In this document: positions 1-64,000 of the stretch, piece by piece
Layout of the letters: the number at the start of each line of letters is the position of its first letter
Numbering within the stretch: position 1 is the stretch's first letter
Assembly: GCA_963733915.1 (NCBI GenBank)
Contig: CAVTEP010000003.1
Span: 3,757-67,756 of the forward strand
Source of the DNA: Candidatus Sulfomarinibacteraceae bacterium
GTDB lineage: Bacteria; Acidobacteriota; Thermoanaerobaculia; Thermoanaerobaculales; Sulfomarinibacteraceae
Direction of reading: 5' to 3'
DNA: 64,000 nt
The notes under the pieces: generated by a model
Told to the model about the DNA's origin: nothing
The model's input: the letters and a program-made list of their open reading frames with translations, nothing else
The model's database searches: none
Position numbers and translations under genes: made by a program

Positions 1-66
1 GCCGTTCGCCAACCACTGCAGGAGCTCCGCGAGGTTCATGGTCTCGAGGTTGCCGGTGATCCCCAT
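1..66 (-). CDS. 5' end of a gene running off the left edge; N-terminus MGITGNLETMNLAELLQWLANG resembles the start of a DUF4388 (PatA-N type) domain
   Basis: own reverse-strand translation from ATG at 66-64; only 22 codons visible; not in ORF track. Confidence 0.35.
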   Translation of the reverse strand, partial: MGITGNLETMNLAELLQWLANG

Positions 67-312
67 GAGGCGCCTCGGACCTATCGAGGAAGACGCCGGG
101 GAAAACCGGCGGCTCCAAAGAGAATACGCGTCAGCGGCAAGAATGCCACGCGATAATAAACTCTGAGGCTCAGGCAGGGGGGCGGATTACGCCGCGGACA
201 ATCACTCATCTAGCTTCGAAAATATCCCAGTCCGCGGCCACTGTCCACGGGCGTGCCCCGGCGGACGGCGGAAATGACAGAGTGACATCGGGGGCCCGGG
301 ACTCGGCCGCCG

Positions 313-2073
313 TCAACCTGCCTCCGGCAGGTCGACAAAAAACGTCGTCCCCACCCCGACTTCCGTCTCGAAGAAGATCGTCCCTCCGAGCTCCTCCATG
401 ATGGCCTTCGAGATGCTCATACCGAGCCCGATCCCACTGCGGTGCCGCCAGTCGGCGTTGTCGCCGCGCGCGAATTTCTCGAAAACCTGGTCGCGAAAGT
501 CATCGGCGATACCGGGTCCCAGATCACGTATTGCAACTCTCAGGCGTTCTTGGTGACGTTTCGCCGTTACCGTCACCACTGCGCCGGCCGGCGAATACTT
601 GGTGGCGTTGGAAAGCACGTTGGCAAAGACCTGGATCAAGCGATCAGAATCGACCCGCGCCTTCGCACCGGGAATCGATTCCTCGAGCTCGATTCGTACC
701 TGGAACCTGGAGGCGTAGGCGGACGCGCTCTCGATCGCCTGTTCGAGGAGAGGCATCAGCTCGACCAACTCGAGGTGGAACTGCATCCGCCCGGCGTCAA
801 GCTTTCGGGAAGCCAGGAGGTCGTTGACAAGCCGTTCCATCCGCTCGCTGTTGCGCATGGCGATTTCCACCAGCTCGCGTCCGCGATCAGAGAGGTCACC
901 CGCAACGCCTCCATCGAGGAGGCCGATCGCGCCCCGTACGGCAGTCAGCGGGGCACGCACTTCGTGGTGGACCATCGTGACGAACTCGTCCTTCTGGCGC
1001 TCCACCTTCAGCCTCTCCGAGATGTCGGCGGCAACCACCACGTATCCCGTTCTGCCGTGGCCCGGCGGCGCGTTCATCGCGGCAACCGACACCATCACAG
1101 GAACGACCTCGCCGCCCGTGGCGAGGAGCTCGGTCTCGAGACCGTGCACCGACCCTTCCGGGCCCACGGCGTCGAGCAGCGAAGTGTAACCTTCGGGCGC
1201 CCGAAACACATCCCGGCAGTTCCGGCCCAGGAGTTCGTTCTCCGCCACTCCCGTCAGATTGCAGGCCGCGTGATTTACCCGGTTGATGGCGCCTTCCGGA
1301 CCGGTCACCAACAGGCACTCGCCCATGGTGTCGACGACGCGGTCGAGAAAGTCTCGCGACACTGTCGTGTCGCGGAGCTTTTTCGTCATTTCGTTGAAGG
1401 CTTCTGCAAGCTGGCCCACCTCGTCGCCCGTCCGCACCGGCACGCGGAGCGCGAGTTCGCCTTCGGACACTGCCCGAGTCGCCTGAATTATTTCCTTCAG
1501 GGGACGCGTCACCGCCTCCGTGAGCAAGGCGGCTGCGAGGATTCCGAGGAGAGCGAACACCGCCCCGGCAAGGGCAGTCCGGCGCGAAAGCGCCGCCTGG
1601 TCCTCGGCGAGCCCGGCGAGCGAGTACTGAAGCTGCACGCCACCCAGGAGACTTCCGCCCAGACGGACAGGCTTGGTGACCGTCATGAGGTCACCGTTGA
1701 ATTCGACAAGCAAAGCTTCCGAGCCCTCGACATGCCGACGGGCGGCCTCGCCGATGAGCCCGTGACGGCGGGGGTTGTCGATCGTACCGTCGGTCAGGAC
1801 CCGGCCCTGTTCGTCAAAGACCACCGCTCCCAGGACGTTTTCCTGAATGAGCGCTTCGGCAATCATCCCCCTCAGGTCCCGCACCTCCAGCAGCGCCAAC
1901 GAGTTGGTGGCGTTGGCCGCGGTGACGGAGGCCATGAGTTTCCCCCGCTCCTCGAGCTCGTGACGCAGCCGATCGTTTTGTACCCGCACCGCGAGCGCCG
2001 TCAGCACAACGCCAAGCGCAATCACGATCGCCGACACGAAGGCGACGAAACGAGTCCTCAGACCCAGACGCAC
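313..2073 (-). CDS. membrane sensor histidine kinase (TM, extracytoplasmic region, HAMP, PAS, HisKA, HATPase_c)
   Basis: ORF 313..2220; H-box HHEVRAPLTAVRGAIGLL, N and G boxes NVLSNATKYSP, RDLGPGI, GIGLGMSISK; start trimmed to GTG at 2073 to avoid overlap with upstream gene (2220 is the alternative). Confidence 0.9.
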   Translation of the reverse strand: MRLGLRTRFVAFVSAIVIALGVVLTALAVRVQNDRLRHELEERGKLMASVTAANATNSLALLEVRDLRGMIAEALIQENVLGAVVFDEQGRVLTDGTIDNPRRHGLIGEAARRHVEGSEALLVEFNGDLMTVTKPVRLGGSLLGGVQLQYSLAGLAEDQAALSRRTALAGAVFALLGILAAALLTEAVTRPLKEIIQATRAVSEGELALRVPVRTGDEVGQLAEAFNEMTKKLRDTTVSRDFLDRVVDTMGECLLVTGPEGAINRVNHAACNLTGVAENELLGRNCRDVFRAPEGYTSLLDAVGPEGSVHGLETELLATGGEVVPVMVSVAAMNAPPGHGRTGYVVVAADISERLKVERQKDEFVTMVHHEVRAPLTAVRGAIGLLDGGVAGDLSDRGRELVEIAMRNSERMERLVNDLLASRKLDAGRMQFHLELVELMPLLEQAIESASAYASRFQVRIELEESIPGAKARVDSDRLIQVFANVLSNATKYSPAGAVVTVTAKRHQERLRVAIRDLGPGIADDFRDQVFEKFARGDNADWRHRSGIGLGMSISKAIMEELGGTIFFETEVGVGTTFFVDLPEAG

Positions 2074-2110
2074 CCGGCCACCCTTCGTCGACCCAGGGGA
2101 AAATCGGTGA

Positions 2111-3061
2111 TCACTGTCCGAGATCTTCCTCGACGTATGGCAGGAACTCCATGATGCCCGCGAGATCCTGCTCGGCGCCGTTCGGGAAACGGTCGAACTT
2201 GGTGGTGCCTTCGAAATCATCGAGAATCATGCGACCCTCGTCGGTGAGGTGCATTTCGAGCAATACGCGTTCGATGGCTCGAATCACCTCCGGGCCGAGG
2301 CTCGATCGGACGCAAACCACGTTCCGCGGCACCGCTTCGGTTGTGGAGAGCACCCGTAGCTCGTCGACCCGGCTCCCGGCCAGAGGCTCGAAGTAATCCG
2401 CATTGAGGGCGCCGGCGACGACCTTCCCCTTGAGGACCCAGAACATCGTGTTCTCGGCGTCGTTGGAGAATATATACCCGACGCGGTTGGCCGGAATGGA
2501 TGCAGCCGGGTCTTCGTAATTGACCAATCTCAAACCCGAAGACGCCAGCGTCGCCTTGGGCATCAGGAACCCGGAGGTCGAGAACGGCTCTCCAAAGGCG
2601 ACGGTGTGCCCCAACAGCCCATCAAGGGTCGTAATGCCGCTGTCTTTGCGGGTGAAGACGACGCTGCGATAAGAGTCCGAGCCCCATTTCCAGCGTCGCA
2701 GTGGAATCTGGACATCGGCATGATTACGAACAAAGGCTATCGGAAATGGACTGTCAAAGTAGATGTCCACCCGCCCGGCCTCGAGCGCCTCGACCATTTG
2801 GCTGAGCGAGTTGACCACCACGACGCGGCCCCTTCCGATCCCGACCGCTCCGAGCTTTGAGGCGACGTAGCCTGCAAACGGCCGGAAAAGACCATACTCC
2901 TGGGCGGGGTTGAGGGACACCGATCCAAAGCTGAGCACGCCGGCGGCATCGGCTGCGCCGCCCGGTGGTTTCACCGGACCAGGATCAGGCGCCGGACCGC
3001 AACCGGCGGCGGTCAATAACACGCCGGACACGGCCAGTGCCAGCAACCCCCTCGGCGCCAC
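2111..3061 (-). CDS. PhnD-like (phosphonate-type) periplasmic substrate-binding lipoprotein, probably a sensor partner
   Basis: ORF 2111..3061; lipobox LLTAAGC; overall similarity in my reading to PhnD/SsuA-type binding proteins; sits between GGDEF regulator and kinase. Confidence 0.75.
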   Translation of the reverse strand: MAPRGLLALAVSGVLLTAAGCGPAPDPGPVKPPGGAADAAGVLSFGSVSLNPAQEYGLFRPFAGYVASKLGAVGIGRGRVVVVNSLSQMVEALEAGRVDIYFDSPFPIAFVRNHADVQIPLRRWKWGSDSYRSVVFTRKDSGITTLDGLLGHTVAFGEPFSTSGFLMPKATLASSGLRLVNYEDPAASIPANRVGYIFSNDAENTMFWVLKGKVVAGALNADYFEPLAGSRVDELRVLSTTEAVPRNVVCVRSSLGPEVIRAIERVLLEMHLTDEGRMILDDFEGTTKFDRFPNGAEQDLAGIMEFLPYVEEDLGQ

Positions 3062-3064
3062 GCC

Positions 3065-4741
3065 TCATTCCTCCTCGCCGGACAGCACGACCCGATTTCG
3101 ACCTGCCCGCTTTGCGCGGTACAAAGCTTCGTCTGCGGCCGCAATCAGTTCGTGGCTCGTCAGAGCCGCCGGATGTTCGGCCACACCGCAGCTGAGGGTC
3201 ACCGCAAACGAGCCGTGACCGGTTTCGTGCTCGACGGCGGCAAAATTACGACGTATGTCATTCATCTTGGCGACCGCGGACTCACCGTCAGTGTCGGGCA
3301 GCAGGACGACATACTCGTCGCCACCAAAACGACCCAGCACGTCGCTCATCCGTAGCCGCTGCCGCAACAGATAGGACAGCGCCTTCAGTACCTGGTCGCC
3401 GGCCAGGTGTCCGTAGCTGTCGTTGATATCCTTGAAACCGTCGATGTCCAACATCGCCACCGCCAGCTTGCCGTCGTGGCGATCTGCCCTGCGCACCGCG
3501 ACCTCGAGCTGCTCGATGATGCGGCTGTGACGGAACAGCCCGGTCAACCCGTCGCGTTCCATGAACATCCGCAAGGTGCGACCACGCTGAGCGCGAGCCG
3601 CGACCGCCGGGACAAGCTGTTCGGGAGCCACGGGCTTGGTGAAGAAGTCATCGCCTCCTTCGCCGAGCGCGGCGATTTGTTTCATGCGGTCAGTCTCGCG
3701 TGACAGGAAGACGATCGGCACGCCGACAAAGGCCTCCTCCTGACGGATGACCGCTGCCAGCTCGATTCCGGAGCAAGCCGGCATGTACACGTCCATCAGG
3801 ATCACGTCGGGTTGAAACTCGACGAGCTGAGACATGACATCGAGTGGATCGACCACGGTAACGGTCTCGAGTCCTGCGGCCTCCAGACCGGCGGCGTGCC
3901 ACTCCGCAGTTTCGGTCTCGTCCTCGACGATCAATATTCGGTACGGCTCCGGTTCGCTCCGAGTGAGACGATCTAGGGTCTCGAGCACGTCCGAGTAGTT
4001 GACCGGTTTGACGAAATAACCGCTGCATCCCGCCCGCACCGCGTCCAACCGCGCCTCGATGTCCGAACGATTGGAAACGAAGACCATCGGCACGTCGCCA
4101 AACACGTCGCGCACGGTGTTCGCGGCCTCGACCGCCAACAGCTCCCCGGTCGGCGAGGACAGGTCCATGATCACTGCCGCCGGCTTGCGGTTGATGCCGC
4201 CCGACAAGACTTCATCCACCCGTTGAAACATCTGCAGCTCGAACCCGAAATGACCAAGCTGGAGGGCCAGCTCGCGCGCAAACGGACCCTCCTGCTCGAC
4301 CACCACGATGAGGTTCCTCGGTGCGAACAGGGGCTGGTTTTTGCCCGCCACCGAGTCGAGCGCCGCCGTGTCGAACGGTCGTTCCGGATCGTCGTTGACG
4401 GCGTTTCCGATTCTTTCAAACCACTCGATGACCTCTGCGCCCATTTCGGAACTCGGTGGCCGCGAACCTTCGAGGAGTGCTACCAGAAGGCGCTCGAGGC
4501 GGCGGGCGATTTTGGCCATTTTTGCAAACCCGAGGCTGCCCGCCGTTCCTATCAGACCGTGGACCGAACGGTGGAGCGCCCGCGCGCCGTCCTGGCTCCA
4601 GCCGTCCCCCTGGATGGCGTTCCACTCGTCGACCAGCGCCTGTTGCCGCGCCGGGAACTTCTCCTTGAAATTCGAGCGAAGCCGCTGGAGCTCCTTCTCG
4701 AGCTGATCTGACGGCGCACGCGTCGGACGCTCACTGTCCAT
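3065..4741 (-). CDS. Hpt - REC - REC - GGDEF diguanylate cyclase response regulator
   Basis: ORF 3065..4741; Hpt-like HGLIGTAGSLGF, two receiver domains (IMDLSSP, ILMDVYMPACSG), GGDEF motif RFGGDEYVVLL. Confidence 0.9.
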   Translation of the reverse strand: MDSERPTRAPSDQLEKELQRLRSNFKEKFPARQQALVDEWNAIQGDGWSQDGARALHRSVHGLIGTAGSLGFAKMAKIARRLERLLVALLEGSRPPSSEMGAEVIEWFERIGNAVNDDPERPFDTAALDSVAGKNQPLFAPRNLIVVVEQEGPFARELALQLGHFGFELQMFQRVDEVLSGGINRKPAAVIMDLSSPTGELLAVEAANTVRDVFGDVPMVFVSNRSDIEARLDAVRAGCSGYFVKPVNYSDVLETLDRLTRSEPEPYRILIVEDETETAEWHAAGLEAAGLETVTVVDPLDVMSQLVEFQPDVILMDVYMPACSGIELAAVIRQEEAFVGVPIVFLSRETDRMKQIAALGEGGDDFFTKPVAPEQLVPAVAARAQRGRTLRMFMERDGLTGLFRHSRIIEQLEVAVRRADRHDGKLAVAMLDIDGFKDINDSYGHLAGDQVLKALSYLLRQRLRMSDVLGRFGGDEYVVLLPDTDGESAVAKMNDIRRNFAAVEHETGHGSFAVTLSCGVAEHPAALTSHELIAAADEALYRAKRAGRNRVVLSGEEE

Positions 4742-5126
4742 CGACTGACCTCCAGATGCCGACCACGCGTTCGGCCAGGGTCATGGGGTCGAACGGCTTG
4801 AGAATCACGTCTGCGACGCCCGTCTCAAGCAGCGCCTTGATGTCGTGCTCCGAGATCACTCCGGTCAGGTAAATCACGGGAATCGAGTCAAAGCCCGGCT
4901 TTCGCTGCAATTCCTCAAACACCTCGGGCCCGCTCATGCCCGGCATCAAAACGTCGACGATGATCAGGTCCGGCTTGAACCCGGGGAGGAGATCGAGGAG
5001 CTCACGACCCGAGCCGCAGACCGCGACTTCATAACCGCCGACGGTCTCGAGCGCGATCCTCGAAATTTCGAGAATATCCGGCTCGTCGTCGGCGAGCAGG
5101 ATTCGCTGCAAGGAAATTATCCCCAT
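4731..5126 (-). CDS. single-domain CheY-like response regulator
   Basis: ORF 4731..5126; LLADDEPDIL, DLIIVDVLMPGMSG, ILKPFDP. Confidence 0.9.
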   Translation of the reverse strand: MGIISLQRILLADDEPDILEISRIALETVGGYEVAVCGSGRELLDLLPGFKPDLIIVDVLMPGMSGPEVFEELQRKPGFDSIPVIYLTGVISEHDIKALLETGVADVILKPFDPMTLAERVVGIWRSVDGQ

Positions 5127-5191
5127 GACAGGCCATCATACACGGGTCGAAAACAGCCGCCCGCCGCCGATCACTTCGCCACCTTCGGGGC

Positions 5192-5680
5192 TCAACCGCC
5201 AGACTCGACCCGGGTCCACTCCGAGGTCCGCCCGAGCATCGATATCCCGATGAAACCGCGCACCTTGAGAACCTTGTCGCCATCACCGAACCGGACCTTG
5301 CTCTTGTACGTCTTGCCGTTGTCCGGATCGTAAATCGTGCCCTTGATCCATGTGCCCTTGCCGTCGTACACGAAGCCCTGCATGATGACGAGCCCGATAA
5401 TCGGTCGCGAGCGCAGGGCCGGGTCGGGGTTGTTGTGGTCCTCCTTGGGTACCCCGGGCTCTTCGCCCTCGTCGTCCTCGGTGTAGAGAGGCTCTTCGAG
5501 CCACACGATCTTGCCGTCGTAACGATCGCCGTTGGCATAGACCTCGATATGGGCCTGGCCGCCCCCGCCCTCGGGATCGGTGGCCCACACGCCGACAATG
5601 GCATCCCCGTCGCCGGCCATCGCCGGCAGCACCCAGAAGATGACGGCCACGACGAACACAACAGGAAGATATCGCTTCAT
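5192..5680 (-). CDS. secreted DUF2147-family protein
   Basis: ORF 5192..5926 trimmed to MKRYLPVVFVVAVIFWVLPAMA signal peptide (ATG 5680); GVWATDP...GKTYKSKVRF...LKVRGFIGISMLGRTSEWTRV. Confidence 0.75.
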   Translation of the reverse strand: MKRYLPVVFVVAVIFWVLPAMAGDGDAIVGVWATDPEGGGGQAHIEVYANGDRYDGKIVWLEEPLYTEDDEGEEPGVPKEDHNNPDPALRSRPIIGLVIMQGFVYDGKGTWIKGTIYDPDNGKTYKSKVRFGDGDKVLKVRGFIGISMLGRTSEWTRVESGG

Positions 5681-5798
5681 GATCGGACGCCTCCCTCGCG
5701 GTTTCGTTGGCCGATCATACCTTTCGCCTGCAGCTTTCACCAGCTCGACGAGCGACCCGTAGTACATTTGAATCGTGGCGATACGGCGCTCGAAATCC

Positions 5799-6297
5799 AT
5801 GGTGTCCGCCGTCCCCCGGTTTCTGATCGTGGTTTTGACTGCGACGCTGGGATGCGACGGCGTTCCCCGGCCGCCCAATTGGCCGACCTTTGATCGGGTG
5901 GCCGTGAGCGAGCACAGCATCGGCATCCCCTACGGTTCGGTCGTGGTCTTCAGGACCGCCGGACAACTGGTGGCCCTGCGGGTCGTCGACGCCTCGCGGT
6001 GGGGTTACAAGATCGAGTACGAGTGGCAGGCCACGGCCCCCGGCACCGAGGTCTTTGACGGAACAAAGCGTGAATCCGCGACAACCGAAGAGAACCCAGA
6101 GAACAACAGGTGTCGGGTCGATTCGCGCCGGACCACTTTTCCTCCAATGGTCACGCGGTTCAGAGGAGATGGGCTGGTTGTACTGGCCGGACAAGGAGGG
6201 CGAGATCAGCGTCTGCGCTGTCACCTGGGGCAGTATCGACAGCATCGATCTCCAGAACCCCGAGGTCTTTTGGTACACACGCGATATGTTTGACTAG
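5799..6297 (+). pseudogene. hypothetical lipoprotein with apparent +1 frameshift near 6171-6173 (or assembly error)
   Basis: MVSAVPRFLIVVLTATLGC lipobox in frame of ORF 5775..6293; third-codon-position GC (GC3) and protein-like sequence switch to frame of ORF 6055..6297 (WLYWPDKEGEISVCAVTWGSIDSIDLQNPEVFWYTRDMFD); removing one G of GGG 6171-6173 joins ...RFRGDG to WLYWPD. Confidence 0.5.
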
Positions 6298-6311
6298 CCC
6301 GGTATACTCCG

Positions 6312-6476
6312 GAGTTCTTGAGTTTTGAGTTTTGAGCTTTGAGTTTTGAGTTCCCGACCATCCTCCCCTACCGAAATCAGAGGGAGGGCGGGGGAATTCC
6401 GAATTCCAAATTCCGAATTCCAAATTCCTAATTCCTAATTCCTACATTCCTAATTTCTCATTCCTAGTTCGAATTG
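6312..6476. repeat. tandem-unit element E1: (GAGTTTT)x5-6, C/G-box core, (AATTCCN)x9-10
   Basis: 6312-6352 gagttcttgagttttgagttttgagctttgagttttgagtt; core 6353-6394 cctcccct..agggagggcggggg; 6395-6476 aattccgaattccaaattccgaattccaaattcctaattcctaattcct...; the two arms are not complementary to each other. Confidence 0.85.
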
Positions 6477-6489
6477 CCTGCTATCCTGC

Positions 6490-8418
6490 GTGGCCATGAT
6501 CGCGATTACCGACCTCAGCAAGGCCTACGGCGCCCAGACCCTCTTTGACGAGGTCAACCTCCAGCTCAACCCAGGCTGTCGCTATGGGCTGGTCGGCGCC
6601 AACGGCTCCGGCAAGAGCACCATCTTGAGGATCATCGCCGGCACCGAGGAGCCGAGCGGCGGCGCCGTCTCACTCCCAAAGCGCCTCCGCGTCGGCGTCC
6701 TCGAGCAGGATCATTTCCGCCTCGAGGACACTCCGATCCTCGATGTGACGATGATGGGCCACCAAGAGTTGTGGCGAGCGCTGGCGGAAAAGGACCGCAT
6801 CCTCGAGGCCTCGGCGGAGCACTTTGACGGCGAGCGCTACGCCGAGGTCGAGGACCTCGTTGTCAGTCTCGACGGTTACAGCTTCGAGGCTCGCGCCGGT
6901 GAGATCCTCGAGGGACTCGGCATCCCGAGCGAACACCACCGACGGCCGCTGGCGACCCTCTCCGGCGGTTTCAAGCTGCGCGTTCTCCTCGCCCAGGTGC
7001 TGGCCGCGGACCCCGGCTGCCTGCTCCTCGACGAACCCACCAACCACCTCGACATTCTGTCCATCAGGTGGCTCGAGAAGTTTCTCGCAACCTATCGCGG
7101 TTGCGCTCTCGTCGTCTCCCACGACCACCGATTCCTCGACAACGTCTGCACCCACATCCTCGATATCGACTACGAGACGGTCACGCCCTACACCGGCAAC
7201 TACACGGACTTCACCGCCGCCAAGGTGGCGAATCGTGAACGCAAGGAGGGCGAGATCGCGCGCCAGGAAAAGAAAATCGCCGAACATCGGGCGTTTGCCG
7301 ACCGCTTTCGCGCCAAGGCGACCAAAGCGCGCCAGGCGCAGAGCAAGCTCAAGCAGATCGACCGCATCGTCATCGAGAACCTTCCCAGATCGTCACGCCG
7401 CTACCCGGTATTCCGATTCCGCCAGCGCCGCCCGAGCGGCAAGGAAGCGCTGCGCTTGAAGGGCATCAGCAAGTCATTCGGCGACAACAAGGTGCTCTCC
7501 GACGTCGGGCTTCGGGTCCGGCGCGGCGACCGTCTCGCCATCATCGGACCCAACGGGATCGGCAAGTCGACCCTGCTCAAAATCGCGGTCGGAGACCTGC
7601 CGCCCGACGCCGGCGAGGTTCGTTGGGGCCATGAGGTCCGCGCCGGTTACTTCGCCCAGGACCACCGGCAGGCGTTCAAGGGAAGCGACGCCACCGTCGA
7701 GAGCTGGCTCGGGGCGGCCTGCGGAGGCGAAAGCATTGGCGCGGTCCGCAATCGACTCGCTCAGGTGCTGTTTTCAGGCGACGAAGTCGAGAAGCGGCTC
7801 TCCAGCCTGTCCGGCGGCGAAGCGGCGCGGCTGATATTCGCAAAGCTCGCGGTCGACCAGCCAAACGTCCTGGTCCTTGACGAGCCGACCAACCATCTCG
7901 ATCTCGAGGCCATCGAGGCCCTGGTTGCCGCCATCGACGCGTTTGACGGAACGCTGATATTCGTCTCCCATGACCGGTGGTTCGTTTCCAAGCTCGCGAC
8001 TCGCGTGCTCGAAATCACCAAAGACGGGATCAACGACTACCCGGGAACATACGACGACTACCTGGCGAGCTGCGGCGACGACCACCTCGACGCCGACGCC
8101 GTGCTGCTGCGGGTCAAACGGGAGCGCAAGGCCAAGGCGTCCACCCGGCCAACCACTGAGAGTGCCCCCGACCGCGCCGAAATCAGGCGTCGCAAGGAGC
8201 TTTCGCTGCGGCGGGATGTGGTGACCGCCGCCGTCGAAAGCGCCGAGACGAGGATCGAGGAGATCGACCAGGCGTTCTGCGCGCCCGGTTTCTTCGACGA
8301 GACCGCGGAGTCAAAGATCCGCTCGATGCAGCAGGAGCGGGACAAGCTCGCCATCGACCTCGAAAAACTCATCGCCGAGTGGGAGCAGATCGAGGCAACC
8401 CTTGAATTCGAGTGTTGA
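6490..8418 (+). CDS. ABC-F family ATPase (two ABC domains plus C-terminal coiled coil; YheS/Uup-like)
   Basis: ORF 6490..8418; GANGSGKST, LSGGFKLR, LLLDEPTNHLD, GPNGIGKST, LSGGEAAR, LVLDEPTNHLD; start GTG 6490 or ATG 6496. Confidence 0.9.
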   Translation: MAMIAITDLSKAYGAQTLFDEVNLQLNPGCRYGLVGANGSGKSTILRIIAGTEEPSGGAVSLPKRLRVGVLEQDHFRLEDTPILDVTMMGHQELWRALAEKDRILEASAEHFDGERYAEVEDLVVSLDGYSFEARAGEILEGLGIPSEHHRRPLATLSGGFKLRVLLAQVLAADPGCLLLDEPTNHLDILSIRWLEKFLATYRGCALVVSHDHRFLDNVCTHILDIDYETVTPYTGNYTDFTAAKVANRERKEGEIARQEKKIAEHRAFADRFRAKATKARQAQSKLKQIDRIVIENLPRSSRRYPVFRFRQRRPSGKEALRLKGISKSFGDNKVLSDVGLRVRRGDRLAIIGPNGIGKSTLLKIAVGDLPPDAGEVRWGHEVRAGYFAQDHRQAFKGSDATVESWLGAACGGESIGAVRNRLAQVLFSGDEVEKRLSSLSGGEAARLIFAKLAVDQPNVLVLDEPTNHLDLEAIEALVAAIDAFDGTLIFVSHDRWFVSKLATRVLEITKDGINDYPGTYDDYLASCGDDHLDADAVLLRVKRERKAKASTRPTTESAPDRAEIRRRKELSLRRDVVTAAVESAETRIEEIDQAFCAPGFFDETAESKIRSMQQERDKLAIDLEKLIAEWEQIEATLEFEC

Positions 8419-8546
8419 GTTTTGAGTGTTGAGTTTTGAGTGTTGAGTTCTGAGTTGTCCCCACCCACCCTGATCGTCCCGAGAACGGCGGAAACCCCCG
8501 AAAAACCTCCGCAACTCAAAACTGAAAACTCAAAACTCAAAACTGA
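8410..8546. repeat. tandem-unit hairpin element E2: (GAGTKTT)x7, C-rich core, (AACTSAA)x5
   Basis: 8410-8458 gagtgttgagttttgagtgttgagttttgagtgttgagttctgagttgt overlaps the ABC-F stop codon (8416-8418); core starts ccccacccaccc; 8513-8546 aactcaaaactgaaaactcaaaactcaaaactga is the reverse complement family. Confidence 0.85.
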
Positions 8547-8555
8547 CGCCGATTC

Positions 8556-9818
8556 CTATCGGCGTCTCACCGCGTGCATGGTGAAGCCGTCACCATCGAG
8601 GTGGGGCAGGATTCGGACCCCTCCGGCAGACGTCGGGATCCACGGCACGCCTGCGGGCAGGGCCGGCTCCAGGCTTTCGATCCGGAAACCCGGTGGGAGC
8701 TCGGACACGACGCCCTCGTTCTCCTCGGGCTCCACCGAGCAGGTCGCGTAGAGGAGCGCTCCGGCCGGCGCAAGGAGGTCGAGACCGCTTCCGAGCAGCC
8801 GCCGCTGCAGCTTCGCCATCTCGCTCACTGACTCCGAACGCAGCCGCCACTTGATCTCCGGGTGGCGCCGGAGAGTCCCGGTTCCGGTGCACGGCGCGTC
8901 AATCATGACGAGGTCCCACGCGCCTGAGGGAAATGGTGGGGCCGTCGCGTCGGCAGCTACGACCTCACACCCGCCCGCTCTTGCGAGCGTCCGGCGCATG
9001 AGACACACCCTGCCGAGGCTCAGGTCAGACGCCACCACCCGCTCCCAGGCGCCGAGTCTCGCCATCAGCGCCGATTTTCCACCCGGAGCGGCGCACAGAT
9101 CGACCAGCCTGGCGCTCGGAGCGGCGATTTTCCGCGCCACCTGCGCGGCCAGCTGCGAGCTCGGGTCCTGGGCGTAGGCGGCACCGGACTTGACCGATCG
9201 AATGAGGCGTGGAGTATCCGCCGGCGCCGACCAGGCCCCGGGACACCATGGGTGAGCCTGCAAGTCGACGCCGTCGTCGACCAACTCGGACCGCGCGCTC
9301 TCGTCGAAAAACCACACCCAGGTACCGGCGGGTTCCTGGGCCGCCGACATCGCCGACTCAGCGCCTTCGGCGCCGAAGTGGTCGGCCCAGCGGCGATACA
9401 GCCACTCGGGATGAGCGAGCCGAACATCAATCGTGGAATCGGTGAGCGCCTCGCGCCAGCCTCCGGTCGCCTTGCGAAGCACCGCGTTGACCATCCCTGA
9501 CGCCGACGATCGACCCAAACGCCGTACGGTGCGGACTGCCGTGTCCGTCGCCAGGGCCGGCGGCAATCCCAGCCGCATCGTTTCGACAAGCCCGAGCCGC
9601 AGCGCCGCCCGCACCTCGGCGTCCAGTCCCTCGAGTTCTCGTCGGCACAGCGGCTCCAGCACGGCATCCAAGGCCCGCAGCCAGCGCAGAGTTTCGAGGA
9701 CGCGCACGCGAGCCGCCGGCGCCCCACCTCCGGACAACAGCCTCGACGCGAAGGCGCCGTCCTCGACGCGCATGAGCATGCGCGCCGCGGTGATCCGATC
9801 AGCCGAAAGCCTCGCCAC
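8556..9818 (-). CDS. rsmB: 16S rRNA (cytosine967-C5)-methyltransferase
   Basis: ORF 8556..9818; NusB-like N-domain, DLCAAPGGKS, IDAPCTGTGTLRRHPE, YATCSVEPEENE; downstream of fmt as usual. Confidence 0.85.
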   Translation of the reverse strand: MARLSADRITAARMLMRVEDGAFASRLLSGGGAPAARVRVLETLRWLRALDAVLEPLCRRELEGLDAEVRAALRLGLVETMRLGLPPALATDTAVRTVRRLGRSSASGMVNAVLRKATGGWREALTDSTIDVRLAHPEWLYRRWADHFGAEGAESAMSAAQEPAGTWVWFFDESARSELVDDGVDLQAHPWCPGAWSAPADTPRLIRSVKSGAAYAQDPSSQLAAQVARKIAAPSARLVDLCAAPGGKSALMARLGAWERVVASDLSLGRVCLMRRTLARAGGCEVVAADATAPPFPSGAWDLVMIDAPCTGTGTLRRHPEIKWRLRSESVSEMAKLQRRLLGSGLDLLAPAGALLYATCSVEPEENEGVVSELPPGFRIESLEPALPAGVPWIPTSAGGVRILPHLDGDGFTMHAVRRR

Positions 9819-10737
9819 GGGTCACCCGTTCGCCGATCAGAAAGGCGTCGATGGGCATCCGCTGCCGGCCCTCTCGCTGCACCTCGGTGATCCTGGCTGC
9901 GGTTTTCTTGCCGCAGCGCACCACGATTCCATCCGGCGCGGCCGAAAGCACCGTCCCGGGCGCCTCATTGCCACGCGGCGAAGATCTGACCTCATCGAGG
10001 CCGAAGATCTTCAACCGGCCGCCCCGGAATTTGGTGTAGAGGCCCGGCCACGGAGTGAATCCCCGCAGCCGGTTGACCAGCTGACGGGCCGGCATCGACC
10101 AGTCCATCTTGCCGAAATTGCGCCGCAGCATCGGGGTAGTGTTGGCACCGTCGATGGGTTGCGGTCGTGGCGTCAGCGTGCCGGCCTCGAGCTCGTCCAG
10201 GGTGCGCACGATCAGATCGGCCCCGATACCGGCCAGGCGCGGCCCCAGCTGCTCCGCGGTTTCGCCCGGCTCGATGTCGACCCGTCGCTGTAGCAGGAGG
10301 GGACCGGTGTCCATACCTTCGTCGAGCTGCATCGTGGTCACGCCGGTGGCGCGATCGCCGCAGACCAGAGCCCACTGGATCGGCGACGGCCCGCGATGGC
10401 GCGGCAGCAGGCTCGGATGCAGGTTGACAAACCCGAGGCGCGGAATCGCGAGCAGTTCCTCGGGGATCAGCTTGCCGTAGGCCACAACCACCGCAGCTTC
10501 AACGTCGCTCTCAGCCAGGGTCGAGGCAAGCTCTTCGGACTTGAGGTTCTTGGGCTGCAGGCACTCGATGCCGTTCGCGGCCGCCAGCGCGGCTACCGGG
10601 GGCGTCGAAAGAACCTGATGCCGTCCCATCGGCCGATCCGGACGCGACACCACGAGCACAACCTCGTGGCTGCTGGCTATCAGCCGCTCGAGGGTCGGCA
10701 CGGCAAAGTCCGGGGTTCCGAAAAACGCGACCTTCAT
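9799..10737 (-). CDS. fmt: methionyl-tRNA formyltransferase
   Basis: ORF 9799..10752 trimmed to MKVAFFGTPDFAVPTL; NLHPSLLPRHRGPSPIQWAL. Confidence 0.9.
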   Translation of the reverse strand: MKVAFFGTPDFAVPTLERLIASSHEVVLVVSRPDRPMGRHQVLSTPPVAALAAANGIECLQPKNLKSEELASTLAESDVEAAVVVAYGKLIPEELLAIPRLGFVNLHPSLLPRHRGPSPIQWALVCGDRATGVTTMQLDEGMDTGPLLLQRRVDIEPGETAEQLGPRLAGIGADLIVRTLDELEAGTLTPRPQPIDGANTTPMLRRNFGKMDWSMPARQLVNRLRGFTPWPGLYTKFRGGRLKIFGLDEVRSSPRGNEAPGTVLSAAPDGIVVRCGKKTAARITEVQREGRQRMPIDAFLIGERVTRGEAFG

Positions 10738-10763
10738 CCGCGCAGTGTACAACAGGTCTCGGT

Positions 10764-10804
10764 CTCATTCCGGCCCACCGGCTGCGCCGGTGGGCCGGAA
10801 TGAG
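10764..10804. repeat. perfect 18-bp-stem palindrome in the fmt / radical-SAM divergent region
   Basis: ctcattccggcccaccgg ctgcg ccggtgggccggaatgag; contains the same CCCACC/GGTGGG core as the tandem-unit elements. Confidence 0.7.
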
Positions 10805-10862
10805 AGGTGGAAATATCTGAGAACTCGTATACATTGACTCATCTGATCGGCCGATTCGGAGC

Positions 10863-13487
10863 GTGCTCATGAAACAACTTCCGCCGCACGAGATCCGCGC
10901 GGCGCTCGACGAGATCCTGCCGGGGGTCCAGAAACCGACCCGATACCTCGGCCTCGAACGGAATCTGGTGCGCAAGCCCTGGGAAACGGTGGGGGTGCGG
11001 GTAGCCCTCGCCTTTCCGGACGCTTACGAGATCGGAATGTCGCACCAGGGGACGCGGATCCTCTACCACCTCGTCAACCGGCGGGCCGACGCCCTCGCCG
11101 AGCGAGCCTTCGCGCCCATGCCGGACATGGCGGCCGCCTTGCGCGCCGCGCGCGTGCCTCTCTTCACCCTCGAGTCCTACCGCGCGGTGGCCGAGTTCGA
11201 GATCGTCGGCATCTCGCTGCAATCGGAGCTCAACTACATCAATATCCCCTACCTGCTCGACCTCGCCGGAATTACCCGCAGGGCTGAAGAGCGGCGTCAG
11301 GAGGAGCCCTTCGTCATCGGCGGAGGCCCATGTACCGCCAACCCCGAACCGGTCGCCGACTTCTTCGACGCCATCCTGATCGGTGACGGCGAGGCGGCGC
11401 TCGACCCGATCCTCGACGTCGTTCGCGACGGTCGCGCGGCCGGCAGGGACCGTACCGAGATTCTGCGCACCCTGGCCACCGTCCGTGGTGTCTACGTGCC
11501 TCGGTTTTATCACTGGCACGAGCCCAACGGCGAGCTTCAAGGTCGGTGGGAGACTGTCGCCGCCGACGCTCCGTTCCCCGTCGCCCGCGTGTGGGTTGAC
11601 CGCCTCGATCCCGCCGACCAACCCGAGTCGGTGATCGTCCCATACGCCGATGTCATCCAAGACCGTCTCGGCATGGAGATCATGAGGGGTTGCACGCAGG
11701 GATGCCGATTCTGTCAGGCGGGCTACTGGTACCGGCCGGTCCGCGAACACGACCCCGAGGTCGTGCTCGATCGCATGGAGCGCCAGGTTGCGGCTACCGG
11801 TTTCGAGGAAGTCGGCCTTCTCAGCCTGTCCACCGCAGACTATTCACAGGTCGAGCCGCTGGTCTACCACCTTGCCGAGCGCCTCCAGGACCGCAGGGTC
11901 TCCATCTCGCTGCCCTCTTTGCGCGCCGATGCGTTTTCGGTGGGTCTCGCGGAGGCCGTATCGCGGGTTCGCAAATCCGGATTCACCTTTGCCCCCGAGA
12001 CCGGGTCGGACCGTCTGCGCCGGGTCATCAACAAGACCTTTACTAACGCCGACATGGTGCGCGCCGCCGAGGCCGCATTTGCCAAGGGCTGGACCCTGAT
12101 CAAGGTCTACGCCATGATCGGGCTTCCGACCGAGACTGACGACGACCTCGAGGAGCTCGCACGGCTTGCCGAGGACATCCTCGCCGCCGGCCGCCGCGCC
12201 GGCGGCGGCCGCAAGGTCGAGGTCAAGGTGTCGGTGGGGTGCTTCATTCCCAAGGCCTGGACGCCCTTCCAATGGCAGCCCTTTGCCGGGGTCGCAGAGC
12301 TCCACTGCCGGATCGACCTTCTCAAGCGCCGCTTTCGCCGCATCCGCGGCGCCCGTCTCACCTGGTCTGACCCGGAGGAATCGGCTCTCGAGTCGTTGCT
12401 GTCTCGCGGCGGACGCGGTTTTTCGGCGGCGATCGAGCGCGCCCACGACCTCGGTGCGGTTTTCGACGGGTGGAGCGACCACATCAATCTCGACGCCTGG
12501 CATCGGGCGATCCACGAAGCGGGTATCGACGTCAAACGTGAGCTCGGCGAACGTCGACTCGGAGATTCGTTGCCGTGGGACCTCATCGACGCAGGGGTCC
12601 GCAAGGGCTACCTCAAGGCCGAGTGGCGGCGCGCCCTGCGCGAAACCGAGACCGAGGATTGCAAGTGGGGTCACTGTTACCGATGCGGCATCCCCGGTGA
12701 CGGCGATGACACTGACCTCGCGGCGACAACCCTGCCAGTGCTCGGTGAGCTCCTCCAGAAATCGGATCGGCCCAAGGCGGCCGCCTACCGGTTGCGCCCG
12801 GAGCCCCGTTTCCCGCCGGCGGCCGACGACCGCGAGCAATCGCCCGTGTACCGCCGCTATCGGTTCAGCTTTACCAAGACCGGCGACGCGCGTTGGTTGT
12901 CCCACCGTCAGTTGATGGACGCGCTGGAGAGAATGGTACGGGCGTCCGGCCTCCCGGTGCGGTATACAGAGGGTTTCAACCCCCACATCCGGCTGTCGAT
13001 GGGCCCCGCCCTTGCGACCGGTTTCGAGGGCATCTCCGAGATCTTCGATGTCGATTGCACGGCTCCGGTCAGGCCCCAGCAGCTGGCGTCCGCAAACGCC
13101 CTGCTGCCTGAGGGCGTCGAGATCCTCGATGCGCGGCCGCTGCTTCCGGGCGCGACCTCACTCGGCAAGACGGTCGCCGCCGCGCGCTACCGGATAGCTC
13201 GGTCGCGGTTTATCGAGCGATGGCCGGAGTCGGCGGACGGTCTCGCGGACGAGATTCTCGCCGGTATCCGGCGCTGGCAGCCGCTCGACGACGGCAGCCT
13301 CAGGGTCGAGCTCAACGCGCGTCAGGAGAACGGCCCCCTCGTGTCGATCAAGAAGCTCCTGGTGGCACTCGGGCTCGACGAGAACCAGATCGCCAGGATC
13401 CCGGTGACTCGGGAGATGCTGGTGCTCGAGGCCCGACAGAAGAATCGGGAGAACGCCGCCGAAACCACAAAGGCTGTGGCGCCGTGA
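10863..13487 (+). CDS. B12-binding-domain radical SAM protein (TIGR03960-like) fused to a DUF2344 (TIGR03936-like) C-terminal domain
   Basis: ORF 10863..13487; radical SAM cluster motif MRGCTQGCRFCQAGYWYRP; C-terminal RYRFSFTKTGDARWLSHRQLMDALERMVRASGLPVRYTEGFNPHIRLS. Confidence 0.85.
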   Translation: MLMKQLPPHEIRAALDEILPGVQKPTRYLGLERNLVRKPWETVGVRVALAFPDAYEIGMSHQGTRILYHLVNRRADALAERAFAPMPDMAAALRAARVPLFTLESYRAVAEFEIVGISLQSELNYINIPYLLDLAGITRRAEERRQEEPFVIGGGPCTANPEPVADFFDAILIGDGEAALDPILDVVRDGRAAGRDRTEILRTLATVRGVYVPRFYHWHEPNGELQGRWETVAADAPFPVARVWVDRLDPADQPESVIVPYADVIQDRLGMEIMRGCTQGCRFCQAGYWYRPVREHDPEVVLDRMERQVAATGFEEVGLLSLSTADYSQVEPLVYHLAERLQDRRVSISLPSLRADAFSVGLAEAVSRVRKSGFTFAPETGSDRLRRVINKTFTNADMVRAAEAAFAKGWTLIKVYAMIGLPTETDDDLEELARLAEDILAAGRRAGGGRKVEVKVSVGCFIPKAWTPFQWQPFAGVAELHCRIDLLKRRFRRIRGARLTWSDPEESALESLLSRGGRGFSAAIERAHDLGAVFDGWSDHINLDAWHRAIHEAGIDVKRELGERRLGDSLPWDLIDAGVRKGYLKAEWRRALRETETEDCKWGHCYRCGIPGDGDDTDLAATTLPVLGELLQKSDRPKAAAYRLRPEPRFPPAADDREQSPVYRRYRFSFTKTGDARWLSHRQLMDALERMVRASGLPVRYTEGFNPHIRLSMGPALATGFEGISEIFDVDCTAPVRPQQLASANALLPEGVEILDARPLLPGATSLGKTVAAARYRIARSRFIERWPESADGLADEILAGIRRWQPLDDGSLRVELNARQENGPLVSIKKLLVALGLDENQIARIPVTREMLVLEARQKNRENAAETTKAVAP

Positions 13488-13864
13488 GCCGATGGATCGT
13501 CCATTCGCACGCAGGCTTCAACGCGCGCCACGCCCTGGCCCGCTACCGCGGCCAGCCCGAGACCGCTCACGACCACCGGTGGCGGGTGGCCGTGCGGGTC
13601 GGCGCCGACGCCCTGACCGACGAAGGCTACGCCCTCGACTTCCACCAGGTCCACGAGATTCTGACCGGCGCGGTGGCCGTCCTCGACGGCGGCGACCTCA
13701 GCCACCATCCCGAGATCGGCCGGCCCTCGCCGACCGCCGAACGCGTGGCCGAGGTCCTCGCTGAACAGCTCGCGCCGCGTTTCGCAGATCTTGGCGGTCG
13801 GCTGCTGTCGGTCAGTGTGTGGGAGGGCGAGGACAATCGGGTCGATTTGATTCTCGATCGATGA
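13484..13864 (+). CDS. 6-pyruvoyl-tetrahydropterin synthase / QueD-like protein without any cysteine
   Basis: in frame of ORF 13220..13864; GTG at 13484 overlaps the upstream TGA (GTGA); FNARHAL, AHDHRWRV (HxH zinc motif), DFHQV, PTAERVA; no Cys in 126 aa. Confidence 0.65.
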   Translation: MSRWIVHSHAGFNARHALARYRGQPETAHDHRWRVAVRVGADALTDEGYALDFHQVHEILTGAVAVLDGGDLSHHPEIGRPSPTAERVAEVLAEQLAPRFADLGGRLLSVSVWEGEDNRVDLILDR

Positions 13865-13865
13865 A

Positions 13866-14370
13866 GGCTATGGGGCTATGTGGCTGTGGGGCTATGGGGC
13901 TATGGAATTGACAAGCGGCTTGGCGCCTAGGGTGAGAACGAATCGCGTTTCTGTATGAACGCGGCAAGGGCGGCGGCAGTGCGCCCGTGCAATTCACCGA
14001 GAACCGAAGAAGTCTCGTCGCTCAGGTATCCCAATCTGGACGAAAGCGCAATCAAATACCCCTACTCTCGGAGAGAGCCAAATGCGATATCCAAAAACCG
14101 ATTGAATTCAGTTTCCGTGCGGCGGCCGCATCCCTCCACGAAATTGGGCGCCACAGAAACGGCACTTCGTCGTGCCTGGCTCACCAAGCCGTAAAGTCCC
14201 TCTTTCGGGAAATTGTTCGTCGATTGATAGACCTCAATCACAAGATCATCCGCCAACTGGAAGATCTCGAGTTTCCGGTGGTCCCTCACGATTCTCCCGC
14301 TTTACCTGTTGCGCACACGGATCGGGTCCTTCATAGCCCCATAGCCCCATAGCCTCATAGCCACTTGGCC
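13866..14370. repeat. tandem-unit element E3: (GGCTATGG)x5 and (CCATAGCC)x5 inverted arms enclosing a four-helix-bundle gene
   Basis: 13866-13905 ggctatggggctatgtggctgtggggctatggggctatgg; 14331-14370 tcatagccccatagccccatagcctcatagccacttggcc; fills the gap between the stop codons of two convergent genes (13864 and 14372). Confidence 0.9.
13927..14289 (-). pseudogene. four-helix-bundle protein (23S rRNA intervening-sequence protein family, PF05635/TIGR02436-like) interrupted by one in-frame TAG
   Basis: ORF 14062..14289 MRDHRKLEIFQLADDLVIEVY...SAVSVAPNFVEGCGRRTETEFNRFLDIAFGSLRE ends at TAG 14064-14062; same frame continues GYLIALSSRLGYLSDETSSVLGELHGRTAAALAAFIQKRDSFSP to TAG 13929-13927, total about 120 codons as normal for the family. 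Confidence 0.8.
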
Positions 14371-14371
14371 G

Positions 14372-16387
14372 TCAACCCTCGAGCGACTTGGCGACCAACT
14401 CGATGACGTCATAGGTCGCGACGCCCTCGCGGCCGAGCTCGTTCTGGGCGTCCGACAGCATGGAAAAACAGTAGGGGCAGGCCACCGCCACATTCGAAGT
14501 GCCGCTGTCTTCGAGCTGCGCAAATCGGGTCTGGTTGATGCGTTCGCCGATCTTCTCTTCGAGCCACATCCTGCCGCCCCCCGCGCCGCAGCACATCGAG
14601 GTCTCGCGGTGGAGCTCCGCCTCGCGGACCTTGATCCCGGGAATTGCCTTGAGCAGGAACCGCGGGGCGTCGTACTCGCCGTTGGTGCGGCCGAGATAGC
14701 ACGGGTCGTGATAGGCGAGGTCGACGTTGACGCTGCCCATGAGCTTGACCCTGCCCTTGCGTACCAGCTGGGCCACCAGTTGGGTCCCGTGCACCACCTC
14801 GTAGTCACCGCCGAAATCAGGGTACTCGTGGGCGAGGGTGTTGAAGGCGTGCGGACAGTTGGTGACGATCTTCTTGACGCCGTACCGGTTCATGGTTTCG
14901 ACGTTTTGTTGCGCCAGCATCTGGAAGAGATACTCGTTGCCGAGCCGGCGCGCCGCATCGCCGGTCGAGACTTCCTCCGACCCGAGGATGGCGATCTTGA
15001 TGCCGGCCTCCGTGAGGATCTTGACCAACGCCCGTGAAACTTTCTTGCCGTGGTCGTCATAGCTGCCGGGCGAGCCGACAAAGAACAGGTACTCGAAGTC
15101 GCCGCCGGCCTCGGCGGCCAGCGGCACCCCGAGATCGGACGCCCAGTTGCCGCGCTCCTCGGCCGGCATCTGCCAGGGGTTGCCGTTGACCTCGTAACCG
15201 CGGAAGGCGCTCTGCGCCTCCTCGGGAAACTCGGCCTTTTCGAGCACCAGGTTGCGCCGCATCTCGACCAATTTGTCGACGTAGGAGATGTCGAGGGGAC
15301 AGGCGCGCTCACACCAACGACAGGTCGTGCAGGCCCAGATCACATCGGGATCGACGACCAGCGGTACCAATTGGTGCTGCGACGCACGTCCGCCGTCACC
15401 CGGCGAACCGAGGATCTCGGACTGCTCTCGGTAGAGCTGGTCGCGGACGGTTTTCAAATAGAGCACCGGCTGCAGCGGTTTGTGAGTGATGGTGGTCGGG
15501 CAAAACTCGCGGCAGCGACCGCACTCGGTGCAGGTGTACATGTCGAGCATCTGTTTCCACGTGAAGTCGGTGATGGTAGCGATGCCGAAGGTGCTGTCCT
15601 CGTCGATGTTCTCGAGGTCCATGCCCGGCAGCTTGCCGGGGGCGTCGAGCTTGGCGAAGAAGACGTTGAAGATCGAGGTGTAGACGTGGAAGTGCTTGGA
15701 GTACGGCAGCTCGTTGGCGAAGGCGAAGAGGGTGATCAGGTGGATCCACCAGCTGGCGCTGTAGACGATCTGCAGGGTCGCCGTACCAAAGCCGGCGAAT
15801 GCGCGCGCCGCCAGGCTCGAAATCGGCAGGTAGGCGCCGTTGATATCACCGGCGGCGATCCGGGCGCCCTCGGCGGCGAGGTCGGTCACCATCAGGATCG
15901 CGATCAACCCGATCACCAGCCAGGCGCCCCAGCTTTGGATCACGCGCTCCTTTTTCTGGATGCCGCGTCGCCAGACGGCGAAACAAAGACCCACCAGCAC
16001 CAGCAACTCGAAAATGTCCTTGGAGAACAGATAGGCGTGACCCAAGGGCGAGTCGAGGAGCGGCAGCTCCCAACCCGCCAAGAGGCCCTCGAGGACCATC
16101 GTCACCGTGCGGACGCTGACCACCAGGAAGCCGTAGAAGATCAACAGGTGATACAACCCGGCAACCGGGTCATCAAACATCTTCTTCTGCCCGAAGGCGT
16201 AGATCATCATGTGCTTGAAACGCTCGCCGAGACGGTCGAGTCGGTTGTCGGGGCGGCCCGCCCTGAGGACCTGGAAACGCCGGCTCAGCGACAGAACGAC
16301 CGCGCCGACACCGATTATCGTGAGAACCCAGAACCAAACGACCCCGGAGATCCCCAGAAACGTCCCAGCCGTGGCGTGATGCAGCAT
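14372..16387 (-). CDS. membrane-anchored iron-sulfur oxidoreductase (DsrM/NarI-like TM domain fused to DsrK/HdrD-like 4Fe-4S and CCG domains)
   Basis: ORF 14372..16432 trimmed to ATG 16387 behind GGAGGAG; CTECGRCREFCP, CTTCRWCERACP, HDPCYLGR, MCCGAGGG. Confidence 0.8.
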   Translation of the reverse strand: MLHHATAGTFLGISGVVWFWVLTIIGVGAVVLSLSRRFQVLRAGRPDNRLDRLGERFKHMMIYAFGQKKMFDDPVAGLYHLLIFYGFLVVSVRTVTMVLEGLLAGWELPLLDSPLGHAYLFSKDIFELLVLVGLCFAVWRRGIQKKERVIQSWGAWLVIGLIAILMVTDLAAEGARIAAGDINGAYLPISSLAARAFAGFGTATLQIVYSASWWIHLITLFAFANELPYSKHFHVYTSIFNVFFAKLDAPGKLPGMDLENIDEDSTFGIATITDFTWKQMLDMYTCTECGRCREFCPTTITHKPLQPVLYLKTVRDQLYREQSEILGSPGDGGRASQHQLVPLVVDPDVIWACTTCRWCERACPLDISYVDKLVEMRRNLVLEKAEFPEEAQSAFRGYEVNGNPWQMPAEERGNWASDLGVPLAAEAGGDFEYLFFVGSPGSYDDHGKKVSRALVKILTEAGIKIAILGSEEVSTGDAARRLGNEYLFQMLAQQNVETMNRYGVKKIVTNCPHAFNTLAHEYPDFGGDYEVVHGTQLVAQLVRKGRVKLMGSVNVDLAYHDPCYLGRTNGEYDAPRFLLKAIPGIKVREAELHRETSMCCGAGGGRMWLEEKIGERINQTRFAQLEDSGTSNVAVACPYCFSMLSDAQNELGREGVATYDVIELVAKSLEG

Positions 16388-16501
16388 GGCTCCTCCTTCG
16401 AGCTGGGATTGCCAAGCGACGCAGTGCGGCAATCCATCCCGGGGAGTATAGCCAGGAAATTCTGATATTCGGACGACGGCGGAACAGAGTATTTCGGCGG
16501 A

Positions 16502-17533
16502 TCAACCAAAAAGAGCATCGACGAGTTTGGCGAGCAACGACGAAGTCGGGACGCCGGGTTCCCGGGGGTCGACCCACCGCCACGTATCCGATGGTGGATC
16601 GAATCCCCGGACCTCGAAACAGCAGGGAATGACGTCGATTCTGCGGTGGGTGATGTTGTGGCGGACCGCAGACCCGGTCGAGGATGCCGTGCCCGGGCCC
16701 AGCCGTGCGACCCTTGCCGCCACCTCGATCGGGTCGGCGTCGTCCTCGAGCACCGCGATCGGCGGCAGCCACAGACCGCGGAGGATCGGGCCGTCATCCA
16801 CTCGTCGGACCAGCCAGCGGTCTGCGTCGCCGACGATGCACGCGGCGACCCAGCGCAGTGACACTGTCGCCCGCCGCCGGCGAGGCGGTGGGAAGTCCTG
16901 TTGCCGCCCCGATGTATTCGCCGCGCAGACGGAACTGAGGGGGCATTTCGTGCACTCCGGTTCGCCCGGGCCACACACCGTGGCGCCAAGCTCCATCAGC
17001 GCCTCGTTGACCTCGCCGGGAGCCTGGTTCTCCATCAAGCCGCGGATCCAGCCTTCAAGCCGTCGACGCCCCTCAGCAGAACGGGGGTCGTGTTCGAGGG
17101 CCAACACGCGCGCCCCTACCCGCATGGTATTGCCGTCGAGCACCGGCACCCCCTCACCCCACGACAGTGAGGCCACCGCCGCCGCGGTGTATGGCCCGAT
17201 GCCCGGCAGTCGTTCGAGACCGGCCGCCGAGGCCGGGAGATCACCGCCGCCGTCGGCCACCGCCGTCGCCAGCCGGTGCAGCATCCGCGCCCGGCGGTAG
17301 TAGCCGAGCCCGGACCATTCCTGGACCACCTCATCCTCCAGTGCTGCCGCCAAAGACTCAAAGGATGGAAACCTGCGAACAAAGGACTCGAATCGCGGCA
17401 CCACCCGATCCACCTGGGTCTGCTGGAGCATGAACTCGCTGACCACGACGTGGTATGGATCACGGGTTCCGCTCCGCCAGGGCAGCGCCCGGGCGTGTTC
17501 TCGATACCACTTCACGAGGGACTCGGCGGTCAC
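16502..17533 (-). CDS. mutY: A/G-specific adenine DNA glycosylase
   Basis: ORF 16502..17533; HhH LPGIGPYTAAAV, Fe-S cluster CGPGEPECTKCPLSSVC, NUDIX-like C-terminal domain. Confidence 0.9.
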   Translation of the reverse strand: MTAESLVKWYREHARALPWRSGTRDPYHVVVSEFMLQQTQVDRVVPRFESFVRRFPSFESLAAALEDEVVQEWSGLGYYRRARMLHRLATAVADGGGDLPASAAGLERLPGIGPYTAAAVASLSWGEGVPVLDGNTMRVGARVLALEHDPRSAEGRRRLEGWIRGLMENQAPGEVNEALMELGATVCGPGEPECTKCPLSSVCAANTSGRQQDFPPPRRRRATVSLRWVAACIVGDADRWLVRRVDDGPILRGLWLPPIAVLEDDADPIEVAARVARLGPGTASSTGSAVRHNITHRRIDVIPCCFEVRGFDPPSDTWRWVDPREPGVPTSSLLAKLVDALFG

Positions 17534-17623
17534 GCCATCATCCTATCTTCATCGTGGCTTCGCTATAATGCCCGCGGCTCTCGACGCACAGAGTAACAAT
17601 TGCAGGGCGAAGGGCAAAAACCC

Positions 17624-18190
17624 ATGATGGCGGTCGATCGTCAGGCCGAGGAAGAGCGTCTGATCGCTCTCATGACCGGCTACCAGAAAGGGAGCATGGA
17701 TGACTTCGAAGGGTTGTACACCGCCCTCAAACAACCACTTCTTCGCTACCTCTGGACCTTTGTCCGCAACGCGACAGCGGCTGAGGACCTCCTCCAGGAA
17801 ACGTTCTTGCAGATCCACCGCGCCCGCCAGACCTACACGCCGCCGCGGCCCGTCAGACCGTGGATCTACGCCATCACCCGGCACGTGGCGTTGATGCACC
17901 TGCGTTCGGGCCGCCGCCGCAAGGAGGTGCTCGCGGATGAACAGCTGCCCGAGGTGCCGGTGCCGCCCGAAATGGAGAAGCTGGCCGATCGCGCGACGCT
18001 GCACCAGTTCCTCTCCGACCTCCCCCGGCAGGCGCAGGAGGTCTTGATGCTGCACCACCTGCTCGGAATGAGCTTCCAGGAGATCGGTCAGATTCTCGGA
18101 GTGGCGACAGGTACTGCCAAGGTCCGATCGCATCGCGCGCTCAAGAGCCTCCGTCAACGACTCGCGGAGCACGAGGGAGGCAACGCATGA
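17624..18190 (+). CDS. ECF-type RNA polymerase sigma-70 factor
   Basis: ORF 17600..18190; region 2 DLLQETFLQIHRARQTY, region 4 MSFQEIGQILGVATGTAKVRSHRALKSLR; ATG at 17624. Confidence 0.85.
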   Translation: MMAVDRQAEEERLIALMTGYQKGSMDDFEGLYTALKQPLLRYLWTFVRNATAAEDLLQETFLQIHRARQTYTPPRPVRPWIYAITRHVALMHLRSGRRRKEVLADEQLPEVPVPPEMEKLADRATLHQFLSDLPRQAQEVLMLHHLLGMSFQEIGQILGVATGTAKVRSHRALKSLRQRLAEHEGGNA

Positions 18191-18858
18191 GCACCAACTC
18201 GATCCCGGAGAGTCTCCGCGAGGTCATCAGCGAGGACCTCCAGCCGGTCCGCCCGCTGCCGCCGGTGTGGATGCGAACGCTGACCGCCGTCGCCGTGGCC
18301 GCAGCGGGTCTTGCGGTGATGGTGGTGGCCTTCAAGCTGAGGCTGCGACCAGATATGGACCAGATCCCCATGTGGTTGAGCTGGGGCTGCACGGGCCTCC
18401 AGCTGATCGTCGGCGTCGTGCTGATCGGCATGGCGCTGCGAGAGGCTGTGCCCGGCCGCGGTGTACCGTATGGCGCGGTAAAGCTGGCCGTCGGCACCGG
18501 CGTCCTGATGCAGGTCCTGGTCGGGATCGCCACCTGGATGCACAGCTCCGGAATGCCATTCCCAAACGGGCTCGGACTGAAAGTGGGGATGACCTGCGCC
18601 ACACACGACACCGCTCTCGCCCTCCCGGCCCTGCTCGTGACCCTGTGGCTGGTCTTCCGCGCACTTCCGCTGCGGCCTTCGGTGGCGGGGCTCCTCGGCG
18701 GTACCGGCGCCGCCATCGGGGCCGATGCGATTAACCACGTGTTGTGCCCGATGTCCGACCTGCGACACGTGTTGGTATGGCATACCGGCGTCATCTTCGG
18801 GCTCATGCTGATCGGTTGGTTGACTGGGAGGGTGTGGGAGTGGAGGCGGTTCGGATAG
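18187..18858 (+). CDS. polytopic membrane anti-sigma factor (DUF1109 / NrsF-like)
   Basis: ORF 18187..18858; ATGA overlap with sigma gene; N-terminal ISEDLQPVRPLPP followed by about six TM segments. Confidence 0.6.
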   Translation: MSTNSIPESLREVISEDLQPVRPLPPVWMRTLTAVAVAAAGLAVMVVAFKLRLRPDMDQIPMWLSWGCTGLQLIVGVVLIGMALREAVPGRGVPYGAVKLAVGTGVLMQVLVGIATWMHSSGMPFPNGLGLKVGMTCATHDTALALPALLVTLWLVFRALPLRPSVAGLLGGTGAAIGADAINHVLCPMSDLRHVLVWHTGVIFGLMLIGWLTGRVWEWRRFG

Positions 18859-18892
18859 GGTCGCAATGGATCACAGACAGATGTCAGGCATT

Positions 18893-19023
18893 GAAACGTT
18901 AGAACGTTAAAACGTTCAACGTTCCCGCCCACCCCCGAGAGTTGGGTTGCTCATTCTTGTCTCGATATCACGGAACCTTCAAGAGTGGAACGTTCTGACC
19001 TTCAACGTTCTAAGGTTCTAACG
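18893..19023. repeat. tandem-unit element E4: (NAACGTTN) arms with CCCGCCCACCCCC core
   Basis: 18893-18923 gaaacgttagaacgttaaaacgttcaacgtt; C-box 18924-18936; right arm 18972-19023 ggaaccttcaagagtggaacgttctgaccttcaacgttctaaggttctaacg. Confidence 0.8.
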
Positions 19024-19091
19024 ACGTCCTCGATATCGATCGGGGCGAGTACAATGGAGCGGCTCGGGCACGACAGCCCTCAGGAGGAACC

Positions 19092-19613
19092 GTGAGCAGT
19101 GACATCGACTTCAACTCGCTTTCGCTCCGAGACACGCTCGATCTCGCCATCTCCGTCGAGGAAGAGGCCAAGGAACGATACGACGATTTCGCAGCACAGA
19201 TGGACGCCCATCGTACTGCCGATGCGGCGAAGTTCTTTCGCTTCATGGCCGCAAATGAGATCAAACACGCCGAAAAGCTGGCCGCCCGCCGCATGATCCT
19301 ATTCGGTGACGAGCCGACGACCGCTGACACCTCGATTCTGTATGACATCGAGGCGCCCGAATTCGATGCGGCGCGCGCCTTCATGTCGATTCGCGCGGCC
19401 CTCGACGTCGCCATGGAGTCCGAGGTCAAGGCCTACGACTTTTACAACGACGCGTTGGGTGGGATCACCGACTCCGAGGTCAAGGCGCTCTTCGTCGAGC
19501 TCCGAGAGGAAGAGGCGCACCACCAGGAGCTGATCAGGGAAACGATGGCCAAGGTGCCGGCCGGCGACGGCTTCGATCCCGATGATTTCGTTGACGAACC
19601 AGCCGCGCAGTAG
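19092..19613 (+). CDS. rubrerythrin / ferritin-like diiron-domain protein
   Basis: ORF 19092..19613; two EEEAxxxY / ExxH-type helices (VEEEAKERYDDF, ANEIKHAEKL, MESEVKAYDFY, EEEAHHQELI). Confidence 0.7.
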   Translation: MSSDIDFNSLSLRDTLDLAISVEEEAKERYDDFAAQMDAHRTADAAKFFRFMAANEIKHAEKLAARRMILFGDEPTTADTSILYDIEAPEFDAARAFMSIRAALDVAMESEVKAYDFYNDALGGITDSEVKALFVELREEEAHHQELIRETMAKVPAGDGFDPDDFVDEPAAQ

Positions 19614-19620
19614 AAAAGCA

Positions 19621-19694
19621 GAGGGGAAAAGGGGAAGAGGGGAAAAGGGGACCCACCAACCCCTCTTCTCCTTTTCTCCTTTTCTCCTTTTCCC
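19621..19694. repeat. tandem-unit hairpin element E5: (GGGGAARA)x3-4, CCCACCAA, (CTCCTTTT)x4
   Basis: gaggggaaaaggggaagaggggaaaagggga cccaccaa cccctcttctccttttctccttttctccttttccc; begins 7 nt after the stop codon. Confidence 0.85.
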
Positions 19695-19726
19695 TACTCC
19701 ACTGATCACGGTTTACACTGGGACTG

Positions 19727-20749
19727 ATGCGTTTCTCTCCTGAACCGCCCGCAGTCGCCGACCCGCCATCCGCGGGCATCCTGCTTGCCAACCTCGGTTC
19801 GCCGTCAGCCGCGACTGCGGGAGCGGTACGGGCGTTTCTCCGTGAATTCCTCAGGGACCCTCGAGTCGTCGAACTACCGCGTTTCAGGTGGTGGTTGATT
19901 CGCAATTTTTTCATCCTGCCCTTTCGACCGTTTCGAACTGCCCGCGCCTACCGTCGGATCTGGACCGACGACGGCTCGCCGCTCGTGGTCATCAGCCGCC
20001 AGCAGGCGGCCGACCTCGAGTGGGAGATCGGCAGACGAGTTGACCGCCCGCTGCCAGTGTTCGCCGGCATGCGCTACGGCAAACCAACTATCGAGGCCGC
20101 GCTCGGAGTGTTGCGGCGACGCGGCTGTCGCCGGATCCTCGTCCTGCCGACCTTCCCCCAGTACTCTGCGACGACGACCGCTCCGGTCTTCGACGAGGTA
20201 GCGCGAGAGTTGTCGACCTGGCGACGGGTGCCCGAACTGAGAACAATCACCGAATACCACGACCACCCCAGCTACATCGGCGCCCTCGCCTCCAGTCTTC
20301 TCGACCAGTGGCGTGCCGGCGGCAAACCGCGAAAACTGCTGATCAGCTTCCACGGACTGCCCGTTCGCTATGCAGAGGCCGGCGACCCCTACCCCGATCA
20401 CTGTCGAAGAACTGTGACCGCCCTCGCCGGCAGGCTCGATCTCGAGTCCAAAAACATCGTCATCGGCTTCCAATCCAGATTTGGCCGTGAGCCGTGGGTC
20501 GGGCCGGACACCGCGGACCTGCTCCGGAAATGGGGTCGCGAGCACCTCGACAAGCTGGACGTGATCTGCCCGGGCTTTGCAGCCGACTGTCTCGAAACCC
20601 TCGAGGAAATCGATATTGCGGGCCGTAAGATCTTCAGCAAGGCCGGTGGCGGGAAATTCCGTTACGTTCCGGCACTCAACCGACGACCGGACCACATCGC
20701 AGCTCTCGCCGAGATCGCGATCGAGCACCTCGGCGGGTGGATTGTTTAG
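19727..20749 (+). CDS. hemH: ferrochelatase
   Basis: ORF 19727..20749; GILLANLGSP, FLREFLRDPRVVELP, LPTFPQYSATTT, SFHGLP, FQSRFG. Confidence 0.9.
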   Translation: MRFSPEPPAVADPPSAGILLANLGSPSAATAGAVRAFLREFLRDPRVVELPRFRWWLIRNFFILPFRPFRTARAYRRIWTDDGSPLVVISRQQAADLEWEIGRRVDRPLPVFAGMRYGKPTIEAALGVLRRRGCRRILVLPTFPQYSATTTAPVFDEVARELSTWRRVPELRTITEYHDHPSYIGALASSLLDQWRAGGKPRKLLISFHGLPVRYAEAGDPYPDHCRRTVTALAGRLDLESKNIVIGFQSRFGREPWVGPDTADLLRKWGREHLDKLDVICPGFAADCLETLEEIDIAGRKIFSKAGGGKFRYVPALNRRPDHIAALAEIAIEHLGGWIV

Positions 20750-20763
20750 CCCGGCCGGACTTT

Positions 20764-20808
20764 GAGGCTATGAGCTATGGGCCATGAGCTATGGGTGATG
20801 AAGCTACG
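20764..20808. repeat. single tandem-unit arm E6 (CTATGRG heptamers), no partner arm seen
   Basis: gaggctatgagctatgggccatgagctatgggtgatgaagctacg, 15 nt after hemH stop; same unit family as E3 and E11. Confidence 0.7.
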
Positions 20809-20859
20809 ACGGCACGCATTTGGAAGGATTGACATCGACTGATTGTTACTCGTGACATC

Positions 20860-21753
20860 ATGAGAATCATCCTCTCAGGAGCCAGTGGTCTCGTCGGGTC
20901 CGCGTTACTGCCTTCCCTCGAGGCCGACGGTCACGAGGTTGTCCGGCTACTTCGTCCGCCTCGACATCCGGTCGCGGGCGAGGCGGTCTGGGACCCGGCC
21001 GCCGGCGTGCTCGACCCGGCGATCGTCAGCGGCGCCGACGCCGTCATCAACCTCGGCGGCAGGAGCATTTCACACGGTCGCTGGAACACGAAGATCAAGC
21101 AGGACCTGCGCCGAAGCCGGCTCGACTCGACCCGTACCATCGTTGAGGCAATCGGCGCCGCTGAAAAGCCGCCAGCACTTCTGATCAACGCCTCAGCCGT
21201 GGGTTACTACGGAGATCGCGGGGATGAGGTACTCGACGAAAGCTCCGGCCCAGGTTGTGGTTTCCTACCCGACCTTTGCCGCGATTGGGAGAACGCGGCC
21301 GCGTCTGGCGGCTCCGGTCGAACCCGAGTCGTGCTGACTCGCCTCGGCATGGTGGTGGCCGATGGCGGGGCTCTCGAGCGCATGCTCCCACCCTTCAGGC
21401 TGGGTCTCGGGGGACCGATCGGTTCGGGCCGGCAGTTCTGGGCGTGGACCGCGATCACGGACGTGGTCGGCGCAGTCCGGTTCATTCTCGATCACGAAGA
21501 GATCGAGGGCCCCGTCAATCTGGTGTCGCCCGAGGAGACCCGATGCGCCGATTTCACAAGCACCCTCGGCCGGGTCCTGCGGCGGCCGGCAGTGTTACCA
21601 GCTCCGGCCTTTGCGATCCGCGCCGCCCTCGGCGAGATGGCGGACGGATTGTTGCTGGCATCCGCCCGCGTCCAGCCGCGCGTCCTCGAGCGGGCCGGAT
21701 ACGGATTCCGCGCCGCATCTCTGGAAGCTGCAATCCGAGCCGCGCTCGAATAA
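20860..21753 (+). CDS. TIGR01777-type NAD-dependent epimerase/dehydratase family protein with DUF1731 C-terminus (YfcH-like)
   Basis: ORF 20860..21753; MRIILSGASGLVGSAL Rossmann motif, C-terminal LLASARVQPRVLERAGYGF. Confidence 0.8.
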   Translation: MRIILSGASGLVGSALLPSLEADGHEVVRLLRPPRHPVAGEAVWDPAAGVLDPAIVSGADAVINLGGRSISHGRWNTKIKQDLRRSRLDSTRTIVEAIGAAEKPPALLINASAVGYYGDRGDEVLDESSGPGCGFLPDLCRDWENAAASGGSGRTRVVLTRLGMVVADGGALERMLPPFRLGLGGPIGSGRQFWAWTAITDVVGAVRFILDHEEIEGPVNLVSPEETRCADFTSTLGRVLRRPAVLPAPAFAIRAALGEMADGLLLASARVQPRVLERAGYGFRAASLEAAIRAALE

Positions 21754-21807
21754 ATTTTCAACGCTGGTGGCCCGCTACTGCGAATCAAGATCATGTAGGA
21801 TCACGCG

Positions 21808-22740
21808 ATGAAAACCGTCGAGTCCGTTCTGGATCTCATCGGGGAAACTCCCCTGTTGCGTCTGAAAGAGCTCGAGGATGAGGGCGGCGGCGAGGTCTGG
21901 GCCAAGCTCGAGAGCCTCAATCCCGGGTTCTCGGTCAAGGACCGTGTCGGACTCGCGTTGATCCGGAGGGCCGAGGCCGACGGATCGCTGTCAGGTGGAG
22001 GGACGGTGGTGGAGGCCACCGCCGGCAACACCGGGCTCGCGCTGGCGTTGGTCGGCCGGCATCTCGGTTACCAGGTCATCTTATTGATCCCGGAGAACTT
22101 CTCGCTCGAAAAGCAACGGTTGATGCGCGCCCTCGGCGGCGAGGTCGTGGTCACGCCCGCCGAGGAGGGCATGGAGGGGGCGCGGCGCCGGGCGCGCGAG
22201 ATCGCCGGTGCAACACCCGGCGCGGTCTATGTGGACCAGTTTGCCAACCCCGCCAACCCGGAGGCCCACTTCTTGACAACCGGTCCGGAGATCTACCACC
22301 AAATGGGGGGCCATATCGATGCCCTCGTCGCCGGCTGCGGTTCGGGCGGCACCTTTTCGGGCGTCGCCCGCTACCTCAAAAAGGAGATCCCGCACCTGCT
22401 CGCGGTGGCGGTGGAACCAAAGGGCTCGATCCTCGCCGGCGGCGACCCCGGCGCCTACGAGGTCGAGGGCATCGGCATGAGCACTCTCCACCCGACCATG
22501 GACCTCGATCTCGCCGACGAAATCATCAGCGTTCCCGACGCCAACTCCTTCCGCTATGTGCGCCGTCTGGCGGCGGAATGCGGGATCCTCGCAGGCTCGT
22601 CTGCGGGCGCCGCGGTGTGGGCCGCGGTTCAGGTCGCCAGACGTCTCGGCGCCGGCAAGCGGGTCGCGACCGTCATTCCGGATTCTTCCGAGCGCTATCT
22701 TTCGAAGGACATCTACGAAAAGTACATGGAGGGCTCATGA
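21808..22740 (+). CDS. cysteine synthase / PLP-dependent beta-replacement enzyme (CysK/CBS family)
   Basis: ORF 21808..22740; LESLNPGFSVKDRVGLALI (PLP lysine), ATAGNTGLALA, GCGSGGTFSGV. Confidence 0.85.
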   Translation: MKTVESVLDLIGETPLLRLKELEDEGGGEVWAKLESLNPGFSVKDRVGLALIRRAEADGSLSGGGTVVEATAGNTGLALALVGRHLGYQVILLIPENFSLEKQRLMRALGGEVVVTPAEEGMEGARRRAREIAGATPGAVYVDQFANPANPEAHFLTTGPEIYHQMGGHIDALVAGCGSGGTFSGVARYLKKEIPHLLAVAVEPKGSILAGGDPGAYEVEGIGMSTLHPTMDLDLADEIISVPDANSFRYVRRLAAECGILAGSSAGAAVWAAVQVARRLGAGKRVATVIPDSSERYLSKDIYEKYMEGS

Positions 22741-23885
22741 AGATCGCCACCTCCTGCGTTCATGCCGGCCATGGCGCCGACGAACTCACTGGAGCCGTCA
22801 ACGTTCCGATCTATGCCTCCTCTACGTATGCGTATCGCCGTTTCGGAGAGCATCGCGGCTGGGAGTATTCGCGTACCGGGAACCCGACGCGATCCGCCCT
22901 CGAGCGCGCGATGGCTGAGATCGAGGGCGGAGCCGACGGGATCGCCTTTGCCTCCGGTCTGGCCGCGATAGATGCCCTCACCGATCTTTTCGAGGCCGGG
23001 GACAATGTAGTCGCCGCCGACACTCTCTATGGCGGCACCTGGCGCCTGTTTTCGACCATCACCAAACGCCACGGACTCGAGCTGCGCTTTGCCGCCGCCA
23101 CCGATCCGGAGTCCTTTGCCGCAGCAGCCGACGAACGCACGCGGATGATCTTTGTCGAGTCCCCGACCAATCCGCTCATGCAGCTGGTCGACCTGTCCGC
23201 GGTCACTTCCGTCGCCGGAGCGCACGGTGCCCTGCTGGTGGTCGACAACACTTTTCTGACGCCGGTCCTGCAGCGCCCCCTCGAGCTCGGCGCTGACGTC
23301 GTCGTGCACTCCACGACCAAGTACCTCAACGGCCACTCGGACGGCGTCGGCGGCGTGATCGTCACCCGCGACGCCGCGCTCGGCCAACAACTGCACACCA
23401 TTCAGAACAACGTCGGCGCCATTCTCGGGCCCTTCGACGCCTACCTGGTCATCAGGGGCTTGAAAACCCTGGCCGTCCGCATGGCGGTGCACGAAGCCAA
23501 CGGCCGGAGTCTCGCCGGCTTTCTGGCGGCCCACAAGGATGTTGCCGCCGTGTATTACCCCGGGCTTGCCAGCCACCCGCAACACCGGCTGGCGCGGAGC
23601 CAACAATCCGGTTTCGGGGGCATGATCTCGTTTGATCTCGGATCGGTTGAGAAGGCGCGTGCCTTCTGCGACGGAGTCGAGATCTTCACCCTCGCCGAGT
23701 CGCTCGGCGGAGTTGAATCGCTGGTCTGCCACCCGGCCACCATGACCCACGCAGCGATACCCGCCGATGTGCGGGAGCGCCTCGGCATCGGCCAGGGATT
23801 GATCCGGCTCTCGGTCGGCATCGAGGACGCGTCCGACCTCGAGGCCGACATCACCAAGGGCCTCGACGCCGCATCAGACGTTTGA
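22737..23885 (+). CDS. cystathionine gamma-lyase/gamma-synthase family PLP enzyme
   Basis: frame of ORF 22578..23885 trimmed to MKIATSCVHAG (ATGA overlap with upstream stop); HSTTKYLNGHSD PLP-lysine motif. Confidence 0.85.
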   Translation: MKIATSCVHAGHGADELTGAVNVPIYASSTYAYRRFGEHRGWEYSRTGNPTRSALERAMAEIEGGADGIAFASGLAAIDALTDLFEAGDNVVAADTLYGGTWRLFSTITKRHGLELRFAAATDPESFAAAADERTRMIFVESPTNPLMQLVDLSAVTSVAGAHGALLVVDNTFLTPVLQRPLELGADVVVHSTTKYLNGHSDGVGGVIVTRDAALGQQLHTIQNNVGAILGPFDAYLVIRGLKTLAVRMAVHEANGRSLAGFLAAHKDVAAVYYPGLASHPQHRLARSQQSGFGGMISFDLGSVEKARAFCDGVEIFTLAESLGGVESLVCHPATMTHAAIPADVRERLGIGQGLIRLSVGIEDASDLEADITKGLDAASDV

Positions 23886-24008
23886 ACGATTCAACGTTAA
23901 TACGTTAAAACGTTCCCACCCCTCCTCCCCCGAGATCCTCGGCCATCGACAGGGTTGGGCGGGCGAAACGTTCTAACGTTAAACGTTCCAACATTCTAAC
24001 GATTCAAA
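23884..24008. repeat. tandem-unit hairpin element E7: AACGTT-type arms, C-box, G-box; bounded by 10-nt direct repeat
   Basis: 23884-23914 gaacgattcaacgttaatacgttaaaacgtt; C-box 23915-23931 cccacccctcctccccc; G-box 23952-23965 gggttgggcgggcg; right arm 23966-24008; aacgattcaa at 23885-23894 and 23998-24007; left end overlaps TGA 23883-23885. Confidence 0.85.
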
Positions 24009-24113
24009 GGTGTCAATCCCCCGCCTGGCTTCGACCGGAGACTGCCGGTCGTGGTAGGTTTTCGTTGACAATAATAGAGGTCATCTCGAGAGGATGACCG
24101 GATCCGGGGTTCC

Positions 24114-26492
24114 ATGCGCACAGCACGCCATTTCACCGCCATCGCGACAACCATCGCCCTCGTCGTGCTCGGCGCGCCGTCAGCCCTTCACTCGGCAGAC
24201 GACGCACCAACCGGTGTCGCGTTGATTCGGGTCAATCTGGTCGGCCCGCCACGCGATCTTGGGCTGCCAGTTCACGCCTTGCTCCGGGACTCACGCGGCA
24301 TCGACTATGCTTTGGTGCTTGCGCCGGTATCTGCCGCCAACGCGCTTGGAGCTGAGATCCTCGACCCGCAGCTGTCCGGCAGCTCCTACCTGGTTGCCCT
24401 TGAACGGCGACCAAACGCCCGCACCGATGCCCGCATGATGATGCCGGTCCTCCACGACGACGGTCGCCACATCGTCGTCCGGAACGCGCCGGGAAGGGCC
24501 GACGCGCTTGCGGAGCTCGGTTTCGACCTCGCCCTGTTCTCCACCGAAGCCTGGAAATTTGAAGCGCCGTTCGCGCCAGAAAGCGCGCCGGAAATCAGCT
24601 GGGACTCTCGAGTTGCAGACATTATCGCGGCCGTGACCGAGCCTTCAGTGTTTACTTACAGCGGCCAAATCAGCGGCGAAAGCCCTGTCATCGTCGCAGG
24701 GGATACCTACACGATCGTAACCCGCCACACGAGCTCTGGAACCCCGATCCAGAAGGCGACCCAGTTCGTCTACGAGTTCATGAGTCAGCTCGCTCTCGAT
24801 GTCTCGTTTCACCAGTGGAGCTCGGGCCGCAACGTGATCGGCGAAAAGCTGGGGGCCACGGACCCCGAGGAGATCGTGCTCATCACAGCTCACCTCGACG
24901 ACATGCCATCGGGCGGGGTCGCGCCCGGTGCCGACGACAACGGCAGCGGGTCGGTGGCGGTGATGATGGCGGCCGAGCTCTTCGACCCGTACTGGTTCGA
25001 AAAGACCGTCCGTTTCGTATTCTTCACCGGCGAGGAGCAAGGATTGCTCGGTGCCCAGGCCTATGCCGCCAAGGTCCAGGCGGACGGCGATAACATCGTT
25101 GCGGTCTACAACATGGACATGATCGGCTGGGACGCGGTGGACGGACCGACCCTTCGCATCCACACCCGACCCGGGAACAGCCTCGACCTCGCAATCGCCA
25201 ACACATTCACCGATGTGGTCTCCACCTACGGTCTTTCGGGCGTGCTGACCCCGATCATCGATCCTGACGGAATCTCCGCCAGCGATCATGCGGCTTTCTG
25301 GGCTCGGGGTTATCCAGGCGTGCTCGCCATCGAGGATGACCAGAGCGACTTCAACGCCTACTACCACACCGTCAACGACAAACGGGAGCACCTCAACATG
25401 GGGTATTTCACGAACTACGTGAAGGCCTCGCTCGGCACCGCCGCTCATCTCGCCATACCGACTATCGCGCCATGCCAACAGGCGATGGTCACGAGGTCTC
25501 TCGAGGTCGACAGCCATGCATCGGCTTCAACCTCGTCGAACCTGAACGGCATCCTCGAAAAAGGCGAACGCGCGATGATCACACCGGGATGGCGTTTCCC
25601 GGCGGGTTGCGCACCGTCGTTTGTCACGGGCCAGATAACGAATTTCGCGACACCGGCCGGGCTCATGGGATCGGTACCTGACGACGGGGCATCGTACGGC
25701 TTGATGTTCCCGGGAGAGGAGACCGACTGTTTCAGCGAAGGTGAAAATTGCTACGAGCTGTGGCTCAGTCCGATCGGCACCCGCCCCAGCGGCCACATCG
25801 ATCTCGTCGCAACCGAAGCCCTCAGCGTCAATCGGTCGGAGGATTGGCTGATTCACCTCGGCGGTAGCTTCTCCGATGTTCCGACCGATTACTGGGCCTA
25901 CGGTTTCGTGGAAAAGATCCTGCACCATGGAGTCACGGCGGGCTGCGCCACGTCGGCGTTCTGTCCGGGCCAACCGATATCGCGCTGGCAGATGGCGGTG
26001 TTCATTAGCAAATCGATGCTCACTGGCGTCGAGGCGCCGATCACAGGGACCGTACCCGGCAAGGGTGGTTACGATTGCTCCGAGGGCGGTATTTCGGTCT
26101 TTGACGACATCTCACCCGTCGACCCCGGATGCCGTTTTGTTCATTTCATCGCCGCCGAAGGGATTTCGGTGGGCTGTGCGTCGACGCTTTTCTGTCCGTA
26201 CGTGTCCGTCGACCGCTGGCAGATGGCGGTCTTTCTCGCCAAGGCCATGGTGGGCGACGGAACGATACCGAACAGCGGCACTGTTCCCGGAATGGGAGCC
26301 TACGATTGCCGGACCGGAGGGGTCAGCCTCTTCGGAGACATTCAACCCACGGATCCGGTCTGTCCGCACGTCCATTTCCTGGCCGCGGCCGAGGTGACCG
26401 CTGGATGTGGCGGCGGAAACTACTGTCCTGACGCATTGGTGACGCGGGCGCAGATGTCCGTGTTCCTGGTGAAGTCCTTCAGCCTGCCGTGA
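24114..26492 (+). CDS. secreted M28-family aminopeptidase with three C-terminal Cys-containing SLH-like repeats
   Basis: ORF 24114..26492; signal peptide; ITAHLDDMPSGGVAPGADDNGSGS, FFTGEEQGLLGAQAY; repeats FSDVPTDYWAYGFVEKILHHGVTAGC.., FDDISPVDPGCRFVHFIAAEGISVGC.., FGDIQPTDPVCPHVHFLAAAEVTAGC.. Confidence 0.8.
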   Translation: MRTARHFTAIATTIALVVLGAPSALHSADDAPTGVALIRVNLVGPPRDLGLPVHALLRDSRGIDYALVLAPVSAANALGAEILDPQLSGSSYLVALERRPNARTDARMMMPVLHDDGRHIVVRNAPGRADALAELGFDLALFSTEAWKFEAPFAPESAPEISWDSRVADIIAAVTEPSVFTYSGQISGESPVIVAGDTYTIVTRHTSSGTPIQKATQFVYEFMSQLALDVSFHQWSSGRNVIGEKLGATDPEEIVLITAHLDDMPSGGVAPGADDNGSGSVAVMMAAELFDPYWFEKTVRFVFFTGEEQGLLGAQAYAAKVQADGDNIVAVYNMDMIGWDAVDGPTLRIHTRPGNSLDLAIANTFTDVVSTYGLSGVLTPIIDPDGISASDHAAFWARGYPGVLAIEDDQSDFNAYYHTVNDKREHLNMGYFTNYVKASLGTAAHLAIPTIAPCQQAMVTRSLEVDSHASASTSSNLNGILEKGERAMITPGWRFPAGCAPSFVTGQITNFATPAGLMGSVPDDGASYGLMFPGEETDCFSEGENCYELWLSPIGTRPSGHIDLVATEALSVNRSEDWLIHLGGSFSDVPTDYWAYGFVEKILHHGVTAGCATSAFCPGQPISRWQMAVFISKSMLTGVEAPITGTVPGKGGYDCSEGGISVFDDISPVDPGCRFVHFIAAEGISVGCASTLFCPYVSVDRWQMAVFLAKAMVGDGTIPNSGTVPGMGAYDCRTGGVSLFGDIQPTDPVCPHVHFLAAAEVTAGCGGGNYCPDALVTRAQMSVFLVKSFSLP

Positions 26493-26533
26493 CCACTGTC
26501 AGATCGAGGACGCATCCAATCTCGCCGCCGCGT

Positions 26534-26669
26534 CAACCGTTTGAACGTTGCAACATTAGAACGTTAGAACGTTAGAACGTTCCTAATCTCCCCCAGGGTG
26601 TACATCGAGAATTGACTGGGGTGGATGGACGAAACGTTTTAACGTTGAACGTTCCAACGTGTAACGTCG
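26534..26669. repeat. tandem-unit hairpin element E8: AACGTT-type arms around ctcccccag...ctggggtgg core
   Basis: 26534-26583 caaccgtttgaacgttgcaacattagaacgttagaacgttagaacgttcc; right arm 26631-26669 gaaacgttttaacgttgaacgttccaacgtgtaacgtcg; ends 5 nt before the stop of the convergent gene. Confidence 0.85.
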
Positions 26670-26673
26670 TGTG

Positions 26674-27903
26674 TCATCCCGCGAGCGCTTCGACCGGCGT
26701 CAAGCGGGCGGCGCGGAGCGACGGGTAGAGGCCCGCGACCAGTCCGACGCTGACGGCGAAGACAATCGCGAGAATGACGGCGAAACCGGAGATCGGGAGA
26801 CCGGCCTCGAAGAACTGGCCGGCAAACGCGCACAGCACCACCGCAACCCCAAAGCCGATAACCGCGCCGATGATCGACAGAAACACCGCCTCGATCAGGA
26901 ACTGCACCAGGATGTCGCGATCTTCGGCACCGATGGCCTTGCGGAGCCCGATCTCGTAGAGGCGCTCGGCGAGCGAGATCTGCAATACCGAGAAGATGCC
27001 GACACCGCCGACCACGAGCGAGATCGCGGAAATCGCAAACAGGACGATAGTCCAGCCGCGGAGCTGCTCGTCGATCTGCTGCTCCGCTTCGACGATCTCC
27101 TGGGCGACGTTTTCGATCTCGAAATCCTCGACCCGGTTGTGCTGTCGCCAAAGCCGGTTTTTGAGGTGGGCGAACAACTGCGAGAGGTTGTCGGTGTTGG
27201 TGGCCTTGACCATCAACAACGGAACCCGCTCACCGCCACCGAAAAGACCCTGCATGGTGGTCAGGGGAATGGTGGCGCCCTCCATCTCGCGTTCGCTCCA
27301 CCCGTCGTTGATCATGTCGTTGCCGACCCGCTCGCCGATTCCGATGACCTCGAAGCGGTGGTCGCCGATGCGCACCCACTGCCCGACGGCGTCGTTGCCA
27401 CCGAAAAGGTCCTCGGCGAGGAAGTGGCCGATGACGACAACCCGGTTTCTCCGTGCAACGTCGAGATCGGAGATTTCGCGGCCTTTGGCAACTCGACGAT
27501 CGAAGACGGCTGCGTACTGAGTGGTGGTGCCGGTGATCCGCACCGACTGGCTGGAGTCGCCCCACGCCAGGACCTGTTGCGAGTACGAAACCGGAGCCGC
27601 GGATGAAATCTGTTCGCTCGACGCGACCAGCCCGGCCGCATCTTCGCGACGCAGTCCTTCCGACAAATGGGCTCGCTTGACGTCGAGGTTCGAGGTGGGT
27701 CTCTCGGTGCTCACGAAAAGCACGCCGCGCAGACCGAGCGAATCGATGCCGTTCCAGATCTCCACCTTGACCGCCTCGATGAGGCTGACCATGGTCACCA
27801 CCGCCATCGTCCCGAGGACAACGCCAAAGAGGGTCAACAACGAACGCATTTTGTGCGCCCAGATCTCGGTGACCGTCGTCCGCAGGGATTCGCCGATGAC
27901 CAT
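26674..27903 (-). CDS. ABC exporter permease (MacB-type periplasmic domain plus FtsX domain)
   Basis: ORF 26674..27903; N-terminal TM, large periplasmic domain, C-terminal FtsX TM bundle with LRKAIGA motif. Confidence 0.85.
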   Translation of the reverse strand: MVIGESLRTTVTEIWAHKMRSLLTLFGVVLGTMAVVTMVSLIEAVKVEIWNGIDSLGLRGVLFVSTERPTSNLDVKRAHLSEGLRREDAAGLVASSEQISSAAPVSYSQQVLAWGDSSQSVRITGTTTQYAAVFDRRVAKGREISDLDVARRNRVVVIGHFLAEDLFGGNDAVGQWVRIGDHRFEVIGIGERVGNDMINDGWSEREMEGATIPLTTMQGLFGGGERVPLLMVKATNTDNLSQLFAHLKNRLWRQHNRVEDFEIENVAQEIVEAEQQIDEQLRGWTIVLFAISAISLVVGGVGIFSVLQISLAERLYEIGLRKAIGAEDRDILVQFLIEAVFLSIIGAVIGFGVAVVLCAFAGQFFEAGLPISGFAVILAIVFAVSVGLVAGLYPSLRAARLTPVEALAG

Positions 27904-27909
27904 GAAACC

Positions 27910-29142
27910 TCACTCGTAGCGCAGCGCGACCACCGGGTCCAGGCGCGAGGCCCGGACCGCCGGATACATCCCGAAGAAGAAACCGACCACTGTGGCTGAC
28001 GCCACCGAGACGACGATCATCGAAGCCGTGATCGTCATCGGCATCTGCATGACGGTCATGATGCCGAAGGTGAAAACGATGCCGACCGCCAGCCCCGCGG
28101 CCCCGCCGAAGACGGTGACCACGATGGCCTCGATCAGGAACTGGACGAAGACCTGCCACCCGGTCGCACCGAGCGCCTTGCGGACACCGACCTCGCGCAT
28201 CCGCTCGGTAAACGAGGCAAGCATGATGTTGGTGATGACGATCCCGCCCACCAGCAGCGAGATCACGCCGCAGGCGAGAAAGGTGATGTTGTAGATCATG
28301 CCTTCACGATTCCCCTGCTCGATGCGTTCCTGGCGATCCCAGACCCCGAAATCCTCGATGCCGTGCCGCGACCGCAATAGCTGTTCGAGGGCATCTCGCG
28401 ATTCCTTGTGGACGTCGGGCGATCGGAGCCTGAGATTGAGCTCGTCGATTCGCTTCGCGCCCGGTTCCTGGTGTCGCTTCATGTAGGAGGTGATGGGCAC
28501 CACGATCAGCCGGTTGAGCCACTCGTGGGCGTTGTAGGTGTCCGACTCCTGCCAGTAGAACACCTTTTCCGCGGTCACGCCGACCACCGTGTAGGCCTTG
28601 CCGTCGATGTTCACCGCCTTGCCCACCGGATCGGCGGTGCCAAAGAGCTCGCGCGCGCGGGTCGAACCGAGCACCGCAACCGCCGCTGCGGTCTCCATGT
28701 CGTGGTCGGTGAGGTAGCGGCCCGAGCCCATCTCGAGCTCCCGCATCTCGAGGAACTCGGGCTCGATTGCGGTGACCTGGAATCGTTCCTCGGTAGCGCC
28801 GGCACGAACGGGGAGGGTGCCGGAGATCTCGGCCACCACGAGGTCGAAGCCGTCGATCGTGTCGCGGATTGCTTCCGCGTCGGCAAGCTTGAGACCGGTC
28901 CGCGCGCGCTGCCGGGCCGACATCTCGAGCTGGGCGGGCGGCTGGTTGTAGACCCCCATCAACCGGGTGCCGCCCGATTCGCGGAAGTACTGGTCCCGGC
29001 GTGCGTCCATGCTCGCGGTCATGCCGAGGGTGGCCACCACCGAGGCGACGCCCAGGATGACGCCGAGCGTCTGCAGCAGCGTGCGGCCGAGATGCTCGCG
29101 GATCTCGACGAAGCCCTCGCGGACGAACTGGATCGGATTCAT
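27910..29142 (-). CDS. ABC exporter permease (MacB/FtsX type), second copy
   Basis: ORF 27910..29142; same architecture, VRKALGA motif. Confidence 0.85.
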   Translation of the reverse strand: MNPIQFVREGFVEIREHLGRTLLQTLGVILGVASVVATLGMTASMDARRDQYFRESGGTRLMGVYNQPPAQLEMSARQRARTGLKLADAEAIRDTIDGFDLVVAEISGTLPVRAGATEERFQVTAIEPEFLEMRELEMGSGRYLTDHDMETAAAVAVLGSTRARELFGTADPVGKAVNIDGKAYTVVGVTAEKVFYWQESDTYNAHEWLNRLIVVPITSYMKRHQEPGAKRIDELNLRLRSPDVHKESRDALEQLLRSRHGIEDFGVWDRQERIEQGNREGMIYNITFLACGVISLLVGGIVITNIMLASFTERMREVGVRKALGATGWQVFVQFLIEAIVVTVFGGAAGLAVGIVFTFGIMTVMQMPMTITASMIVVSVASATVVGFFFGMYPAVRASRLDPVVALRYE

Positions 29143-29832
29143 GCCGCGGCCTGTTGTCCGTTCGGCAATATCAGGCCGTCGACGATCCGGATGGTCTCTC
29201 TGGCACGCGCCGCGATCGAGGGATCGTGGGTGACCATGATCAAGGTCTGGCCGCCGGCCCGCAGCTCGTCAAAGAGCTCGAGGATCTCGCCCCCGGTCTG
29301 CTGGTCGAGGTTGCCGGTCGGCTCGTCGGCCATGATCACCGAGGGGCGGCCGACGATGGCCCGGGCGATGGCGCCGCGCTGCCGCTGTCCGCCGGAGAGC
29401 TCGTTGGGACGGTGGCGGGCGCGGTCGGCAAGACCGACCTTGCCGAGCGCTTCGAGTGCCAGCTGGCGGCGCTCCACCCGGCCGACTCCGGCGTAGAGCA
29501 GCGGCAGCTCCACGTTGCGGAGCAGGCTGGCCCTGGGCAAGAGGTTGAAGTTCTGAAAGATGAACCCGATCTTCTGGTTGCGAAGACGGGCGAGCTTGCG
29601 CCGTGAGAAACCCGCCACCTCCTCGCCGTCGAGCAGGTACGAGCCCGAGGTCGGGGTGTCGAGCAAGCCCGAGGATGTGCATCAAGGTGGACTTGCCGGA
29701 CCCGGACGGGCCCATCACCGCCAGGTAGTCGCCGACGCCGACCTCGAGGTCGACGCCCCTGAGCGCCTCGACCGACAGATCGCCCTCACCGTAGACCTTT
29801 GTGATCCCCCGCAGGTGCATCAGTGTCTGCAT
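29139..29832 (-). pseudogene. MacB/LolD-type ABC ATPase with +1 frameshift right after Walker A (or assembly error)
   Basis: N-terminal part MQTLMHLRGITKVYG...GPSGSGKSTLMHILGL in frame of ORF 29269..29970, remainder LDTPTSGSYLLDG...LSGGQRQR...IMADEPTGNLD in ORF 29139..29666; one extra G in coding-strand run (plus strand ccc 29668-29670). Confidence 0.8.
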
Positions 29833-31067
29833 CAGGACCTCTCGTCCTGCGGTCGCGAAGGATCGGCGAGCGCCACCTTTTCGCCCTCTTCGATGCCTTC
29901 TACGATTTCGACCTCGGTCGTCGATGCGATGCCGGTCGCGACCCTGCGTTCCTCGAACCACCGCCGCCACTCCTGGCGTGGGTCATCGCGCCATTTCTCG
30001 GCCGAATCGGCCACGCCCTCGCCCTCCGCGCCCTCTCCTTCCTTTTCTGCGGACTTCTTGGGCAACGGGGTGTCACGGAGCACGTACACCATCTCTTCCT
30101 CACCGCGGATGAAAACCGACTCCACCGGGACCGAAAGAACCTGGGCGCGGATTTCACCCCGGATTTCGATGTTGGCGGTCATGCCGGTGCGCAGCTCGTG
30201 GCCGAGCTCGTCGAGGTCGATCTCGACGTCAAAGACCTTGACCTGGTCGTCGAGCCTGGCGGCCGGTGCGATACGACCGATGGTGCCGGCAAAGAGCACT
30301 CGTGGAAAGGCGTCGAGCGTGACGCGCGTCGCCTGGCCGAGGTGGATCTTGCCGATGTCGACCTCGTTGATGCCGGCCTTGACCAGCATGGTGCCGAGGT
30401 CGGCAACCGTTGCGATCACGGTTCCGGCGTTGAACGAGCCCGAACCGGTGACGGTCTCACCGAGCTCGACCGGCCGCTCGATGATCACCCCGCCCATCGG
30501 CGAGACGATGTTGACCACCTGGCGCGGGTTGTCGCCGACCGGGATCCCGGACGCCTCGACGAGACCGATATTGCCCCGTGCCTCGTCGAGCGCCTGCTGC
30601 GCCTGCCGATAGCGGGTCTCCGCCTCGCGATTGACTTCGACCGAGATCAGACCGCTCTCGAAGAGCTTGCGCTTGGCCTCGTAGTCCTGCCTGGCGTCCT
30701 CGAGATCGATCGCCGCCGACTGGCCCTGGTTGCGCACAGCGAGCAGGTCCTGAGCCTGGTTGACGTCCGGTTCGATGCGGGCGATGAGCTGGCCCTTCGT
30801 GACCACATCGCCGGCGCGAACCGGTAGGTCGACCACCCGTCCCGAGAGGTTGGACTTGATCTCCACCTTGACCTCGGGCTCGACCGTACCCACCTCGCGC
30901 ACGACCACCTGGACATCGTCGATGCTCGCCGCCAGGGTCGGGATCTCGGGGCCCTTCTCATCCTCGCCGTTGCCGTTGCCCCTGGTTTTTGCCGCAAAGG
31001 CCACGGCGGCGGCTGCAATCACAACCACCGCGACGATCACAAACCATTTTTTCCTGCTCCGGGCCAT
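29832..31067 (-). CDS. HlyD/MacA-type periplasmic adaptor (membrane fusion protein)
   Basis: ORF 29832..31067; N-terminal TM, coiled-coil hairpin, beta-barrel; TGATG overlap with the ATPase gene. Confidence 0.85.
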   Translation of the reverse strand: MARSRKKWFVIVAVVVIAAAAVAFAAKTRGNGNGEDEKGPEIPTLAASIDDVQVVVREVGTVEPEVKVEIKSNLSGRVVDLPVRAGDVVTKGQLIARIEPDVNQAQDLLAVRNQGQSAAIDLEDARQDYEAKRKLFESGLISVEVNREAETRYRQAQQALDEARGNIGLVEASGIPVGDNPRQVVNIVSPMGGVIIERPVELGETVTGSGSFNAGTVIATVADLGTMLVKAGINEVDIGKIHLGQATRVTLDAFPRVLFAGTIGRIAPAARLDDQVKVFDVEIDLDELGHELRTGMTANIEIRGEIRAQVLSVPVESVFIRGEEEMVYVLRDTPLPKKSAEKEGEGAEGEGVADSAEKWRDDPRQEWRRWFEERRVATGIASTTEVEIVEGIEEGEKVALADPSRPQDERS

Positions 31068-31143
31068 GGACCCTCCCCTCGAAACTTCAACGACTCGTCT
31101 CGCTCTGGATTACGCATTTGCGGCGAAAAATGTTCGCTCTGGT

Positions 31144-31189
31144 CAAATTTCGGCCGGGCTGAGGCGGCCGACAGCCCGGCCGAAATTTG
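31144..31189. repeat. perfect 18-nt inverted repeat with 10-nt spacer in divergent promoter region
   Basis: caaatttcggccgggctg aggcggccga cagcccggccgaaatttg between the exporter operon and the acyl-CoA dehydrogenase gene. Confidence 0.7.
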
Positions 31190-31236
31190 AAGCGGGGGGA
31201 ATGTAGAATACGGTCCGGAGAAACCGAGGAGGTGTC

Positions 31237-32463
31237 ATGCACGAGTTGCTGAACAAGGAGAACATCGATTATTTGGAGCGGGCGCGCGAGGTGGCCGAGA
31301 AATACGTGCGGCCCCGCGCGGCCGAGCTTGACCGTACCGGCGAGTACGGCTGGGACATCCTCGAAGCCCTCAAGTCCTACGGCCTCACCGGCGTCTGGAT
31401 TCCGAAGGAGTACGGCGGCCAGGATGCCGGCGTGCTCAATCTGTGTCTGATCGTCGAACAACTGTCGCGCGCCTGTGGTGGGGTCGGCGTCGCCTTCGCC
31501 GTCAACGCCCTCGGCTCCTTTCCCATCATTCTCGGCGGGACCGAGGAGCAGAAGCGAAAGTACCTGCCGGGAATCGCCTCCGGCGACAGCCTGATCGCCT
31601 TCGGTTTGTCGGAAAAGGCATCCGGCTCGGACGCGGGCAGCCTCCGCACCACCGCAATCCGCGACGGTGACGAGTTCGTGCTCAACGGTCACAAGAAGTG
31701 GAACACCAACGGCGGCGTAGCCTCGGTATTTACCGTTTACGCCCTCACCGAGCCCGACAAAGGGATGCGCGGGATCTCCCCCTTCATCCTCGAGCGCGAC
31801 ACCCCCGGGTTCACCATCGGCAAGCGCGAGGACACCATGGGCATCCGCACGGTGCCGGTGGTCGAGCTCGATTTCGAAAACTGCAGGGTGCCGGCCTCAC
31901 AGCTGCTCGGCGACCGCGAGGGCTCCGGCTTCAAAAACGCCATGATGACCCTCGACCGAGCCCGGCCCGGGGTCGCAGCGCAGGCGCTCGGCCTCGCCCA
32001 GGGCGCATTCGAGTGGGCGTTGCGCTATACCTCCGAGCGGCGCCAGTTCGGCCAGACGGTGATGTCACACCAGGCGGTGCAGTTCATGCTCGCCGACATG
32101 GCGACCCAGATCGAAGCCGCCCGCCAGCTCGTCTACGCCGGGGCCAGGATCATCGACTCCGGTGCCAAGAACGTCAACAAGATCGCCGCCATGGGCAAGG
32201 TCTTCGCCACCGACACCGCGATGAAGGTCACGACCGACGCGGTCCAGCTCTTCGGCGGCTACGGCTACTGCAGCGACTACCCGATCGAGAAGTACATGCG
32301 GGACGCCAAGATTACCCAGATCTACGAGGGCACGAACCAGGTTCAGCGGCTGGTCATCGGCCGCGCGCTGACCCGTGAGCTCAAGGAGCTGACCGGCCAC
32401 CTCGACGTCACCGTCGAGCACTTCCCGGATTACGATCCGAACGACGTGAGAAGTTCGGATTAG
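31237..32463 (+). CDS. acyl-CoA dehydrogenase
   Basis: ORF 31237..32463; FGLSEKASGSDA, IYEGTNQVQRLVIGRAL. Confidence 0.9.
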   Translation: MHELLNKENIDYLERAREVAEKYVRPRAAELDRTGEYGWDILEALKSYGLTGVWIPKEYGGQDAGVLNLCLIVEQLSRACGGVGVAFAVNALGSFPIILGGTEEQKRKYLPGIASGDSLIAFGLSEKASGSDAGSLRTTAIRDGDEFVLNGHKKWNTNGGVASVFTVYALTEPDKGMRGISPFILERDTPGFTIGKREDTMGIRTVPVVELDFENCRVPASQLLGDREGSGFKNAMMTLDRARPGVAAQALGLAQGAFEWALRYTSERRQFGQTVMSHQAVQFMLADMATQIEAARQLVYAGARIIDSGAKNVNKIAAMGKVFATDTAMKVTTDAVQLFGGYGYCSDYPIEKYMRDAKITQIYEGTNQVQRLVIGRALTRELKELTGHLDVTVEHFPDYDPNDVRSSD

Positions 32464-32646
32464 AATAGGAATTAGGAATGCCCCACCCGTTAGAAGGCGT
32501 GAGGGGAGCGTAATTCTCAATCCCGATTCACCGCCCTTCCTCCGTTGGGAGGGCGGGTGGAAAAATCCAAAATTGAAATTGAGAACTGAGAATTCGATGC
32601 AATGGGTGGGCGGGATTCCTAATTCCTAATTCCTAATGCGAATTCG
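32463..32646. repeat. nested tandem-unit element E9 (outer GGAATTAGG/CCTAATTCC arms, inner AATTCTCA-type arms, two C-box/G-box pairs)
   Basis: outer arm 32463-32480, C-box ccccaccc 32481-32488, inner C-box 32530-32543, loop gtt, inner G-box gggagggcgggtgg 32547-32560, outer G-box gggtgggcggg 32604-32614, outer arm attcctaattcctaattcctaatgc 32615-32639; starts in the TAG stop 32461-32463. Confidence 0.85.
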
Positions 32647-32649
32647 ATG

Positions 32650-33291
32650 TCAGCCTTCGTCGAGCGACCGGTGGTACTCCCGTTCCCAGGTGTTCCACCA
32701 CTCCTTTTCGATGCCGCCGCAGGTTTCGGCAAAGGCCGAACAGGCGATGCAACCGTCGCCGCGCACCATGTCGGGATCATCTCTGGGGGGAAACCTCTGC
32801 GTGAGCCGCTCACCGAGGTCGCGGGCCGCCTCCTCGTCGGCGGTCGGCGGCCGGCTCTCGAGCTGCGAGATGCCGCCCCGGACCAGACGCTGCTCCGCCT
32901 CGGGCAGGAGCACGCTGTCCTCCTTGTCGACGTGCTCCCAGAGATGGCGGGCCAGACGCCGCGCCGTCGCAGCGGAGTCCTCCGGCGACCCGGCGGCCAG
33001 CTCGAGCTCGCCGACCATGGCCGCAGCCTCGACGTGTTCCGCCGCAATCACTATCAGCGGACCGCGATCCGCGGGCACCTCGGCGTGCTCGACGAGGGCC
33101 GGGAAGAGAACCTGCTCCTCTCGCTCGTGGTGAAAGCCGCCGACATATACCCGCAGAAAACGAACAAAATCTGCGGCGTCGGCTTCCGTGGTTCCACCAC
33201 CCAGCGCCACTTCGGCAAAGCGGATCAACGATCCGGCCACCCGGTCGACGAGTCGGTGTTCTCGACCAAGATCATCGATGAGCCGCATCAA
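32650..33291 (-). CDS. hemerythrin (HHE cation-binding) domain protein with Cys-rich C-terminus
   Basis: ORF 32650..33291; GGFHHEREEQVLFPAL, WEHVDKEDSVLLP, C-terminal GDGCIACSAFAETCGG. Confidence 0.7.
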   Translation of the reverse strand: MMRLIDDLGREHRLVDRVAGSLIRFAEVALGGGTTEADAADFVRFLRVYVGGFHHEREEQVLFPALVEHAEVPADRGPLIVIAAEHVEAAAMVGELELAAGSPEDSAATARRLARHLWEHVDKEDSVLLPEAEQRLVRGGISQLESRPPTADEEAARDLGERLTQRFPPRDDPDMVRGDGCIACSAFAETCGGIEKEWWNTWEREYHRSLDEG

Positions 33292-35004
33292 TCGACAGCC
33301 GGCCGCACGACCCCGGCAGCGCCCGGACCGCGCGGGTCCTGCGCCGCCTGCACCTCACCACCGACCTGACCCCTCACCGAGTCGACCTCGCCAAGCTGAC
33401 GCACGACCTCGAGCTCGTGGCCGCGCCGCTCGAGCGCCATGGCGGTTTCGGGCGAAAGCGCGTACGGCTCGGCGTACAGCCGGTCGGGCATCCACTGGTG
33501 ATGAATCCTGGCGCGATCGACCGCCGCCTGCAGCTCGTCACCATCGACGATGAGATTCAACAGCACCTGCGCGGTGGAGGTCGGGATGCGCGATCCACCG
33601 GGCGATCCGACCACGATCACCTGGGTGCCGCGCCAGGCCACGGTCGGCGTCATCGAGGACAGCATGCGCTTGCCCGGACCGACCTCGTTGGCCTCGCCCT
33701 GGATCAGGCCGTAGTAGTTGGGTAGCCCGGGTGCGACCGCGAAGTCGTCCATCTCGTTGTTGAGGAGGAACCCGGCGCCGGGGACCAACAACCCGCAGCC
33801 AAAGCTGCCGTTGAGGGTGGTCGTGAGCGCGACCGCGTTGCCCTGGCCGTCGATGACCGACAGGTGGGTCGTGTCGTGCGGTTCCTTGAGTTGATCTCGC
33901 GACCACGGCCGCACCTGCTCCGAGTCGGCTGCCTTGCCAAGGCGGATCTCGGCCGCGCGAAGGTCGAGCCAGCTTCCGTCAAGCAGCTGGAGCGCGCTCG
34001 CCTCGCTGGAGCGCGGATCGCCGAGCAGCACCCGATCGGCGTACGCGCGGCGCCACACCTCCGCCAGCAGATGGTATCGGTCAGCGCCGAAACGGGGGTA
34101 TCCGGGCCAGTCGAGGCGCTCGAGCAGGCCGCAGGTCTCGCCGAGGATGATCCCTCCCGACAGACGGCAGCGGCATCGACGCCACCTGCCAGCCAAAGGC
34201 CTCGAACCGCACCGGTTGCCGCCACACCACGCGATAGGCGGAAAGGTCGGCGGCCCGAAGCACACCACCATTGAGCCGGGCGGCCATCTCGACGGCCGCG
34301 GCTACCGGCCCTTCGGATATCGCCGCCACACCTCTCGCGGCATAGGCTTCGAGGGTCGCCGCCAGCACGGGCAATTTCAACACAGTGCCCGCCGCGGGCG
34401 GACGGCCGCCGGGCAGCCATACGGCTGCGGTCTCCGGAAACCGGTCGAGCAGACCCGCGTTTTCGGCCAGGCTCGACTCCAGCCGTCGGGTGACCACGAA
34501 TCCGTCACGCGCGAGGCGGATGGCAGGGGCCACCACCTCGGGCCAGGGCAGGCGCCCGTGGGCGCGGTGGAGCTCGAACAGGCCGGCGGGCGAACCCGGA
34601 ACGCCGGCTGCCAGCGGACCGACAAGCGACGCCAGCGGTCGGATTTCGCCGCGCTCGTCGAGAAACATGTCGCGGGTCGCCGCCGCGGGCGCCGTCTCGC
34701 GGAAATCCAGGGCGAAGATCTCGTCGCCAAAGCGCCCGACCGCGAAGCCGCCGCCGCCCAGGTTCCCGGCCTGCGGGTGAACCACGGCGAGGGCGAGCGC
34801 GGTCGCCACCGCCGCATCGGCTGCGTTGCCGCCAGCGCGCAACACCTCGAGGCCGGCCTCGGTGGCAGCGGGGGCGGCGCTGGATACCGCTCCCCCCGTG
34901 CCCCGCACGGCGGCCGGATCGGCCGCACCGGCCGGCGCCTCTGGGAACAGGGTCGCCAGCGCGACCAACATGAGAAGCACGAGAGCCTTCCGAATAGCCA
35001 TCAT
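33288..35004 (-). pseudogene. ggt: gamma-glutamyltransferase with +1 frameshift at the PPSSGG-equivalent motif (or assembly error)
   Basis: N-terminal half in ORF 34081..35004 (signal peptide, AGNLGGGGF), C-terminal half in ORF 33288..34271 (SGGIILGETCGLLE, DTTHLSVIDGQGNAVALTTTLN, LLNNEMDDF); frames join if one G is removed around 34156-34161. Confidence 0.85.
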
Positions 35005-35077
35005 CGAAAGAGTCTACCCGAGATACCCGGGAACTCCTCAGCCGGATATGCGTACTGATCTGGCAGGAGGTACGACG

Positions 35078-35530
35078 ATGACCACCGCTTCACACCCGAC
35101 CACCACGTCTTCCGACGCGCTCGCAGGCGGAATTCGCAGCGCTCTCAGCCGCCTTGAGGCCCTCGACAACGAGACGGCAGGCTACCTCAAGACCCTTGCC
35201 TTCATCCTGAACCGCGTGGCCGGAGCCGACAGCCACACTTGCGCGGAGGAGGTCGAGAGAATGGAGCAAATCCTAGTCGACCACGCCTCCTTGTCGCTTC
35301 CCGAGGCGGTGCTGGCCGTCGAGATCGCCCGCCATTGCGGCCGCGTGGCCGACTGCGGATGCGCTTACGAGGCGAGCCGCAGCCTTCGCTCGCGTCTGAA
35401 TGACAACGAAAAGCACCGTGTCCGCAGTTTCCTCGAGTCCATCGCAGAGGCCGATGGCAGGGTGCGGCCGTCGGAGGTAGCTGAGATTCGGCAAATCGCG
35501 GCCGAGATCGGGTTTCCCTCTCATCGTTGA
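35078..35530 (+). CDS. TerB-like (tellurite-resistance TerB / DjlA-N type) domain protein
   Basis: frame of ORF 34826..35530, ATG 35078 behind AGGAGG; two helical halves ending in AEADGRVRPSEVAEIRQIAAEIG. Confidence 0.5.
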   Translation: MTTASHPTTTSSDALAGGIRSALSRLEALDNETAGYLKTLAFILNRVAGADSHTCAEEVERMEQILVDHASLSLPEAVLAVEIARHCGRVADCGCAYEASRSLRSRLNDNEKHRVRSFLESIAEADGRVRPSEVAEIRQIAAEIGFPSHR

Positions 35531-35617
35531 GATATGAGTTCTTGCCCCCCGCCCCGCAGGATTTCAGGTTCGTGCTCGGGTGGGCGGGGGAGGAACTCAA
35601 AACCAAGAACTCAAACC
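35529..35617. repeat. tandem-unit hairpin element E10 (GAGTTCTTG / CAAGAACTC arms, C-box, G-box)
   Basis: 35529-35544 gagatatgagttcttg (overlaps TGA 35528-35530); ccccccgccccg 35545-35556; gggtgggcggggg 35578-35590; aggaactcaaaaccaagaactcaaacc 35591-35617. Confidence 0.8.
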
Positions 35618-35687
35618 TACGCGATGCCAGTGACCAGGATCAGCTATCATTCTCCGTGCGCCGCGTCTCGTGGTGCGCGGAGGATCG

Positions 35688-36648
35688 ATGACCTGGAACT
35701 ACTCGAAAAAAACCACCGATCTCTTCATGGATGCGGTGCAGGGCAGGCCCGGCACCCACCTGGGAGAGATCGAGGACGCCGACGGATTCGGCGAGCACGG
35801 GTCGATCGCGTGCGGCGACGCCCTCCGTTTCACCTTCAAGGTCGAATCGCCACCCCACGGACCCGAAGCAGGACGCATCACCGAGGCCCGCTACCTCACC
35901 TTCGGCTGCACCTCGGCCATCGCCGCATCCGAGGCCCTGTGCGCGATCATCGAGGAGGGCGACTACACCCCGATCGAGGCCCTGAAGATCACCAACCAGG
36001 ACATCGTCAACTATCTCGAGGGACTGCCGCAGGCAGAAGATCCACTGCTCGGTGATGGGCGCCGAGGCGCTCGAGGCGGCGGTCTTCAACTGGGCCCAGA
36101 AGCGCGGCGTCGACCTCTCCGAGCTCGGCATCGACATCCGCCGCGACGAGCAGGAGGAGGGGCGGCTGGTCTGCACCTGCTTCGGTCTCACCGAGCCCTA
36201 CATCGAGCGCAAGATCAAGGAGCTCGAGCTGACATCGATCGCGGAGATCACCAACGCCATCAAGGCCGGCGGCGCCTGCATGTCCTGCCACCACACGCCC
36301 GGCGGCCTCCAGGACCTGCTCAACGAGGTCTGGGGCAAGCAGCCGACCGCGTTCAAGGAATTGCCGGTGCTGCCGTTGGCCCGCGAACACAAGGTGCAGC
36401 CGCCGCGGGAGATGTCGCCCTTCAAGTTCGCCAAGCAGGTGGAGCACGTCCTCGACGAGCACGCCCGGCCTCACCTCGCCCGCGACGGAGGGAATATCGA
36501 GATCGTCGACATCAAGGACCGTGTGGTCTACGTCCAACTCAAGGGCGCGTGTTCCGACTGCATGGGATCGACCAACACGGTCAAGATGCTGGTGGAGCAG
36601 GCGCTCAAGGACCACGTGGACGAACAGATCCGGGTCATCCAGGTCTAG
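35688..36648 (+). pseudogene. nifU: full-length NifU (IscU-like N domain, BFD-like 2Fe-2S domain, Nfu C domain) with +1 frameshift (or assembly error)
   Basis: N part in ORF 35670..36773 (GSIACGDALRF, FGCTSAIAASEAL, GLPQ), remainder in ORF 36052..36648; own reading of that frame gives QKIHCSVMGAEALEAAV; removing one G at 36032-36033 joins them; CTCFGLTE..GGACMSCH, GACSDCMGS. Confidence 0.85.
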
Positions 36649-36653
36649 TCCTT

Positions 36654-36690
36654 GTTTCCCGCGGTCGCCCGCCGGGCGACCGCGGGAAAC
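36654..36690 (+). promoter_or_regulatory. 37-nt perfect palindrome between nifU and nifS (attenuator or processing hairpin candidate)
   Basis: gtttcccgcggtcgcccg c cgggcgaccgcgggaaac; no U-run after it; AGGAGG and GTG start of nifS follow. Confidence 0.6.
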
Positions 36691-36718
36691 TAGGTGATGA
36701 GGATCAGCAGGAGGCTTC

Positions 36719-37960
36719 GTGCCGGTCATCTACCTCGACAACAACGCGACGACGCAGGTGGCGCCCGAGGTAGTCGAGGCCATGATGCCGTTCTTCACGG
36801 GTGAGTACTTCAACCCGAGCTCGATGTACGAGGCCGCGCGCGGCCCTGCGGATGCGATTGCGAGCGCACGGCGCACGATCGCCCGGCTCCTCGGTCACTC
36901 CCGCCCATCCGAGATCCTCTTCACCTCCTGCGCCACCGAGAGCAACAACACCGCCCTCTTCGGCACCATCGCCGCCAACCCCGACCGGCGGCACCTCATC
37001 ACCACCGCGGTCGAGCACCCGGCCGTCTTCGAGGTCTGCAAGGACCTGAAGCGCCGTGGCTTCGAGGTCGACTTCATCCCCGTCGACACCCAGGGCCGTC
37101 TCGACACGGCCGAGTTCGTGCGCGCGCTGCGGCCCGACACCCTGCTGGTGTCGGTGATGCACGCCAACAACGAGACCGGCGTCATCTTCCCGGTCGAGGA
37201 GCTGTCGCGGATCACCAAGGAGACCGACCCCTCGATCGTCTTCCACACCGACGCCACCCAAACCGTGGGCAAGCTCCCCATCGACCTCCGGGACAGCTTC
37301 AAGCACGTCGACATGCTCTCGTTTTCGGGCCACAAGCTGCACGCCCCCAAGGGCATCGGCGCCCTCTACGTCCGCCGCGGCACGCCCTGCCGGCCGTTTC
37401 TGCTCGGCGGCCACCAGGAGGAGGGGCGCCGCGCCGGGACCGAAAACGTCGCCTTTATCGTCGGCCTCGCGCGCGCCCTCGAGCTGGCCATGGAGCGCCA
37501 TGACGACGACGTGCCGCGAATTACCGCGATGCGCGATCGCCTCCAGCGCGAGCTCGTCGCGCGAATCCCCTACCTCGAGGTCAACGGCGGCGAGGCGCCG
37601 CGGCTCGACAACACCCTCAACATCGCCTGCCATTTCATCGAAGGGGAAGGCATCCTCTACCAACTCTCGGAGCACGGTATCTGCGCCTCCTCGGGCTCGG
37701 CCTGCACCTCGGGCTCGCTCGAGCCGTCGCACGTATTGCGCGCCATGAAAGTCCCCTTCACCGCCGTCCACGGCTCGGTCCGCTTCAGCCTCAGCCGCTA
37801 CACCACCGAAGCCGAGATCGACACCGTCATCGAGGTCTTCCCCGAGATCGTGGCCAGCCTGCGCCGGCTCTCACCCTACTGGGACGCGGCCACCAACGCG
37901 CCCCGCCCCGAGGGCCTCGAGATGCTCGAGCAGACCGAGATGCCGCAAGCGCACGGATAG
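36719..37960 (+). CDS. nifS: cysteine desulfurase
   Basis: ORF 36719..37960 (GTG start); IYLDNNATT, SFSGHKLHAPKGIGALYVR, SSGSACTSG. Confidence 0.9.
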   Translation: MPVIYLDNNATTQVAPEVVEAMMPFFTGEYFNPSSMYEAARGPADAIASARRTIARLLGHSRPSEILFTSCATESNNTALFGTIAANPDRRHLITTAVEHPAVFEVCKDLKRRGFEVDFIPVDTQGRLDTAEFVRALRPDTLLVSVMHANNETGVIFPVEELSRITKETDPSIVFHTDATQTVGKLPIDLRDSFKHVDMLSFSGHKLHAPKGIGALYVRRGTPCRPFLLGGHQEEGRRAGTENVAFIVGLARALELAMERHDDDVPRITAMRDRLQRELVARIPYLEVNGGEAPRLDNTLNIACHFIEGEGILYQLSEHGICASSGSACTSGSLEPSHVLRAMKVPFTAVHGSVRFSLSRYTTEAEIDTVIEVFPEIVASLRRLSPYWDAATNAPRPEGLEMLEQTEMPQAHG

Positions 37961-38063
37961 CCTTCATATCTCACCAACTTTCTGCTGCAGCCGCCGGCGA
38001 CGTCGCCCTGTGATAGTTTGTCGCCGTCGCTCGCCGAAACGATGTCGGGCGTCAGGAGGATCC

Positions 38064-40133
38064 ATGAATTTTTTCTCCGGCTTGCTCCGTCAGCTCCGCG
38101 CTCAGCCCCTCGTCACCGCGATCGCGACCTTCGCGTTCGTGTCCCCATTGGCTGCCGGCGCGACCGGGGATCCGAAGCCGTTTGCTCCTGCCGACCTCGT
38201 GGCGGTGCGCCAGGTGAGCGACCCGCAGGTCTCGCCGGACGGGGCGTGGGTGGCCTTTGTCGTGAAAACAAGCGACCTCGAGGAAGACCGTGCCACCAGT
38301 GATCTCTGGATGGTCGGCTGGGACGGTGCACGTACCTTGCAGCTCACCCACACCGCGAAGGCGAGTGAGAGCCACCCTCGCTGGAGCCCGGGAAATCGCT
38401 TTCTCGCCTTTCTGGCGGGACGGGAATGCGAGGACGCCAAGGACCAGGTGTGGCTGCTCGATCGCGCCGGCGGCGAGGCGCGGCAGCTGACCACGCTTCC
38501 CGGCGAGGTCACCGACTTCGTCTGGAGCCCGGATGGGAAGCGACTGGCGCTGATCGCCAGCGACCCCGACCCCGATGAGCCGGAGCCCTGCGCCGGCGAG
38601 ACGGTCACGAAGAAGACCCCGGCGCCGATCGTCATCGACCGCTACCAGTTCAAGGAAGACGAGACCGGCTATCTCCGGCACTTCCGCGACCACCTCTACC
38701 TCTTCGATCTGGAGACCGCTACGGCCGAGCTCCTGACCCCGGGCGACTACGACGAGTTCTTCCCGGCCTGGTCCCCCGACGGCAGCCGCATCGCCTTCGT
38801 CAGCAAGCGGGACGGCGACCCCGACCGCAACGAGAACTCCGACGTATTCGTCATCGCGGCCCGACCCGGCGCCGCTCCCGAGCAGCTCACCCACTTCGAG
38901 AGCGCCGATGCGGCACCCTACTGGGGCGCCCCGGCTTGGAGCCCCCATGGCACGGCAATCGCCTACCTGCAGGGGGGACCCCGCAAGTACCACGATTACG
39001 ACCCGCCGACCCTGGCGACGATACCGGCAGGCGGCGGCGGACCCCGGCTGATCGCCAGCGGGCTCGACCGGGTCGCCACCGGAGTGACCTGGAGCTCAGA
39101 TGGCCGCTGGCTATTCTTCCTGCTCGAAGACGACCGCAGCCAGCAGCTGGCTCGCGTCCCCGCGGCCGACGGACCGGTGGAACGGCTGACCAAAGCCGGG
39201 GCCGTCGTTCGGGCTTACTCGATGGCCGCCGGGCGCACGGCCGTGCTGATCACCCGGCCCGACCTGCCCGCCGAGGTATTCGCGATGGAGAACGGCGGCG
39301 CGCTCCGCCAACTCACCGAACAGAACCGTGATCTCCTGCAGCGGGTGCACCTCGGAGCCGTCGAGGGGATCTCGGCGACTGCGGTGGACGGTATCGAGGT
39401 GCACGGCCTGTTGGTCAAGCCGCCCGGCTTCGAGGCCGGCAAGCGATACCCGCTCGTCGCCCTCGTTCACGGCGGCCCGGTGGCCCAGGACGGCTTCGAG
39501 TTCGACGCCATGGCTCAGACTCTCGCCGGCGCCGGCTATCTGGTGGTGCAGCCCAATTACCGCGGTTCCTCGGGACGCGGGCGGGAGTACTCGCGCGCGC
39601 TCTGGGGGCGGTGGGGGGCCTTCGAACCCACCGACGTGCAGGCACTGGTCGACCGGCTGATCGCGGACGGCTTGGCCGATCCCGAGCGGCTCGGCATCGC
39701 CGGATGGAGCTACGGCGGCATGACCACCAATTACACCATCGCGAGCACCGACCGCTTCGCCGCCGCGGTCTCCGGGGCGGGGATCTCGAACCAGATCACC
39801 GGCTACGGCACCGATTTGTACGTGCGCCAGTACGAGCTCGAGTTCGGCAAGCCGTGGGAAGGGCTGGACGGCTATCTCGGCGCCTCGTATCCGTTCTTCC
39901 ATGCCGACCGCATCCACACCCCGACCCTTTTTCTCTGCGGCGAAAAGGACTTCAACGTACCGCTGGTCAACTCCGAGCAGATGTATCAGGCGCTCCGCAG
40001 CCTCGGCGTCAAGACCCAACTGGTGATCTACCCCGGTCAGTTCCACGGTCTCAGCAAACCGAGCTACCAGAAGGACCGGATCGAACGCTACATCGCCTGG
40101 TTCGACCGCTTTCTGAAGACGACCGCAGGGTAG
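38064..40133 (+). CDS. S9-family serine peptidase (beta-propeller N domain plus prolyl-oligopeptidase-type catalytic domain)
   Basis: ORF 38010..40133 trimmed to MNFFSGLL signal peptide behind AGGAGGA; catalytic IAGWSYGGMTT. Confidence 0.85.
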   Translation: MNFFSGLLRQLRAQPLVTAIATFAFVSPLAAGATGDPKPFAPADLVAVRQVSDPQVSPDGAWVAFVVKTSDLEEDRATSDLWMVGWDGARTLQLTHTAKASESHPRWSPGNRFLAFLAGRECEDAKDQVWLLDRAGGEARQLTTLPGEVTDFVWSPDGKRLALIASDPDPDEPEPCAGETVTKKTPAPIVIDRYQFKEDETGYLRHFRDHLYLFDLETATAELLTPGDYDEFFPAWSPDGSRIAFVSKRDGDPDRNENSDVFVIAARPGAAPEQLTHFESADAAPYWGAPAWSPHGTAIAYLQGGPRKYHDYDPPTLATIPAGGGGPRLIASGLDRVATGVTWSSDGRWLFFLLEDDRSQQLARVPAADGPVERLTKAGAVVRAYSMAAGRTAVLITRPDLPAEVFAMENGGALRQLTEQNRDLLQRVHLGAVEGISATAVDGIEVHGLLVKPPGFEAGKRYPLVALVHGGPVAQDGFEFDAMAQTLAGAGYLVVQPNYRGSSGRGREYSRALWGRWGAFEPTDVQALVDRLIADGLADPERLGIAGWSYGGMTTNYTIASTDRFAAAVSGAGISNQITGYGTDLYVRQYELEFGKPWEGLDGYLGASYPFFHADRIHTPTLFLCGEKDFNVPLVNSEQMYQALRSLGVKTQLVIYPGQFHGLSKPSYQKDRIERYIAWFDRFLKTTAG

Positions 40134-40337
40134 TTACGGCGGCTACGATCGCAGTCGCTCGCTGCACCACCGACTCCGGAATCGACATCGCCTTCGAGGT
40201 CTTTTCTGTAATCGGTGAGACCTCGGAGGCCGTCACCCTTCTCGAATGCCGCCATCACCGCCCTCTACCCCGAGGTCCTCGATCAGACGGCAACGCCGCA
40301 AGCGCGCGCCGGGCGCGCGCTTACGGGATTCATTGAA

Positions 40338-40796
40338 TCAAAAGAACGCCGAGAAGTGAAAGTTGGCGATCAGCCACTTGCCGTTGAGCTTGACCAGCGT
40401 GACACTTACCCGCCCGCTCTGGGCAATCGCCTGGCCGTCTTTTGTGAAGACCGTGAAATCGAAATAGCCGTTGCCGACGGCGGTGTCGCCGTTGTAAATC
40501 CGAAAGGTCGAGTGGTGCTGCTCGTAATGGGCCATCGCATACGCCAATGTTCCCTCGAAAAACTTTTGCCAGCCCGCCTTCCCGGTGATCACCAGGGGTG
40601 ACTCCACGCCGGTAAAGGCCTCGAAATCATCGGTGAGGTACGTGTAGTAGGTATCAAAATCGCGCGCGTTGAAGGCGTCGATCGTCGTTCTGAGCACATT
40701 TTCGACGCTCTCCATGTCTCCGGCAACCGCGCCCGGGACCATGACCATGAATGTCAGGACAGTTACCACTCCCAGAACCAGGACTCGCTGTTTCAT
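40338..40796 (-). CDS. secreted SnoaL-like / NTF2-fold (DUF4440-like) protein
   Basis: ORF 40338..40979 trimmed to MKQRVLVLGVVTVL signal peptide; ...VTLVKLNGKWLIANFHFS typical NTF2-like C-terminus. Confidence 0.55.
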   Translation of the reverse strand: MKQRVLVLGVVTVLTFMVMVPGAVAGDMESVENVLRTTIDAFNARDFDTYYTYLTDDFEAFTGVESPLVITGKAGWQKFFEGTLAYAMAHYEQHHSTFRIYNGDTAVGNGYFDFTVFTKDGQAIAQSGRVSVTLVKLNGKWLIANFHFSAFF

Positions 40797-41006
40797 TGAA
40801 TACCCCCTTGGTATTTCCTCTGTTCGTCGACAACTCGGAAAACGACGCAATCCTCTCCATGGCTTCAGAGCCGGTCCGTTTGCGGATCCAGCTCGTTGTT
40901 GTCGATGGCTGCTTCGAGCTTGACGTCCCGAACAGCTATCGCGCTTTCCACTCGAATTTGACTCAGACGTCCGACACAACCTGATTCACCGGCGCGCCAT
41001 TCCCTT

Positions 41007-41052
41007 CCGATTCTGCCGGTCGAGCCCTTTTGGGCACGACCGGCAGAATCGG
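41007..41052. repeat. perfect 16-nt inverted repeat 15 nt upstream of the M14 peptidase start
   Basis: ccgattctgccggtcg agcccttttgggca cgaccggcagaatcgg; spacer itself contains gccc tttt gggc. Confidence 0.7.
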
Positions 41053-41066
41053 ATAGAGTATCCGCC

Positions 41067-42869
41067 ATGAAGACGACCGCCCTCGCCGCAATCTCCCTGC
41101 TCCTGACAACTTCCGTTTTCGCCGCCGGCGATATTCCCGAGGACTGGCTGACGGTAGCCGAGCAAACCCAGTTTCGCGCCACCTCGAGCTATGACCAGAC
41201 GATGGTCTACCTCTACCGGCTCGAGGCGGCGGCGCCGGAGCTGATCCGGGTGACCGATTTCGGGCGTACCGCCCAGGGCCGGCCGCTGCCGCTGGTCATC
41301 GTGTCCTCGGACGGCGCATTCACCCCCGAGGCGGCGGCCGCCACCGGCAAGCCGGTTCTGCTGTTGCAGAGCTGCATCCACGCCGGCGAGGTCGACGGCA
41401 AGGACGCCAGTCTGATGGTGCTGCGCGACATCGCGCTCGGCCGCAAGGCGGAGCTGGCGAAGGCCGCGGTCGTGCTCTTCGCGCCGATCTACAACGCCGA
41501 CGGCCACGAGCACGTCTCGCCCTACAACCGCTCCAACCAGAACGGACCGGTCGAGGGGCTGGGGTACCGAGCGACCGCCAACGGCATCAACCTGAATCGC
41601 GATTTCCTGCGTCTGGCAAGCCCCGAGGCGAAGGCGATGGCGCAGCTCGTGACCATTTGGAACCCGCACCTCCACGTCGACAACCACGTCACCAACGGAT
41701 CGGACCACGCCTGGGTCTTGACCTGGCTGGTGGCCGAGGCGCCGCAGCTGGCGCCCGCGGTGGATGCCTGGGTGGAGGCCCACCTGCCGCCGGTGTTGGC
41801 CGCGATCGCGGCGGCCGGCCATCCAAACGGTCCCTATGTCGAGCTCGTCTCGGGCACCGACCCCACCCGGGGCATGGTTTGGGACGTCGCCCAGCCCCGC
41901 TACTCTTCCGGCTACTTCCCGCTCCGCAACCGGGTTTCGATTTTGATCGAGATGCACTCCTACAAGCCCTACCGTGACCGGGTGCTCGCCAACCGGAGCT
42001 TCATGGAGGAGCTGATCCTCGAGGTCGGGCGCTCGGGCAAGGAACTCGTGAGCGCGGTCGAGGCCTCCAAGGCCGCGACCGTGGCCAAAGGACTTCCCGA
42101 CGCGGCGCCGTCTGACGTGGTGGTGCGCTGGGGTGTCGCCGACGAGGGCGAGGTATTGACGTGGCCGGCGTATGACTGGACCGTCGAGGACTCGGTGGTC
42201 TCGGGCGGCGCGCGAATCGTCTACCAGCCCGGCAAGGTGCGAGAGGTGGAGCTCGAGTGGCGGCACCAACCGATCGCCGAGCTGAGGCTGCCGCGACCGC
42301 GCGGTTACCTGGTCCTTGCCGGCTGGCCACAGATCGAGGAGCTGGTGGCCGGCCATGGTCTGCTGGCCTACCAGCTGGTCGAGGACATCGACCTCGAGGT
42401 CGAGACGATACGTCTCTCGGATCCCAAGCTGGCGGATTCAGTTTTCCAAGGCGTCGCGATGGTCGAAGACTTCGAAGTCACCCGGCAACGCGAGCGGAGA
42501 ACGGTGCCCGCGGGCAGCCTGTGGGTCCCGGCCGACCAACCGTCCTTCGAGGTCGCGGTCCAGCTCTTCGAGCCCGAGGCACCCGACTCCATCGTGCGGT
42601 GGGGGGTTGTTTCGACGGTCTTCGAGAGGAAGATCTACATCGGCTCCGACATGCTCGAGAAACTCGCACTCGAGTTGCTGGCCGATGAAGACAAACGCAA
42701 GGAGTGGGAAATCGCGCTCGAGGACCCGGAGTTCGCCGCCGACCGGCGTGCGCGCTACCTGTGGTGGTACCGCCGCACTCCCTACTGGGACGAAACGGTG
42801 GGTCTGCTGCCGGTGATGCGGTTGATGGCGCCGGCGGAGCTCGCGCTCGCGCCGTGGCCGAGACCTTGA
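41067..42869 (+). CDS. secreted M14-family zinc carboxypeptidase-like protein
   Basis: ORF 41067..42869; signal peptide; HAGE zinc motif in SCIHAGEVDGKD; HVDNHVTNGSDH; IEMHS. Confidence 0.7.
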   Translation: MKTTALAAISLLLTTSVFAAGDIPEDWLTVAEQTQFRATSSYDQTMVYLYRLEAAAPELIRVTDFGRTAQGRPLPLVIVSSDGAFTPEAAAATGKPVLLLQSCIHAGEVDGKDASLMVLRDIALGRKAELAKAAVVLFAPIYNADGHEHVSPYNRSNQNGPVEGLGYRATANGINLNRDFLRLASPEAKAMAQLVTIWNPHLHVDNHVTNGSDHAWVLTWLVAEAPQLAPAVDAWVEAHLPPVLAAIAAAGHPNGPYVELVSGTDPTRGMVWDVAQPRYSSGYFPLRNRVSILIEMHSYKPYRDRVLANRSFMEELILEVGRSGKELVSAVEASKAATVAKGLPDAAPSDVVVRWGVADEGEVLTWPAYDWTVEDSVVSGGARIVYQPGKVREVELEWRHQPIAELRLPRPRGYLVLAGWPQIEELVAGHGLLAYQLVEDIDLEVETIRLSDPKLADSVFQGVAMVEDFEVTRQRERRTVPAGSLWVPADQPSFEVAVQLFEPEAPDSIVRWGVVSTVFERKIYIGSDMLEKLALELLADEDKRKEWEIALEDPEFAADRRARYLWWYRRTPYWDETVGLLPVMRLMAPAELALAPWPRP

Positions 42870-43606
42870 CCGGGCCCTCCGGGCAGGCCGCCTGCTGGCA
42901 TCCTCTCGGACGCGCGCTCCTCGATTTCCATCACGGTGCGACCCGGGCGGTTTTCACTGTGCACAGCGATCTCTGGCAGGACGAGCCGACACCGGTCGAG
43001 GACTATTACCGACCCGAGCATCTGCGGCTGCCCGAGATCGAACGCGATGCGCTCACCCGCTGCAGTGGCCGAGTGCTCGACCTCGGCGCCGGCGCCGGCC
43101 GACACGCGCTCGAGCTCCAGCGCCGCGGCCTCACGGTCACCGCCGTCGATGTCGCCCGAGAGGCGGTTGAAATCATGCGCGAGCGCGGCGTCGTGGACGC
43201 GCGATGCGGGGACCTTGCAGCGGTTGCCGGCGAGCGCTTTGACACCATCCTCCTGCTGATGCACGGAATCGGGCTCGTGGGGACCCTCGAAGGGCTCGAC
43301 GAGTTCCTCGCGCAAGCCCATCTCCACTCCGAGGGCGGTGCTCAGATCATCTTCGACTCGGCGGACCTCGGCATCGTCCTGCCGGAAACCTTTGCGGAGG
43401 GGCTCGATGACTGGCGGGCAGGCGGTCCCTATCCGGGCGAAATCGAATTCCGGCTGTCGTACAAGGAGCTGGAGGGAGACCCCTACCGGTGGCTGTTTAT
43501 CGATCCAGGCACCCTCAGCCGGCGCGCCGAAGATGCCGGATTCCGGGCCGAGATCCTGCGGCGAGGCGCCCGCGGCTCCTATCTCGGGCGGCTGGTAAGC
43601 AGCTAA
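42854..43606 (+). CDS. class I SAM-dependent methyltransferase
   Basis: frame of ORF 42704..43606; start GTG 42854 or TTG 42866 overlapping upstream stop; VLDLGAGAGRHAL motif I. Confidence 0.75.
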   Translation: MAETLTGPSGQAACWHPLGRALLDFHHGATRAVFTVHSDLWQDEPTPVEDYYRPEHLRLPEIERDALTRCSGRVLDLGAGAGRHALELQRRGLTVTAVDVAREAVEIMRERGVVDARCGDLAAVAGERFDTILLLMHGIGLVGTLEGLDEFLAQAHLHSEGGAQIIFDSADLGIVLPETFAEGLDDWRAGGPYPGEIEFRLSYKELEGDPYRWLFIDPGTLSRRAEDAGFRAEILRRGARGSYLGRLVSS

Positions 43607-43675
43607 ACGACAATGATATGCTTCGCTTTCGTCAAGCTGGCAGCGAAGCCAGAAGTCAACGCGGAAAGGCTGAAA

Positions 43676-44674
43676 ATGAAGACACATCTCCACATCGCAT
43701 TCGCCGTGGTTGGATGCCTCGGATTGGCGGCGACAGCCGCTGCCCAGGAGCAGACGGGCGCTCTCAATCCGGCGGTGCTCGAGGTTAACGGCGAGAAGGT
43801 TTACGCCGCCGAAATCACCATGACGATGCAGAATATCGTGGCCCAGATCGGGGGCCGGGAAAATGTCAAGGACGAGCAAGAGCTGGTACAAATAGCGACC
43901 CAGCGGGTGGTGGAGCAAAAGCTCCTCGCCCAGGAGGCTCTCCGCAAGGGGATTCAGCCCAACGATCTACGGCTCGCGCAAATGGTGAAAGCAATCGAAA
44001 AACAGGCCGGCGACCGGCAGGCGCTCGAGGCGAATGTGGCGAAGTTCGGCTCCAGTTACGACCAGGTGGTCGGAATGCTCCGCGAGATGGAGCTGGCGAG
44101 ATCCTTGATCGAGAAGGAAATCATCCCGACCATCCAGGTCAGCGATGAGGAGATCGCCGCATTCTACGCTGAGAATCCAAGTCTCTTCGACGCCGAGGAG
44201 CAGGTGCGCGCCCGCCACATCCTCTTCACCACCACGGCCAATGCCTCCGAGGCTACAGTGGCCGAGGCCCGCGCCAAGGCCGAGGATGCGCGGAGGAGGG
44301 TGCTCGCCGGCGAGGATTTCGGCGCGGTCGCGCGCGATGTTTCCCAGGATCCAAGCGCGGCCAATGGCGGCGAGCTCGGCTTCTTCACCCGGGAGTCGAC
44401 GGACCCACAGTTCGCGGCGGCGGCATTTGCGCTCGCGCCCGGCCAGGTCTCAGAGATCGTTCAAACGGAATTCGGATTCCACGTCATCGAGGTCGAGGAG
44501 AGACGGCCGGCGGGGCGATTGTCTCTCGACGAAGTCTCCAGTCAAGTACGCACCAGTCTGGCCCAGCAGAAGACCGGCGAAGCCGTCGGTAAGCTCATCG
44601 AGTCGCTTGCGGATACGGCCACCGTCCAAAACCTGGTCGAAGGGTCCGCGCCCACTCCGGCGCCACCTCAATAG
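43676..44674 (+). CDS. periplasmic parvulin-type peptidyl-prolyl isomerase (SurA/PrsA-like)
   Basis: ORF 43613..44674 trimmed to MKTHLHIAFAVVGCLGLAA; ARHILF, GGELGFFTRE, FGFHVIEVEE. Confidence 0.8.
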   Translation: MKTHLHIAFAVVGCLGLAATAAAQEQTGALNPAVLEVNGEKVYAAEITMTMQNIVAQIGGRENVKDEQELVQIATQRVVEQKLLAQEALRKGIQPNDLRLAQMVKAIEKQAGDRQALEANVAKFGSSYDQVVGMLREMELARSLIEKEIIPTIQVSDEEIAAFYAENPSLFDAEEQVRARHILFTTTANASEATVAEARAKAEDARRRVLAGEDFGAVARDVSQDPSAANGGELGFFTRESTDPQFAAAAFALAPGQVSEIVQTEFGFHVIEVEERRPAGRLSLDEVSSQVRTSLAQQKTGEAVGKLIESLADTATVQNLVEGSAPTPAPPQ

Positions 44675-44675
44675 C

Positions 44676-44854
44676 GCCCACCCTACCACCCAGGCTATGA
44701 GGCTATGAGGCTATGAGGGGCCAGCCACCTATCCATTGGCTGCAAGCGAGAGGTGTGCCCGATAGTCCCATAGCCAGGCCGCGACTCGTCACGTCGAACC
44801 CCCGGGGCGAAAACGGAAGCGGCCGATCATAGCCCTATAGCCCCAAAGCCCCTG
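44676..44854. repeat. tandem-unit element E11 (C-box, (GGCTATGA)x3 ... (YCATAGCC)x3)
   Basis: gcccaccctaccaccc 44676-44691; ggctatgaggctatgaggctatgagggg 44693-44720; about 105-nt centre; tcatagccctatagccccaaagcccctg 44827-44854 abutting the stop of the next ORF. Confidence 0.8.
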
Positions 44855-45025
44855 TCAGCGGGCCAAGGTCGTCGTGATCTCGGCGGGGTTCTTGAGCGTG
44901 CGGCGGACCGGGCAACGGTCGGCAAAGAGCGCATAGGCAATCGGCTCGTCGTCAACCGGCAGATCGAGCAATGCCGGCAAGCGGTGACCCGATTCGTGGT
45001 CAAAGGTTATTTTTCTGGTGTGCAT
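44855..45025 (-). pseudogene. 56-codon remnant resembling the N-terminus of an alpha/beta hydrolase (OsmC-fusion type)
   Basis: ORF 44855..45118 trimmed to MHTRKITFDHESGHRLPALLDLPVDDEPIAYALFADRCPV...; pattern resembles x-F-x-N-x-G-x-L-x-G-x-L-x-P...ALFAHCFTC starts; ends exactly at element E11. Confidence 0.3.
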
Positions 45026-45165
45026 TTGTTCTCCCGTTCCCATCCTCTTTTGGATCGATAGAACGCTTGAAGGATTGGATATCAAAACGCAATAACGCCT
45101 CGGTGTTATGATCCCCATGCTGTCAACCAGCCACGGAGTCCGCGGGTCAGATCTGGAGGAGGGCC

Positions 45166-46020
45166 ATGACTGAGTTCTTGGAGCTCAGGGACGCGATCAA
45201 GAAATACGTCAGACCCGGGTGTTCGATAGCGGCGGAGGGATTCACCCACCTCATCCCGCACGCCGCGGGGCTGGAGATCATCCGCCAGCGCATCCGCCAT
45301 CTCACGCTCATCCGCATGACGCCCGACATCATCTATGACCAGCTCATCGGCATGGGCTGCGCCGACAAACTGGTGTTCTCGTGGGGCGGCAACCCCGGTG
45401 TCGGTTCCCTGTACCGTCTCCGCGACGCCTATGAAAACGGCGTTCCGCACCCGATGGAGTTCGAGGAGCACGCCCACGCCGCCATGGCCAACGCCTACCA
45501 GGCCGGCGCCTCGGGGCTGCCGGTCGCCATTTTCAAGGGCTACCGGGGAACGGATTACCCGGAGATCAACCCGAACATCAAGTTCATCGAGTGTCCATTC
45601 ACGGGCGAGCAACTCACGGCGATTCCGGCGCTCCATCCGGACCTGGCCATCATCCACGCGCAGCGCGCCGATCGCGAAGGCAACATCTGGATGCGGGGGA
45701 TCCTCGGCGTCCAGAAGGAGGCGGTGCTCGCCTCGCGGCACAGCATCGTCACCGTGGAGGAGATCGTCGACAGGGTCGACGAGTCGGGTGGCGGCTCGGT
45801 GATCCCGCGATGGGCGGTGAGCGCCGTCTGCCGGGTTCCGATGGCGGCATTCCCTTCCTACGCCGAGGGCTATTACGATCGCAGCAACGGCTTCTACGTC
45901 CGCTGGGGCGAAGTGAGCAAGAACCTGACCACCTTTCGTGAGTGGATGGAAACCTTCGTGCTGTCGACCGGAGACAACGACGAGTACCTCTGCAGACTGA
46001 AGGAACACGGTTATGTCTGA
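45166..46020 (+). CDS. family I CoA-transferase subunit A (glutaconate / 3-oxoadipate CoA-transferase type)
   Basis: ORF 45166..46020; gene order A-B-thiolase. Confidence 0.8.
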   Translation: MTEFLELRDAIKKYVRPGCSIAAEGFTHLIPHAAGLEIIRQRIRHLTLIRMTPDIIYDQLIGMGCADKLVFSWGGNPGVGSLYRLRDAYENGVPHPMEFEEHAHAAMANAYQAGASGLPVAIFKGYRGTDYPEINPNIKFIECPFTGEQLTAIPALHPDLAIIHAQRADREGNIWMRGILGVQKEAVLASRHSIVTVEEIVDRVDESGGGSVIPRWAVSAVCRVPMAAFPSYAEGYYDRSNGFYVRWGEVSKNLTTFREWMETFVLSTGDNDEYLCRLKEHGYV

Positions 46021-46828
46021 CGCCGGTTATAGCCCCGAAGAGATGATGGTCGTGGCCGCGGCGCGGATGTTGGACCCTGACGATATCGTCTTCATCGGTA
46101 TCGGTCTGCCGAGCAAGGCGGCCAATCTCGCCCGCCAGACTCACGCTCCGAAGATCTCGATGATCTACGAGAGCGGGACTCTCGACACCAAGCCGTCGGT
46201 GCTGCCCCTGTCGATCGGGGACCCCGACCTCAGCCGCACCGCCAAGGCGGTGGTGTCGGTGCCCGAGATGTTCAACTACTGGTTGCAGGGTGGCTGGATC
46301 CGAACCGGATTTCTCGGCGCCGCCCAGATTGATCGCTTCGCCAATCTCAACACGACGGTCATTGGCGACTACCGTGCGCCCAAAGTGCGCCTTCCGGGGG
46401 CCGGTGGAGCGCCAGAGATCGCCTCGTTTTGCTTTCGGACCCTGATCATGCTCCGCCAGAACACGAAGAGCTTTGTCTCGAAGCTGGATTTCCTGACCTC
46501 GGCCGGCTTTCTCGAGGGCGGTGCCAGCCGGGACCGTCTGATGGTACCGGGTCGCGGCCCACAGGCGGTCATCACCGATCTCGGGGTTCTCACGCCCGAC
46601 GCTGAAAGCAAAGAGCTCGTGCTCACGAAGGTTCACCAAGGGGTAGAGGTGGCGAGGGTCGTCGACGCCACCGGGTGGCCGCTCCGGGTCGCGTCGACGG
46701 TCGACGAGACCGATCCCCCGACCGACCACGAGCTCGAAATCCTCAGGGAATTGAAGCCGTCGGAGGGTGCCGGTATCGCCAAGCTGGTCGAGGCGCGGCG
46801 TCGAGCCATCGAGCGGGAGACCGTATGA
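46013..46828 (+). CDS. family I CoA-transferase subunit B
   Basis: ORF 46013..46828; 8-nt overlap with subunit A gene; SMIYESGTLD region typical of beta subunits. Confidence 0.8.
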   Translation: MSDAGYSPEEMMVVAAARMLDPDDIVFIGIGLPSKAANLARQTHAPKISMIYESGTLDTKPSVLPLSIGDPDLSRTAKAVVSVPEMFNYWLQGGWIRTGFLGAAQIDRFANLNTTVIGDYRAPKVRLPGAGGAPEIASFCFRTLIMLRQNTKSFVSKLDFLTSAGFLEGGASRDRLMVPGRGPQAVITDLGVLTPDAESKELVLTKVHQGVEVARVVDATGWPLRVASTVDETDPPTDHELEILRELKPSEGAGIAKLVEARRRAIERETV

Positions 46829-48036
46829 CGAGTCATGAGGCCTTTCTCTGCGACGCCATTCGAACGCCCGTCGGCCGCTACGGTGGCAGTCTGGCGCAGG
46901 TCCGCACCGACGACCTTGCCGCGATTCCGATGCGGGTGCTTCTCGAACGCAACCCCGGAGTGGATCCGACGCTGATCGACGACGTGGTCTATGGCTGCGC
47001 CAACCAGGCCGGCGAGGACAATCGCAACGTGGCGCGGATGGCTCTGCTGCTCGCCGGCTTGCCGCCGGTGGTCACCGGGACCACCATCAACCGCCTCTGC
47101 GGCAGCGGTATGGACGCGATCGGGATCGCTGCCCGGGCCATCAAGTCCGGCGAGCACGAACTGGTCATCGCGGGAGGCGTCGAGTCCATGTCGCGAGCTC
47201 CCTTCGTCATGGCCAAGGCGACCACCGCCTTCAGCCGCCAGGCCGAGGTCTTCGACACCACCATCGGCTGGCGCTTTGTCAACGCGACCATGCAGAAACA
47301 GTACGGCATCGACTCGATGCCGGAGACCGCCGAAAACGTGGCTGAAGAATTCGGGATCTCCCGCGAGGACCAGGATCGTTTTGCGGCTTGGAGCCAGGCC
47401 AAAACGGCAGCGGCCATGGAGAACGGAATCCTTGCCGAAGAGACCACTCCGGTCGAGATTGAACGGCCCAAACAGGAGCCGCTCGTCGTACGTACCGACG
47501 AACACCCAAGACCCGGCACGACCGTCGAGCACCTTGCCAAGCTGAGAGCTCTTTTTCGTGCAAACGGTACCGTTACGGCCGGCAACGCATCGGGCGTCAA
47601 CGACGGCGCGTGCGCGCTGATGGTAGCTTCGGAAGAAGCCGCCGCGAAATGCGGCCTCAGACCGAGAGCGCGGGTGGTCGCGATGGCGGCCGCAGGAGTC
47701 GAGCCTCGAATCATGGGTTTCGCACCTGCTCCGGCGACCAGGAAACTGCTCGCACGGACCGGCCTGCGCCTCGACCAGATGGATGTCATCGAGTTCAACG
47801 AGGCCTTTGCGTCGCAGGCGCTGGCCGTCATACGGGACCTCGGTCTGAGCGACGACGATCCGCGGATCAACCCCAACGGCGGCGCGATCGCGCTTGGTCA
47901 CCCACTCGGAATGAGTGGTGCGCGACTGGTCACGACCGCGCTCTACCAACTCCAGCGCAGCGGCGGCAGGTTCGCGTTGTGCGCGATGTGTATCGGGGTC
48001 GGCCAGGGTATCGCCACCGTCATCGAGCGGGTCTGA
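46825..48036 (+). CDS. acetyl-CoA C-acyltransferase (thiolase, PcaF/PaaJ-like)
   Basis: frame of ORF 46675..48036, ATG 46825 (ATGA overlap); NRLCGSGMDAI, NASGVNDGA, GGAIALGHPLGMSGAR, CIGVGQGIA. Confidence 0.9.
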   Translation: MTSHEAFLCDAIRTPVGRYGGSLAQVRTDDLAAIPMRVLLERNPGVDPTLIDDVVYGCANQAGEDNRNVARMALLLAGLPPVVTGTTINRLCGSGMDAIGIAARAIKSGEHELVIAGGVESMSRAPFVMAKATTAFSRQAEVFDTTIGWRFVNATMQKQYGIDSMPETAENVAEEFGISREDQDRFAAWSQAKTAAAMENGILAEETTPVEIERPKQEPLVVRTDEHPRPGTTVEHLAKLRALFRANGTVTAGNASGVNDGACALMVASEEAAAKCGLRPRARVVAMAAAGVEPRIMGFAPAPATRKLLARTGLRLDQMDVIEFNEAFASQALAVIRDLGLSDDDPRINPNGGAIALGHPLGMSGARLVTTALYQLQRSGGRFALCAMCIGVGQGIATVIERV

Positions 48037-48039
48037 CAT

Positions 48040-48071
48040 CGTTAAACGTTTGAACGTTAAAACCTTAGAAC
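48040..48071. repeat. single AACGTT-type tandem-unit arm E12
   Basis: cgttaaacgtttgaacgttaaaaccttagaac, 4 nt after the thiolase stop; no core or partner arm. Confidence 0.65.
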
Positions 48072-48123
48072 TTTTCGGTGCTATCATCTTCCGACCGGCC
48101 ACAGATTCGGGAGGTGAGTGATC

Positions 48124-49542
48124 ATGACGACACCCATCAGCTTTTTCGAGCAGGTGAACATCAATTTCGAGCGCGCGGCCGCCTTGACCGAGTATTCGCG
48201 CGGTCTTCTCCGCCAGATCAAGGCCGTCAACAGCGTGATTCACTTCACCTTTCCGCTCAAACGCGACGATGGCAGCATCGAGGTCATACAGGCGTGGCGG
48301 GCTGAGCACAGCCACCACAAATTGCCCACCAAGGGCGGTATTCGCTACGCGGCGATGGTCAACGAGGACGAAGTCATGGCCCTCGCCGCCCTCATGACCT
48401 ACAAGTGCGCTATCGTCGACGTCCCGTTCGGGGGGGCCAAGGGCGGGGTGAAGATTTCCGCCCACGAGTACTCGCCCGCCGAGCTCGAGCGCGTCACCCG
48501 TCGCTTCACCTTCGAGCTCTTCACGAAGAACTTCATCGGACCCGGTCTCGATGTACCGGCGCCGGACTTCGGCACCGGATCGCGGGAGATGGCGTGGATA
48601 GCCGACACCTATGCCACTCTCGCCCCGCACGACATCGACGCCCTCGGCTGCGTCACGGCCAAGCCCGTCGCCCACGGCGGGATCGACGGTCGGACGGAGG
48701 CCACCGGACGCGGGATCTTCTATGCGCTGCGCGAAGTCTGCAGCCTGGGTGAGGACATGCGTCCGCTGGATCTCTCGCCCGGTCTCGAGGGCAAACGGGT
48801 GGTTGTCCAGGGCCTTGGAAACGTCGGCTACCACGCCGCAAAGTTCCTCGAGGAAGACGGAGGGGCGAAGATCGTCGGGCTCGTCGAGTATGAAGGGGCG
48901 ATCTCGAAACCCGGCGGCCTCCACATCGAGGATGTCATGGCCTACCGGCGCGAGACCGGTTCGCTGCTGAATTTTCCGGGAGCGGAAAACCTCGAAAACC
49001 GTGATGTCGGGCTCGAACTCGACTGCGACATCTTGATTCCGGCAGCGCTCGAAAACGCGATCACCATGGAGAACGCACCGCGCATCAAAGCGAGAATCAT
49101 CGGTGAAGCGGCCAACGGTCCGGTCACAGCGGACGCGAGCCAGCAACTGGCCGAGCGCGGCGTGATGGTTGTGCCCGACGCATTCATCAACGCGGGCGGG
49201 GTCACCGTCTCCTATTTCGAATGGCTCAAAAACCTCCAACACGTCCGTTTCGGACGGATGGAGAAACGCTTCGAAGAGAATTCAGCCCGCCAGATTCTGA
49301 ACGCCATCGAGCACGCCACCGGCACCTCGTTCAGCGCCAGCGAGATCAGCCTCTTCGCTCACGGCGCCGACGAGATCGACCTGGTCAACTCGGGCCTCGA
49401 GGAAACCATGATCAAGGCCTACCACGAGATCCGGGAGATCAAGAAGAGCCGTGGCAACGGCATCGATCTCCGCACCGCATCGATGGTCAGCGCGATCGAC
49501 AAGATCGCGCTCGCCTATCTGGATCGAGGAATCTTCCCCTAA
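48124..49542 (+). CDS. gdh: Glu/Leu/Phe/Val dehydrogenase family, glutamate dehydrogenase-like
   Basis: ORF 48118..49542; ATG 48124 behind GGAGGTG; KGGIRY, VDVPFGGAKGGV, GLGNVGYHAAKFL. Confidence 0.9.
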   Translation: MTTPISFFEQVNINFERAAALTEYSRGLLRQIKAVNSVIHFTFPLKRDDGSIEVIQAWRAEHSHHKLPTKGGIRYAAMVNEDEVMALAALMTYKCAIVDVPFGGAKGGVKISAHEYSPAELERVTRRFTFELFTKNFIGPGLDVPAPDFGTGSREMAWIADTYATLAPHDIDALGCVTAKPVAHGGIDGRTEATGRGIFYALREVCSLGEDMRPLDLSPGLEGKRVVVQGLGNVGYHAAKFLEEDGGAKIVGLVEYEGAISKPGGLHIEDVMAYRRETGSLLNFPGAENLENRDVGLELDCDILIPAALENAITMENAPRIKARIIGEAANGPVTADASQQLAERGVMVVPDAFINAGGVTVSYFEWLKNLQHVRFGRMEKRFEENSARQILNAIEHATGTSFSASEISLFAHGADEIDLVNSGLEETMIKAYHEIREIKKSRGNGIDLRTASMVSAIDKIALAYLDRGIFP

Positions 49543-49673
49543 CCCACCACCCGTCTGGATAGAGGGCACCGGGCACGGAGTTCAGGTCCCACCCGCCCAG
49601 CATCTCTTGGTCCTGCACCCTCTGTCCTGCGCCCTGTACCCTGCATCCTGTATCCGGGTGTATCGGTGGGCGG
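49543..49673. repeat. tandem-unit hairpin element E13 filling the whole stop-to-stop gap
   Basis: cccaccacccg 49543-49553; left arm ggatagagggcaccgggcacggagttcaggtcc 49557-49589; cacccgccc 49590-49598; right arm ggtcctgcaccctctgtcctgcgccctgtaccctgcatcctgtatcc 49609-49655; cggtgggcgg 49664-49673. Confidence 0.8.
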
Positions 49674-50276
49674 TTATTCCCCGAGGTCGAAGGGGATCCT
49701 GATCTCGCTTTCGGGCTGGTCGATCCCGAGAGTCCACCGTCCGGCCTGAATACCACCCGGAATCTTGAAGAAGAGGCGGCCGAAGCAGGCCCGCTTGTCG
49801 TTGACCGAGACCTCATCAAAGGAGACGCCCTGTCCAGGTGCGACAAAGAACTGAATCGAGCATTCGACTCGGCTCTGCGGGAAGTAATCCAGCGGATCGC
49901 GATCGACGCCCGCCGCCGCGATCATCGGCCGCAGAGCTCCGTACGCTTCGTTGAACTCAGCCTGGGTCGGCAGGTGCACGGTCGCGCCGCTTGGCGAGCG
50001 CACGAATACATCTTTCCGAGTCACCTTAGCGACCTGACCGGCGGGCGAACTCAGACCGATTTCTAGGATCATCCACTCTTCGCCCAGCTTTGAGTTGGTG
50101 AATCGGTAGCCGAGCACGGTCCACAGCTCCGGCCCAGACTGCTGGAGGACGTACTGACCGAGCCTCTCCACGCCCGGAGTGTCAGTCGGGGTGGCGGTGG
50201 AGCACCCGTTGATGGTCACGACGATCAGCAGCAGCGCCGTCATGGTCAGGATCGATTTCAGAATGGTCGGTTTCAT
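49674..50276 (-). CDS. hypothetical lipoprotein
   Basis: ORF 49674..50948 trimmed to MKPTILKSILTMTALLLIVVTINGC lipobox (ATG 50276); upstream part of the long ORF is antisense to ilvE and not protein-like. Confidence 0.6.
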   Translation of the reverse strand: MKPTILKSILTMTALLLIVVTINGCSTATPTDTPGVERLGQYVLQQSGPELWTVLGYRFTNSKLGEEWMILEIGLSSPAGQVAKVTRKDVFVRSPSGATVHLPTQAEFNEAYGALRPMIAAAGVDRDPLDYFPQSRVECSIQFFVAPGQGVSFDEVSVNDKRACFGRLFFKIPGGIQAGRWTLGIDQPESEIRIPFDLGE

Positions 50277-50561
50277 TGTTTCCCCTTTCGCTTGTCCAAT
50301 ACTCTGTAATAAGCAATCTCGGTGCCAGTTTTTCGCGGCGGCGGGCGGCCCGAGCCGAATCCGCGACGTCCACGCACGATGACACTTTCGTGTAACACGG
50401 ACCGTGGGTGGCACATTCTCGCTCAAACCGGGGCCGGCGTCGAGTGGCGCGAACGGCCCGGGACCGGTTATCCTGTGGCGGGTGTCCCGTCTCGGCCTGC
50501 GCCGGCCCGGCACGCTGAGACCAAGGTCACCCGCCAGCCCGCCCGGCGATCGGAGGTACGC

Positions 50562-51614
50562 ATGGAGAAACCGCGCTACTACTTCACGGGAGAGCGTGAC
50601 ACGGTCGAGCTCGGTTTCTCGAGCCTCGGTTTTGACTACCTCGCCTGTCCCTACCGCTTCGAGGCGGTCTTCACTCACGGAGTCTGGCGGGTCCGCGGGA
50701 TCGTCGAAGACAACACAACGTACCTCCCAGAAGGCAGTCAGTGCCTGCACTACGGTCAACAGCTCTTTGAAGGCATGAAGGTTCAGCGGGGCCCAGACGG
50801 CAGGATCTACGCCTTTCGCCCTCTCGAAAACGCTCGCCGGCTCAACGAGGGCACGCGTTGTCTTCATGGTCCGGAGGTTCCGGAGGCGTTGTTCATGCGC
50901 GGCATCGAGGAAGTGGTCGCTGCTAATCATCCCTACGTGCCCCCGCATGCCAGCGGCGCCTCCCTGTATCTGCGCCCGATGTACCTCGGATTTGGAGACA
51001 ATATCGGTGTCAAGCCGGCGACCCGCTACTTATTTCGGATCTTCGTCAGCCCGGTCGGGCCGTACTACAAGGGAGGATTCGGGCCGGATCAGGGGAAGTC
51101 CTTCGTGGTCAGCAAATACGACCGTGCAGCGCCGCACGGAACCGGGCACATCAAGGCCGGCGGCAACTATGCCGCCTCCTTCCACCCGGGCGCCGAGGCC
51201 AAGGCGGCGGGTTTCGTGGATGCCATCTACCTCGACCCTGTCGAGCATCGCTATATCGAGGAAATCGGTGCCGCCAACTTCCTCGCCTTCAAGGGCGACA
51301 CGCTGATCACGCCCAAATCGTCGAGCATTCTCCGCTCGGTCACCCGCGTCTCGTTGCTCGAGATCGCCTCCGGCATCCTCGGCTGGCCGACCGAGGAGCG
51401 AAAGATCGCACTCGACGAGCTTGACGAGGTGTCCGCCGCGGCGTGCTGTGGAACTGCAGCGGTCTTGTGCTGGGTGTCGAAAATCACCGACGGCGATCGT
51501 ATGTGGGAGTTCTCATTCGACGATCGCTGGCGCCAGCTGTACGACGAGCTGATCGGCATTCAAACCGCAACCCGTGACGACCCCTTCAATTGGCGCTACA
51601 GAATCGAAGTATGA
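50562..51614 (+). CDS. ilvE: branched-chain amino acid aminotransferase (class IV)
   Basis: frame of ORF 50322..51614, ATG 50562 behind GGAGG; LFEGMKVQRGPDGRIYAFRP, KAGGNYAAS, EEIGAANF. Confidence 0.85.
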   Translation: MEKPRYYFTGERDTVELGFSSLGFDYLACPYRFEAVFTHGVWRVRGIVEDNTTYLPEGSQCLHYGQQLFEGMKVQRGPDGRIYAFRPLENARRLNEGTRCLHGPEVPEALFMRGIEEVVAANHPYVPPHASGASLYLRPMYLGFGDNIGVKPATRYLFRIFVSPVGPYYKGGFGPDQGKSFVVSKYDRAAPHGTGHIKAGGNYAASFHPGAEAKAAGFVDAIYLDPVEHRYIEEIGAANFLAFKGDTLITPKSSSILRSVTRVSLLEIASGILGWPTEERKIALDELDEVSAAACCGTAAVLCWVSKITDGDRMWEFSFDDRWRQLYDELIGIQTATRDDPFNWRYRIEV

Positions 51615-51623
51615 TCCACGACC

Positions 51624-51971
51624 TCAGGGCGAGGTTTGCAGGGCGGCGATAGCCTCGGTCCGATCCTCGAAAATCAAGAAGATCTCATCCAGTCGCGTGA
51701 GGCGGAGGAGGCTGAGGATGCGTTGGTGCGGACGATACAGGCCCAACCGACGACCCTCCTTCTCGAATCGCTGAAGGTAACCCACGAGCTCACCAAGTCC
51801 GGTAGAGTCCACACTGTCGATCTCCGACATGTCGACCAGTACCGCCGGCACGCCCGCGCTGAGCAGGCTGCCGAGAAACGAAGAGAACTGGCGCGCCGAC
51901 TCGCCGAAATTGATGACTCCACGCACCGCGACCACGGTAACGCCGTTCTCTTCCGACCGTTCGATTTCCAT
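51624..51971 (-). CDS. STAS-domain anti-sigma-factor antagonist
   Basis: ORF 51624..52169 trimmed to MEIERSEENGVTVVAVRG; VLVDMSEIDSVDSTGLGELV; alternative start 51998. Confidence 0.8.
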   Translation of the reverse strand: MEIERSEENGVTVVAVRGVINFGESARQFSSFLGSLLSAGVPAVLVDMSEIDSVDSTGLGELVGYLQRFEKEGRRLGLYRPHQRILSLLRLTRLDEIFLIFEDRTEAIAALQTSP

Positions 51972-52074
51972 CTGAGTCCCCTTGTATCCGGCGCCCATTG
52001 TAGAGGTCGATTCACGATCTAGGCAAGCTGCAACCGGTAATCGATCCACATCAACGAGGCCGAGCCTCAGGTAT

Positions 52075-52548
52075 TCAAAACGGCCACCACCATGGTCCCG
52101 CAGATTTCGGGTCAACCATGTCCGGATCTTTGGATGAAGCCTCCAGTGCGCGCTGCCGCTCGCCGGCATCCCGTTCGATCAGCAGGCAGCCGGAGCGCTC
52201 GACGTCGGCGAGCATCTCGGGGGCCGAGTTGAGGATCACGACGTCCACGTACCGCCCTTCGGGCAAGGCCTGGGCGACCGCCTCGGAGACCAGATCGAGG
52301 GCCGCTCGTAGCGATTTCATCGCCGCCGGCATCAACCACACGAAGAGCACCAGACCCGGCACGTCCCGTCCGCCCTCGATTTCGACCTCTGCGAGATGGG
52401 CAAAGGAGACGTCGGGGCAGACTTGCAGACGCCCGCGAAGCCTCTCGAGGGTTTCCGAGCTAAAGGGACGGCTTGGGCGGGATATTCGAATACCATTTTC
52501 GGCGGGTGCCATCCCGGCATCATATCCTCCGACCAGGCGGGGGTCCAC
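52075..52548 (-). CDS. hypothetical protein (weak resemblance to SseB C-terminal-type domains)
   Basis: ORF 52075..52548; codon bias looks coding; no motif I can name with confidence. Confidence 0.45.
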   Translation of the reverse strand: MDPRLVGGYDAGMAPAENGIRISRPSRPFSSETLERLRGRLQVCPDVSFAHLAEVEIEGGRDVPGLVLFVWLMPAAMKSLRAALDLVSEAVAQALPEGRYVDVVILNSAPEMLADVERSGCLLIERDAGERQRALEASSKDPDMVDPKSAGPWWWPF

Positions 52549-52584
52549 GCAATAGGCGCTGACAATACATCAGAGCAGGCTGTT

Positions 52585-52758
52585 CAAGCCCGAGCCCGTT
52601 ACCGTTGCCGAAGATTGGGGTTCTTCTCAGGGATCGACCACTACGAAATAGAGCGCAATCTGGTACACGTCGAGCTTCTCGAAGTCGAAGAACATGAAAA
52701 TTTCCTTCTCAGGAGGCGTATGGTATCGGTAACGGCAACGGTAACGGGCTCGGGCTTG
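52585..52758. repeat. element E14: perfect 26-nt inverted repeat built of hexamer units, enclosing a four-helix-bundle gene stub
   Basis: caagcccgagcccgttaccgttgccg 52585-52610 and cggcaacggtaacgggctcgggcttg 52733-52758 (exact reverse complements), extra cggtaa unit 52727-52732. Confidence 0.9.
52627..52695 (-). pseudogene. 22-codon N-terminal stub of a four-helix-bundle (PF05635-like) gene
   Basis: GAAGGAAA then ATG at 52695; MFFDFEKLDVYQIALYFVVVDP stop; matches family N-terminal pattern F-x-x-L-x-V-W/Y-Q-x-A; stop lies 16 nt from the left arm. Confidence 0.55.
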
Positions 52759-52888
52759 GGACGGACAAAGAGCGTCAGCTGAGCCTGGCCGCTCTTGCCG
52801 AACGCTCGCCAACGCGCCTATGAGCGCCAACTGCTTCCACGCAGCACTACCGATAGACCTTCGCGCTGATTCCAGATAGGGTTGATTC

Positions 52889-53839
52889 GTGTTCACCCGA
52901 ATCGTGCAATCTGCCTTCTCGATTCTTCTTCTCCTGTCGACTTCCGCGGCGGGCGACGACTTCGAGTCGGCCCTCGAGAGCGCCCGCGAGGCGGCGCGCA
53001 CTCACCGCTACACCGACGTCATCGAGCTCCTGACACCTTTCAATGTTGCCAGCGACCCTGAGATTCAGTACATCACCGCCGCTGAAATCGGCAGGGCCTA
53101 CTTTCACCTCGGGGAGTACCAGCTCGCCCACCGGGCATTCAGGCAAGCCGTCCGGCTCCACCCCGAGCTGGTCGAAACCGCGGTCTACCTCGAGGCAACT
53201 TCGTACCTCATCGGCGACAAGGAACAGTCCTTTGCAATTCTCAACGGACTCCTCCAGGCCGGCGCCCGCGACCTCTACCTTGCTATGACCTTGCCCGGAG
53301 AACGCCGGTTTCTGGGCGAGCCCGAGGTCCAATCGATTCTCGATCGTCACGCCGTACCACTCGAGTTGGAGCTGGAAAGCGGCGCCATTCTCGGCGTAGC
53401 CCTCGGCGACGACCGAGTAACTACTGTGGACACGCTGGCAGCCGGGTCCGCGGACCCCAATGCGCCGGTTCTCACTGCGAGCGCCGGGCCGGCGATGATT
53501 TGGGCGTTCGTGTTCGATACCGACCTGCGGCTCGTGGAGATCATCATCCAGGCCGAGAACCTCGTTCGTTACACACCGTACCGGTTGCAGTTGGGTCCAA
53601 GAATCGACTGGCGAAGCACCCCCGCCTCGGTCATCGCAAGCTGGGGCCAGCCAGCCAGGACCTCCGTAGGCGATGATGGCGGAATCCTGATGACCTGGAC
53701 CTACGGGGACTACGACCTGAGCCTCGATTTTGCCAAGCCCAGAGAGCCCAGACCGCCAGGAATCTCCAACGGCGCGGCAATGCTGCGTTCAGTCCATCTC
53801 GAGAGTCGCGCTGCCCACGCAGCTGATAGTATGAACTGA
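52889..53839 (+). CDS. secreted TPR-repeat protein
   Basis: ORF 52889..53839 (GTG start); signal peptide; TPR-like helices AAEIGRAYFHLGEYQLAHRAFRQAVRLHP. Confidence 0.6.
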   Translation: MFTRIVQSAFSILLLLSTSAAGDDFESALESAREAARTHRYTDVIELLTPFNVASDPEIQYITAAEIGRAYFHLGEYQLAHRAFRQAVRLHPELVETAVYLEATSYLIGDKEQSFAILNGLLQAGARDLYLAMTLPGERRFLGEPEVQSILDRHAVPLELELESGAILGVALGDDRVTTVDTLAAGSADPNAPVLTASAGPAMIWAFVFDTDLRLVEIIIQAENLVRYTPYRLQLGPRIDWRSTPASVIASWGQPARTSVGDDGGILMTWTYGDYDLSLDFAKPREPRPPGISNGAAMLRSVHLESRAAHAADSMN

Positions 53840-54414
53840 TGAACGGCATCACTCCGTCGCTTGCCGGCCACCTCTTGATCGCAATGCCGAATCTCGCCGA
53901 CCCCAACTTCTGGCAGTCGGTGGTGCTTCTCGGTGTCCACTCCGATCAGGAAGGAGCGTTCGGCCTGATCATCAACCGTGTACTCGATATCGATATGCAC
54001 GATGTTTTGAAGGAGCTCGGAGAAAACGACGAGATATCGGAGCTTCCGGAGGTCTTTGCGGGTGGCCCGGTGCAGCCGAGCCACGGATTCGTGCTTTTCG
54101 AGCGCGGTCAACACGAGGTTGCCGACGACGAGATAGCAATTGCAGACTCGATCGTCGTGTCAGGGAGCACCGCCACACTGGCTCGACTCGCCAGCGGTGC
54201 AGACACCAACCGTTTCGTCCTGTTGTTGGGCTACTCGGGTTGGTACCCGGGCCAACTCGAGCGCGAAATCGAAGAGAACTCCTGGGTTGTCGCTCCCCTT
54301 GATACTTCAATTGTCTTCGAGGTGCCTGTCGAGGAACGATGGTCGGCGGCACTGAGATCGATCGGCATCGAGCCCGGGACCCTTGTCGACACCGGTTCCA
54401 TGGAACCGAGCTGA
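53839..54414 (+). CDS. YqgE/AlgH family protein (UPF0301)
   Basis: ORF 53839..54414; LLIAMPNLADPNFWQSVVLL..HSDQEGAFGLIINR, LLGYSGWYPGQLERE. Confidence 0.85.
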   Translation: MNGITPSLAGHLLIAMPNLADPNFWQSVVLLGVHSDQEGAFGLIINRVLDIDMHDVLKELGENDEISELPEVFAGGPVQPSHGFVLFERGQHEVADDEIAIADSIVVSGSTATLARLASGADTNRFVLLLGYSGWYPGQLEREIEENSWVVAPLDTSIVFEVPVEERWSAALRSIGIEPGTLVDTGSMEPS

Positions 54415-54665
54415 GCAATTCTCACCGCGTCGCTGGGTGATACCTGAACACGCGGGCGTTGGAAAACGGCCAGCTCATAACCAGACCCGCAACTCTACTC
54501 AGGGGCCGAAGCGAAGAGTGCGAGACGTCGTGCGATGTGGCGATTTCGCGGTGTGAGCGAGGGAGGCTTACTCGGAGCGTACGTCACACCGAGCGAACAC
54601 AAGAAAGCGCCGCAGCGTGCGGCGTACCGCGCTCTGCAGCCGGCCCCTGAGGAAAGATGCGGGTC

Positions 54666-54693
54666 AAGAAAAGCCCGGCCGGTTGGCCGGGCT
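54666..54693 (-). terminator. intrinsic terminator candidate (minus strand)
   Basis: agcccggcc ggtt ggccgggct with aagaaaa on the plus strand, i.e. stem-loop followed by UUUUCUU on the minus strand. Confidence 0.6.
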
Positions 54694-54756
54694 GATATTC
54701 GAATCGGGAGGGCTGGTTCCGCCAAAACGGTAGGATCAAAACGATGGGATGATCTT

Positions 54757-54784
54757 GGCTGGCCTTAAAAGGTTGGCCTATTTT
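54757..54784 (+). terminator. weak intrinsic terminator candidate (plus strand)
   Basis: ggctggcc ttaaaa ggttggcc tatttt; stem needs three G-U pairs. Confidence 0.35.
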
Positions 54785-54960
54785 GAGGTAGGTCTCAAGG
54801 TGGTCAGCTTCCCCAGGCCCCTCCCTTTCTCAATTGATGGCTCATCGTAGCATGTGCTTGTCTCGTTGTCTAGCGTTAATCTCGACAATACATGGATTTG
54901 TGCCGATGAGTTCAGAAAGGTCACCCGACGTCGCCGAAAGGCCAGGGGCCCAGAACGCGT

Positions 54961-55887
54961 TCATTTCGTCCGGATCGCGGACAATTCGATCGTGACCTCG
55001 CGGGCCTCTCCCGGTTCGAGCTCGACGGTTCGGCTCAGGTTGGCATAACCGTCGGCGCGCACCTCGATCGAGTGGGTTCCCGCCGAGGTTGCAAGAGGGC
55101 CTTCCATCCGGTTCAGCTCTCTACCGGTGGCGACAAACACCCCGTCGAGCAAAACCGAAGCCTGCTCGGGGCTCACCCGAATCCGTAGCGAGGCGCTCCG
55201 CTTCTCAGGAACCGCCACGCTGACTGCGTTGTCCGATCCCAGGTCGGGTCTCAGGCTCGGATTCGGTGCTCCCCGAGCCGGCTTGGCGGGCGGGATCAAT
55301 GCCCCCCCGACGGCAAGTGGGCTGAAGACCCTCTGAAACGGCTTGCCCTTGCCGTAGGCCTCTTGGGTCTGGTTTTCGGCCTTGCCCTTTGCTCGATCGA
55401 GCCTGTGTTTCAGGTCAAAGCGGCAGCCGGCCGCCGCCTCGAGATCGATGGCAATGGATTGATAGCCCTTCAGCCTGAGCTCCAGATTGTAGCTGCCGGG
55501 CTCCAGGTACAGGTAATCGGGCTTGCCATCGAGGTACCTTGCGCGGCCGACAAACCGATCGTCGAGATAGACCTCGGCGTCCTTGGGGCGGACATCGATG
55601 GCAACCACCGCCAAATCGGGTCCTGGCGGCGTCTCCTCGGAAGGCGGCGGACCGGGCCAGTATGTTCCCACTGGAATGCAGGGCAGGAGTACGGTGCTCG
55701 GGTCGGACGCGATGTCAGAGTGGACAGGGTTCGCAGCGCCCGCTGCAGCTGCGGCTTGTTGGCCGGGTGCCACCGTCGGCGCGCCGGTCCCGGGCGACTG
55801 AGCCGCGGCAGCGCCTACCGCTCCCAGGGTCACGCTCAAGGCAAGGGCGACGACGCCTCGTCTCGGGAACCAACGGTTCGTCCCCAT
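54961..55887 (-). CDS. secreted PEGA-domain protein (two PEGA repeats)
   Basis: ORF 54961..55944 trimmed to MGTNRWFPRRGVVALALSV behind GGGAGGTG; DVRPKDAEVYLDDRFVG..YNLELRLKGYQS and RVSPEQASVLLDGVFV..HSIEVRADGYAN. Confidence 0.75.
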   Translation of the reverse strand: MGTNRWFPRRGVVALALSVTLGAVGAAAAQSPGTGAPTVAPGQQAAAAAGAANPVHSDIASDPSTVLLPCIPVGTYWPGPPPSEETPPGPDLAVVAIDVRPKDAEVYLDDRFVGRARYLDGKPDYLYLEPGSYNLELRLKGYQSIAIDLEAAAGCRFDLKHRLDRAKGKAENQTQEAYGKGKPFQRVFSPLAVGGALIPPAKPARGAPNPSLRPDLGSDNAVSVAVPEKRSASLRIRVSPEQASVLLDGVFVATGRELNRMEGPLATSAGTHSIEVRADGYANLSRTVELEPGEAREVTIELSAIRTK

Positions 55888-56813
55888 GATCCACCTCCCG
55901 TTGACCGGGAATGCAATCCCTCTGCCAGGCCCTCCAGATAGCAAGAATCCAGAAAACCCCGGTAAATGCTGGGGGGAATGACACCGTCGACCTTCTCGCC
56001 GAGCTCGACCGCGAGCCCGAGCAGCGCGCGCCGCAAGCGTCGGAGGGGATTTCGCCGGAGGGCACGGCTGACCCCAAGGAAGTTTTCGAGTTGCGGGTGG
56101 ATACCGGCAAAGATCGCGGCCGAGATCCCGGATGTCCTCTGTCGGCTACAGAACGTCCGCGGCCGAATACAGTGACGGTGCAGGGTCCTGGCGCGCGGTT
56201 GGTAACGAAGGGTGAGGCCGTTGGCGGCGGCCCGGTACGAAAATTCGATGTCTTCCCACGCCGCCGCCGGAAAATCCTCACGAAATCCCCCCAATTCGAG
56301 GAGAACACGGCGTGGCACCGACACATTCGATGTGTAGAAAAAATTGAAAGGAACGGCACGTGGGTCGTCGATCAACTGGTAGCCGAACTGTGCGCCTTGC
56401 TCGTTGATGAAGCGCAGGAATGGGCTTCGGCGATCGTTGACAAACGAGGTGTATCCGATCACCGCCAGAAGAGTCGTTCCGCCAAAGAGCCGATGTTCCT
56501 CGAGGTGGCTGGCCAGCCAGCCCGGCTGCGGTTCGGTGTCGTCACCGAGAAACAACACGAGGTCGCCTGAAGCGGCCTCGACTCCCTGATTTCGTGCCCG
56601 CGCCGGTCCGGAGTTGGCCTGGCGAAGCACCGTCAGGCCAGGCGGCCCGGTCTGCGAGCCGAGCCACTCCCAGGTGCCGTCAGACGAACCATCGTCAACC
56701 ACCACCGTCTCGAGTTCGGTTCCATTTGGACACGCTTGAGATCGAACCGCCAACAGCACCCGCTGCAAATCCTGCAGCCGGTTGTAGGTCGGGATGACCA
56801 GGCTCGCCCGCAT
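55836..56813 (-). CDS. family 2 glycosyltransferase
   Basis: ORF 55836..56813; SLVIPTYNR, VVVDDGSSDGT, FLGDD; its 3' end overlaps the PEGA gene start by 52 nt. Confidence 0.85.
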   Translation of the reverse strand: MRASLVIPTYNRLQDLQRVLLAVRSQACPNGTELETVVVDDGSSDGTWEWLGSQTGPPGLTVLRQANSGPARARNQGVEAASGDLVLFLGDDTEPQPGWLASHLEEHRLFGGTTLLAVIGYTSFVNDRRSPFLRFINEQGAQFGYQLIDDPRAVPFNFFYTSNVSVPRRVLLELGGFREDFPAAAWEDIEFSYRAAANGLTLRYQPRARTLHRHCIRPRTFCSRQRTSGISAAIFAGIHPQLENFLGVSRALRRNPLRRLRRALLGLAVELGEKVDGVIPPSIYRGFLDSCYLEGLAEGLHSRSTGGGSWGRTVGSRDEASSPLP

Positions 56814-57970
56814 CAGACCACCAAACGCGGTATCGCTGGCGACAGGCGGGCCAAGAGCTCATAGTTGATCGTGTCACTCAGTGACGCCAGCTCCTCGACC
56901 GAGATGTGTTCATCCCCTTGCCGACCGATCAGAACCGCCTCGTCGCCAATGCTGACATCAGGAATGTCGGTAATATCCGCCATCAGGATATTCATACAAA
57001 CCCGACCCACGACGGGCGCCGAACGACCGTTGATGAGAACCCGCGCCCGGTTACCGAGTACTCGCACATATCCGTCGGCGTATCCGACCGGAATCACCGC
57101 CAATAGACTGTCTCTTCGCGCGGTCCATGTCCTGCCGTATCCGACCGAAGCGTTCCTCTCAACGATCTGCAATTGTCCGACAATCGCCTTCCACGAGAGT
57201 ACCGGTCGAAGCTGCACTCTACCGTCCGAATGCTCAAGAGTCCATGACAATCGAGTTTCCCGAGATGGCCAATGCCCGTACATTGAAATACCGACCCGCA
57301 CGAGCGAGAAATCAGTCTCGCGAAACAGCAAAGCCGAGGCCGAGCATGACGCGTGAATGAACGGCGGTAACTCTCCGAGTTCCCGCCGCGCCACGTCGAC
57401 CGCCTCGCGAAATCGATTCATTTGGAGGCGCGCAAAATCATGCTCGATGGTGTCCTCGATATTGGCATAATGCGAGGCAATTCCGACGACTTCTACCGAA
57501 GCCTTCGAAGCGGCCGTAACGACCTTCGGCAATTCGGCAGTCGATACTCCCTGCCGCTTGGTTCCGATATCCACTTTGATGTGCACCGGAAGCGCAACGC
57601 CGGTCTTTTCCCGATATCTTCTCACCCATTCCAGGGATTCCGCCGCGGACACCATCAGATGAACATCGGAATCGAGGCTATGAAAGCCTGACGGCGGCAC
57701 GTAGCCCATGACGAGAATCGGTCCTTCGAGCCCGATCTCGCGGAGTTGACGCGCTTCATCGGCGCTGTGAACCCCGAGCCATGCCGCATGACGCACTGCT
57801 CGCGTCGCGACCTGCGCCAAGCCGTGCCCGTATGCGTTGGCTTTGACCACCGCCAGAAGAGCCGCGTCGGCGTTGATGATCCTCCGGAATAATCCTAAAT
57901 TATGATCTAAAGCATCGCCCTCAATCTCGATCCATTGTGCCGGGCGCGGGTCCGCCATCTCCATCGCCAA
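56813..57970 (-). CDS. alr: alanine racemase
   Basis: ORF 56813..57970; AVVKANAYGHG PLP-lysine motif; GYGRTW; VGRVCMN. Confidence 0.9.
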   Translation of the reverse strand: MAMEMADPRPAQWIEIEGDALDHNLGLFRRIINADAALLAVVKANAYGHGLAQVATRAVRHAAWLGVHSADEARQLREIGLEGPILVMGYVPPSGFHSLDSDVHLMVSAAESLEWVRRYREKTGVALPVHIKVDIGTKRQGVSTAELPKVVTAASKASVEVVGIASHYANIEDTIEHDFARLQMNRFREAVDVARRELGELPPFIHASCSASALLFRETDFSLVRVGISMYGHWPSRETRLSWTLEHSDGRVQLRPVLSWKAIVGQLQIVERNASVGYGRTWTARRDSLLAVIPVGYADGYVRVLGNRARVLINGRSAPVVGRVCMNILMADITDIPDVSIGDEAVLIGRQGDEHISVEELASLSDTINYELLARLSPAIPRLVV

Positions 57971-58264
57971 AGTCTATCGCGGAAAACGCCTTCCCGTCAT
58001 GATCGTAAGAAACGTTTTGTCTGCCTGAATATTGTGGCGAAGTTTCATCGCGACGCTGGAATTCACGTTTGTTCATCGCAGCACTGCAGCCATGGTTCAC
58101 ACGCTCGCCTCTTATGGTTGCGCATTGCATCATGAATATTGTGGTCAGATTTCGCGCTATTTGCTGACTGTAAATGTTCTTTCCAGTCGCGGCGGCGGAC
58201 CAGACTGCTGCACTTTTTGATAAAATGACATTTGATTTATTTCGAGATTTTGCAGAAATTTCCC

Positions 58265-58293
58265 TTGACTCTCGATATTCTAAATCGTATTCT
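58265..58293 (+). promoter_or_regulatory. sigma70-like promoter candidate TTGACT - 17 nt - TATTCT
   Basis: 58265-58270 ttgact, 58288-58293 tattct, followed by GGAGGTG (58309-58315) and ATG 58320. Confidence 0.45.
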
Positions 58294-58319
58294 GACCTTA
58301 GACTCTTTGGAGGTGACCT

Positions 58320-58706
58320 ATGGCGTTCGAGAAGTTCATTCCGCCGCAAACCTCCGGTGTGCGGCCACGGGCCACCATCCGGCCGAGCGGTTTGATCTCA
58401 TTCGATTCGGCTACGGTAGAGGCGTTTGGTCTGAAATCTGCGTCGTACGCGGTGTTGTATTTCGACAAAACGCGAAAAATCGTTGGCGTGCAGATTTCGA
58501 AGAATGCCAACGAAGATGGTTCGTTGAAGCTGTCGCGTAGACGGCGGTCCGTGAGTCTTAAAGCGCCGCAGTTTTTCGACCTCTACGGGCTCTCATTTGA
58601 TGAAGCACAGCGATTCGACGTCGGGCTGGATCCCGATTCCAAAATGCTGACAATCAGCCTGAAATCGGTCCAGCGCCGCCGCGGGCGGCGTCCCAAGACG
58701 ACCTGA
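58320..58706 (+). CDS. orphan hypothetical protein with basic C-terminal tail (QRRRGRRPKTT)
   Basis: ORF 58320..58706; own promoter and strong RBS; sits in an AT-richer islet; no family recognised. Confidence 0.55.
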   Translation: MAFEKFIPPQTSGVRPRATIRPSGLISFDSATVEAFGLKSASYAVLYFDKTRKIVGVQISKNANEDGSLKLSRRRRSVSLKAPQFFDLYGLSFDEAQRFDVGLDPDSKMLTISLKSVQRRRGRRPKTT

Positions 58707-58734
58707 GGAAATTCGATTCTGCGGCTTGGCCGAG

Positions 58735-59532
58735 TCACGGTTTCGGCCAACCGTCACCGACACCGAAAAGAACCCGAAAGCCGGCCGTGGAGCTCAGAGC
58801 GACCTCCTCGACCGGCTTTTTCCATTCCTCTGCCAGGCGGCGACCGATGAGGGGTACGTACGCCGGTTCGTTCTCTCTGCCCCGATGGGGAACCGGAGCA
58901 AGGTACGGGCTATCCGTTTCCACCAGGACGCTTTCGGGTTCGAGCACCGCCACGATCGCGCGGATATTTTCAGAATTCTTGAATGTCACCATTCCTGAAA
59001 TACCGACCCAAAGGCCCATCTCCACCACCTGTCGGGCTGCCTCCACGCCCTCTGTGAAGGAGTGACAAACTCCTCGCAGGCGGCCCTTGCGTTCTTCCAA
59101 CATCGAAATGAGGTCAGGCCACGATTCCCGATTGTGCAGCACGACCGGCAAGTCCATCGCGATCGCGAGATCGAGCTGCCAGGCAAGCGCGGCCAACTGG
59201 TCCTCACGCGGCGAGTTCAGGTAGTGGTAGTCGAGTCCGATCTCGCCCACTGCAACCACGGTCGCCCGCTCGCACGCCTTTTCGATGAGGCGTTTCATCG
59301 ACGCATCGAGCGAGTCGGCCTCGTGGGGATGAACGCCCGCCGCCGCCACGACCCGATTCGGATGATCTTCCGCAAGGCCGAGGGTGAGGTCGATATCGTC
59401 AGGGCCGGTGGCTGGCGTAAGGATTCCGGCGACTCCGGCACCCGCAGCGCGATCCAGGACGCCGGCAACCTCGTGCTCATCGAACATGCTGAGATGGGCG
59501 TGCGAGTCGATCCAGATCATTGTCTCGGTCAT
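58735..59532 (-). CDS. tatD: TatD-family metal-dependent hydrolase (DNase)
   Basis: ORF 58735..59532; WIDSHAHL, GEIGLDYHY, VLHNRE, HSFTEG, ETDSPYL. Confidence 0.9.
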   Translation of the reverse strand: MTETMIWIDSHAHLSMFDEHEVAGVLDRAAGAGVAGILTPATGPDDIDLTLGLAEDHPNRVVAAAGVHPHEADSLDASMKRLIEKACERATVVAVGEIGLDYHYLNSPREDQLAALAWQLDLAIAMDLPVVLHNRESWPDLISMLEERKGRLRGVCHSFTEGVEAARQVVEMGLWVGISGMVTFKNSENIRAIVAVLEPESVLVETDSPYLAPVPHRGRENEPAYVPLIGRRLAEEWKKPVEEVALSSTAGFRVLFGVGDGWPKP

Positions 59533-59598
59533 GACGGGAGTCTACAGCATCGTTAGAACGTTAAAACGTTGAACGTTAGAACGTTTGGCTTATCCGGG

Positions 59599-59695
59599 AT
59601 GGCGAGAAATCGAGGTTCGGAAGGCCCGGTTGGCCCGCATTATTCATGAGGTCTCGTCGCCCTCGCGACGAAACCCGGTGAGATATGCGGTTTAG
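59599..59695 (+). pseudogene. N-terminal stub of a four-helix-bundle (PF05635-like) gene
   Basis: ATG 59599 followed by one extra G, then frame 59600-59695 reads WREIEVRKARLARIIHEVSSPSRRNPVRYAV stop; resembles family N-terminus (x-D/E-L/I-E-V-W-x-K-A-x-x-L-A-x-x-I-Y); stops where the next repeat block begins. Confidence 0.45.
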
Positions 59696-60037
59696 CCGCT
59701 GCCGCTGTCCCTGCCCGGTCCCTACCCGCCGTTGCAACGGATCGGACCACCGGTATCGGAGACGGGTGGTCCCCTTTTCCCCTTTTCTCCTTTTCTCCTT
59801 TCCCCCCCTTCCTCATCAGGGAGGGCGGGTGAAACGTTCGGTTCATCCGGAATTTGATGGGATCGAGTTTTGGAAGTTCCGATCAGCTAACCCAGCGACA
59901 GGAACAGCGACACACCGCAGGGGCAGTGAACAGCGGCCGAGGCAGCGACCGCGGCAGCGACCGGGGCAGTGAGCAGGGGTCGTGACGACGGCATGTTCAA
60001 GCCGGGTCGTTCAGTGCGAGAGGTAGCCGGTGGGCAC

Positions 60038-60093
60038 CCGATGTCAAGGGCAAGCCGGGCCGAGGGCCCGGTGCGATGCACCCTTGACATCGG
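60038..60093. repeat. 13-nt perfect inverted repeat with inner hairpin, upstream of the intact four-helix-bundle gene
   Basis: ccgatgtcaaggg (60038-60050) ... ccgggcc gag ggcccgg (60055-60071) ... cccttgacatcgg (60081-60093); right half contains TTGACA. Confidence 0.75.
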
Positions 60094-60118
60094 CCGCCTC
60101 ACCGGCTCGAGGAAGGGC

Positions 60119-60493
60119 ATGAACGACCCGGCGTTGAACATGTCCGACGCGCGTACGAACCCCAACCTCGTTGCCCACTCGAAGGCCCTTGACGCGGCTG
60201 GCATTGCGATCAAGCTCGTGATGAGGGTTCCAGCCCCATTGAAATCGATCGCCGATCAGGTGATCCGGTCGGCAAGCTCGGTCCCGGCCAACCTGGCGGA
60301 GGGGCACGGCCGGGCCGGAAGAGACCGGCAACACTTCTGGAGGATCGCCTACGGCTCAGCCAAGGAGGTCGACAGCCACCTTCGCCTCCTGGTTCAGGCT
60401 GGTGCCGTTGATGGACGAAGCGCCACGACCGCACTCGATACCTTCGATCAAGTCCGCGCCATGACCTGGCGCTTGCTCAACCCAAACACCTGA
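60119..60493 (+). CDS. intact four-helix-bundle protein (23S rRNA intervening-sequence protein / Avd family, PF05635/TIGR02436-like)
   Basis: frame of ORF 59969..60493, ATG 60119 (or 60140); ...SIADQVIRSASSVPANLAEGHGRAGRDRQHFWRIAYGSAKEVDSHLRLL... matches the family core Q-x-x-R-A/S-x-x-S-x-x-x-N-x-A-E-G ... A-x-G-S-x-x-E. Confidence 0.8.
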   Translation: MNDPALNMSDARTNPNLVAHSKALDAAGIAIKLVMRVPAPLKSIADQVIRSASSVPANLAEGHGRAGRDRQHFWRIAYGSAKEVDSHLRLLVQAGAVDGRSATTALDTFDQVRAMTWRLLNPNT

Positions 60494-60716
60494 TCGGCGT
60501 TCTCCGCGCCGGTCCGGCCGGGAGTTGTCGCGGTCAACTGTCCCTGACGCGGTCCACGGCCGCTGCCGCCGTCCCTGACCGCCGCCCCTGACCGCCCGTC
60601 CAACGGATGCGACCAACTCCGTCGGGGACGGGTGGGTGGAAAATCCGAATTCCGAAATTGAAGAGTTGACACCCCACGCAATTCCGGAAGACCCAAACGT
60701 TCCAACGTACAAACGT

Positions 60717-61442
60717 TTAACGACTCTCTTGCCGGGCGACCAACATTGCGCCGCCGACCACGGCGGCAGTCTCGGATCGGAGTACGTGATCGCCGAGCCG
60801 AAGCCGCGGCCAACCGTAACGGACGAAGAGCTGTTGCTCCACTGCGGTGAACCCGCCTTCAGGACCAACCGCCAACAGTCGGCCGGCGTCCGCGGGAATG
60901 TCTGCAACTGCTCCACCGTCGTGATCGGCGACAACCCCGCCTCCTAGCGGCGACTCCCGTTCGATCAGCTCCTCCAGAGACGCGATGTCCGCGACCTCCA
61001 TTGCCCATGCACGGTGGCACTGCTTGAGCGCCTGCATCGCGATGCGGCGCCAGTGGTCGACTCGAGTCTCGCGCCCGCGGCGAAGGGCCTGGGCGAGCTC
61101 GGCATCGATCGGCAGCAGGCGCCGCACCCCGATCTCGACCAGTTTTTGAACGGCCCAGTCCATCGGCTGGTTGCCGACCATGGCGAGAGCGACCGCTACG
61201 CCGTCGGCGAGCGGCTTTGGCTCCCGCCGCACCGATAAGATCTCGACCTCGACCTTGCCCCCGCCAACGGCGACCAGCTTTGAATCGGCGACCGCGCCGA
61301 GACCATCAATGAGAACAACCTCGTCACCTCGGCGACGCCGCAGTGGACCTGTGAGATGGTGGGCTTCAGCGGGATCGAGCGTCAAAGTGCGTCCGACTTC
61401 GAGGCTCTGAGCCGGTGCAAGTAGCCACGGTGGAGACTTCAT
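60717..61442 (-). CDS. rsmE: 16S rRNA (uracil1498-N3)-methyltransferase
   Basis: ORF 60717..61478 trimmed to MKSPPWLL; PUA-like N domain, GPEGGFT, LRLGDHVLRSETA; its last codons and stop lie inside the AACGTT arm. Confidence 0.8.
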   Translation of the reverse strand: MKSPPWLLAPAQSLEVGRTLTLDPAEAHHLTGPLRRRRGDEVVLIDGLGAVADSKLVAVGGGKVEVEILSVRREPKPLADGVAVALAMVGNQPMDWAVQKLVEIGVRRLLPIDAELAQALRRGRETRVDHWRRIAMQALKQCHRAWAMEVADIASLEELIERESPLGGGVVADHDGGAVADIPADAGRLLAVGPEGGFTAVEQQLFVRYGWPRLRLGDHVLRSETAAVVGGAMLVARQESR

Positions 61443-62329
61443 GGCGCCCGCTCCCTCATCACTGTCAGGCTCAGCCACTCACCGAGCTGCCGTGTCGAGC
61501 ACACCACCAGACCGGCCGGAGCGAGCTCTCTGGACACGGCTTCGAGTTCGGAGCCGAGGAGCCCAGAAAACACCGCGGTCCCCCCCGGCACCAACAACCG
61601 CCGGATATCACCGACCAGGGGCAGGCTCTTGGCGGCGATCATGTTGCAGAGCACGACGTCGAAGGCGGCGTTTCCGACACAGCCCACTGTCCCCAGCAGA
61701 AATCGCACACGGGGATCCCAATCCTGTTGGCGGGCGCTCTGGCGCGCGACCCAGATCGCTGCCGGGTCGAAATCGAAGGCGACCACCCACCCCGCACCGA
61801 GAATGTCCGCCGCCAGGGCCAGGATTCCGGAGCCGGTACCAACATCGAGGACGCTGCCCCCATTGATTTCGAGCTCTTCGAGGGCCAGAAGAACGCCTTG
61901 TGTGGACTCGTGGCTACCGCTGCCAAATGCCGTCCTGGGTTCCACCGCGAGCCGGCGCCGGTTTTCGGGCGCGGGGGTCGGTCGATCGGGATGGGGATCG
62001 ATCCACCACCGTTTTCCGACTGCAAAGGGCCGTGCGCTTGCCCGGTAGCCCTCAAGCCAGTCCTCGGTCTCCTGCCGTACGACGGTGAGGTCGACTGCGC
62101 CGCTGCCGGCCAGGGCCAGAAGCAGCGAATCCGCAGATTCCGTTTCGTGCCCCTGCAGGTAGATCGAAGCCCACACCGTGTCTCTCGACTGTTCGCAGAT
62201 TTCGACTCCCAGCACCGGCCAGGGCGCAATCAGACCGGGGAGCTCCTCCTCGAGTTCTGTCGGGATTCGGCAGCGGAGATTCAGGTAGGCATCCTTTGGA
62301 GTCGAGCCCGCCATATTTCTTGGTTTCAC
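61439..62329 (-). CDS. prmA: ribosomal protein L11 methyltransferase
   Basis: ORF 61439..62329; AFGSGSHESTQ, VLDVGTGSGILA, NMIA. Confidence 0.9.
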   Translation of the reverse strand: MKPRNMAGSTPKDAYLNLRCRIPTELEEELPGLIAPWPVLGVEICEQSRDTVWASIYLQGHETESADSLLLALAGSGAVDLTVVRQETEDWLEGYRASARPFAVGKRWWIDPHPDRPTPAPENRRRLAVEPRTAFGSGSHESTQGVLLALEELEINGGSVLDVGTGSGILALAADILGAGWVVAFDFDPAAIWVARQSARQQDWDPRVRFLLGTVGCVGNAAFDVVLCNMIAAKSLPLVGDIRRLLVPGGTAVFSGLLGSELEAVSRELAPAGLVVCSTRQLGEWLSLTVMRERAP

Positions 62330-62370
62330 CTCGGTCGACCTGAAGTATCGTAGCCGTTCCGGTCGAACAG

Positions 62371-62460
62371 GTTAAGAGTCAAGAGTTAAGGGTCAAGACG
62401 TGCTGCTATTCAAGAAGAGGACATGGGATGGCTTCACTCTTGACTCTTGACTCTTCACAG
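62371..62460. repeat. tandem-unit hairpin element E16: (YAAGAGT)x4 / (GACTCTT)x3-4
   Basis: gttaagagtcaagagttaagggtcaagacg 62371-62400; 31-nt centre without C/G box; cttcactcttgactcttgactcttcacag 62432-62460. Confidence 0.85.
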
Positions 62461-62532
62461 TTGGGCTGACCGGATGCGGATACGGAGGTGGGAGCAAGCG
62501 AAATCCGAACCCGGCCACTCGCACGGCTCGGT

Positions 62533-63672
62533 TCAATTGCTGCCGACAAACGCCCGCTTCAATCGTTCAAAGAAGCCGCGATCCACTTCTGGATCCAGGC
62601 CTCCGCCGAGCTCGGCGGTTTCCTCGATCAACCTCCGCTGCTCGCTGCTGATCTTCTTCGGCACAACGACCCGCAGGTGGACAAAAAGGTCTCCCCTGCG
62701 GCGGCCGTCGACTCGCGGCATGCCACGTCCCGGCAGGCGGATGACCTCGCCCGGCTGGGCCCCTGCTTCGATATCGACGTCGAGGGCCTCGCCCAAGATC
62801 GACGAGATCCGCACCGCCGCACCGAGCAGCGCCTGGTACACCGAAATCGGCAGCTCGAGATGCAGGTCGACGCCATCGCGTTGGAAGAGGTCGTGCTCTT
62901 CGACGGCCATGACGACGAAGAGGTCGCCCGAAGGTCCTCCCAGAGCGCCGCCCTCGCCCTCTCCTGCAAGACGGAGGCGCATCCCGGTGTCGACGCCTGC
63001 CGGCACGGTGACCTTGAGTGCGGCCTGGCGCTCGACGCGTCCCTTCCCTTCACAGTCGGTACACGGGTTGCGATTCACCCGACCGGCACCACCGCAGCTG
63101 GGACAGGTCTGGGCAACCGACAGGAAGCCACGTCGAAACGCGACCTGACCCGCGCCCTGGCACGTACTGCACGCTTCGGGGGTGGTCCCCGGTTCCGCGC
63201 CGGAGCCCGAGCATCGCTCGCAGGTATCGAGCCGCGGTACCCGGATCGAGCGCTCGACGCCGGTCGCAGCTTCCTCGAGGGTCAGCTTGAGCGTGTATTG
63301 GAGATCGTGGCCGCGCCGCGCGCGGTTCCCACCGTGCTGGCGACGCGAGCCGAAGAGGTCGCCGAAACCGAAGAGATCGCCGAGAATGTCGGCGAAATCG
63401 CCGAAGTGACTCGGATCGAAGCCGGTGAACGCCTCCCCGCCCAGACCCTTGTGGCCGAATCTGTCATAACGGGAGCGCTTGTCGCTGTCGGACAAGACGG
63501 CATAGGCCTCTGAGGCCAGCTTGAATTGTTCTTCGGCTTCGGGATTGTCTGGGTTCTTGTCGGGGTGAAACTTCACCGCCAGCCGTCGATAGGCAGCCTT
63601 GATCTCGGCCGTGGACGCTTCCCGTCCGACGCCGAGAATATCGTAATAATCTCGCCGGGTTCCGGTTGCCAT
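62533..63672 (-). CDS. dnaJ: molecular chaperone DnaJ
   Basis: ORF 62533..63729 trimmed to [15 protein letters not shown] behind GAGGAG; HPDKN, G/F region, four CxxCxGxG zinc-finger repeats. Confidence 0.95.
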
Positions 63673-63679
63673 TCGCTCC

Positions 63680-64000
63680 TCAGGAATCGTATTCGGGCTC
63701 TTCGTCGACCGGGTTAGCGCCGGGCGCATCCGGGTTCATCTTGAGCTCGCCGCCTAGGGCGGCCACCGGATCGAGCATGATGACGTGGGTCAGGATCTGT
63801 GCTGCGTCCTGGACCGCGTATATTGCTTCCTCGAGCACAGAACGCTCTTCGCTCGTCAGCGCCTTTCGTGCCCGATTGAGGGTGGCGCGCACTTCTTCAC
63901 GATCGTCGTTCGATAGACCCGCGCCGAACTCGCGGACAACCCGCTCGTTGGTGTACAGCAGACCCTCGAGACGGTTCTGTAATTCGCGGATCTCACGGCG
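63680..64000 (-). CDS. dnaK: C-terminal part of molecular chaperone DnaK (continues beyond the right edge)
   Basis: frame of ORF 63680..63892 stays open to 64000: [48 protein letters not shown]... (lid domain), acidic tail EEPEYDS; upstream of dnaJ. Confidence 0.85.

Follow-up and report, generated by a model that had tools for sequence, protein, structure and literature searches.

Among the small bacterial genes that have yet to be explained, those of the PF05635 family, which encode the 'IVS proteins', are some of the most common, and their products are stand-alone relatives of Avd, the cofactor of diversity-generating retroelements (DGRs). The presence of PF05635 ORFs in the intervening sequences (IVSs) of 23S rRNA has been a puzzle since the early 1990s. 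In Coxiella burnetii, the 23S IVS that bears the S23p ORF is closed by a 28-bp terminal stem, which is cleaved by RNase III (PMC4990558). Placed at the cleavage site in the 5′ arm of this stem are two to three tandem GACAGAT heptamers, whose copy number varies between strains, and the S23p ORF itself is degenerating (PMC4990558). Paired arrays of short tandem units are also described from Geobacter metallireducens, where three to five units of 7–9 nt, paired on opposite strands, occur in many copies (Aklujkar et al. 2009, PMC2700814) and were read, without test, as 'global regulator binding sites' for IHF/HU.

The PF05635 cassette and its broken gene

The locus described here lies in a window of 64,000 nt, the whole stretch of DNA that was analysed, from a Candidatus Sulfomarinibacteraceae bacterium. 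It consists of a PF05635 gene enclosed by two arms of tandem 8-nt units and is situated, in agreement with the initial annotation, between two protein-coding genes, one for a 6-pyruvoyl-tetrahydropterin synthase (PTPS) and one for a CCG-domain Fe–S oxidoreductase. From left to right, the features of the locus are as follows.

13487–13864, + strand: PTPS family gene (PF01242), flanking gene, convergent with the oxidoreductase gene
13866–13905, given as + strand sequence, 3′ arm in the gene's sense: left arm of five GGCTATGG units, two of them with a single substitution
13906–13926, − strand: trailer of 21 nt, from the natural stop codon to the arm
13927–14289, − strand: gene for a four-helix-bundle protein of the PF05635/TIGR02436 family, with 120 codons before its TAG stop and an interruption at codon 76
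14062–14064, − strand: premature TAG, in frame as codon 76, which falls midway along predicted helix 3
14290–14330, − strand: leader of 41 nt, with an in-frame TAA six codons before the GTG start
14331–14370, given as + strand sequence, 5′ arm in the gene's sense: right arm of four good CCATAGCC-type units and one degenerate unit
14372–16432, − strand: CCG-domain/4Fe-4S oxidoreductase gene, flanking gene, co-directional with and immediately upstream of the PF05635 gene

The arms had been described as two perfect arrays of five octamers; their coordinates and inverted arrangement hold, but their perfection does not. Read unit by unit, the left array is GGCTATGG GGCTATGT GGCTGTGG GGCTATGG GGCTATGG, with 38 of 40 positions matching a perfect array, and the right array is TCATAGCC CCATAGCC CCATAGCC TCATAGCC ACTTGGCC (35 of 40), its outermost unit being degenerate. 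Together they form an inverted repeat of 31 nt with 90% complementarity, or, when extended into the flanks (13853–13904 and 14332–14383), of 52 nt with 83% complementarity. The two-unit 16-mer GGCTATGGGGCTATGG, allowing up to three mismatches, occurs 12 times in the window compared with 0.26 times expected from shuffles, and no shuffle reached 12. Folded as RNA, the region 13850–14390 is closed by a long stem formed by the arms on both strands (minimum free energies of −228.8 and −216.4 kcal/mol, z-scores of −5.6 and −5.5), so the proposed IVS-like layout, in which a long terminal stem encloses the ORF within its loop, stands. The element thus has the terminal inverted repeats and long enclosing stem of an IVS, and it lies outside any 23S rRNA helix. 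A reading of the (GGCTATGG)n arm as a G-quadruplex was dropped, as most units of the family (AGGCTGA, GAGTCTT and others) cannot form one.

Beginning 2 nt past the PTPS TGA is the left arm, and the right arm stops 1 nt short of the stop codon of the Fe–S oxidoreductase gene. As the arms abut both stop codons, the element, of about 505 bp, exactly fills the gap between the two convergent genes. No sigma-70-like promoter was found from 13600 to 14600, and the oxidoreductase gene, judged from the arrangement of the locus, is the likely source of read-through transcription into the PF05635 gene. In Rfam searches no family reached the gathering threshold anywhere in the window, and 13700–14500 had no meaningful match at E ≤ 1; a scan of the window for tRNA genes returned none. 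Neither a transposase, a recombinase nor a reverse transcriptase is encoded in the element, and no invertase is encoded in or beside it; with no promoter-like site either, the label 'autonomous' given to the element at first is not supported. The leader is partially conserved in orthologous cassettes, and the in-frame stop upstream of the start codon is a lineage-specific feature, not a family-wide one.

The membership of the gene in the family is clear from profile searches. Joined across the TAG, the read-through product scores 96 bits against PF05635 (cut-off 33.8) and 91.1 bits against TIGR02436 (cut-off 24), exceeding both cut-offs in line with the original assignment. The first 75 residues alone score 79 bits against PF05635, so the C-terminal part still adds family signal, while a Pfam search with the 44-residue C-terminal fragment alone gave no match, the fragment being too short. 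Inferences about the fold use an orthologue of 82% identity, P0001, in place of the window protein. Its AF2 model (pLDDT of 95) comprises helices at residues 3–24, 29–54, 59–85 and 91–117, and matches solved members of the four-helix-bundle fold, with Foldseek TM-scores of 0.91 to 2GSC, 0.84 to 2RLD and 0.78 to Avd (4DWL); the phmmer match to 2GSC has an E-value of 4e-18. By analogy with Avd, and with the five chains of 2GSC, the protein probably forms a pentameric ring. PADLOC defence models matched the gene with 0 families at E ≤ 0.01.

The likeness of the fold to Avd and to structures of DGR RNPs, joined by a weak match to the PHROG family 'Avd protein of DGR', could be taken to make the gene an avd and the locus a remnant of a DGR. 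Such an origin is extremely unlikely, as the gene scores 13.9 bits with the NCBIfam model DivGenRetAVD, for which the cut-off is 80, and its surroundings lack the other parts of the system: no reverse transcriptase is present among the neighbours within about 3 kb, all of which were identified and which include the PTPS, a radical-SAM protein, the Fe–S oxidoreductase and a MutY-like protein; there is no pair of template and variable repeats; and the gene is a single copy, no further PF05635 copy having been found in the window.

The gene starts with the GTG at 14289, preceded by a GGGAG Shine–Dalgarno sequence at 14298–14294, and its natural stop is the TAG at 13929–13927. The earlier account of 120 codons with one in-frame TAG at 14064–14062, followed by 44 codons still in frame, is confirmed. 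Owing to this TAG at codon 76 the window copy is not an intact translatable ORF, and truncation there deletes part of helix 3 and the whole of helix 4, with helix limits taken from the orthologue model. Homologues have Leu, Val or Met at this position, and the orthologue on contig L001 has a GTG codon (Val). The lesion would most simply have arisen by TTG to TAG, the only single-step route to it from a residue present in homologues. At near-invariant columns the window copy also has two substitutions, E31G and I50F; it ranks among the top 3 of 91 sequences for such changes, and it appears to be under relaxed constraint.

Those same substitutions bear on whether the gene might be intact after all, with the TAG an artefact of sequencing or assembly, or an allele present in the minority. 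The lesion is a single base in an otherwise perfect frame with a good Shine–Dalgarno sequence and start codon, and the C-terminal part contributes 17 bits to the HMM score, all of which would suit an intact gene. We nevertheless consider this improbable in view of E31G and I50F, of the decay of similar genes elsewhere (L017/P0060, and S23p of Coxiella; PMC4990558) and of a database of 5.8 billion clusters in which no intact protein is more than 82% identical to the window product. The intact downstream frame would equally suit translation across the TAG, through a suppressor tRNA or by recoding as pyrrolysine, to give a full-length protein. TAG is an ordinary stop here, however, terminating 9 of the 38 called genes in the window, the PF05635 gene at its natural stop among them; the window contains no tRNA genes, and homologues have ordinary Leu, Val or Met residues at the position. 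With TAG in such ordinary use as a stop, amber suppression is unlikely, and a full-length product obtained by any such route has only the slightest probability.

The orthologous site in related contigs

The closest genomic relatives of the protein, at 72% identity, are found in MAGs of Candidatus Sulfomarinibacteraceae (Acidobacteriota, Thermoanaerobaculia). Its best homologue in the database is P0001, an intact protein of 118 aa with 82% amino-acid identity, encoded on contigs L001 and L102 at the orthologous site. The order on these contigs is the C-terminus of the oxidoreductase, a GGCTATGA/GCTATGG array, the gene, (CATAGCCT)x6 and the convergent PTPS gene. Contigs with the PTPS/oxidoreductase site were recovered by an alignment-based metagenome scan, and a scan with the PTPS protein alone gave no match.

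Between the window and L001, synonymous divergence of the gene is saturated (pS of 0.75) and pN is 0.11; therefore the gene has long been kept by purifying selection. The break is recent, because intact orthologues, subject to strong purifying selection, lie at the same site in relatives and the TAG is aligned with Leu, Val or Met. This comparison bears out the recent inactivation put forward in the initial annotation, and suggests that the TAG at codon 76 is a recent, lineage-specific lesion. The idea of a recent arrival is contradicted, since a cassette has been present at the PTPS/Fe–S site in lineages with saturated synonymous sites; judged from these sequences, the cassette is a long-standing resident whose copy in the window was broken recently. 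Taken by itself, it is an ordinary pseudogene.

Although the site is constant, its occupant is found either way round. On contig L125 the gene is oriented as in the window, running on from the oxidoreductase, and on L126 it follows the PTPS gene; the two contigs encode an identical protein, P0007, in opposite orientations. Their cassette interiors are identical at 422 of 433 positions (97.5%) and their flanks at 598 of 658 (91%; Fisher p = 8e-6). The converse is seen for L001 and L101, whose flanks are 94.2% (668/709) and 91.2% identical and whose cassette genes are 69.6% identical (p = 3e-26); these cassettes lie in opposite orientations and are armed with an 8-nt unit in L001 and a 7-nt unit in L101. 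L124 is oriented as the window, and its 80% relative L101 is opposite, so that L001, the window and L124 share one orientation from which L101 differs. Like an inverton, then, the cassette is bounded by inverted repeats and occurs in both orientations relative to fixed flanks (L125 against L126; L101 against the others). Because the similarity of the cassettes is discordant with that of their flanks and both orientations occur, the comparison of these short metagenome contigs shows that the cassette has been flipped and replaced at a fixed site and is therefore both invertible and exchangeable there.

Discordance between cassette and flank phylogenies, terminal inverted repeats, homologues at many different loci and the shortness of many of the carrying contigs, as repeats would give, are also what a classical autonomous transposon or MITE-like element might leave, one that had inserted recently and then died. 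At the window copy, however, neither a transposase gene nor border target-site duplications are present: the element encodes no enzyme of transposition, as described above, and no direct repeat is evident outside its arms. The site has been occupied across lineages of saturated synonymous divergence, and exchange at one fixed site in either orientation is fitted better by homologous replacement. A dead transposon is thus a rather remote explanation, and recombination through the symmetric arms accounts better for inversion and replacement together than does transposition driven by the element itself.

The arms themselves change quickly. Private unit variants are common to both arms of one element, namely GCGCTATG in L125 and L126, AAGCTATA in L101, GGCTATGR in the window and in L001, and GGCTATAC in L003. 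Among ten contigs from one population, with 0 differences in the 363-nt gene, two have a 16-nt (two-unit) indel in one arm, and SNPs are present in the arms. These private shared variants, and the indels and SNPs beside an unchanged gene, indicate that the arms evolve fast and in concert.

Arrays with and without a PF05635 gene

The wider occurrence of the design was examined in a survey of 80 loci, one genome per species, from Planctomycetota, Verrucomicrobiota, Nitrospirota, Desulfobacterota, Bacteroidota, Acidobacteriota and other phyla. Most of the surveyed PF05635 genes of the cassette's subfamily are bracketed by inverted tandem arrays of 7–8-nt units, and the bracketing inverted repeat lies above the 95th percentile of displaced control positions at 54 of 71 loci. 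Other copies with flanking arrays, to be looked for if the window copy belongs to an element family as first proposed, thus exist at L001, L003, L013, L101 and L124–L126 and across phyla. The top-enriched 5-mer upstream of the genes is AGGCT (10.5-fold; 41 of 71 loci) and the top-enriched 5-mer downstream is its reverse complement AGCCT (10.1-fold). By this survey, inverted 7–8-nt arrays with an AGGCT/AGNCT core are a hallmark of the gene subfamily in many phyla.

The polarity of the arrays is strict, the 5′ arm being the G-rich arm in all 26 loci with clear arms. The same array-bracketed design is present at 21 loci on viral contigs, where the arm often ends some 8 nt upstream of the start codon. 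The genes tend to end transcription units: in 39 of 51 loci the neighbour on the upstream side runs in the same direction, a share (76%) not clearly above the general bacterial background, and in 26 of 59 loci the neighbour on the downstream side is convergent. Several Planctomycetes carry PF05635 genes inside tRNA gene clusters, and a search for an rRNA context among 11 loci without protein-coding neighbours turned up tRNA clusters only.

Arrays of this kind are not confined to the cassette. More than ten other intergenic 7–8-nt arrays occur in the window, mostly as gene-less inverted pairs at stop codons, with units that include GAGTTTT, AACGTTNN, GGGGAAAA and AAGAGTC. Arrays of AATTCCN, unlike those that abut stop codons, are located upstream of gene starts. 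At the inner borders of many of the array pairs in the window is the sequence CCCACCC...GGGTGGG. Two further arrays have units related to those of the cassette.

20766–20795, + strand: solo GGCTATGA/GCTATGG array without an inverted partner
44692–44852, no strand assigned: gene-less inverted pair with a GGCTATG unit, (AGGCTATG)x3.4 at 44692–44718 and CATAGCCC-type units at 44828–44852

The arms of the 44692–44852 pair are about 109 nt apart; on one side of the pair is a SurA-like gene and on the other a short minus-strand ORF, unannotated and seen by eye. A derivation of this pair from the cassette by deletion was considered and rejected, the similarity of its interior to the cassette being not above that of shuffles. 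The pair was also considered as an empty site that is filled in relatives; the sites orthologous to it, in L127 and L128, carry different arrays or no array at all, and both lack a PF05635 gene. The unit families of the window's arrays recur in the intergenic DNA of relatives, with different unit types at orthologous sites.

The gene-less arrays make it less likely that PF05635 elements alone have array arms. They raise the possibility that such arrays serve this lineage as generic intergenic hairpins, for instance terminators, insulators or sites for nucleoid proteins, and that the PF05635 gene simply came to lie in one of the loops. The more than ten gene-less pairs with other units, mostly abutting stop codons, the gene-less GGCTATG pair, the unit families shared with the intergenic DNA of relatives, and the paired hepta- and octanucleotide sites of Geobacter metallireducens, guessed to bind IHF/HU (PMC2700814), all accord with it. 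On the other hand, the AGGCT-type core follows the gene through many phyla and viral contigs; close homologues at different loci retain their unit type (L013), and the cassettes swapped at the PTPS/Fe–S site bring their own unit variant and period. We therefore hold generic hairpins to be an unlikely account of the locus, and the cross-phylum link between AGGCT arrays and PF05635 genes is not removed by the gene-less arrays in the window. In practice, such arrays break metagenome assemblies and can pass for terminators or regulator sites.

A model of the cassette and its relation to known systems

The reading that we prefer, with a probability of roughly 0.6, is that the locus is a promoterless IVS-type hairpin cassette, in which a PF05635 gene, now broken, occupies the loop between GGCTATG(G) arrays and which is exchangeable at a fixed site. 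The cassette would be transcribed when transcription runs on into it from the flanking gene that points the same way, whichever of the two that is. In the read-through RNA the arms would pair into a stem of about 40 bp around the ORF, and this stem, by analogy with 23S rRNA IVSs, would serve as an RNase III substrate, so that the cassette would be cut out of the host transcript. At the DNA level, the two arms are inverted copies of one array and would thus offer symmetric homology arms for inversion. An incoming cassette would be equally homologous to the resident arms either way round, and could replace the resident in either orientation; replacement and flipping would co-occur for this reason. 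In the present genome, the gene has been inactivated only recently, most simply by the TTG to TAG change at codon 76, and the arms persist.

Whether the arms act in RNA or in DNA was addressed by comparing the two strands at 26 loci. Stem stability shows no strand asymmetry (hairpin energies, Wilcoxon p = 0.43), nor is there asymmetry between G-U-compatible and A-C mismatches in the arms (23 versus 34). The comparison thus gives no specific reason to favour selection on the sense RNA, and recombination of the arms in DNA, if frequent, could alone maintain their complementarity. Roles in both RNA and DNA are likely, the DNA events being shown by the comparison of sites and the RNA processing inferred from the analogy with IVSs.

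A broader and more tentative proposal, to which we give less credence than to the cassette model itself, is that PF05635 genes with AGNCT-type arms constitute an unrecognised class of promoterless, invertible, fixed-site-exchangeable cassettes that spans phyla, and that the protein acts on the units. The habitats of such a class may be the 3′ ends of mRNAs between convergent genes, tRNA clusters and rRNA helices, places that would let a long hairpin leave the RNA harmlessly, and the classical 23S IVSs would be its rRNA-resident subset only. A pentameric Avd-like protein may recognise the 7–8-nt units, in RNA or DNA, and may promote processing or exchange of the cassette, possibly via an RNA or cDNA intermediate; the strict polarity of the arms, G-rich on the 5′ side on both strands, would then be the footprint of this mechanism. 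The searchable literature yielded no published account of array-flanked PF05635 genes outside rRNA, and no prior description in it was found of an IVS-type hairpin cassette outside rRNA that is array-armed, flipped and swapped, and general to the gene family.

Of the known systems with which the cassette may be compared, DGRs have a related protein. Avd (4DWL, 8UB7) is a distant homologue and, like the cassette protein, a four-helix bundle and probably a pentameric ring. Unlike Avd, however, the cassette protein fails the Avd equivalog model (13.9 versus 80 bits), its identity to Avd being about 7%, and unlike a DGR, the cassette has no reverse transcriptase, template repeat or variable repeat near it. 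The Geobacter metallireducens sites (PMC2700814), which are intergenic and variably spaced, match the gene-less pairs of the window; they have no cargo genes and no reported link to PF05635, and their units are GTTGCTYN, TCTCCGTS and MTYCTGA.

Integron cassettes and invertons serve as a working comparison for the behaviour of the cassette. As in these, a promoterless ORF lies tightly between structured repeat sites and would depend on outside expression, and exchange takes place at a fixed site, with both orientations in populations. Unlike integrons and invertons, the cassette has no associated integrase or invertase, and it has two symmetric array arms in place of a single attC or short invertase sites, and is a single cassette. 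The STRR heptamers of cyanobacteria are likewise intergenic tandem arrays with a 7-nt period, in another lineage and with other units.

The closest resemblance is to the 23S rRNA IVSs (Coxiella burnetii, Leptospira; PMC4990558), which have a long terminal stem whose loop contains an S23p/PF05635 ORF, tandem units with copy-number variation in that stem, an ORF prone to decay while the RNA structure persists, and a sporadic distribution with apparent horizontal exchange. Unlike them, the cassette is outside rRNA, with no 23S helix 9, 25 or 45 around it, and lies between convergent protein-coding genes; both of its arms are full tandem 8-mer arrays, and it occurs in both orientations, strains having exchanged it at a fixed site. 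Excision by RNase III is demonstrated for the 23S IVSs and, by extension from them, predicted for the cassette. The locus and its relatives thus present the hairpin-plus-ORF design outside rRNA, in natural variants that are flipped and swapped at a conserved site, and they offer testable ideas: that IVSs may be one habitat of a general cassette, that the arms may be at once an RNase III stem and recombination arms, and that the protein may bind the units.

Leaders and loop fit of the cassettes

On the viral contigs (L103–L123), as at many loci in genomes, the distance from the end of the 5′ arm to the start codon is often 2–15 nt and the 3′ arm begins 0–9 nt past the stop, so the loop is filled almost exactly by the ORF. 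The last AGG/GGAGG of the 5′ arm could also serve as Shine–Dalgarno motif. Common to the leaders of the Sulfomarinibacteraceae-type cassettes (window 14290-14330; L001, L101, L124, L125 and L126, at the PTPS/Fe-S oxidoreductase site) are a GGGAG-like Shine–Dalgarno motif and a small hairpin; six codons upstream of the start, each also has a TAA or TAG in frame. Checked across the PF05635 family, conservation of an in-frame stop before the start codon is not family-wide.

In Planctomycetota (L037, L050, L051, L068, L084 and L090), PF05635 genes are enclosed by tRNA gene clusters (in L068, 3.3 kb with 8 tRNAs), with the end of an opposite-strand tRNA ~50 nt upstream of the gene; besides rRNA, tRNA clusters are a second stable-RNA habitat of these genes. 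A further PF05635 copy, at locus L017 (P0060) of a Sulfomarinibacteraceae MAG, seems to be degraded, its start codon being lost and its C-terminal region scrambled, so that decay of these genes recurs.

Gene orientation and AATTCCN arrays

The Fe-S oxidoreductase and PTPS genes are co-directional in some relatives (L095, L097-L100) and convergent in others (L001, L101, L125, L126), as in the window. This variation shows a larger inversion, with breakpoints within array-rich intergenic DNA.

Lying directly upstream of gene starts, and not behind stops, are arrays of AATTCCN:

6394-6470, window
32615-32644, window
L095, L097-L100, relatives, upstream of the Fe-S oxidoreductase gene

In relatives, TCTATACT comes next after the array and resembles a -10 box; together with the position before gene starts, this suggests that AATTCCN is a promoter-proximal array type.

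Array pairs without a gene

The intergenic DNA of the window has many places where two 7-8-nt tandem arrays form an inverted pair with no gene between them; a solo array is listed with these pairs:

8408-8458 / 8510-8546
18894-18923 / ~18995-19025
19618-19651 / 19662-19692
23885-23914 / 23966-24008
26538-26581 / 26633-26667
62371-62397 / 62432-62462
44692-44852, pair with the GGCTATG unit of the focal arms
20766-20795, solo array with the same unit

The interior of pair 44692-44852 shows no similarity to the focal cassette. At the orthologous sites in relatives, L128 carries another unit (GCTCGAT ×10) and L127 no array.

Many array pairs have C-rich and G-rich blocks at their inner borders (CCCACCC ... 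GGGTGGG/GGGCGGG), which form a GC-rich apical stem and whose polarity is the reverse of that of the arrays. Ordinary GC-rich, perfectly palindromic hairpins, which look terminator-like, occur alongside:

6353-6393, 8459-8470, 18924-18936, 23915-23965, 32481-32614, 59760-59830, 60625-60640, inner-border blocks
10765-10803, 31143-31190, 36650-36694, 40296-40326, ordinary hairpins

Local GC falls to 48% at 58000-58499, against a genome average of 64%.

Units of the first six gene-less pairs listed are GAGTKTT/AAAACTC, GGGGAAAA/TTTTCTCC, AAGAGTC/GACTCTT and AACGTTNN. All of them but the AACGTTNN pairs, the unit core of which is palindromic, have a G-rich 5′ arm, and stop codons directly adjoin most of these pairs. 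These gene-less pairs are similar to the paired sites of Geobacter metallireducens (PMC2700814).

Follow-up and report, generated by a model that had tools for sequence, protein, structure and literature searches.

The 186-base spacer that separates the two converging genes of an acyl-CoA dehydrogenase and a hemerythrin-domain protein is filled by a long hairpin which wraps a second hairpin. Judged from its sequence, this element, termed E9, has two layers and belongs to a lineage-wide class of intergenic palindromes found in uncultured Holophagae/Thermoanaerobaculia-like Acidobacteriota. The class is large and fast-changing and consists of gene-end hairpins with short-tandem-repeat stems, a kind already seen in Xanthomonas. 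We suggest, with a probability of about 45%, that E9 is a gene-end hairpin which would act like a bidirectional terminator or RNA-processing site and which would be remodelled by slippage and template switching.

Organization and predicted fold of E9

The features of the junction are listed below, together with the support for each. Coordinates refer to the window, that is, the whole stretch of 64,000 nucleotides that was analysed, and L numbers denote sequences from relatives.

31237–32463, + strand: acyl-CoA dehydrogenase gene (Pfam Acyl-CoA_dh_N/M/1)
32450–32480, + strand: outer left arm (inverted repeats, MFE pairing; homologous arm in L320, L083, L084, L085 and L164)
32463–32480, + strand: gaataggaattaggaatg, within the outer left arm (sequence)
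32481–32488, + strand: outer C-rich box ccccaccc, CCCCACCC (inverted repeat with 32604–32610; L320 alignment)
32489–32509, + strand: spacer gttagaaggcgtgaggggagc between outer box and inner arm (homologous spacer in L320 and L166)
32510–32529, + strand: decayed inner left arm gtaattctcaatcccgattc, TTCTCAA/TTTTGAA type (two inverted repeats)
32530–32560, + strand: inner core hairpin with C-box ACCGCCCTTCCTCC, loop GTT and G-box GGGAGGGCGGGTGG (inverted repeat, MFE, G-box consensus)
32561–32599, + strand: inner right arm aaaaatccaaaattgaaattgagaactgagaattcgatg (counterpart right arms in the alignments to L082, L166 and L320)
32600–32639, + strand: outer right half-module, composed of caat, G-box GGGTGGGCGGG, (ATTCCTA)3.3 and atgc (TRF, G-box match, L320)
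32640–32649, + strand: second copy of gaattcgatg, abutting the hemerythrin stop codon
32650–33291, − strand: hemerythrin-domain gene converging on E9 (Pfam Hemerythrin, E 1.9e-16)

The outer left arm is of the type (AATTNNN)n AGGAATT and passes from degenerate to perfect heptamers (gaagttc ggattag aatagg aattagg aatg). The final five codons of the acyl-CoA dehydrogenase gene and its TAG stop (32461–32463) fall within the start of this arm. The encoded protein has 408 amino acids, compared to 403 in close relatives, and the ancestral TGA, which L320 and L082 keep, has been lost through a 1-nt insertion. In the alignment the outer C-box CCCCACCC is 6 nt shorter than its counterpart CCGCCCGTCCACCC in L320, and the spacer that follows has homologues in L320 and L166 which likewise sit upstream of an inner-type arm. 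The inner layer comprises taattctcaat (32511–32521), accgcccttcctcc (32530–32543), the loop gtt, gggagggcgggtgg (32547–32560) and attgagaactgagaatt (32578–32594); intact counterparts of its left arm are (TTCTCAATTTTGAA)2 in L082 and (TTCTTAA)4 in L320, and its right arm ends in the first copy of the 10-nt repeat (32590–32599). The outer G-box gggtgggcggg (32604–32614) is followed by attcctaattcctaattcctaatgc (32615–32639), in which TRF finds an array of period 7 with 3.3 copies and 100% matches (32615–32637). G-box and arm of this half-module are identical in L320. The strings quoted for both layers by an initial annotation, as well as the two copies of gaattcgatg, are all present at exactly the positions it gave.

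The hemerythrin stop codon occupies 32650–32652, and the synteny of the two genes is found in L081–L083, L164–L178 and L320. GC3-based gene calling gave the wrong strand for the hemerythrin gene, and where the context of a gene was of importance it was therefore taken from Pfam and synteny.

The proposal that E9 is one hairpin nested inside another is borne out by RNAfold on both strands. The region 32450–32649 folds into two coaxial hairpins on the plus and the minus strand (z −5.8 and about −4.8, respectively), and RNAfold of 32455–32655 yields a single nested stem-in-stem. On the plus strand its energy is −84.9 kcal/mol compared to −58.9 ± 4.5 for shuffled sequences (z −5.8, 0 of 200 as good) and on the minus strand −74.9 (z −4.75); with DNA parameters z is −6.1. 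The composite of L320 also folds nested. In a repeat search the outer arms 32466–32482 and 32612–32628 are complementary to 94%, and since the arms are tandem heptamers they pair in two further registers. For the inner layer the search returned the pairs 32531–32540/32547–32556 (90%), 32514–32528/32571–32585 (80%) and 32512–32519/32587–32594 (100%). The C-box/G-box stems pair as a GC-rich stem–loop. The heptamer motif ATTCCTAATTCC has 10 matches with at most one mismatch, whereas 0.13 are expected; the 10-nt direct repeat taken alone is marginal (P ~0.05 in a first-order Markov model of the region).

The junction in related genomes

Simpler, un-nested states had been sought in relatives, and they do occur at this very junction: the inner type alone in L082 and the outer type alone in L083, L084, L164 and L085. 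Other composites are present in L166, L086 and L087, relatives also carry other unit families or half-elements, and L002 (80% identity) has a plain GC hairpin. L320, an independent metagenome assembly which is collinear and 93% identical over 16 kb, contains a nested composite as in E9. Because the nesting recurs in this assembly, the composite is real and inherited, and misassembly, which the initial annotation had named as a caveat, does not account for it.

It had been proposed that the nesting and the bracketing repeats are what repeated insertion into pre-existing copies would produce. The two layers are indeed separable, as the relatives demonstrate, but insertion as the mechanism was not supported. 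In particular, the 10-nt repeat is not an insertion trace, as L320 has the outer G-box and arm and no such repeat: its first repeat site reads gaattcagtg and its second ttcggcgaagccgctg, and at the position homologous to the second copy it has ggcgaagccgctg, a conserved small hairpin also present in L084–L086. The repeat therefore arose locally and later, after the composite had formed. For the same reason we dropped the idea that the repeat is a target-site duplication left by the insertion of the outer right module, an idea prompted by the end of the L082 element ('gagaattcgcg' followed by the stop codon).

In both the window and L320 the inner layer is more decayed than the outer one. A well-kept outer layer around a decaying inner one argues against the inner hairpin having been inserted into the outer, and outer modules added or maintained around an older core would fit better. 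We read the nesting as inherited, with a well-kept pair of outer arms and boxes around an older, decaying inner hairpin. The string 'cgttagaa' at 32488–32495 had been read, from the alignment with L081, as the remnant of an AACGTT arm into which the outer left module was inserted. This reading is weakened because L320 has 'cgctagggagg' there, and an AACGTT-type remnant at this position is a possibility.

A class of gene-end hairpins and its possible roles

At least 15 intergenic palindromes of the E9 design are found in the window. Each has an AT-rich arm built from tandem 7–8-nt units, then a C-rich box, a loop and a G-rich box, and finally the complementary arm. They start 0–46 nt past stop codons in convergent as well as tandem gene contexts; for elements other than E9, which overlaps the stop codon, the distance is 4–46 nt. 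Terminators of the canonical hairpin-plus-T-run kind show no enrichment in bases 1–20000 of the window (15 compared to 14.6 expected) and a modest one only in bases 20001–40000 (18 compared to 10.8 ± 2.8). In 154 kb (the window and 11 relatives) there are 83 short-period arrays; 17 of 38 adjacent array pairs are reverse-complementary compared to 3.5% of random pairs, and the C-rich box lies 5′ and the G-rich box 3′ in all 20 informative pairs. The boxes read CCCNCCC/GGGNGGG, with GGGWGGGCGGG as G-box consensus, and in the window elements the G-runs sit in these separate boxes, not in the units. Unit families detected by TRF in the window include AGGAATT, TTCTCAA, AACGTTNN, GAGTTTT and GGCTATGG. 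Copies of a family have unit type and box style in common, with unrelated loops and differing unit numbers, and the families AACGTT, GAGTTTT, AGGAATT and GGCTATG recur at many loci in several genomes. Half-modules, that is, a G-box with its arm, occur singly, in tandem or with mismatched partners (L086, L087, L166 and 6312–6470 of the window, where the arms are non-complementary and GAGTTTT stands opposite AATTCCN). Similar hairpins are also contained in phage contigs.

Two kinds of change are directly visible in these elements. Unit numbers in the arms change: an 8-nt unit indel distinguishes the window from L320 at 26538–26667, and contigs with identical proteins differ in unit number (L181 and L184, L192 and L194, L189 and L190). 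In addition, arms or entire elements are replaced at a fixed site. The spacer 23893–24008 after a Cys/Met-metabolism gene is AACGTT-type in the window and GAGTTTT-type in L320 despite 93% overall identity, L082 and L085 differ by whole-family replacement with the same left boundary, and in L083 nearly every orthologous 3′ spacer contains an other-family hairpin or a plain GC hairpin.

We suggest that E9 is the 3′-end hairpin common to the acyl-CoA dehydrogenase and hemerythrin genes and that it would act on transcripts from both sides, by termination, 3′-end protection or RNase III-type processing; its design is that of a bidirectional intrinsic terminator in which heptamer arrays stand in for the A and T runs. 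On the DNA level, polymerase slippage in the arms would account for the changes in unit number, and arms or entire elements are replaced at fixed sites. Local slippage alone would not explain unit families which recur across loci and genomes. A third process may be involved, in which similar segments are copied onto one another in short patches or by template switching; the complementary arms, the half-modules, the mismatched arms and the window-specific 10-nt repeat would follow from it.

A function on the RNA level is our inference. A scan of 32300–32800 gave no terminator site, the stem being followed by AT-rich heptamers and no U/T tract, and no consensus promoter was found in the E9 region. 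Rfam had no match at gathering score in the whole window, which contains no rRNA, and a tRNA scan found nothing. Selection on the sense-strand RNA was considered and rejected, as G·U asymmetry and two-strand energies at 10 elements showed no consistent bias. At co-directional junctions the sense strand has no consistent energy advantage, and thus nothing specific to RNA over DNA emerges. In L320 the inner left arm has been homogenised and the right arm did not follow, and in L082 the arms within the element are not mirror-ordered; together with the non-complementary arms described above this points to loose selection for pairing.

Alternatively, the units could be non-autonomous elements of MITE or REPIN type which target hairpins or gene ends with an enzyme encoded elsewhere, E9 being a turnover intermediate. 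The recurrent families, the whole-family swaps at one site between 93%-identical genomes and between L082 and L085, the free-standing and mismatched half-modules, and the contigs often broken at related elements would all suit mobile DNA, and the arms of E9 are inverted repeats as are the termini of MITEs. Nevertheless, we regard this as doubtful. Fresh MITE copies would not have unrelated loops and differing unit numbers, and near-identical full-length copies with a parent IS transposase were not found in the window. The only candidate target-site duplication, the 10-nt repeat, brackets half a layer only and is absent from L320, and no flanking repeats were seen around the elements of L082–L085. 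A Pfam scan of 44 window ORFs revealed housekeeping functions and no mobility enzyme, neither transposase nor reverse transcriptase, and there is no gene for a RAYT (Y1 transposase) within the 64 kb. In addition, no element sequence has the 20–40-nt palindrome with GTAG or CGTC head of REPs.

It is unlikely that E9 acts as duplex or extruded DNA, either through its phased AT-rich heptamers and its G- and C-rich boxes as a site for a nucleoid or replication protein or as a G-quadruplex, i-motif or cruciform marking gene ends. The G-box consensus is conserved even where C-box pairing is imperfect, the two strands fold symmetrically without favouring the sense strand, and G4 and i-motif structures have been observed in vitro for the GGGAATC repeats of Xanthomonas (PMC4692102). 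However, most boxes have only three G-runs, the 7–8-bp period does not fit the helical repeat, no candidate binding protein is known, and the many unrelated arm unit sequences argue against a single sequence-specific one.

We give similarly little credence to the view that the arm-plus-box half-modules are transposase-free mobile non-coding DNA. The G- and C-rich boxes would then be priming or homology handles at stalled forks, and by box-primed template switching the tandem-repeat arms would be copied from hairpin to hairpin genome-wide and into phages. Exchanged or mismatched arms, half-modules in tandem and a wrap-around nesting as in E9 would result, and an Avd/IVS four-helix-bundle protein from similar hairpins might be a partner.

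Genes for the four-helix-bundle protein of 23S rRNA intervening sequences (IVS) sit in hairpins of E9-like build. The window contains two:

13927–14289: four-helix-bundle gene within element 13866–14362, arms (GGCTATGG)n/(CATAGCCC)n
60140–60493: four-helix-bundle gene within element 59918–60590, arms 59918–59954/60554–60590

E9 might be the gene-less remnant of an IVS-like selfish element, a tandem-repeat-stem hairpin around a four-helix-bundle gene. Classical IVSs are ORF-bearing stem–loops cut by RNase III (PMC4990558), homologues with 57–82% identity in three other gene neighbourhoods also have such arms, as do both genes of the window, and GGCTATG-armed elements at 20766 and 44692–44852 have no ORF. 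Yet we hold this to be quite improbable, as no AATTNNN-armed element was seen with a four-helix-bundle ORF, the ORF-bearing elements have no C/G boxes beside their arms, and tblastn detects no gene trace in the loops of E9, L085 and L087. E9 itself has no ORF, and a tblastn search with 120 members of the PF05635/TIGR02436 family finds nothing there. Finally, an assembly artefact joining two strain variants is effectively refuted by the sequence comparison: the region is repeat-rich and relatives have alternative junction alleles, but the sequences common to the layers have only 10–12 nt, too short to mislead an assembler, the independent L320 assembly matches the nesting, and a further composite recurs unchanged in five independent samples (L166–L170).

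In many bacterial genomes heptamers are the most frequent of the long simple repeats, and the natural series of them in this lineage is unusually rich. One junction can be traced through five or more unit families as well as through half-elements, composites and a plain hairpin, and with a genome pair at 93% identity slow slippage can be told apart from wholesale replacement. If the elements mark the ends of transcripts, they should be considered when gene ends are annotated and terminators predicted in high-GC uncultured phyla; if they spread by template switching, non-coding DNA would have a new way to move. In addition, the elements matter for assembly and binning because contigs often break at them.

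Comparison with known systems

E9 resembles bidirectional intrinsic terminators in its GC stem–loop with complementary AT-rich flanks, located between converging genes right after the stop codons. In contrast to these, it has no A/T homopolymer tract and far longer stems (35–45 bp and the inner hairpin). REP, BIME and REPIN sequences are extragenic palindromes at gene 3′ ends, which occur as singles, inverted pairs and clusters; roles in termination and mRNA stability have been proposed, and they are targeted by other elements. REPs are 20–40-nt palindromes which share a conserved GTAG/CGTC head, occur in near-identical copies and are accompanied by a cognate RAYT gene. The E9 units differ from REPs by tandem-repeat arms, the missing GTAG/CGTC head, variable loops and the lack of a RAYT in the window.

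The cyanobacterial STRR heptamer arrays, which Mazel et al. in 1990 and Elhai et al. in 2008 are said to have described, reportedly harbour embedded small dispersed repeats: small hairpin elements lie inside intergenic tandem heptamers, and nested copies have reportedly been found. We know of no transposase for these embedded elements. The arrays are said to be direct, with a hairpin interrupting them, and not to form complementary arms, and host phylum and consensus sequences differ from those of E9.

The elements 13866–14362 and 59918–60590 match the architecture of the 23S rRNA IVS, in which RNase III cleaves a long terminal-inverted-repeat stem that surrounds a four-helix-bundle (S23p) ORF (PMC4990558). 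Unlike the IVS, the window elements do not lie in rRNA and have tandem-repeat stems, and E9 itself is without ORF. The PeSL cassettes of T4-type phages are intergenic stem–loops associated with an exchange of modules among close relatives (Arbiol et al. 2010, PMC2839356); a PeSL combines a promoter with a stem–loop and reportedly has no tandem-repeat stems, which distinguishes it from E9.

In Xanthomonas, GGGAATC repeats form 70–75 inverted pairs per genome, are stem–loop capable and follow the upstream ORF at a mean distance of 28 nt (Rehm et al. 2015, PMC4692102). In X. campestris and X. axonopodis the junctions are usually kept between related species while length and sequence of the heptamers have changed (PMC4692102). 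The E9 class differs in that the G4-capable unit GGGAATC/GGGANTN is not used, that many, mostly AT-rich, unit families replace the single G-rich one, that separate C- and G-rich boxes lie between the arms, and that it includes nested elements and half-modules and is linked to four-helix-bundle genes. Nevertheless, the inverted GGGAATC heptamer pairs are the closest published case to E9. Both occur in high-GC genomes as intergenic tandem heptamers in inverted pairs, and E9 likewise has 7-nt units in at least two intergenic tandem copies (its left arm matching in three registers), two convergent nearby arrays capable of forming a stem–loop, and a position just downstream of the upstream ORF, the stop codon of which it overlaps.

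Nested hairpin at the acyl-CoA dehydrogenase/hemerythrin junction

The 186-nt spacer between the acyl-CoA dehydrogenase and hemerythrin genes is filled entirely by the E9 structure, in which outer heptamer arms with their C-rich and G-rich boxes enclose an inner set. The strings quoted in the initial annotation all lie where it had placed them, and Pfam (genes) and a repeat search (arms and boxes) gave the following layout.

31237–32463, forward strand: acyl-CoA dehydrogenase gene
32650–33291, reverse strand: hemerythrin gene
32466–32482 / 32612–32628: outer arms, 94% complementary; two shifted registers also pair
32482–32491 / 32601–32610: outer boxes
32514–32528 / 32571–32585 and 32512–32519 / 32587–32594: inner arms
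32531–32540 / 32547–32556: inner boxes

Folding of positions 32455–32655 yields one stem within a stem for the RNA of the forward strand (−84.9 kcal/mol, z −5.8), for that of the reverse strand (−74.9 kcal/mol, z −4.75) and with DNA parameters (−44.4 kcal/mol, z −6.1), and the observation of a nested hairpin is confirmed. The strand-specific folding energies give no hint that the sense RNA alone matters.

A search with the hemerythrin protein led to the relative locus L320, which aligns collinearly with 16.1 kb of the window (93% nucleotide identity). As this independent relative contains the same composite (242 nt, folding likewise, z −6.5), the nesting is real and inherited and not an assembly error. 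L320 also keeps the ancestral stop of the acyl-CoA dehydrogenase ("gac tga"); in the window this TGA is removed by a 1-nt insertion, the reading frame extends five codons into the left arm of E9 and ends at TAG, and the protein has 408 aa versus 403 in all close relatives (32445–32463).

The initial annotation explained the nesting, together with the bracketing 10-nt repeat gaattcgatg (present at 32590–32599 and 32640–32649), by repeated insertion into pre-existing copies. This holds in so far as each layer is a separable unit and un-nested states occur in relatives, but the bracketing repeat is no insertion scar and the layer order is likely reversed. In L320 the repeat is absent: the first site reads gaattcagtg and the second ttcggcgaagccgctg, a small conserved hairpin also found beside the hemerythrin stop in the relative loci L084–L086. 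Since L320 has the composite without the repeat, the repeat is younger than the composite, a target-site duplication is ruled out, and the repeat arose either by copying of a short stretch or by coincidence; as an isolated event it is only marginally unusual in so repeat-rich a stretch (P ~0.05).

Between the window and L320 the outer layer is nearly identical, but decay of the inner layer has taken a separate course in the two: the window has a degenerate inner left arm, and L320 a degenerate inner G side together with an inner left arm homogenised to (TTCTTAA)4, a change that the right arm did not share. A fresh inner insertion is at odds with this pattern, which fits an older inner hairpin inside a younger or better-maintained outer pair. 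Outward addition is plausible because half-modules of one box and one arm exist independently (L086, L087, L166 and window 6312–6470). Judged from the sequences, the order of events was probably the opposite of an insertion of the inner into the outer layer.

The junction in relatives

The closest genomes are uncultured Acidobacteriota, namely a Holophagae MAG with 88% protein identity and Thermoanaerobaculia MAGs with 73–80%. Among the 163 fetched loci, arrays adjacent to boxes are confined to close relatives. Simpler, un-nested states are indeed present at the junction, with either layer alone.

State of the junction in relative loci (% aa in brackets)
L081 (95%): AACGTT-type arms; core still shares "ccgattcacc...gggcgggt" with the window inner core
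L082 (92%): inner type alone
L083, L084, L164/165 (90–92%): outer type alone
L085 (90%): outer type, 130-nt loop
L086: left arms absent, right half-module present twice
L087: inner type, 230-nt loop, two right modules
L166–L170 (identical in five samples): AACGTT array, followed by a complete inner type and an unmatched G-box with (AAATCCG)n
L171–L178: AAGAGTT family
L002 (80%): plain GC hairpin

L082 and L085 are sister lineages in the gene tree with flanks 93–95% identical; they have their left boundary, "tgacgccgYtcgga", and their heptamer phase in common, yet their units differ, with CTC/TTG in one and AGG/CGG in the other. Both consist of (AATTNNN)n, which shows that inner and outer arms are of related types. 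In the Holophagae MAG (L001, 11213–11960) the acyl-CoA dehydrogenase gene is followed by a 750-nt spacer, the hemerythrin gene being absent; this spacer is full of arrays, including ~23 copies of TCTCACCT, all inside (GAATTCG)n ... (TTCCGAA)n arms ~530 nt apart.

A class of gene-end hairpins and its turnover

Period-7 and period-8 arrays are numerous in the AT-richer intergenic islands of the window (64% GC overall; Tandem Repeats Finder), and the window and 11 close relatives hold 83 arrays in 154 kb, where neighbouring array pairs are reverse-complementary in 17 of 38 cases compared with 3.5% of random pairs. In the common design a tandem-repeat arm is followed, from 5′ to 3′, by a C-rich box (CCCNCCC...), then by a loop and a G-rich box (GGGWGGGCGGG), and finally by the complementary tandem-repeat arm; in all 20 informative pairs the C-rich box lies on the 5′ side and its G-rich counterpart on the 3′ side. 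Elements start 0–46 nt past stop codons, in convergent and co-directional gene contexts alike. Complementary array pairs, fixed box order and the position after stop codons place E9 in a larger class, the arm unit of which varies between sites.

Arm units at window sites
GAGTTTT: 6312, 8402
AATTCCN: 6395, E9
GGCTATGG: 13866, 20766, 44692
AACGTTNN: 18894, 23893, 26538, 48040, 59551, 60694
GGGGAAAA: 19620, 59770
AAGAGTC: 62371

At 6312–6470 the design is broken, a GAGTTTT arm standing opposite an AATTCCN arm with a normal box hairpin between them, and lone half-elements of G-box and arm exist (e.g. 60620). One element in L083 (16750–17060) has a reversed layout with the boxes outside and (CACCAAG)n / (CTTGGTG)n arms inside, the C-rich side still being 5′.

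Changes of different size are found between close relatives. In comparison with L320, one 8-nt unit differs at 26538–26667 (slippage), the plain hairpin at 36650–36700 shows a few substitutions, and the element at 23893–24008 has AACGTT-type arms in the window but GAGTTTT-type arms in L320 (reverse complement 1215–1440) at an overall identity of 93%; here both arms are replaced and the C-box/G-box core is similar. Contigs encoding identical proteins differ by 2–4 arm units, and L083 has a hairpin in almost every orthologous 3′ spacer, yet of another family or of the plain type. Across these alignments element position is conserved and sequence is in rapid turnover. Slippage alone accounts neither for the recurrence of unit families nor for the complementary change of both arms.

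Larger differences were also seen. A ~5-kb segment (21746–26676; Cys/Met-metabolism PLP enzyme, M28 peptidase with SLH domain) carrying two AACGTT-type elements occurs in both the window and L320 but not in L083. Within 44692–45118, the reverse-strand ORF at 44855–45118 resembles only the first 87 aa of an alpha/beta hydrolase that continues in L083, and a (AGGCTATG)n / (CATAGCCC)n element stands where its 3′ part would be, suggesting a deletion associated with the element. An insertion of ~830 nt that L320 and L083 lack (40124–40960), encoding a 213-aa reverse-strand ORF with a signal-peptide-like start, has no association with a repeat hairpin.

Two elements enclose genes.

13927–14289, reverse strand: TIGR02436 four-helix-bundle gene (23S rRNA IVS protein / Avd family), full-length, one in-frame stop
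60140–60493, forward strand: second four-helix-bundle gene (TIGR02436, E 1.8e-16)

The first is flanked by (GGCTATGG)n / (CATAGCCC)n arms at 13866–13905 and 14332–14362 (43-nt stems, 86% complementary), the second by 37-nt inverted arms of ~12-nt tandem units (59918–60590), with additional arrays and a G-box half-module to either side (59551–59830 and 60620–60716). Homologues (57–82% identity) occur between tandem-repeat arms in three further gene neighbourhoods with polymorphic unit numbers; of these, the L179/L180 set is the orthologue of the window locus. Most homologues are on very short contigs. Classical IVSs are ORF-bearing stem–loops cut by RNase III and suspected of mobility (PMC4990558). 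Because neither a four-helix-bundle ORF nor a trace of one was found in AATTNNN-type elements, E9 is linked to these elements by architecture only.

Similar arrays occur in IMG/VR viral contigs.

Contig stretches in the IMG/VR scan
(AGGAATT)x3: 66
(GAGTTTT)x3: 45
(GATAGTA)x3, control of equal composition: 11
(CGTTAGAA)x2.5: 1
(GGCTATGG)x3: 1

In 978 kb of fetched viral loci there are 429 arrays of period 7 or 8. In some, such as L224 and L302, nearly every spacer has a heptamer-armed hairpin of its own unit, placed between the stop codon and the next ribosome-binding site; in L212 a C-box adjoins AGGAATT arms, and L211 has direct G-box-plus-arm modules. These four and L204 are phage-classified contigs of 45–64% GC with heptamer-armed hairpins, each of its own unit, in that same position. 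The 5′ arms of these hairpins are often Shine-Dalgarno-like (AGGA, AGGT) and the partner arms resemble anti-Shine-Dalgarno sequences.

Mode of change and known systems

We tentatively suggest, with a probability of about 0.45, that E9 is a gene-end hairpin whose role resembles that of a terminator or processing site and whose sequence has been reshaped by slippage and template switching. If such hairpins have a structural role at gene ends, their position should be conserved, as is seen. No consensus terminator or promoter was found in 32300–32800; in bases 1–20000 canonical terminators show no enrichment, and in bases 20001–40000 only a modest one (18 versus 10.8 ± 2.8 expected).

The main rival, a trans-mobilised MITE/REPIN-like element, appears less likely to us (about 0.25). 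Copying between loci predicts that unit families recur at many sites, as they do here. However, REPs have a GTAG/CGTC head and MITEs occur as near-identical copies, neither of which is seen here, and 44 ORFs scanned in the window, all housekeeping, include no transposase, RAYT, reverse transcriptase or integrase. Unlike CRISPR, the elements have no spacers, and Rfam and tRNA scans gave no match.

Cyanobacterial STRRs are heptamer direct repeats upstream of start codons, and Elhai et al. reportedly described in 2008 small hairpin elements within heptamer arrays, with nested copies. The Beggiatoaceae TAACTGA heptamers are likewise direct repeats upstream of start codons (PMC4679880). The closest published description is that of the Xanthomonas heptamer arrays (Rehm et al. 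2015; PMC4692102): ~185 GGGAATC-type arrays, on average 28 nt past the upstream ORF, of which 70–75 form convergent, stem–loop-capable pairs; the junctions are mostly shared by two species, in which the arrays differ in length and sequence. E9 resembles this system in its heptamer arrays, inverted pairing and position, and differs in the many unit families, the separate C- and G-boxes, the nesting and the half-modules. E9 is of a kind already known but poorly understood, from which it differs in form.

Follow-up and report, generated by a model that had tools for sequence, protein, structure and literature searches.

A probable internally deleted member of a dispersed PF05635 hairpin-element family between two divergent genes

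A perfect inverted repeat enclosing a mere 22-codon stub of a PF05635 gene raises the question whether mobile DNA has entered the gap between two divergently oriented genes. The locus is part of the window, i.e., the whole 64-kb stretch of DNA analyzed here. In the reading favoured for it (probability about 0.8), the stub represents an internally deleted copy of a small element family dispersed in Thermoanaerobaculia, which inserted with target duplication and spread in trans. The preliminary description had delimited the element at 52585-52758. These coordinates hold for the inner hairpin but not for the whole inserted unit, which is larger than the inverted repeat (284 nt, 52552-52835), possesses degenerate terminal inverted repeats and is bracketed by a perfect 8-bp direct repeat (TCCACGCA; 52544-52551 and 52836-52843). 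The unit, its parts and its neighbours are as follows:

52075-52512, minus strand: flanking gene, 145 aa as called in the orthologous contig L001, without Pfam family; its ATG is 38-39 nt from the insertion
52544-52551: target-site duplication, copy 1 (TCCACGCA); repeated identically as copy 2, single in the empty sites of L001 and L002
52552-52835, minus strand: whole element, internally deleted member of 284 nt; missing in L001 and L002, with homology to the copies L003 and L008 over the entire length
52552-52584, minus strand: outer 3' region with the right terminal repeat at its end (...TTGTCAGCGCCTAT); aligns to AACAGCCTGCTCTCAGG.TATGTYAGCGCCNAT(G) of all family members
52585-52610, minus strand: distal hairpin arm, CGGCAACGGTAACGGGCTCGGGCTTG on the minus strand, made of hexamer units; full-length copies have a TAA stop within this arm
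52611-52643, minus strand: 3' remnant of the gene and trailer (TAGT/GGTCGATCCCTGAGAAGAACCCCAATCTT); aligns to the last codons of the full-length ORF (..GGTCGGTCTCTGAGAAGCAGCC..)
52627-52695, minus strand: stub ORF of 22 codons plus stop; codons 1-17 correspond to the conserved PF05635 5' end, the tail is read in a frame other than that of the original 3' end
52696-52732, minus strand: leader with RBS GAGAAGGAAA (52701-52710); conserved as CTGAGAGGGAGA..TC-ATG in all family members
52733-52758, minus strand: proximal hairpin arm, CAAGCCCGAGCCCGTTACCGTTGCCG on the minus strand; pairs with the distal arm, core common to the family copies
52759-52835, minus strand: outer 5' region with the degenerate left terminal repeat (AG-CAGTTGGCGCTCATAGGCGCGTTGGCGAGCG...GTCCGTCC); aligns to CATCGGCGCGAACTCAGGCGTGTTGGCGAGCGATCGGCA..CTCTTTGTCCGTCC of the family
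52836-52843: target-site duplication, copy 2 (TCCACGCA), identical to copy 1
52889-53839, plus strand: flanking gene, TPR-repeat protein, used to find orthologous loci; its GTG is 53 nt from the insertion

As had been described, the two arms (52585-52610 and 52733-52758) are exact complements, with 26 of 26 positions paired and 122 nt between them. The chance expectation for such arm pairs is about 1.5e-7 (64 % G+C, at most 1.5 kb apart, 64 kb; own arithmetic). Both arms are composed of the hexamer units GGTAAC, GGCAAC and GGGCTC. Read on the minus strand, the proximal arm is followed by (i) a 37-nt leader (52732-52696) containing GAGAAGGAAA at 52710-52701, (ii) the ATG (52695-52693) of the 22-codon ORF, which translates as MFFDFEKLDVYQIALYFVVVDP, (iii) its TGA stop (52629-52627), and (iv) a 16-nt trailer leading into the second arm. 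Both the RBS with ATG inside the right arm and the stop 16 nt from the left arm had been recognized correctly; only the distance of the ATG required correction, from 30 to 37 nt inside the arm. The fold of the 321-nt region surpassed those of 100 out of 100 shuffled sequences on both strands (z -5.7 and -5.4), and the 26/26 stem enclosing the rest corresponds to the long complementary termini of 23S intervening sequences. According to a rough gene map based on GC3, the element is indeed the only one among the hairpins of the window to occupy a divergent gap; the remaining ones are located between convergent or tandem genes.

Orthologous loci were found via the TPR-repeat protein, the homologues of which carry the source labels Thermoanaerobaculales or Acidobacteria. 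Two orthologous contigs were compared: L001 (TPR protein 90 % identical; DNA 91 % identical over 14.5 kb) and the more distant L002 (TPR protein 78 % identical; DNA about 80 %). The divergent gap measures 81-84 bp in these two contigs versus 340 bp in the window, and at the gap blastn opposes 298 nt of the window to 3 nt of L001, in agreement with L002. The insertion point is located mid-gap, between the flanking divergent genes, and the target sequence is single-copy in both empty sites (TCCACGC in L001). A presence/absence comparison, as proposed in the preliminary description, thus far comprises these two orthologous loci, both without the insertion. Since the segment is missing from the nearer as well as from the more distant relative, an insertion in the lineage of the window is the parsimonious reading. 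Judged from these alignments, the insertion is shown to postdate the split from the 91 % identical lineage.

The empty sites also bear on the possibility that hairpin and short ORF constitute a host regulatory device for the divergent genes (leader peptide, attenuator or insulator). A location between two promoters and a good RBS with ATG would suit such a device, but the segment is missing from two close relatives with the same flanking genes, the end of the peptide is different in every copy (22 codons, 24 codons, or read-through into the arm), homologous copies reside in unrelated contexts, and the promoter-like site of the minus-strand gene was left intact by the insertion rather than replaced. 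A regulatory function of this kind is considered very unlikely.

The promoter-like site itself (52547-52519, minus strand: TGGACC, 17 nt, TATGAT) is separated by 6 nt from the ATG at 52512, and its position suggests that the mRNA of the 145-aa gene may be leaderless or near-leaderless. The -35 hexamer of this site overlaps the duplicated target sequence, and the site abuts the insertion point. A sigma-54-like motif (TTGGCGAGCGWTCGGCA; GG-N10-GC) is present in the outer-left region of the element (52790-52806, minus strand), 5' of hairpin and gene; an equivalent motif is conserved in the copies L003, L004, L007 and L009.

Relatives of the element were retrieved by using the stub, written twice, as protein query. 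This yielded three short 'proteins', and the contigs encoding them hold homologous truncated elements in unrelated contexts: L003, adjoining an AI-2E transporter gene, L004/L005, and L006, nested in another hairpin. The order of parts is shared by these copies: a 75-nt outer-left region, arm GAGCCCGAGCCCGTTACCGTTGCCGTTACCG, leader, ATGTTCTTCGACTTCGAGAAGCTCGACGTGTA.., TGAGAAGAACCC..TCTT, second arm and a 33-nt outer-right region. Scanning 185,579 species genomes (one genome per species) for the ORF start with a degenerate pattern gave 3 matches, i.e., the full-length elements L009 and L007, and the stub copy L008. L009 belongs to an uncultured Thermoanaerobaculia genome, and L008 is present in the same metagenome-assembled genome (MAG), while L007 represents the locus orthologous to L009 (94 % identical). 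The contig of L007 (DATIVB010000326.1) is labelled as a Chondromyces sp. MAG; being 94 % identical over 3 kb to the Thermoanaerobaculia contig of L009, it has probably been assigned to the wrong bin. When metagenomes were scanned with the arm, 40 contigs were obtained, among them two further full-length copies (L014, L020). The 25-nt core of the proximal arm occurs in 7 of 7 family copies then known, and 40 contigs from JGI metagenomes contain it as well. With only 3 matches in 185,579 species genomes, the census remains small, nearly all of it stemming from metagenome contigs. In the 64-kb window, nhmmer and a terminal-repeat search revealed one copy of the family, with neither a second copy nor a larger element having the same terminal repeat, and viral contigs scanned with the arm and with the ORF start gave no match. 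A protein search with the 72-aa read-through translation of the element matched only P0122, so that a family census through called ORFs is not possible.

Full-length elements comprise about 575-580 nt and carry a 124-codon gene with its own RBS in the loop of a 26-40 bp stem, the arms of which are arrays of the hexamer units GAGCCC, GTTACC and GTTGCC. L009 and L007 possess outer regions, arms and leader as in the stub, together with an intact 124-codon ORF ending with a TAA stop in the distal arm. Arm GAGCCCGAGCCCGTTACCGTTGCCGTTACCG, leader and outer regions are common to all four parents (L009, L007, L014, L020), in line with the proposal to search for full-length elements with the same arms. 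The 124-aa product matches PF05635 (E 5e-23, profile positions 1-105 of 106) and TIGR02436 (E 1.6e-23), exceeding both curated cut-offs (81.7 vs. 33.8 bits and 83 vs. 24 bits, respectively), and its closest solved structure is PDB 2GSC (E 3e-8). The four full-length ORFs differ mainly at synonymous sites (dN/dS 0.10-0.19), indicating that the full-length protein is maintained by selection. The outer regions of the family end in terminal inverted repeats (CATAGGCGCTAAC.. and ..GTTAGCGCCTATG). These are defined by the copies L013 and L015, which share 96 % identity over 385 nt, with the identity ending exactly at CATGGGCGCTAAC.. and ..GTTAGCGCCTATG.

The window copy aligns to these relatives throughout: comparison with L003 and L008 by blastn covers 52552-52820, and nhmmer with the family profile gives E 1.5e-61 and 7.8e-26. 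Alignment of stub and leader to the full-length copies revealed DNA matches on both sides of the mapped deletion. The previous assignment of the stub peptide to the N-terminus of PF05635 proteins is confirmed by 17 of 19 residues being identical to the full-length parent ORF (phmmer E 3e-5) and by the alignment of the DNA. This assignment is founded on the match to the parent rather than on a generic profile score. Indeed, Pfam and NCBIfam gave no match with the 22-aa stub, the peptide being too short for their filters, and our own PF05635 profile, derived from another subfamily, placed it in the correct N-terminal register but with a marginal score (4.4 bits; rank 4 among 1688 segments of the window). 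The missing Pfam or NCBIfam match would be compatible with a chance ORF in an unrelated palindrome of the REP or terminator type; yet homology of the DNA to full-length PF05635 elements extends to either side of the deletion, 17 of 19 residues agree, and no T run follows the stem. With full-length parents and the family alignment at hand, a chance ORF is ruled out.

The preliminary description would have been contradicted by a peptide dissimilar to the N-termini of the family and by the lack of any full-length element sharing the arms. Neither is the case, as a parent with the same arms exists and the similarity of the peptide is evident via this parent. Two of its proposals are not borne out. 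Derivation from an element of the window such as E3 does not apply, as the parent belongs to a separate family and the other gene-carrying elements of the window have different arms. Nor is a link between the ORF-less hairpins of the window and the gene-carrying ones supported: in several of the former, the conserved inner motif is another one, and a PF05635 remnant is lacking. The evidence thus supports the earlier interpretation in substance, with wider boundaries and a different parent.

In the family alignment, the stub junction is located at TTCGTCGT/TGGGAAGGTCGG, with ..GACTTCGTCGT fused to TGGGAAGGTCGG... It follows codon 17, which is joined to ..GGTCG.TC.CTGAGAAG. In the window copy, the junction is at about 52640-52643, and the nhmmer match breaks at 52644/52639. 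In L009, CGTCGT is present at both junction sites, pointing to a slippage-type deletion of about 290 nt of coding region. Across the junction the reading frame is shifted with respect to the 3' remnant, which creates the TGA; what remains of the gene are 17 conserved codons and the last codons out of frame. L003 and L008 have retained the primary junction and have a derived G>A change in common. Beyond the primary deletion, the window copy lacks another 6 nt, and L004 and L006 lack another 19 nt, reading through into the arm. The flanks of the stub copies L003, L004/L005, L006 and L008 are unrelated. Overall, the stub class is present at five unrelated loci, and three other internal-deletion classes occur at several loci, at least 3 each (L013/L015/L026/L041; L036/L043/L048; L010/L016/L030/L031/L032).

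The nested series of deletions and the unrelated flanks argue for one deletion, followed by spread and further erosion, and do not fit five independent events. By this comparison the truncated form is shown to have spread after the deletion, as far as can be read from the alignments. The designation as a 'MITE-like', internally deleted derivative is borne out by the empty orthologous sites, the 8-bp target duplication and the same deletion at four other unrelated loci. Alternatively, a full-length element may have inserted here and decayed in place, the stub never having moved as a stub. The private extra 6-nt deletion and the degenerate left end of the window copy could be taken in this sense, as could the PF05635 copy at 13853-14383, which is decaying in place (in-frame TAG). 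However, the primary junction is common to copies at four other unrelated loci, the stubs share derived substitutions, and the same deletion of about 290 nt occurring five times independently is much less likely than one deletion and subsequent spread. Decay in place is hence regarded as unlikely, and spread of the stub form is preferred. The end of the peptide is not conserved, so the stub peptide presumably has no function. The window copy is a dead remnant; its significance lies in the evidence it provides for PF05635 hairpin elements of the intervening-sequence type being mobile and having given rise to non-autonomous derivatives.

The course of events can be read from these comparisons. 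About 290 nt of the coding region were lost at the CGTCGT microhomology, the stub form then dispersed to five or more unrelated loci, and the window copy was inserted in the middle of the 81-bp divergent gap with an 8-bp target duplication. Spread of truncated copies would require factors in trans, a candidate being the protein of the full-length copies, which is under purifying selection. Breakage and joining of DNA would have to be performed by an enzyme of the host or one encoded by an element. By analogy with rRNA intervening sequences, the perfect stem may form an RNase III substrate in any transcript crossing it. Arm mismatches in the sense strand comprise 16 G.U versus 17 A.C, i.e., there is no G.U excess and thus no sequence evidence for the stem being selected as sense RNA.

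No transposase, integrase or reverse transcriptase is recognizable in the stub or in the full-length element. A scan of 30 large ORFs in the window and the gene annotation of the syntenic L001 likewise disclosed none of these enzymes, but housekeeping genes. Direct repeats flank the window copy (8/8 positions), L009 (11/11), L007 (10/10), L003 (9/10) and L004 (8/9), corresponding to duplications of 8-11 bp in five loci. No target duplication is visible in six copies of the MYFD subfamily, and none was found at the filled site of a cyanobacterial cassette (see below); hence, a single cut-and-paste process with fixed stagger does not fit all copies.

Mobilization by a transposase encoded elsewhere is favoured by the terminal repeats and duplications. 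A different route would dispense with a transposase: homologous exchange via the arms of existing hairpins serving as 'landing pads', or cDNA formation by a reverse transcriptase acting in trans with the help of the Avd-like protein. Such a route would account for the many copies without target duplications, for the varying duplication length (8-11 bp) and for copies nested in other repeat-armed hairpins or arrays (L006, L008, L041). It would also agree with the same hexamer arms recurring in many other hairpins, as layers and solo arrays, with L001 retaining an AACGTT array at the position of the window's 1.1-kb element, and with the resemblance of PF05635 to Avd, the accessory protein of diversity-generating retroelements (PMC10053308). 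On the other hand, the sites of the window copy and L009 are clean duplications of non-repetitive target, the empty sites are devoid of an arm-like array, no reverse transcriptase was found in the window, and terminal inverted repeats as sharp and conserved as these typically characterize transposase substrates. Transposase-free spread is consequently viewed as a possible but rather improbable route, and insertion with target duplication, supported by factors in trans, remains the preferred reading. Copies residing inside other repeat-armed hairpins or repeat arrays (L006, L008 and L041) are anecdotal. Hairpin loops were also considered as insertion targets and rejected: flank-to-flank pairing was no better than in shuffled sequences, except for L048 (z -2.9).

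Among known systems, 23S intervening sequences with an S23p/PF05635 ORF (Leptospira, Coxiella burnetii; PMC4990558) are most similar in their near-perfect stem of 26-40 bp around an RBS and a PF05635 gene of about 120 codons, the ORF being likewise prone to decay. The 23S element of Coxiella (428-444 nt, 28-bp stem) encloses a decaying S23p ORF and is excised by RNase III, its origin from a mobile element being only hypothesised (PMC4990558). Arms of tandem units are also seen in the Azospirillum 23S intervening sequence analyzed here (see below). In contrast to these systems, the family element is located between protein-coding genes rather than in rRNA, and Rfam and tRNA scans detected no rRNA, tRNA or other Rfam family in the window, hence no placement in helix 25 or 45. 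The family element differs further by extra outer regions with terminal inverted repeats, by target duplication and by dispersed deleted derivatives.

With 284 nt, the non-coding and intergenic window copy resembles a MITE also with respect to terminal inverted repeats (the left one degenerate in the window), a target-site duplication confirmed by the empty site, origin by internal deletion, and occurrence of its class at several unrelated loci. However, a related autonomous element encoding a transposase is missing: the full-length relative encodes the PF05635 four-helix-bundle protein only, with no recognizable transposase. Moreover, the duplication is missing in half of the family copies, and it is the perfect internal hairpin made of tandem hexamers that dominates the structure, rather than the terminal repeats.

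The parent protein belongs to the same fold family as the PF05635-like Avd (PDB 4DWL; PMC10053308), with the motif RxxxSxxxNxxE and the homopentamer 2GSC as nearest structure. Unlike avd of diversity-generating retroelements, the gene of the parent is situated inside a hairpin, with neither a reverse transcriptase nor template/variable repeats nearby. No reverse transcriptase domain was detected in the 30 large ORFs scanned or in the annotated genes of L001, and general repeat scans, which were not aimed at such repeats, yielded no template/variable repeat pair.

Intergenic heptamer arrays, often forming convergent inverted pairs, were described for Xanthomonas (GGGAATC; PMC4692102) and as TAACTGA arrays (PMC4679880). 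Tandem units of 6-9 nt arranged as inverted pairs in intergenic DNA are a shared property, but these reports contain no tie to PF05635 genes or mobility, whereas in the present case a gene of this type or a remnant of one is situated between the arrays. The occurrence of PF05635 genes within cas loci had likewise been recognized before (PMC3936711), and the two subjects were not linked in that work or in the studies on heptamer arrays (PMC4692102, PMC4679880). The literature covered, which was incomplete, contained no report of PF05635 elements behaving as dispersed or MITE-like DNA, so that novelty is unproven.

Similar arrangements exist outside the family. In a sample of 12 PF05635 genes on plasmids of cultured bacteria, 10 are located between inverted arrays of tandem units of about 7-8 nt (6-9 nt). 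These include a Gemmatirosa plasmid copy, copies in cas operons and one in a 23S rRNA gene of Azospirillum (see below). The inverted-array scores were unmatched by shuffled sequences in nine cases, and the tenth was equalled by one shuffle in 200. A cyanobacterial cassette (416 nt including arms) has empty counterparts on six other plasmids, where the locus is otherwise 93-94 % identical, and recurs at 80-84 % identity in different contexts, without visible duplication. Plasmid AZO_p2 of Azospirillum lipoferum 4B harbours a true 23S rRNA intervening sequence with PF05635 ORF (L060; 14336-14804 of the record), the arms of which consist of TCAGAGGACGGATGACAGAGGACGGAGGAC and an imperfect complement, with tandem units of about 7 nt. 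The Rfam LSU model matches across the whole locus, for which PLSDB lists no feature. By comparison with the E. coli sequence, its flanks look like the base of helix 45.

In cas operons, PF05635 genes were observed between cas10/cmr2 and cmr3 or between cas6 and cas4 (Picosynechococcus PCC 7003, L050; Anabaena sp. 90, L054; Pseudanabaena, L055). Two of these three genes are bracketed by heptamer or octamer inverted arrays, the ACAGGTG array of Anabaena being perfect (25/25). They look like insertions rather than components of the cas systems.

Arm lengths correspond to about 4-5 units, and the protein is a pentamer according to the nearest structure (homopentamer 2GSC). One may tentatively speculate, with the odds rather against than for it, that PF05635 'hairpin cassettes' form one widespread and undescribed mobile class, consisting of a gene for an Avd-like pentamer in a 25-40 bp stem of inverted arrays of 6-9 nt units. 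The 23S copies would then have landed in helix 45, those in cas operons would be insertions, and many heptamer arrays and ORF-less hairpins would represent footprints or non-autonomous derivatives, with the protein acting in trans on the arms in a manner unlike known transposases.

The origin and mobility of rRNA intervening sequences as well as the role of the S23p/PF05635 ORF have been open since the early 1990s (hypotheses reviewed in PMC4990558). The present locus adds comparative evidence (i) that an intervening-sequence-like element enters new chromosomal sites with target duplication, and (ii) that its protein is under purifying selection, yet protein-less copies still spread. A defined pair of parent and derivative and defined cis sequences render mobility and protein role testable. 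Furthermore, a possible explanation is provided for PF05635 genes in cas operons, as well as a lead on intergenic heptamer arrays. For annotation, it is advisable to mask such stubs as element remnants, together with the spurious long ORFs running through them.

Several further hairpin elements were observed in the window. A second PF05635 element (13853-14383) has 52-nt arms of GGCTATGG octamers, which are 83 % complementary and directly adjoin the stop codons of a convergent gene pair. The gene on its minus strand (PF05635, E 2.9e-22) contains an in-frame TAG at codon 76 and is thus a pseudogene. The third one (59559-60722, 1.1 kb) comprises nested repeats, i.e., AACGTT-type octamers, GGCAGCGACC units of about 10 nt and a GAATTCC-type half arm. 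Its interior is missing from L001 (12477-12491), which retains a 47-nt AACGTT array between TatD and RsmE, which may be an excision scar or a landing pad. An imperfect 25-nt hairpin element at 54433-54668 is shared by the window and the more distant L002, but not by L001, which has a simple 16-bp terminator-like hairpin at this position. This pattern suggests not only gain but also loss or replacement of hairpin elements.

At 8411-8544, 18895-19017, 26537-26665, 35515-35633 and 62371-62458, the window contains hairpins devoid of an ORF, the arms of which are composed of tandem units of 7-8 nt. Their units are GAGTKTT, AACGTTNN (in two of them) and GTYAAGA, and several display a C-rich motif (CCCNCCC..) just inside one arm, resembled by the loop CCCG(G)AGAACGGYGG of the hairpin hosting L006. 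Our own profile detected no PF05635 remnant in the ORF-less hairpins of the window. The metagenome contigs L012, L024, L029, L034, L045 and L049 contain multi-layer hairpins, the arms of which concatenate several tandem-unit modules (GGTGTGGAA, GAGCCC/GTTACC, GAAGAAC, around CCCGCCCGCC / GGCGGGCGGG). Their conserved cores (..GGTTGCCACC..GGGGAGCGC.., or GGCACCCTCGG..GGGAGAATCGGCGCGAT) are unrelated to PF05635, and these hairpins may represent another element family or a non-coding RNA.
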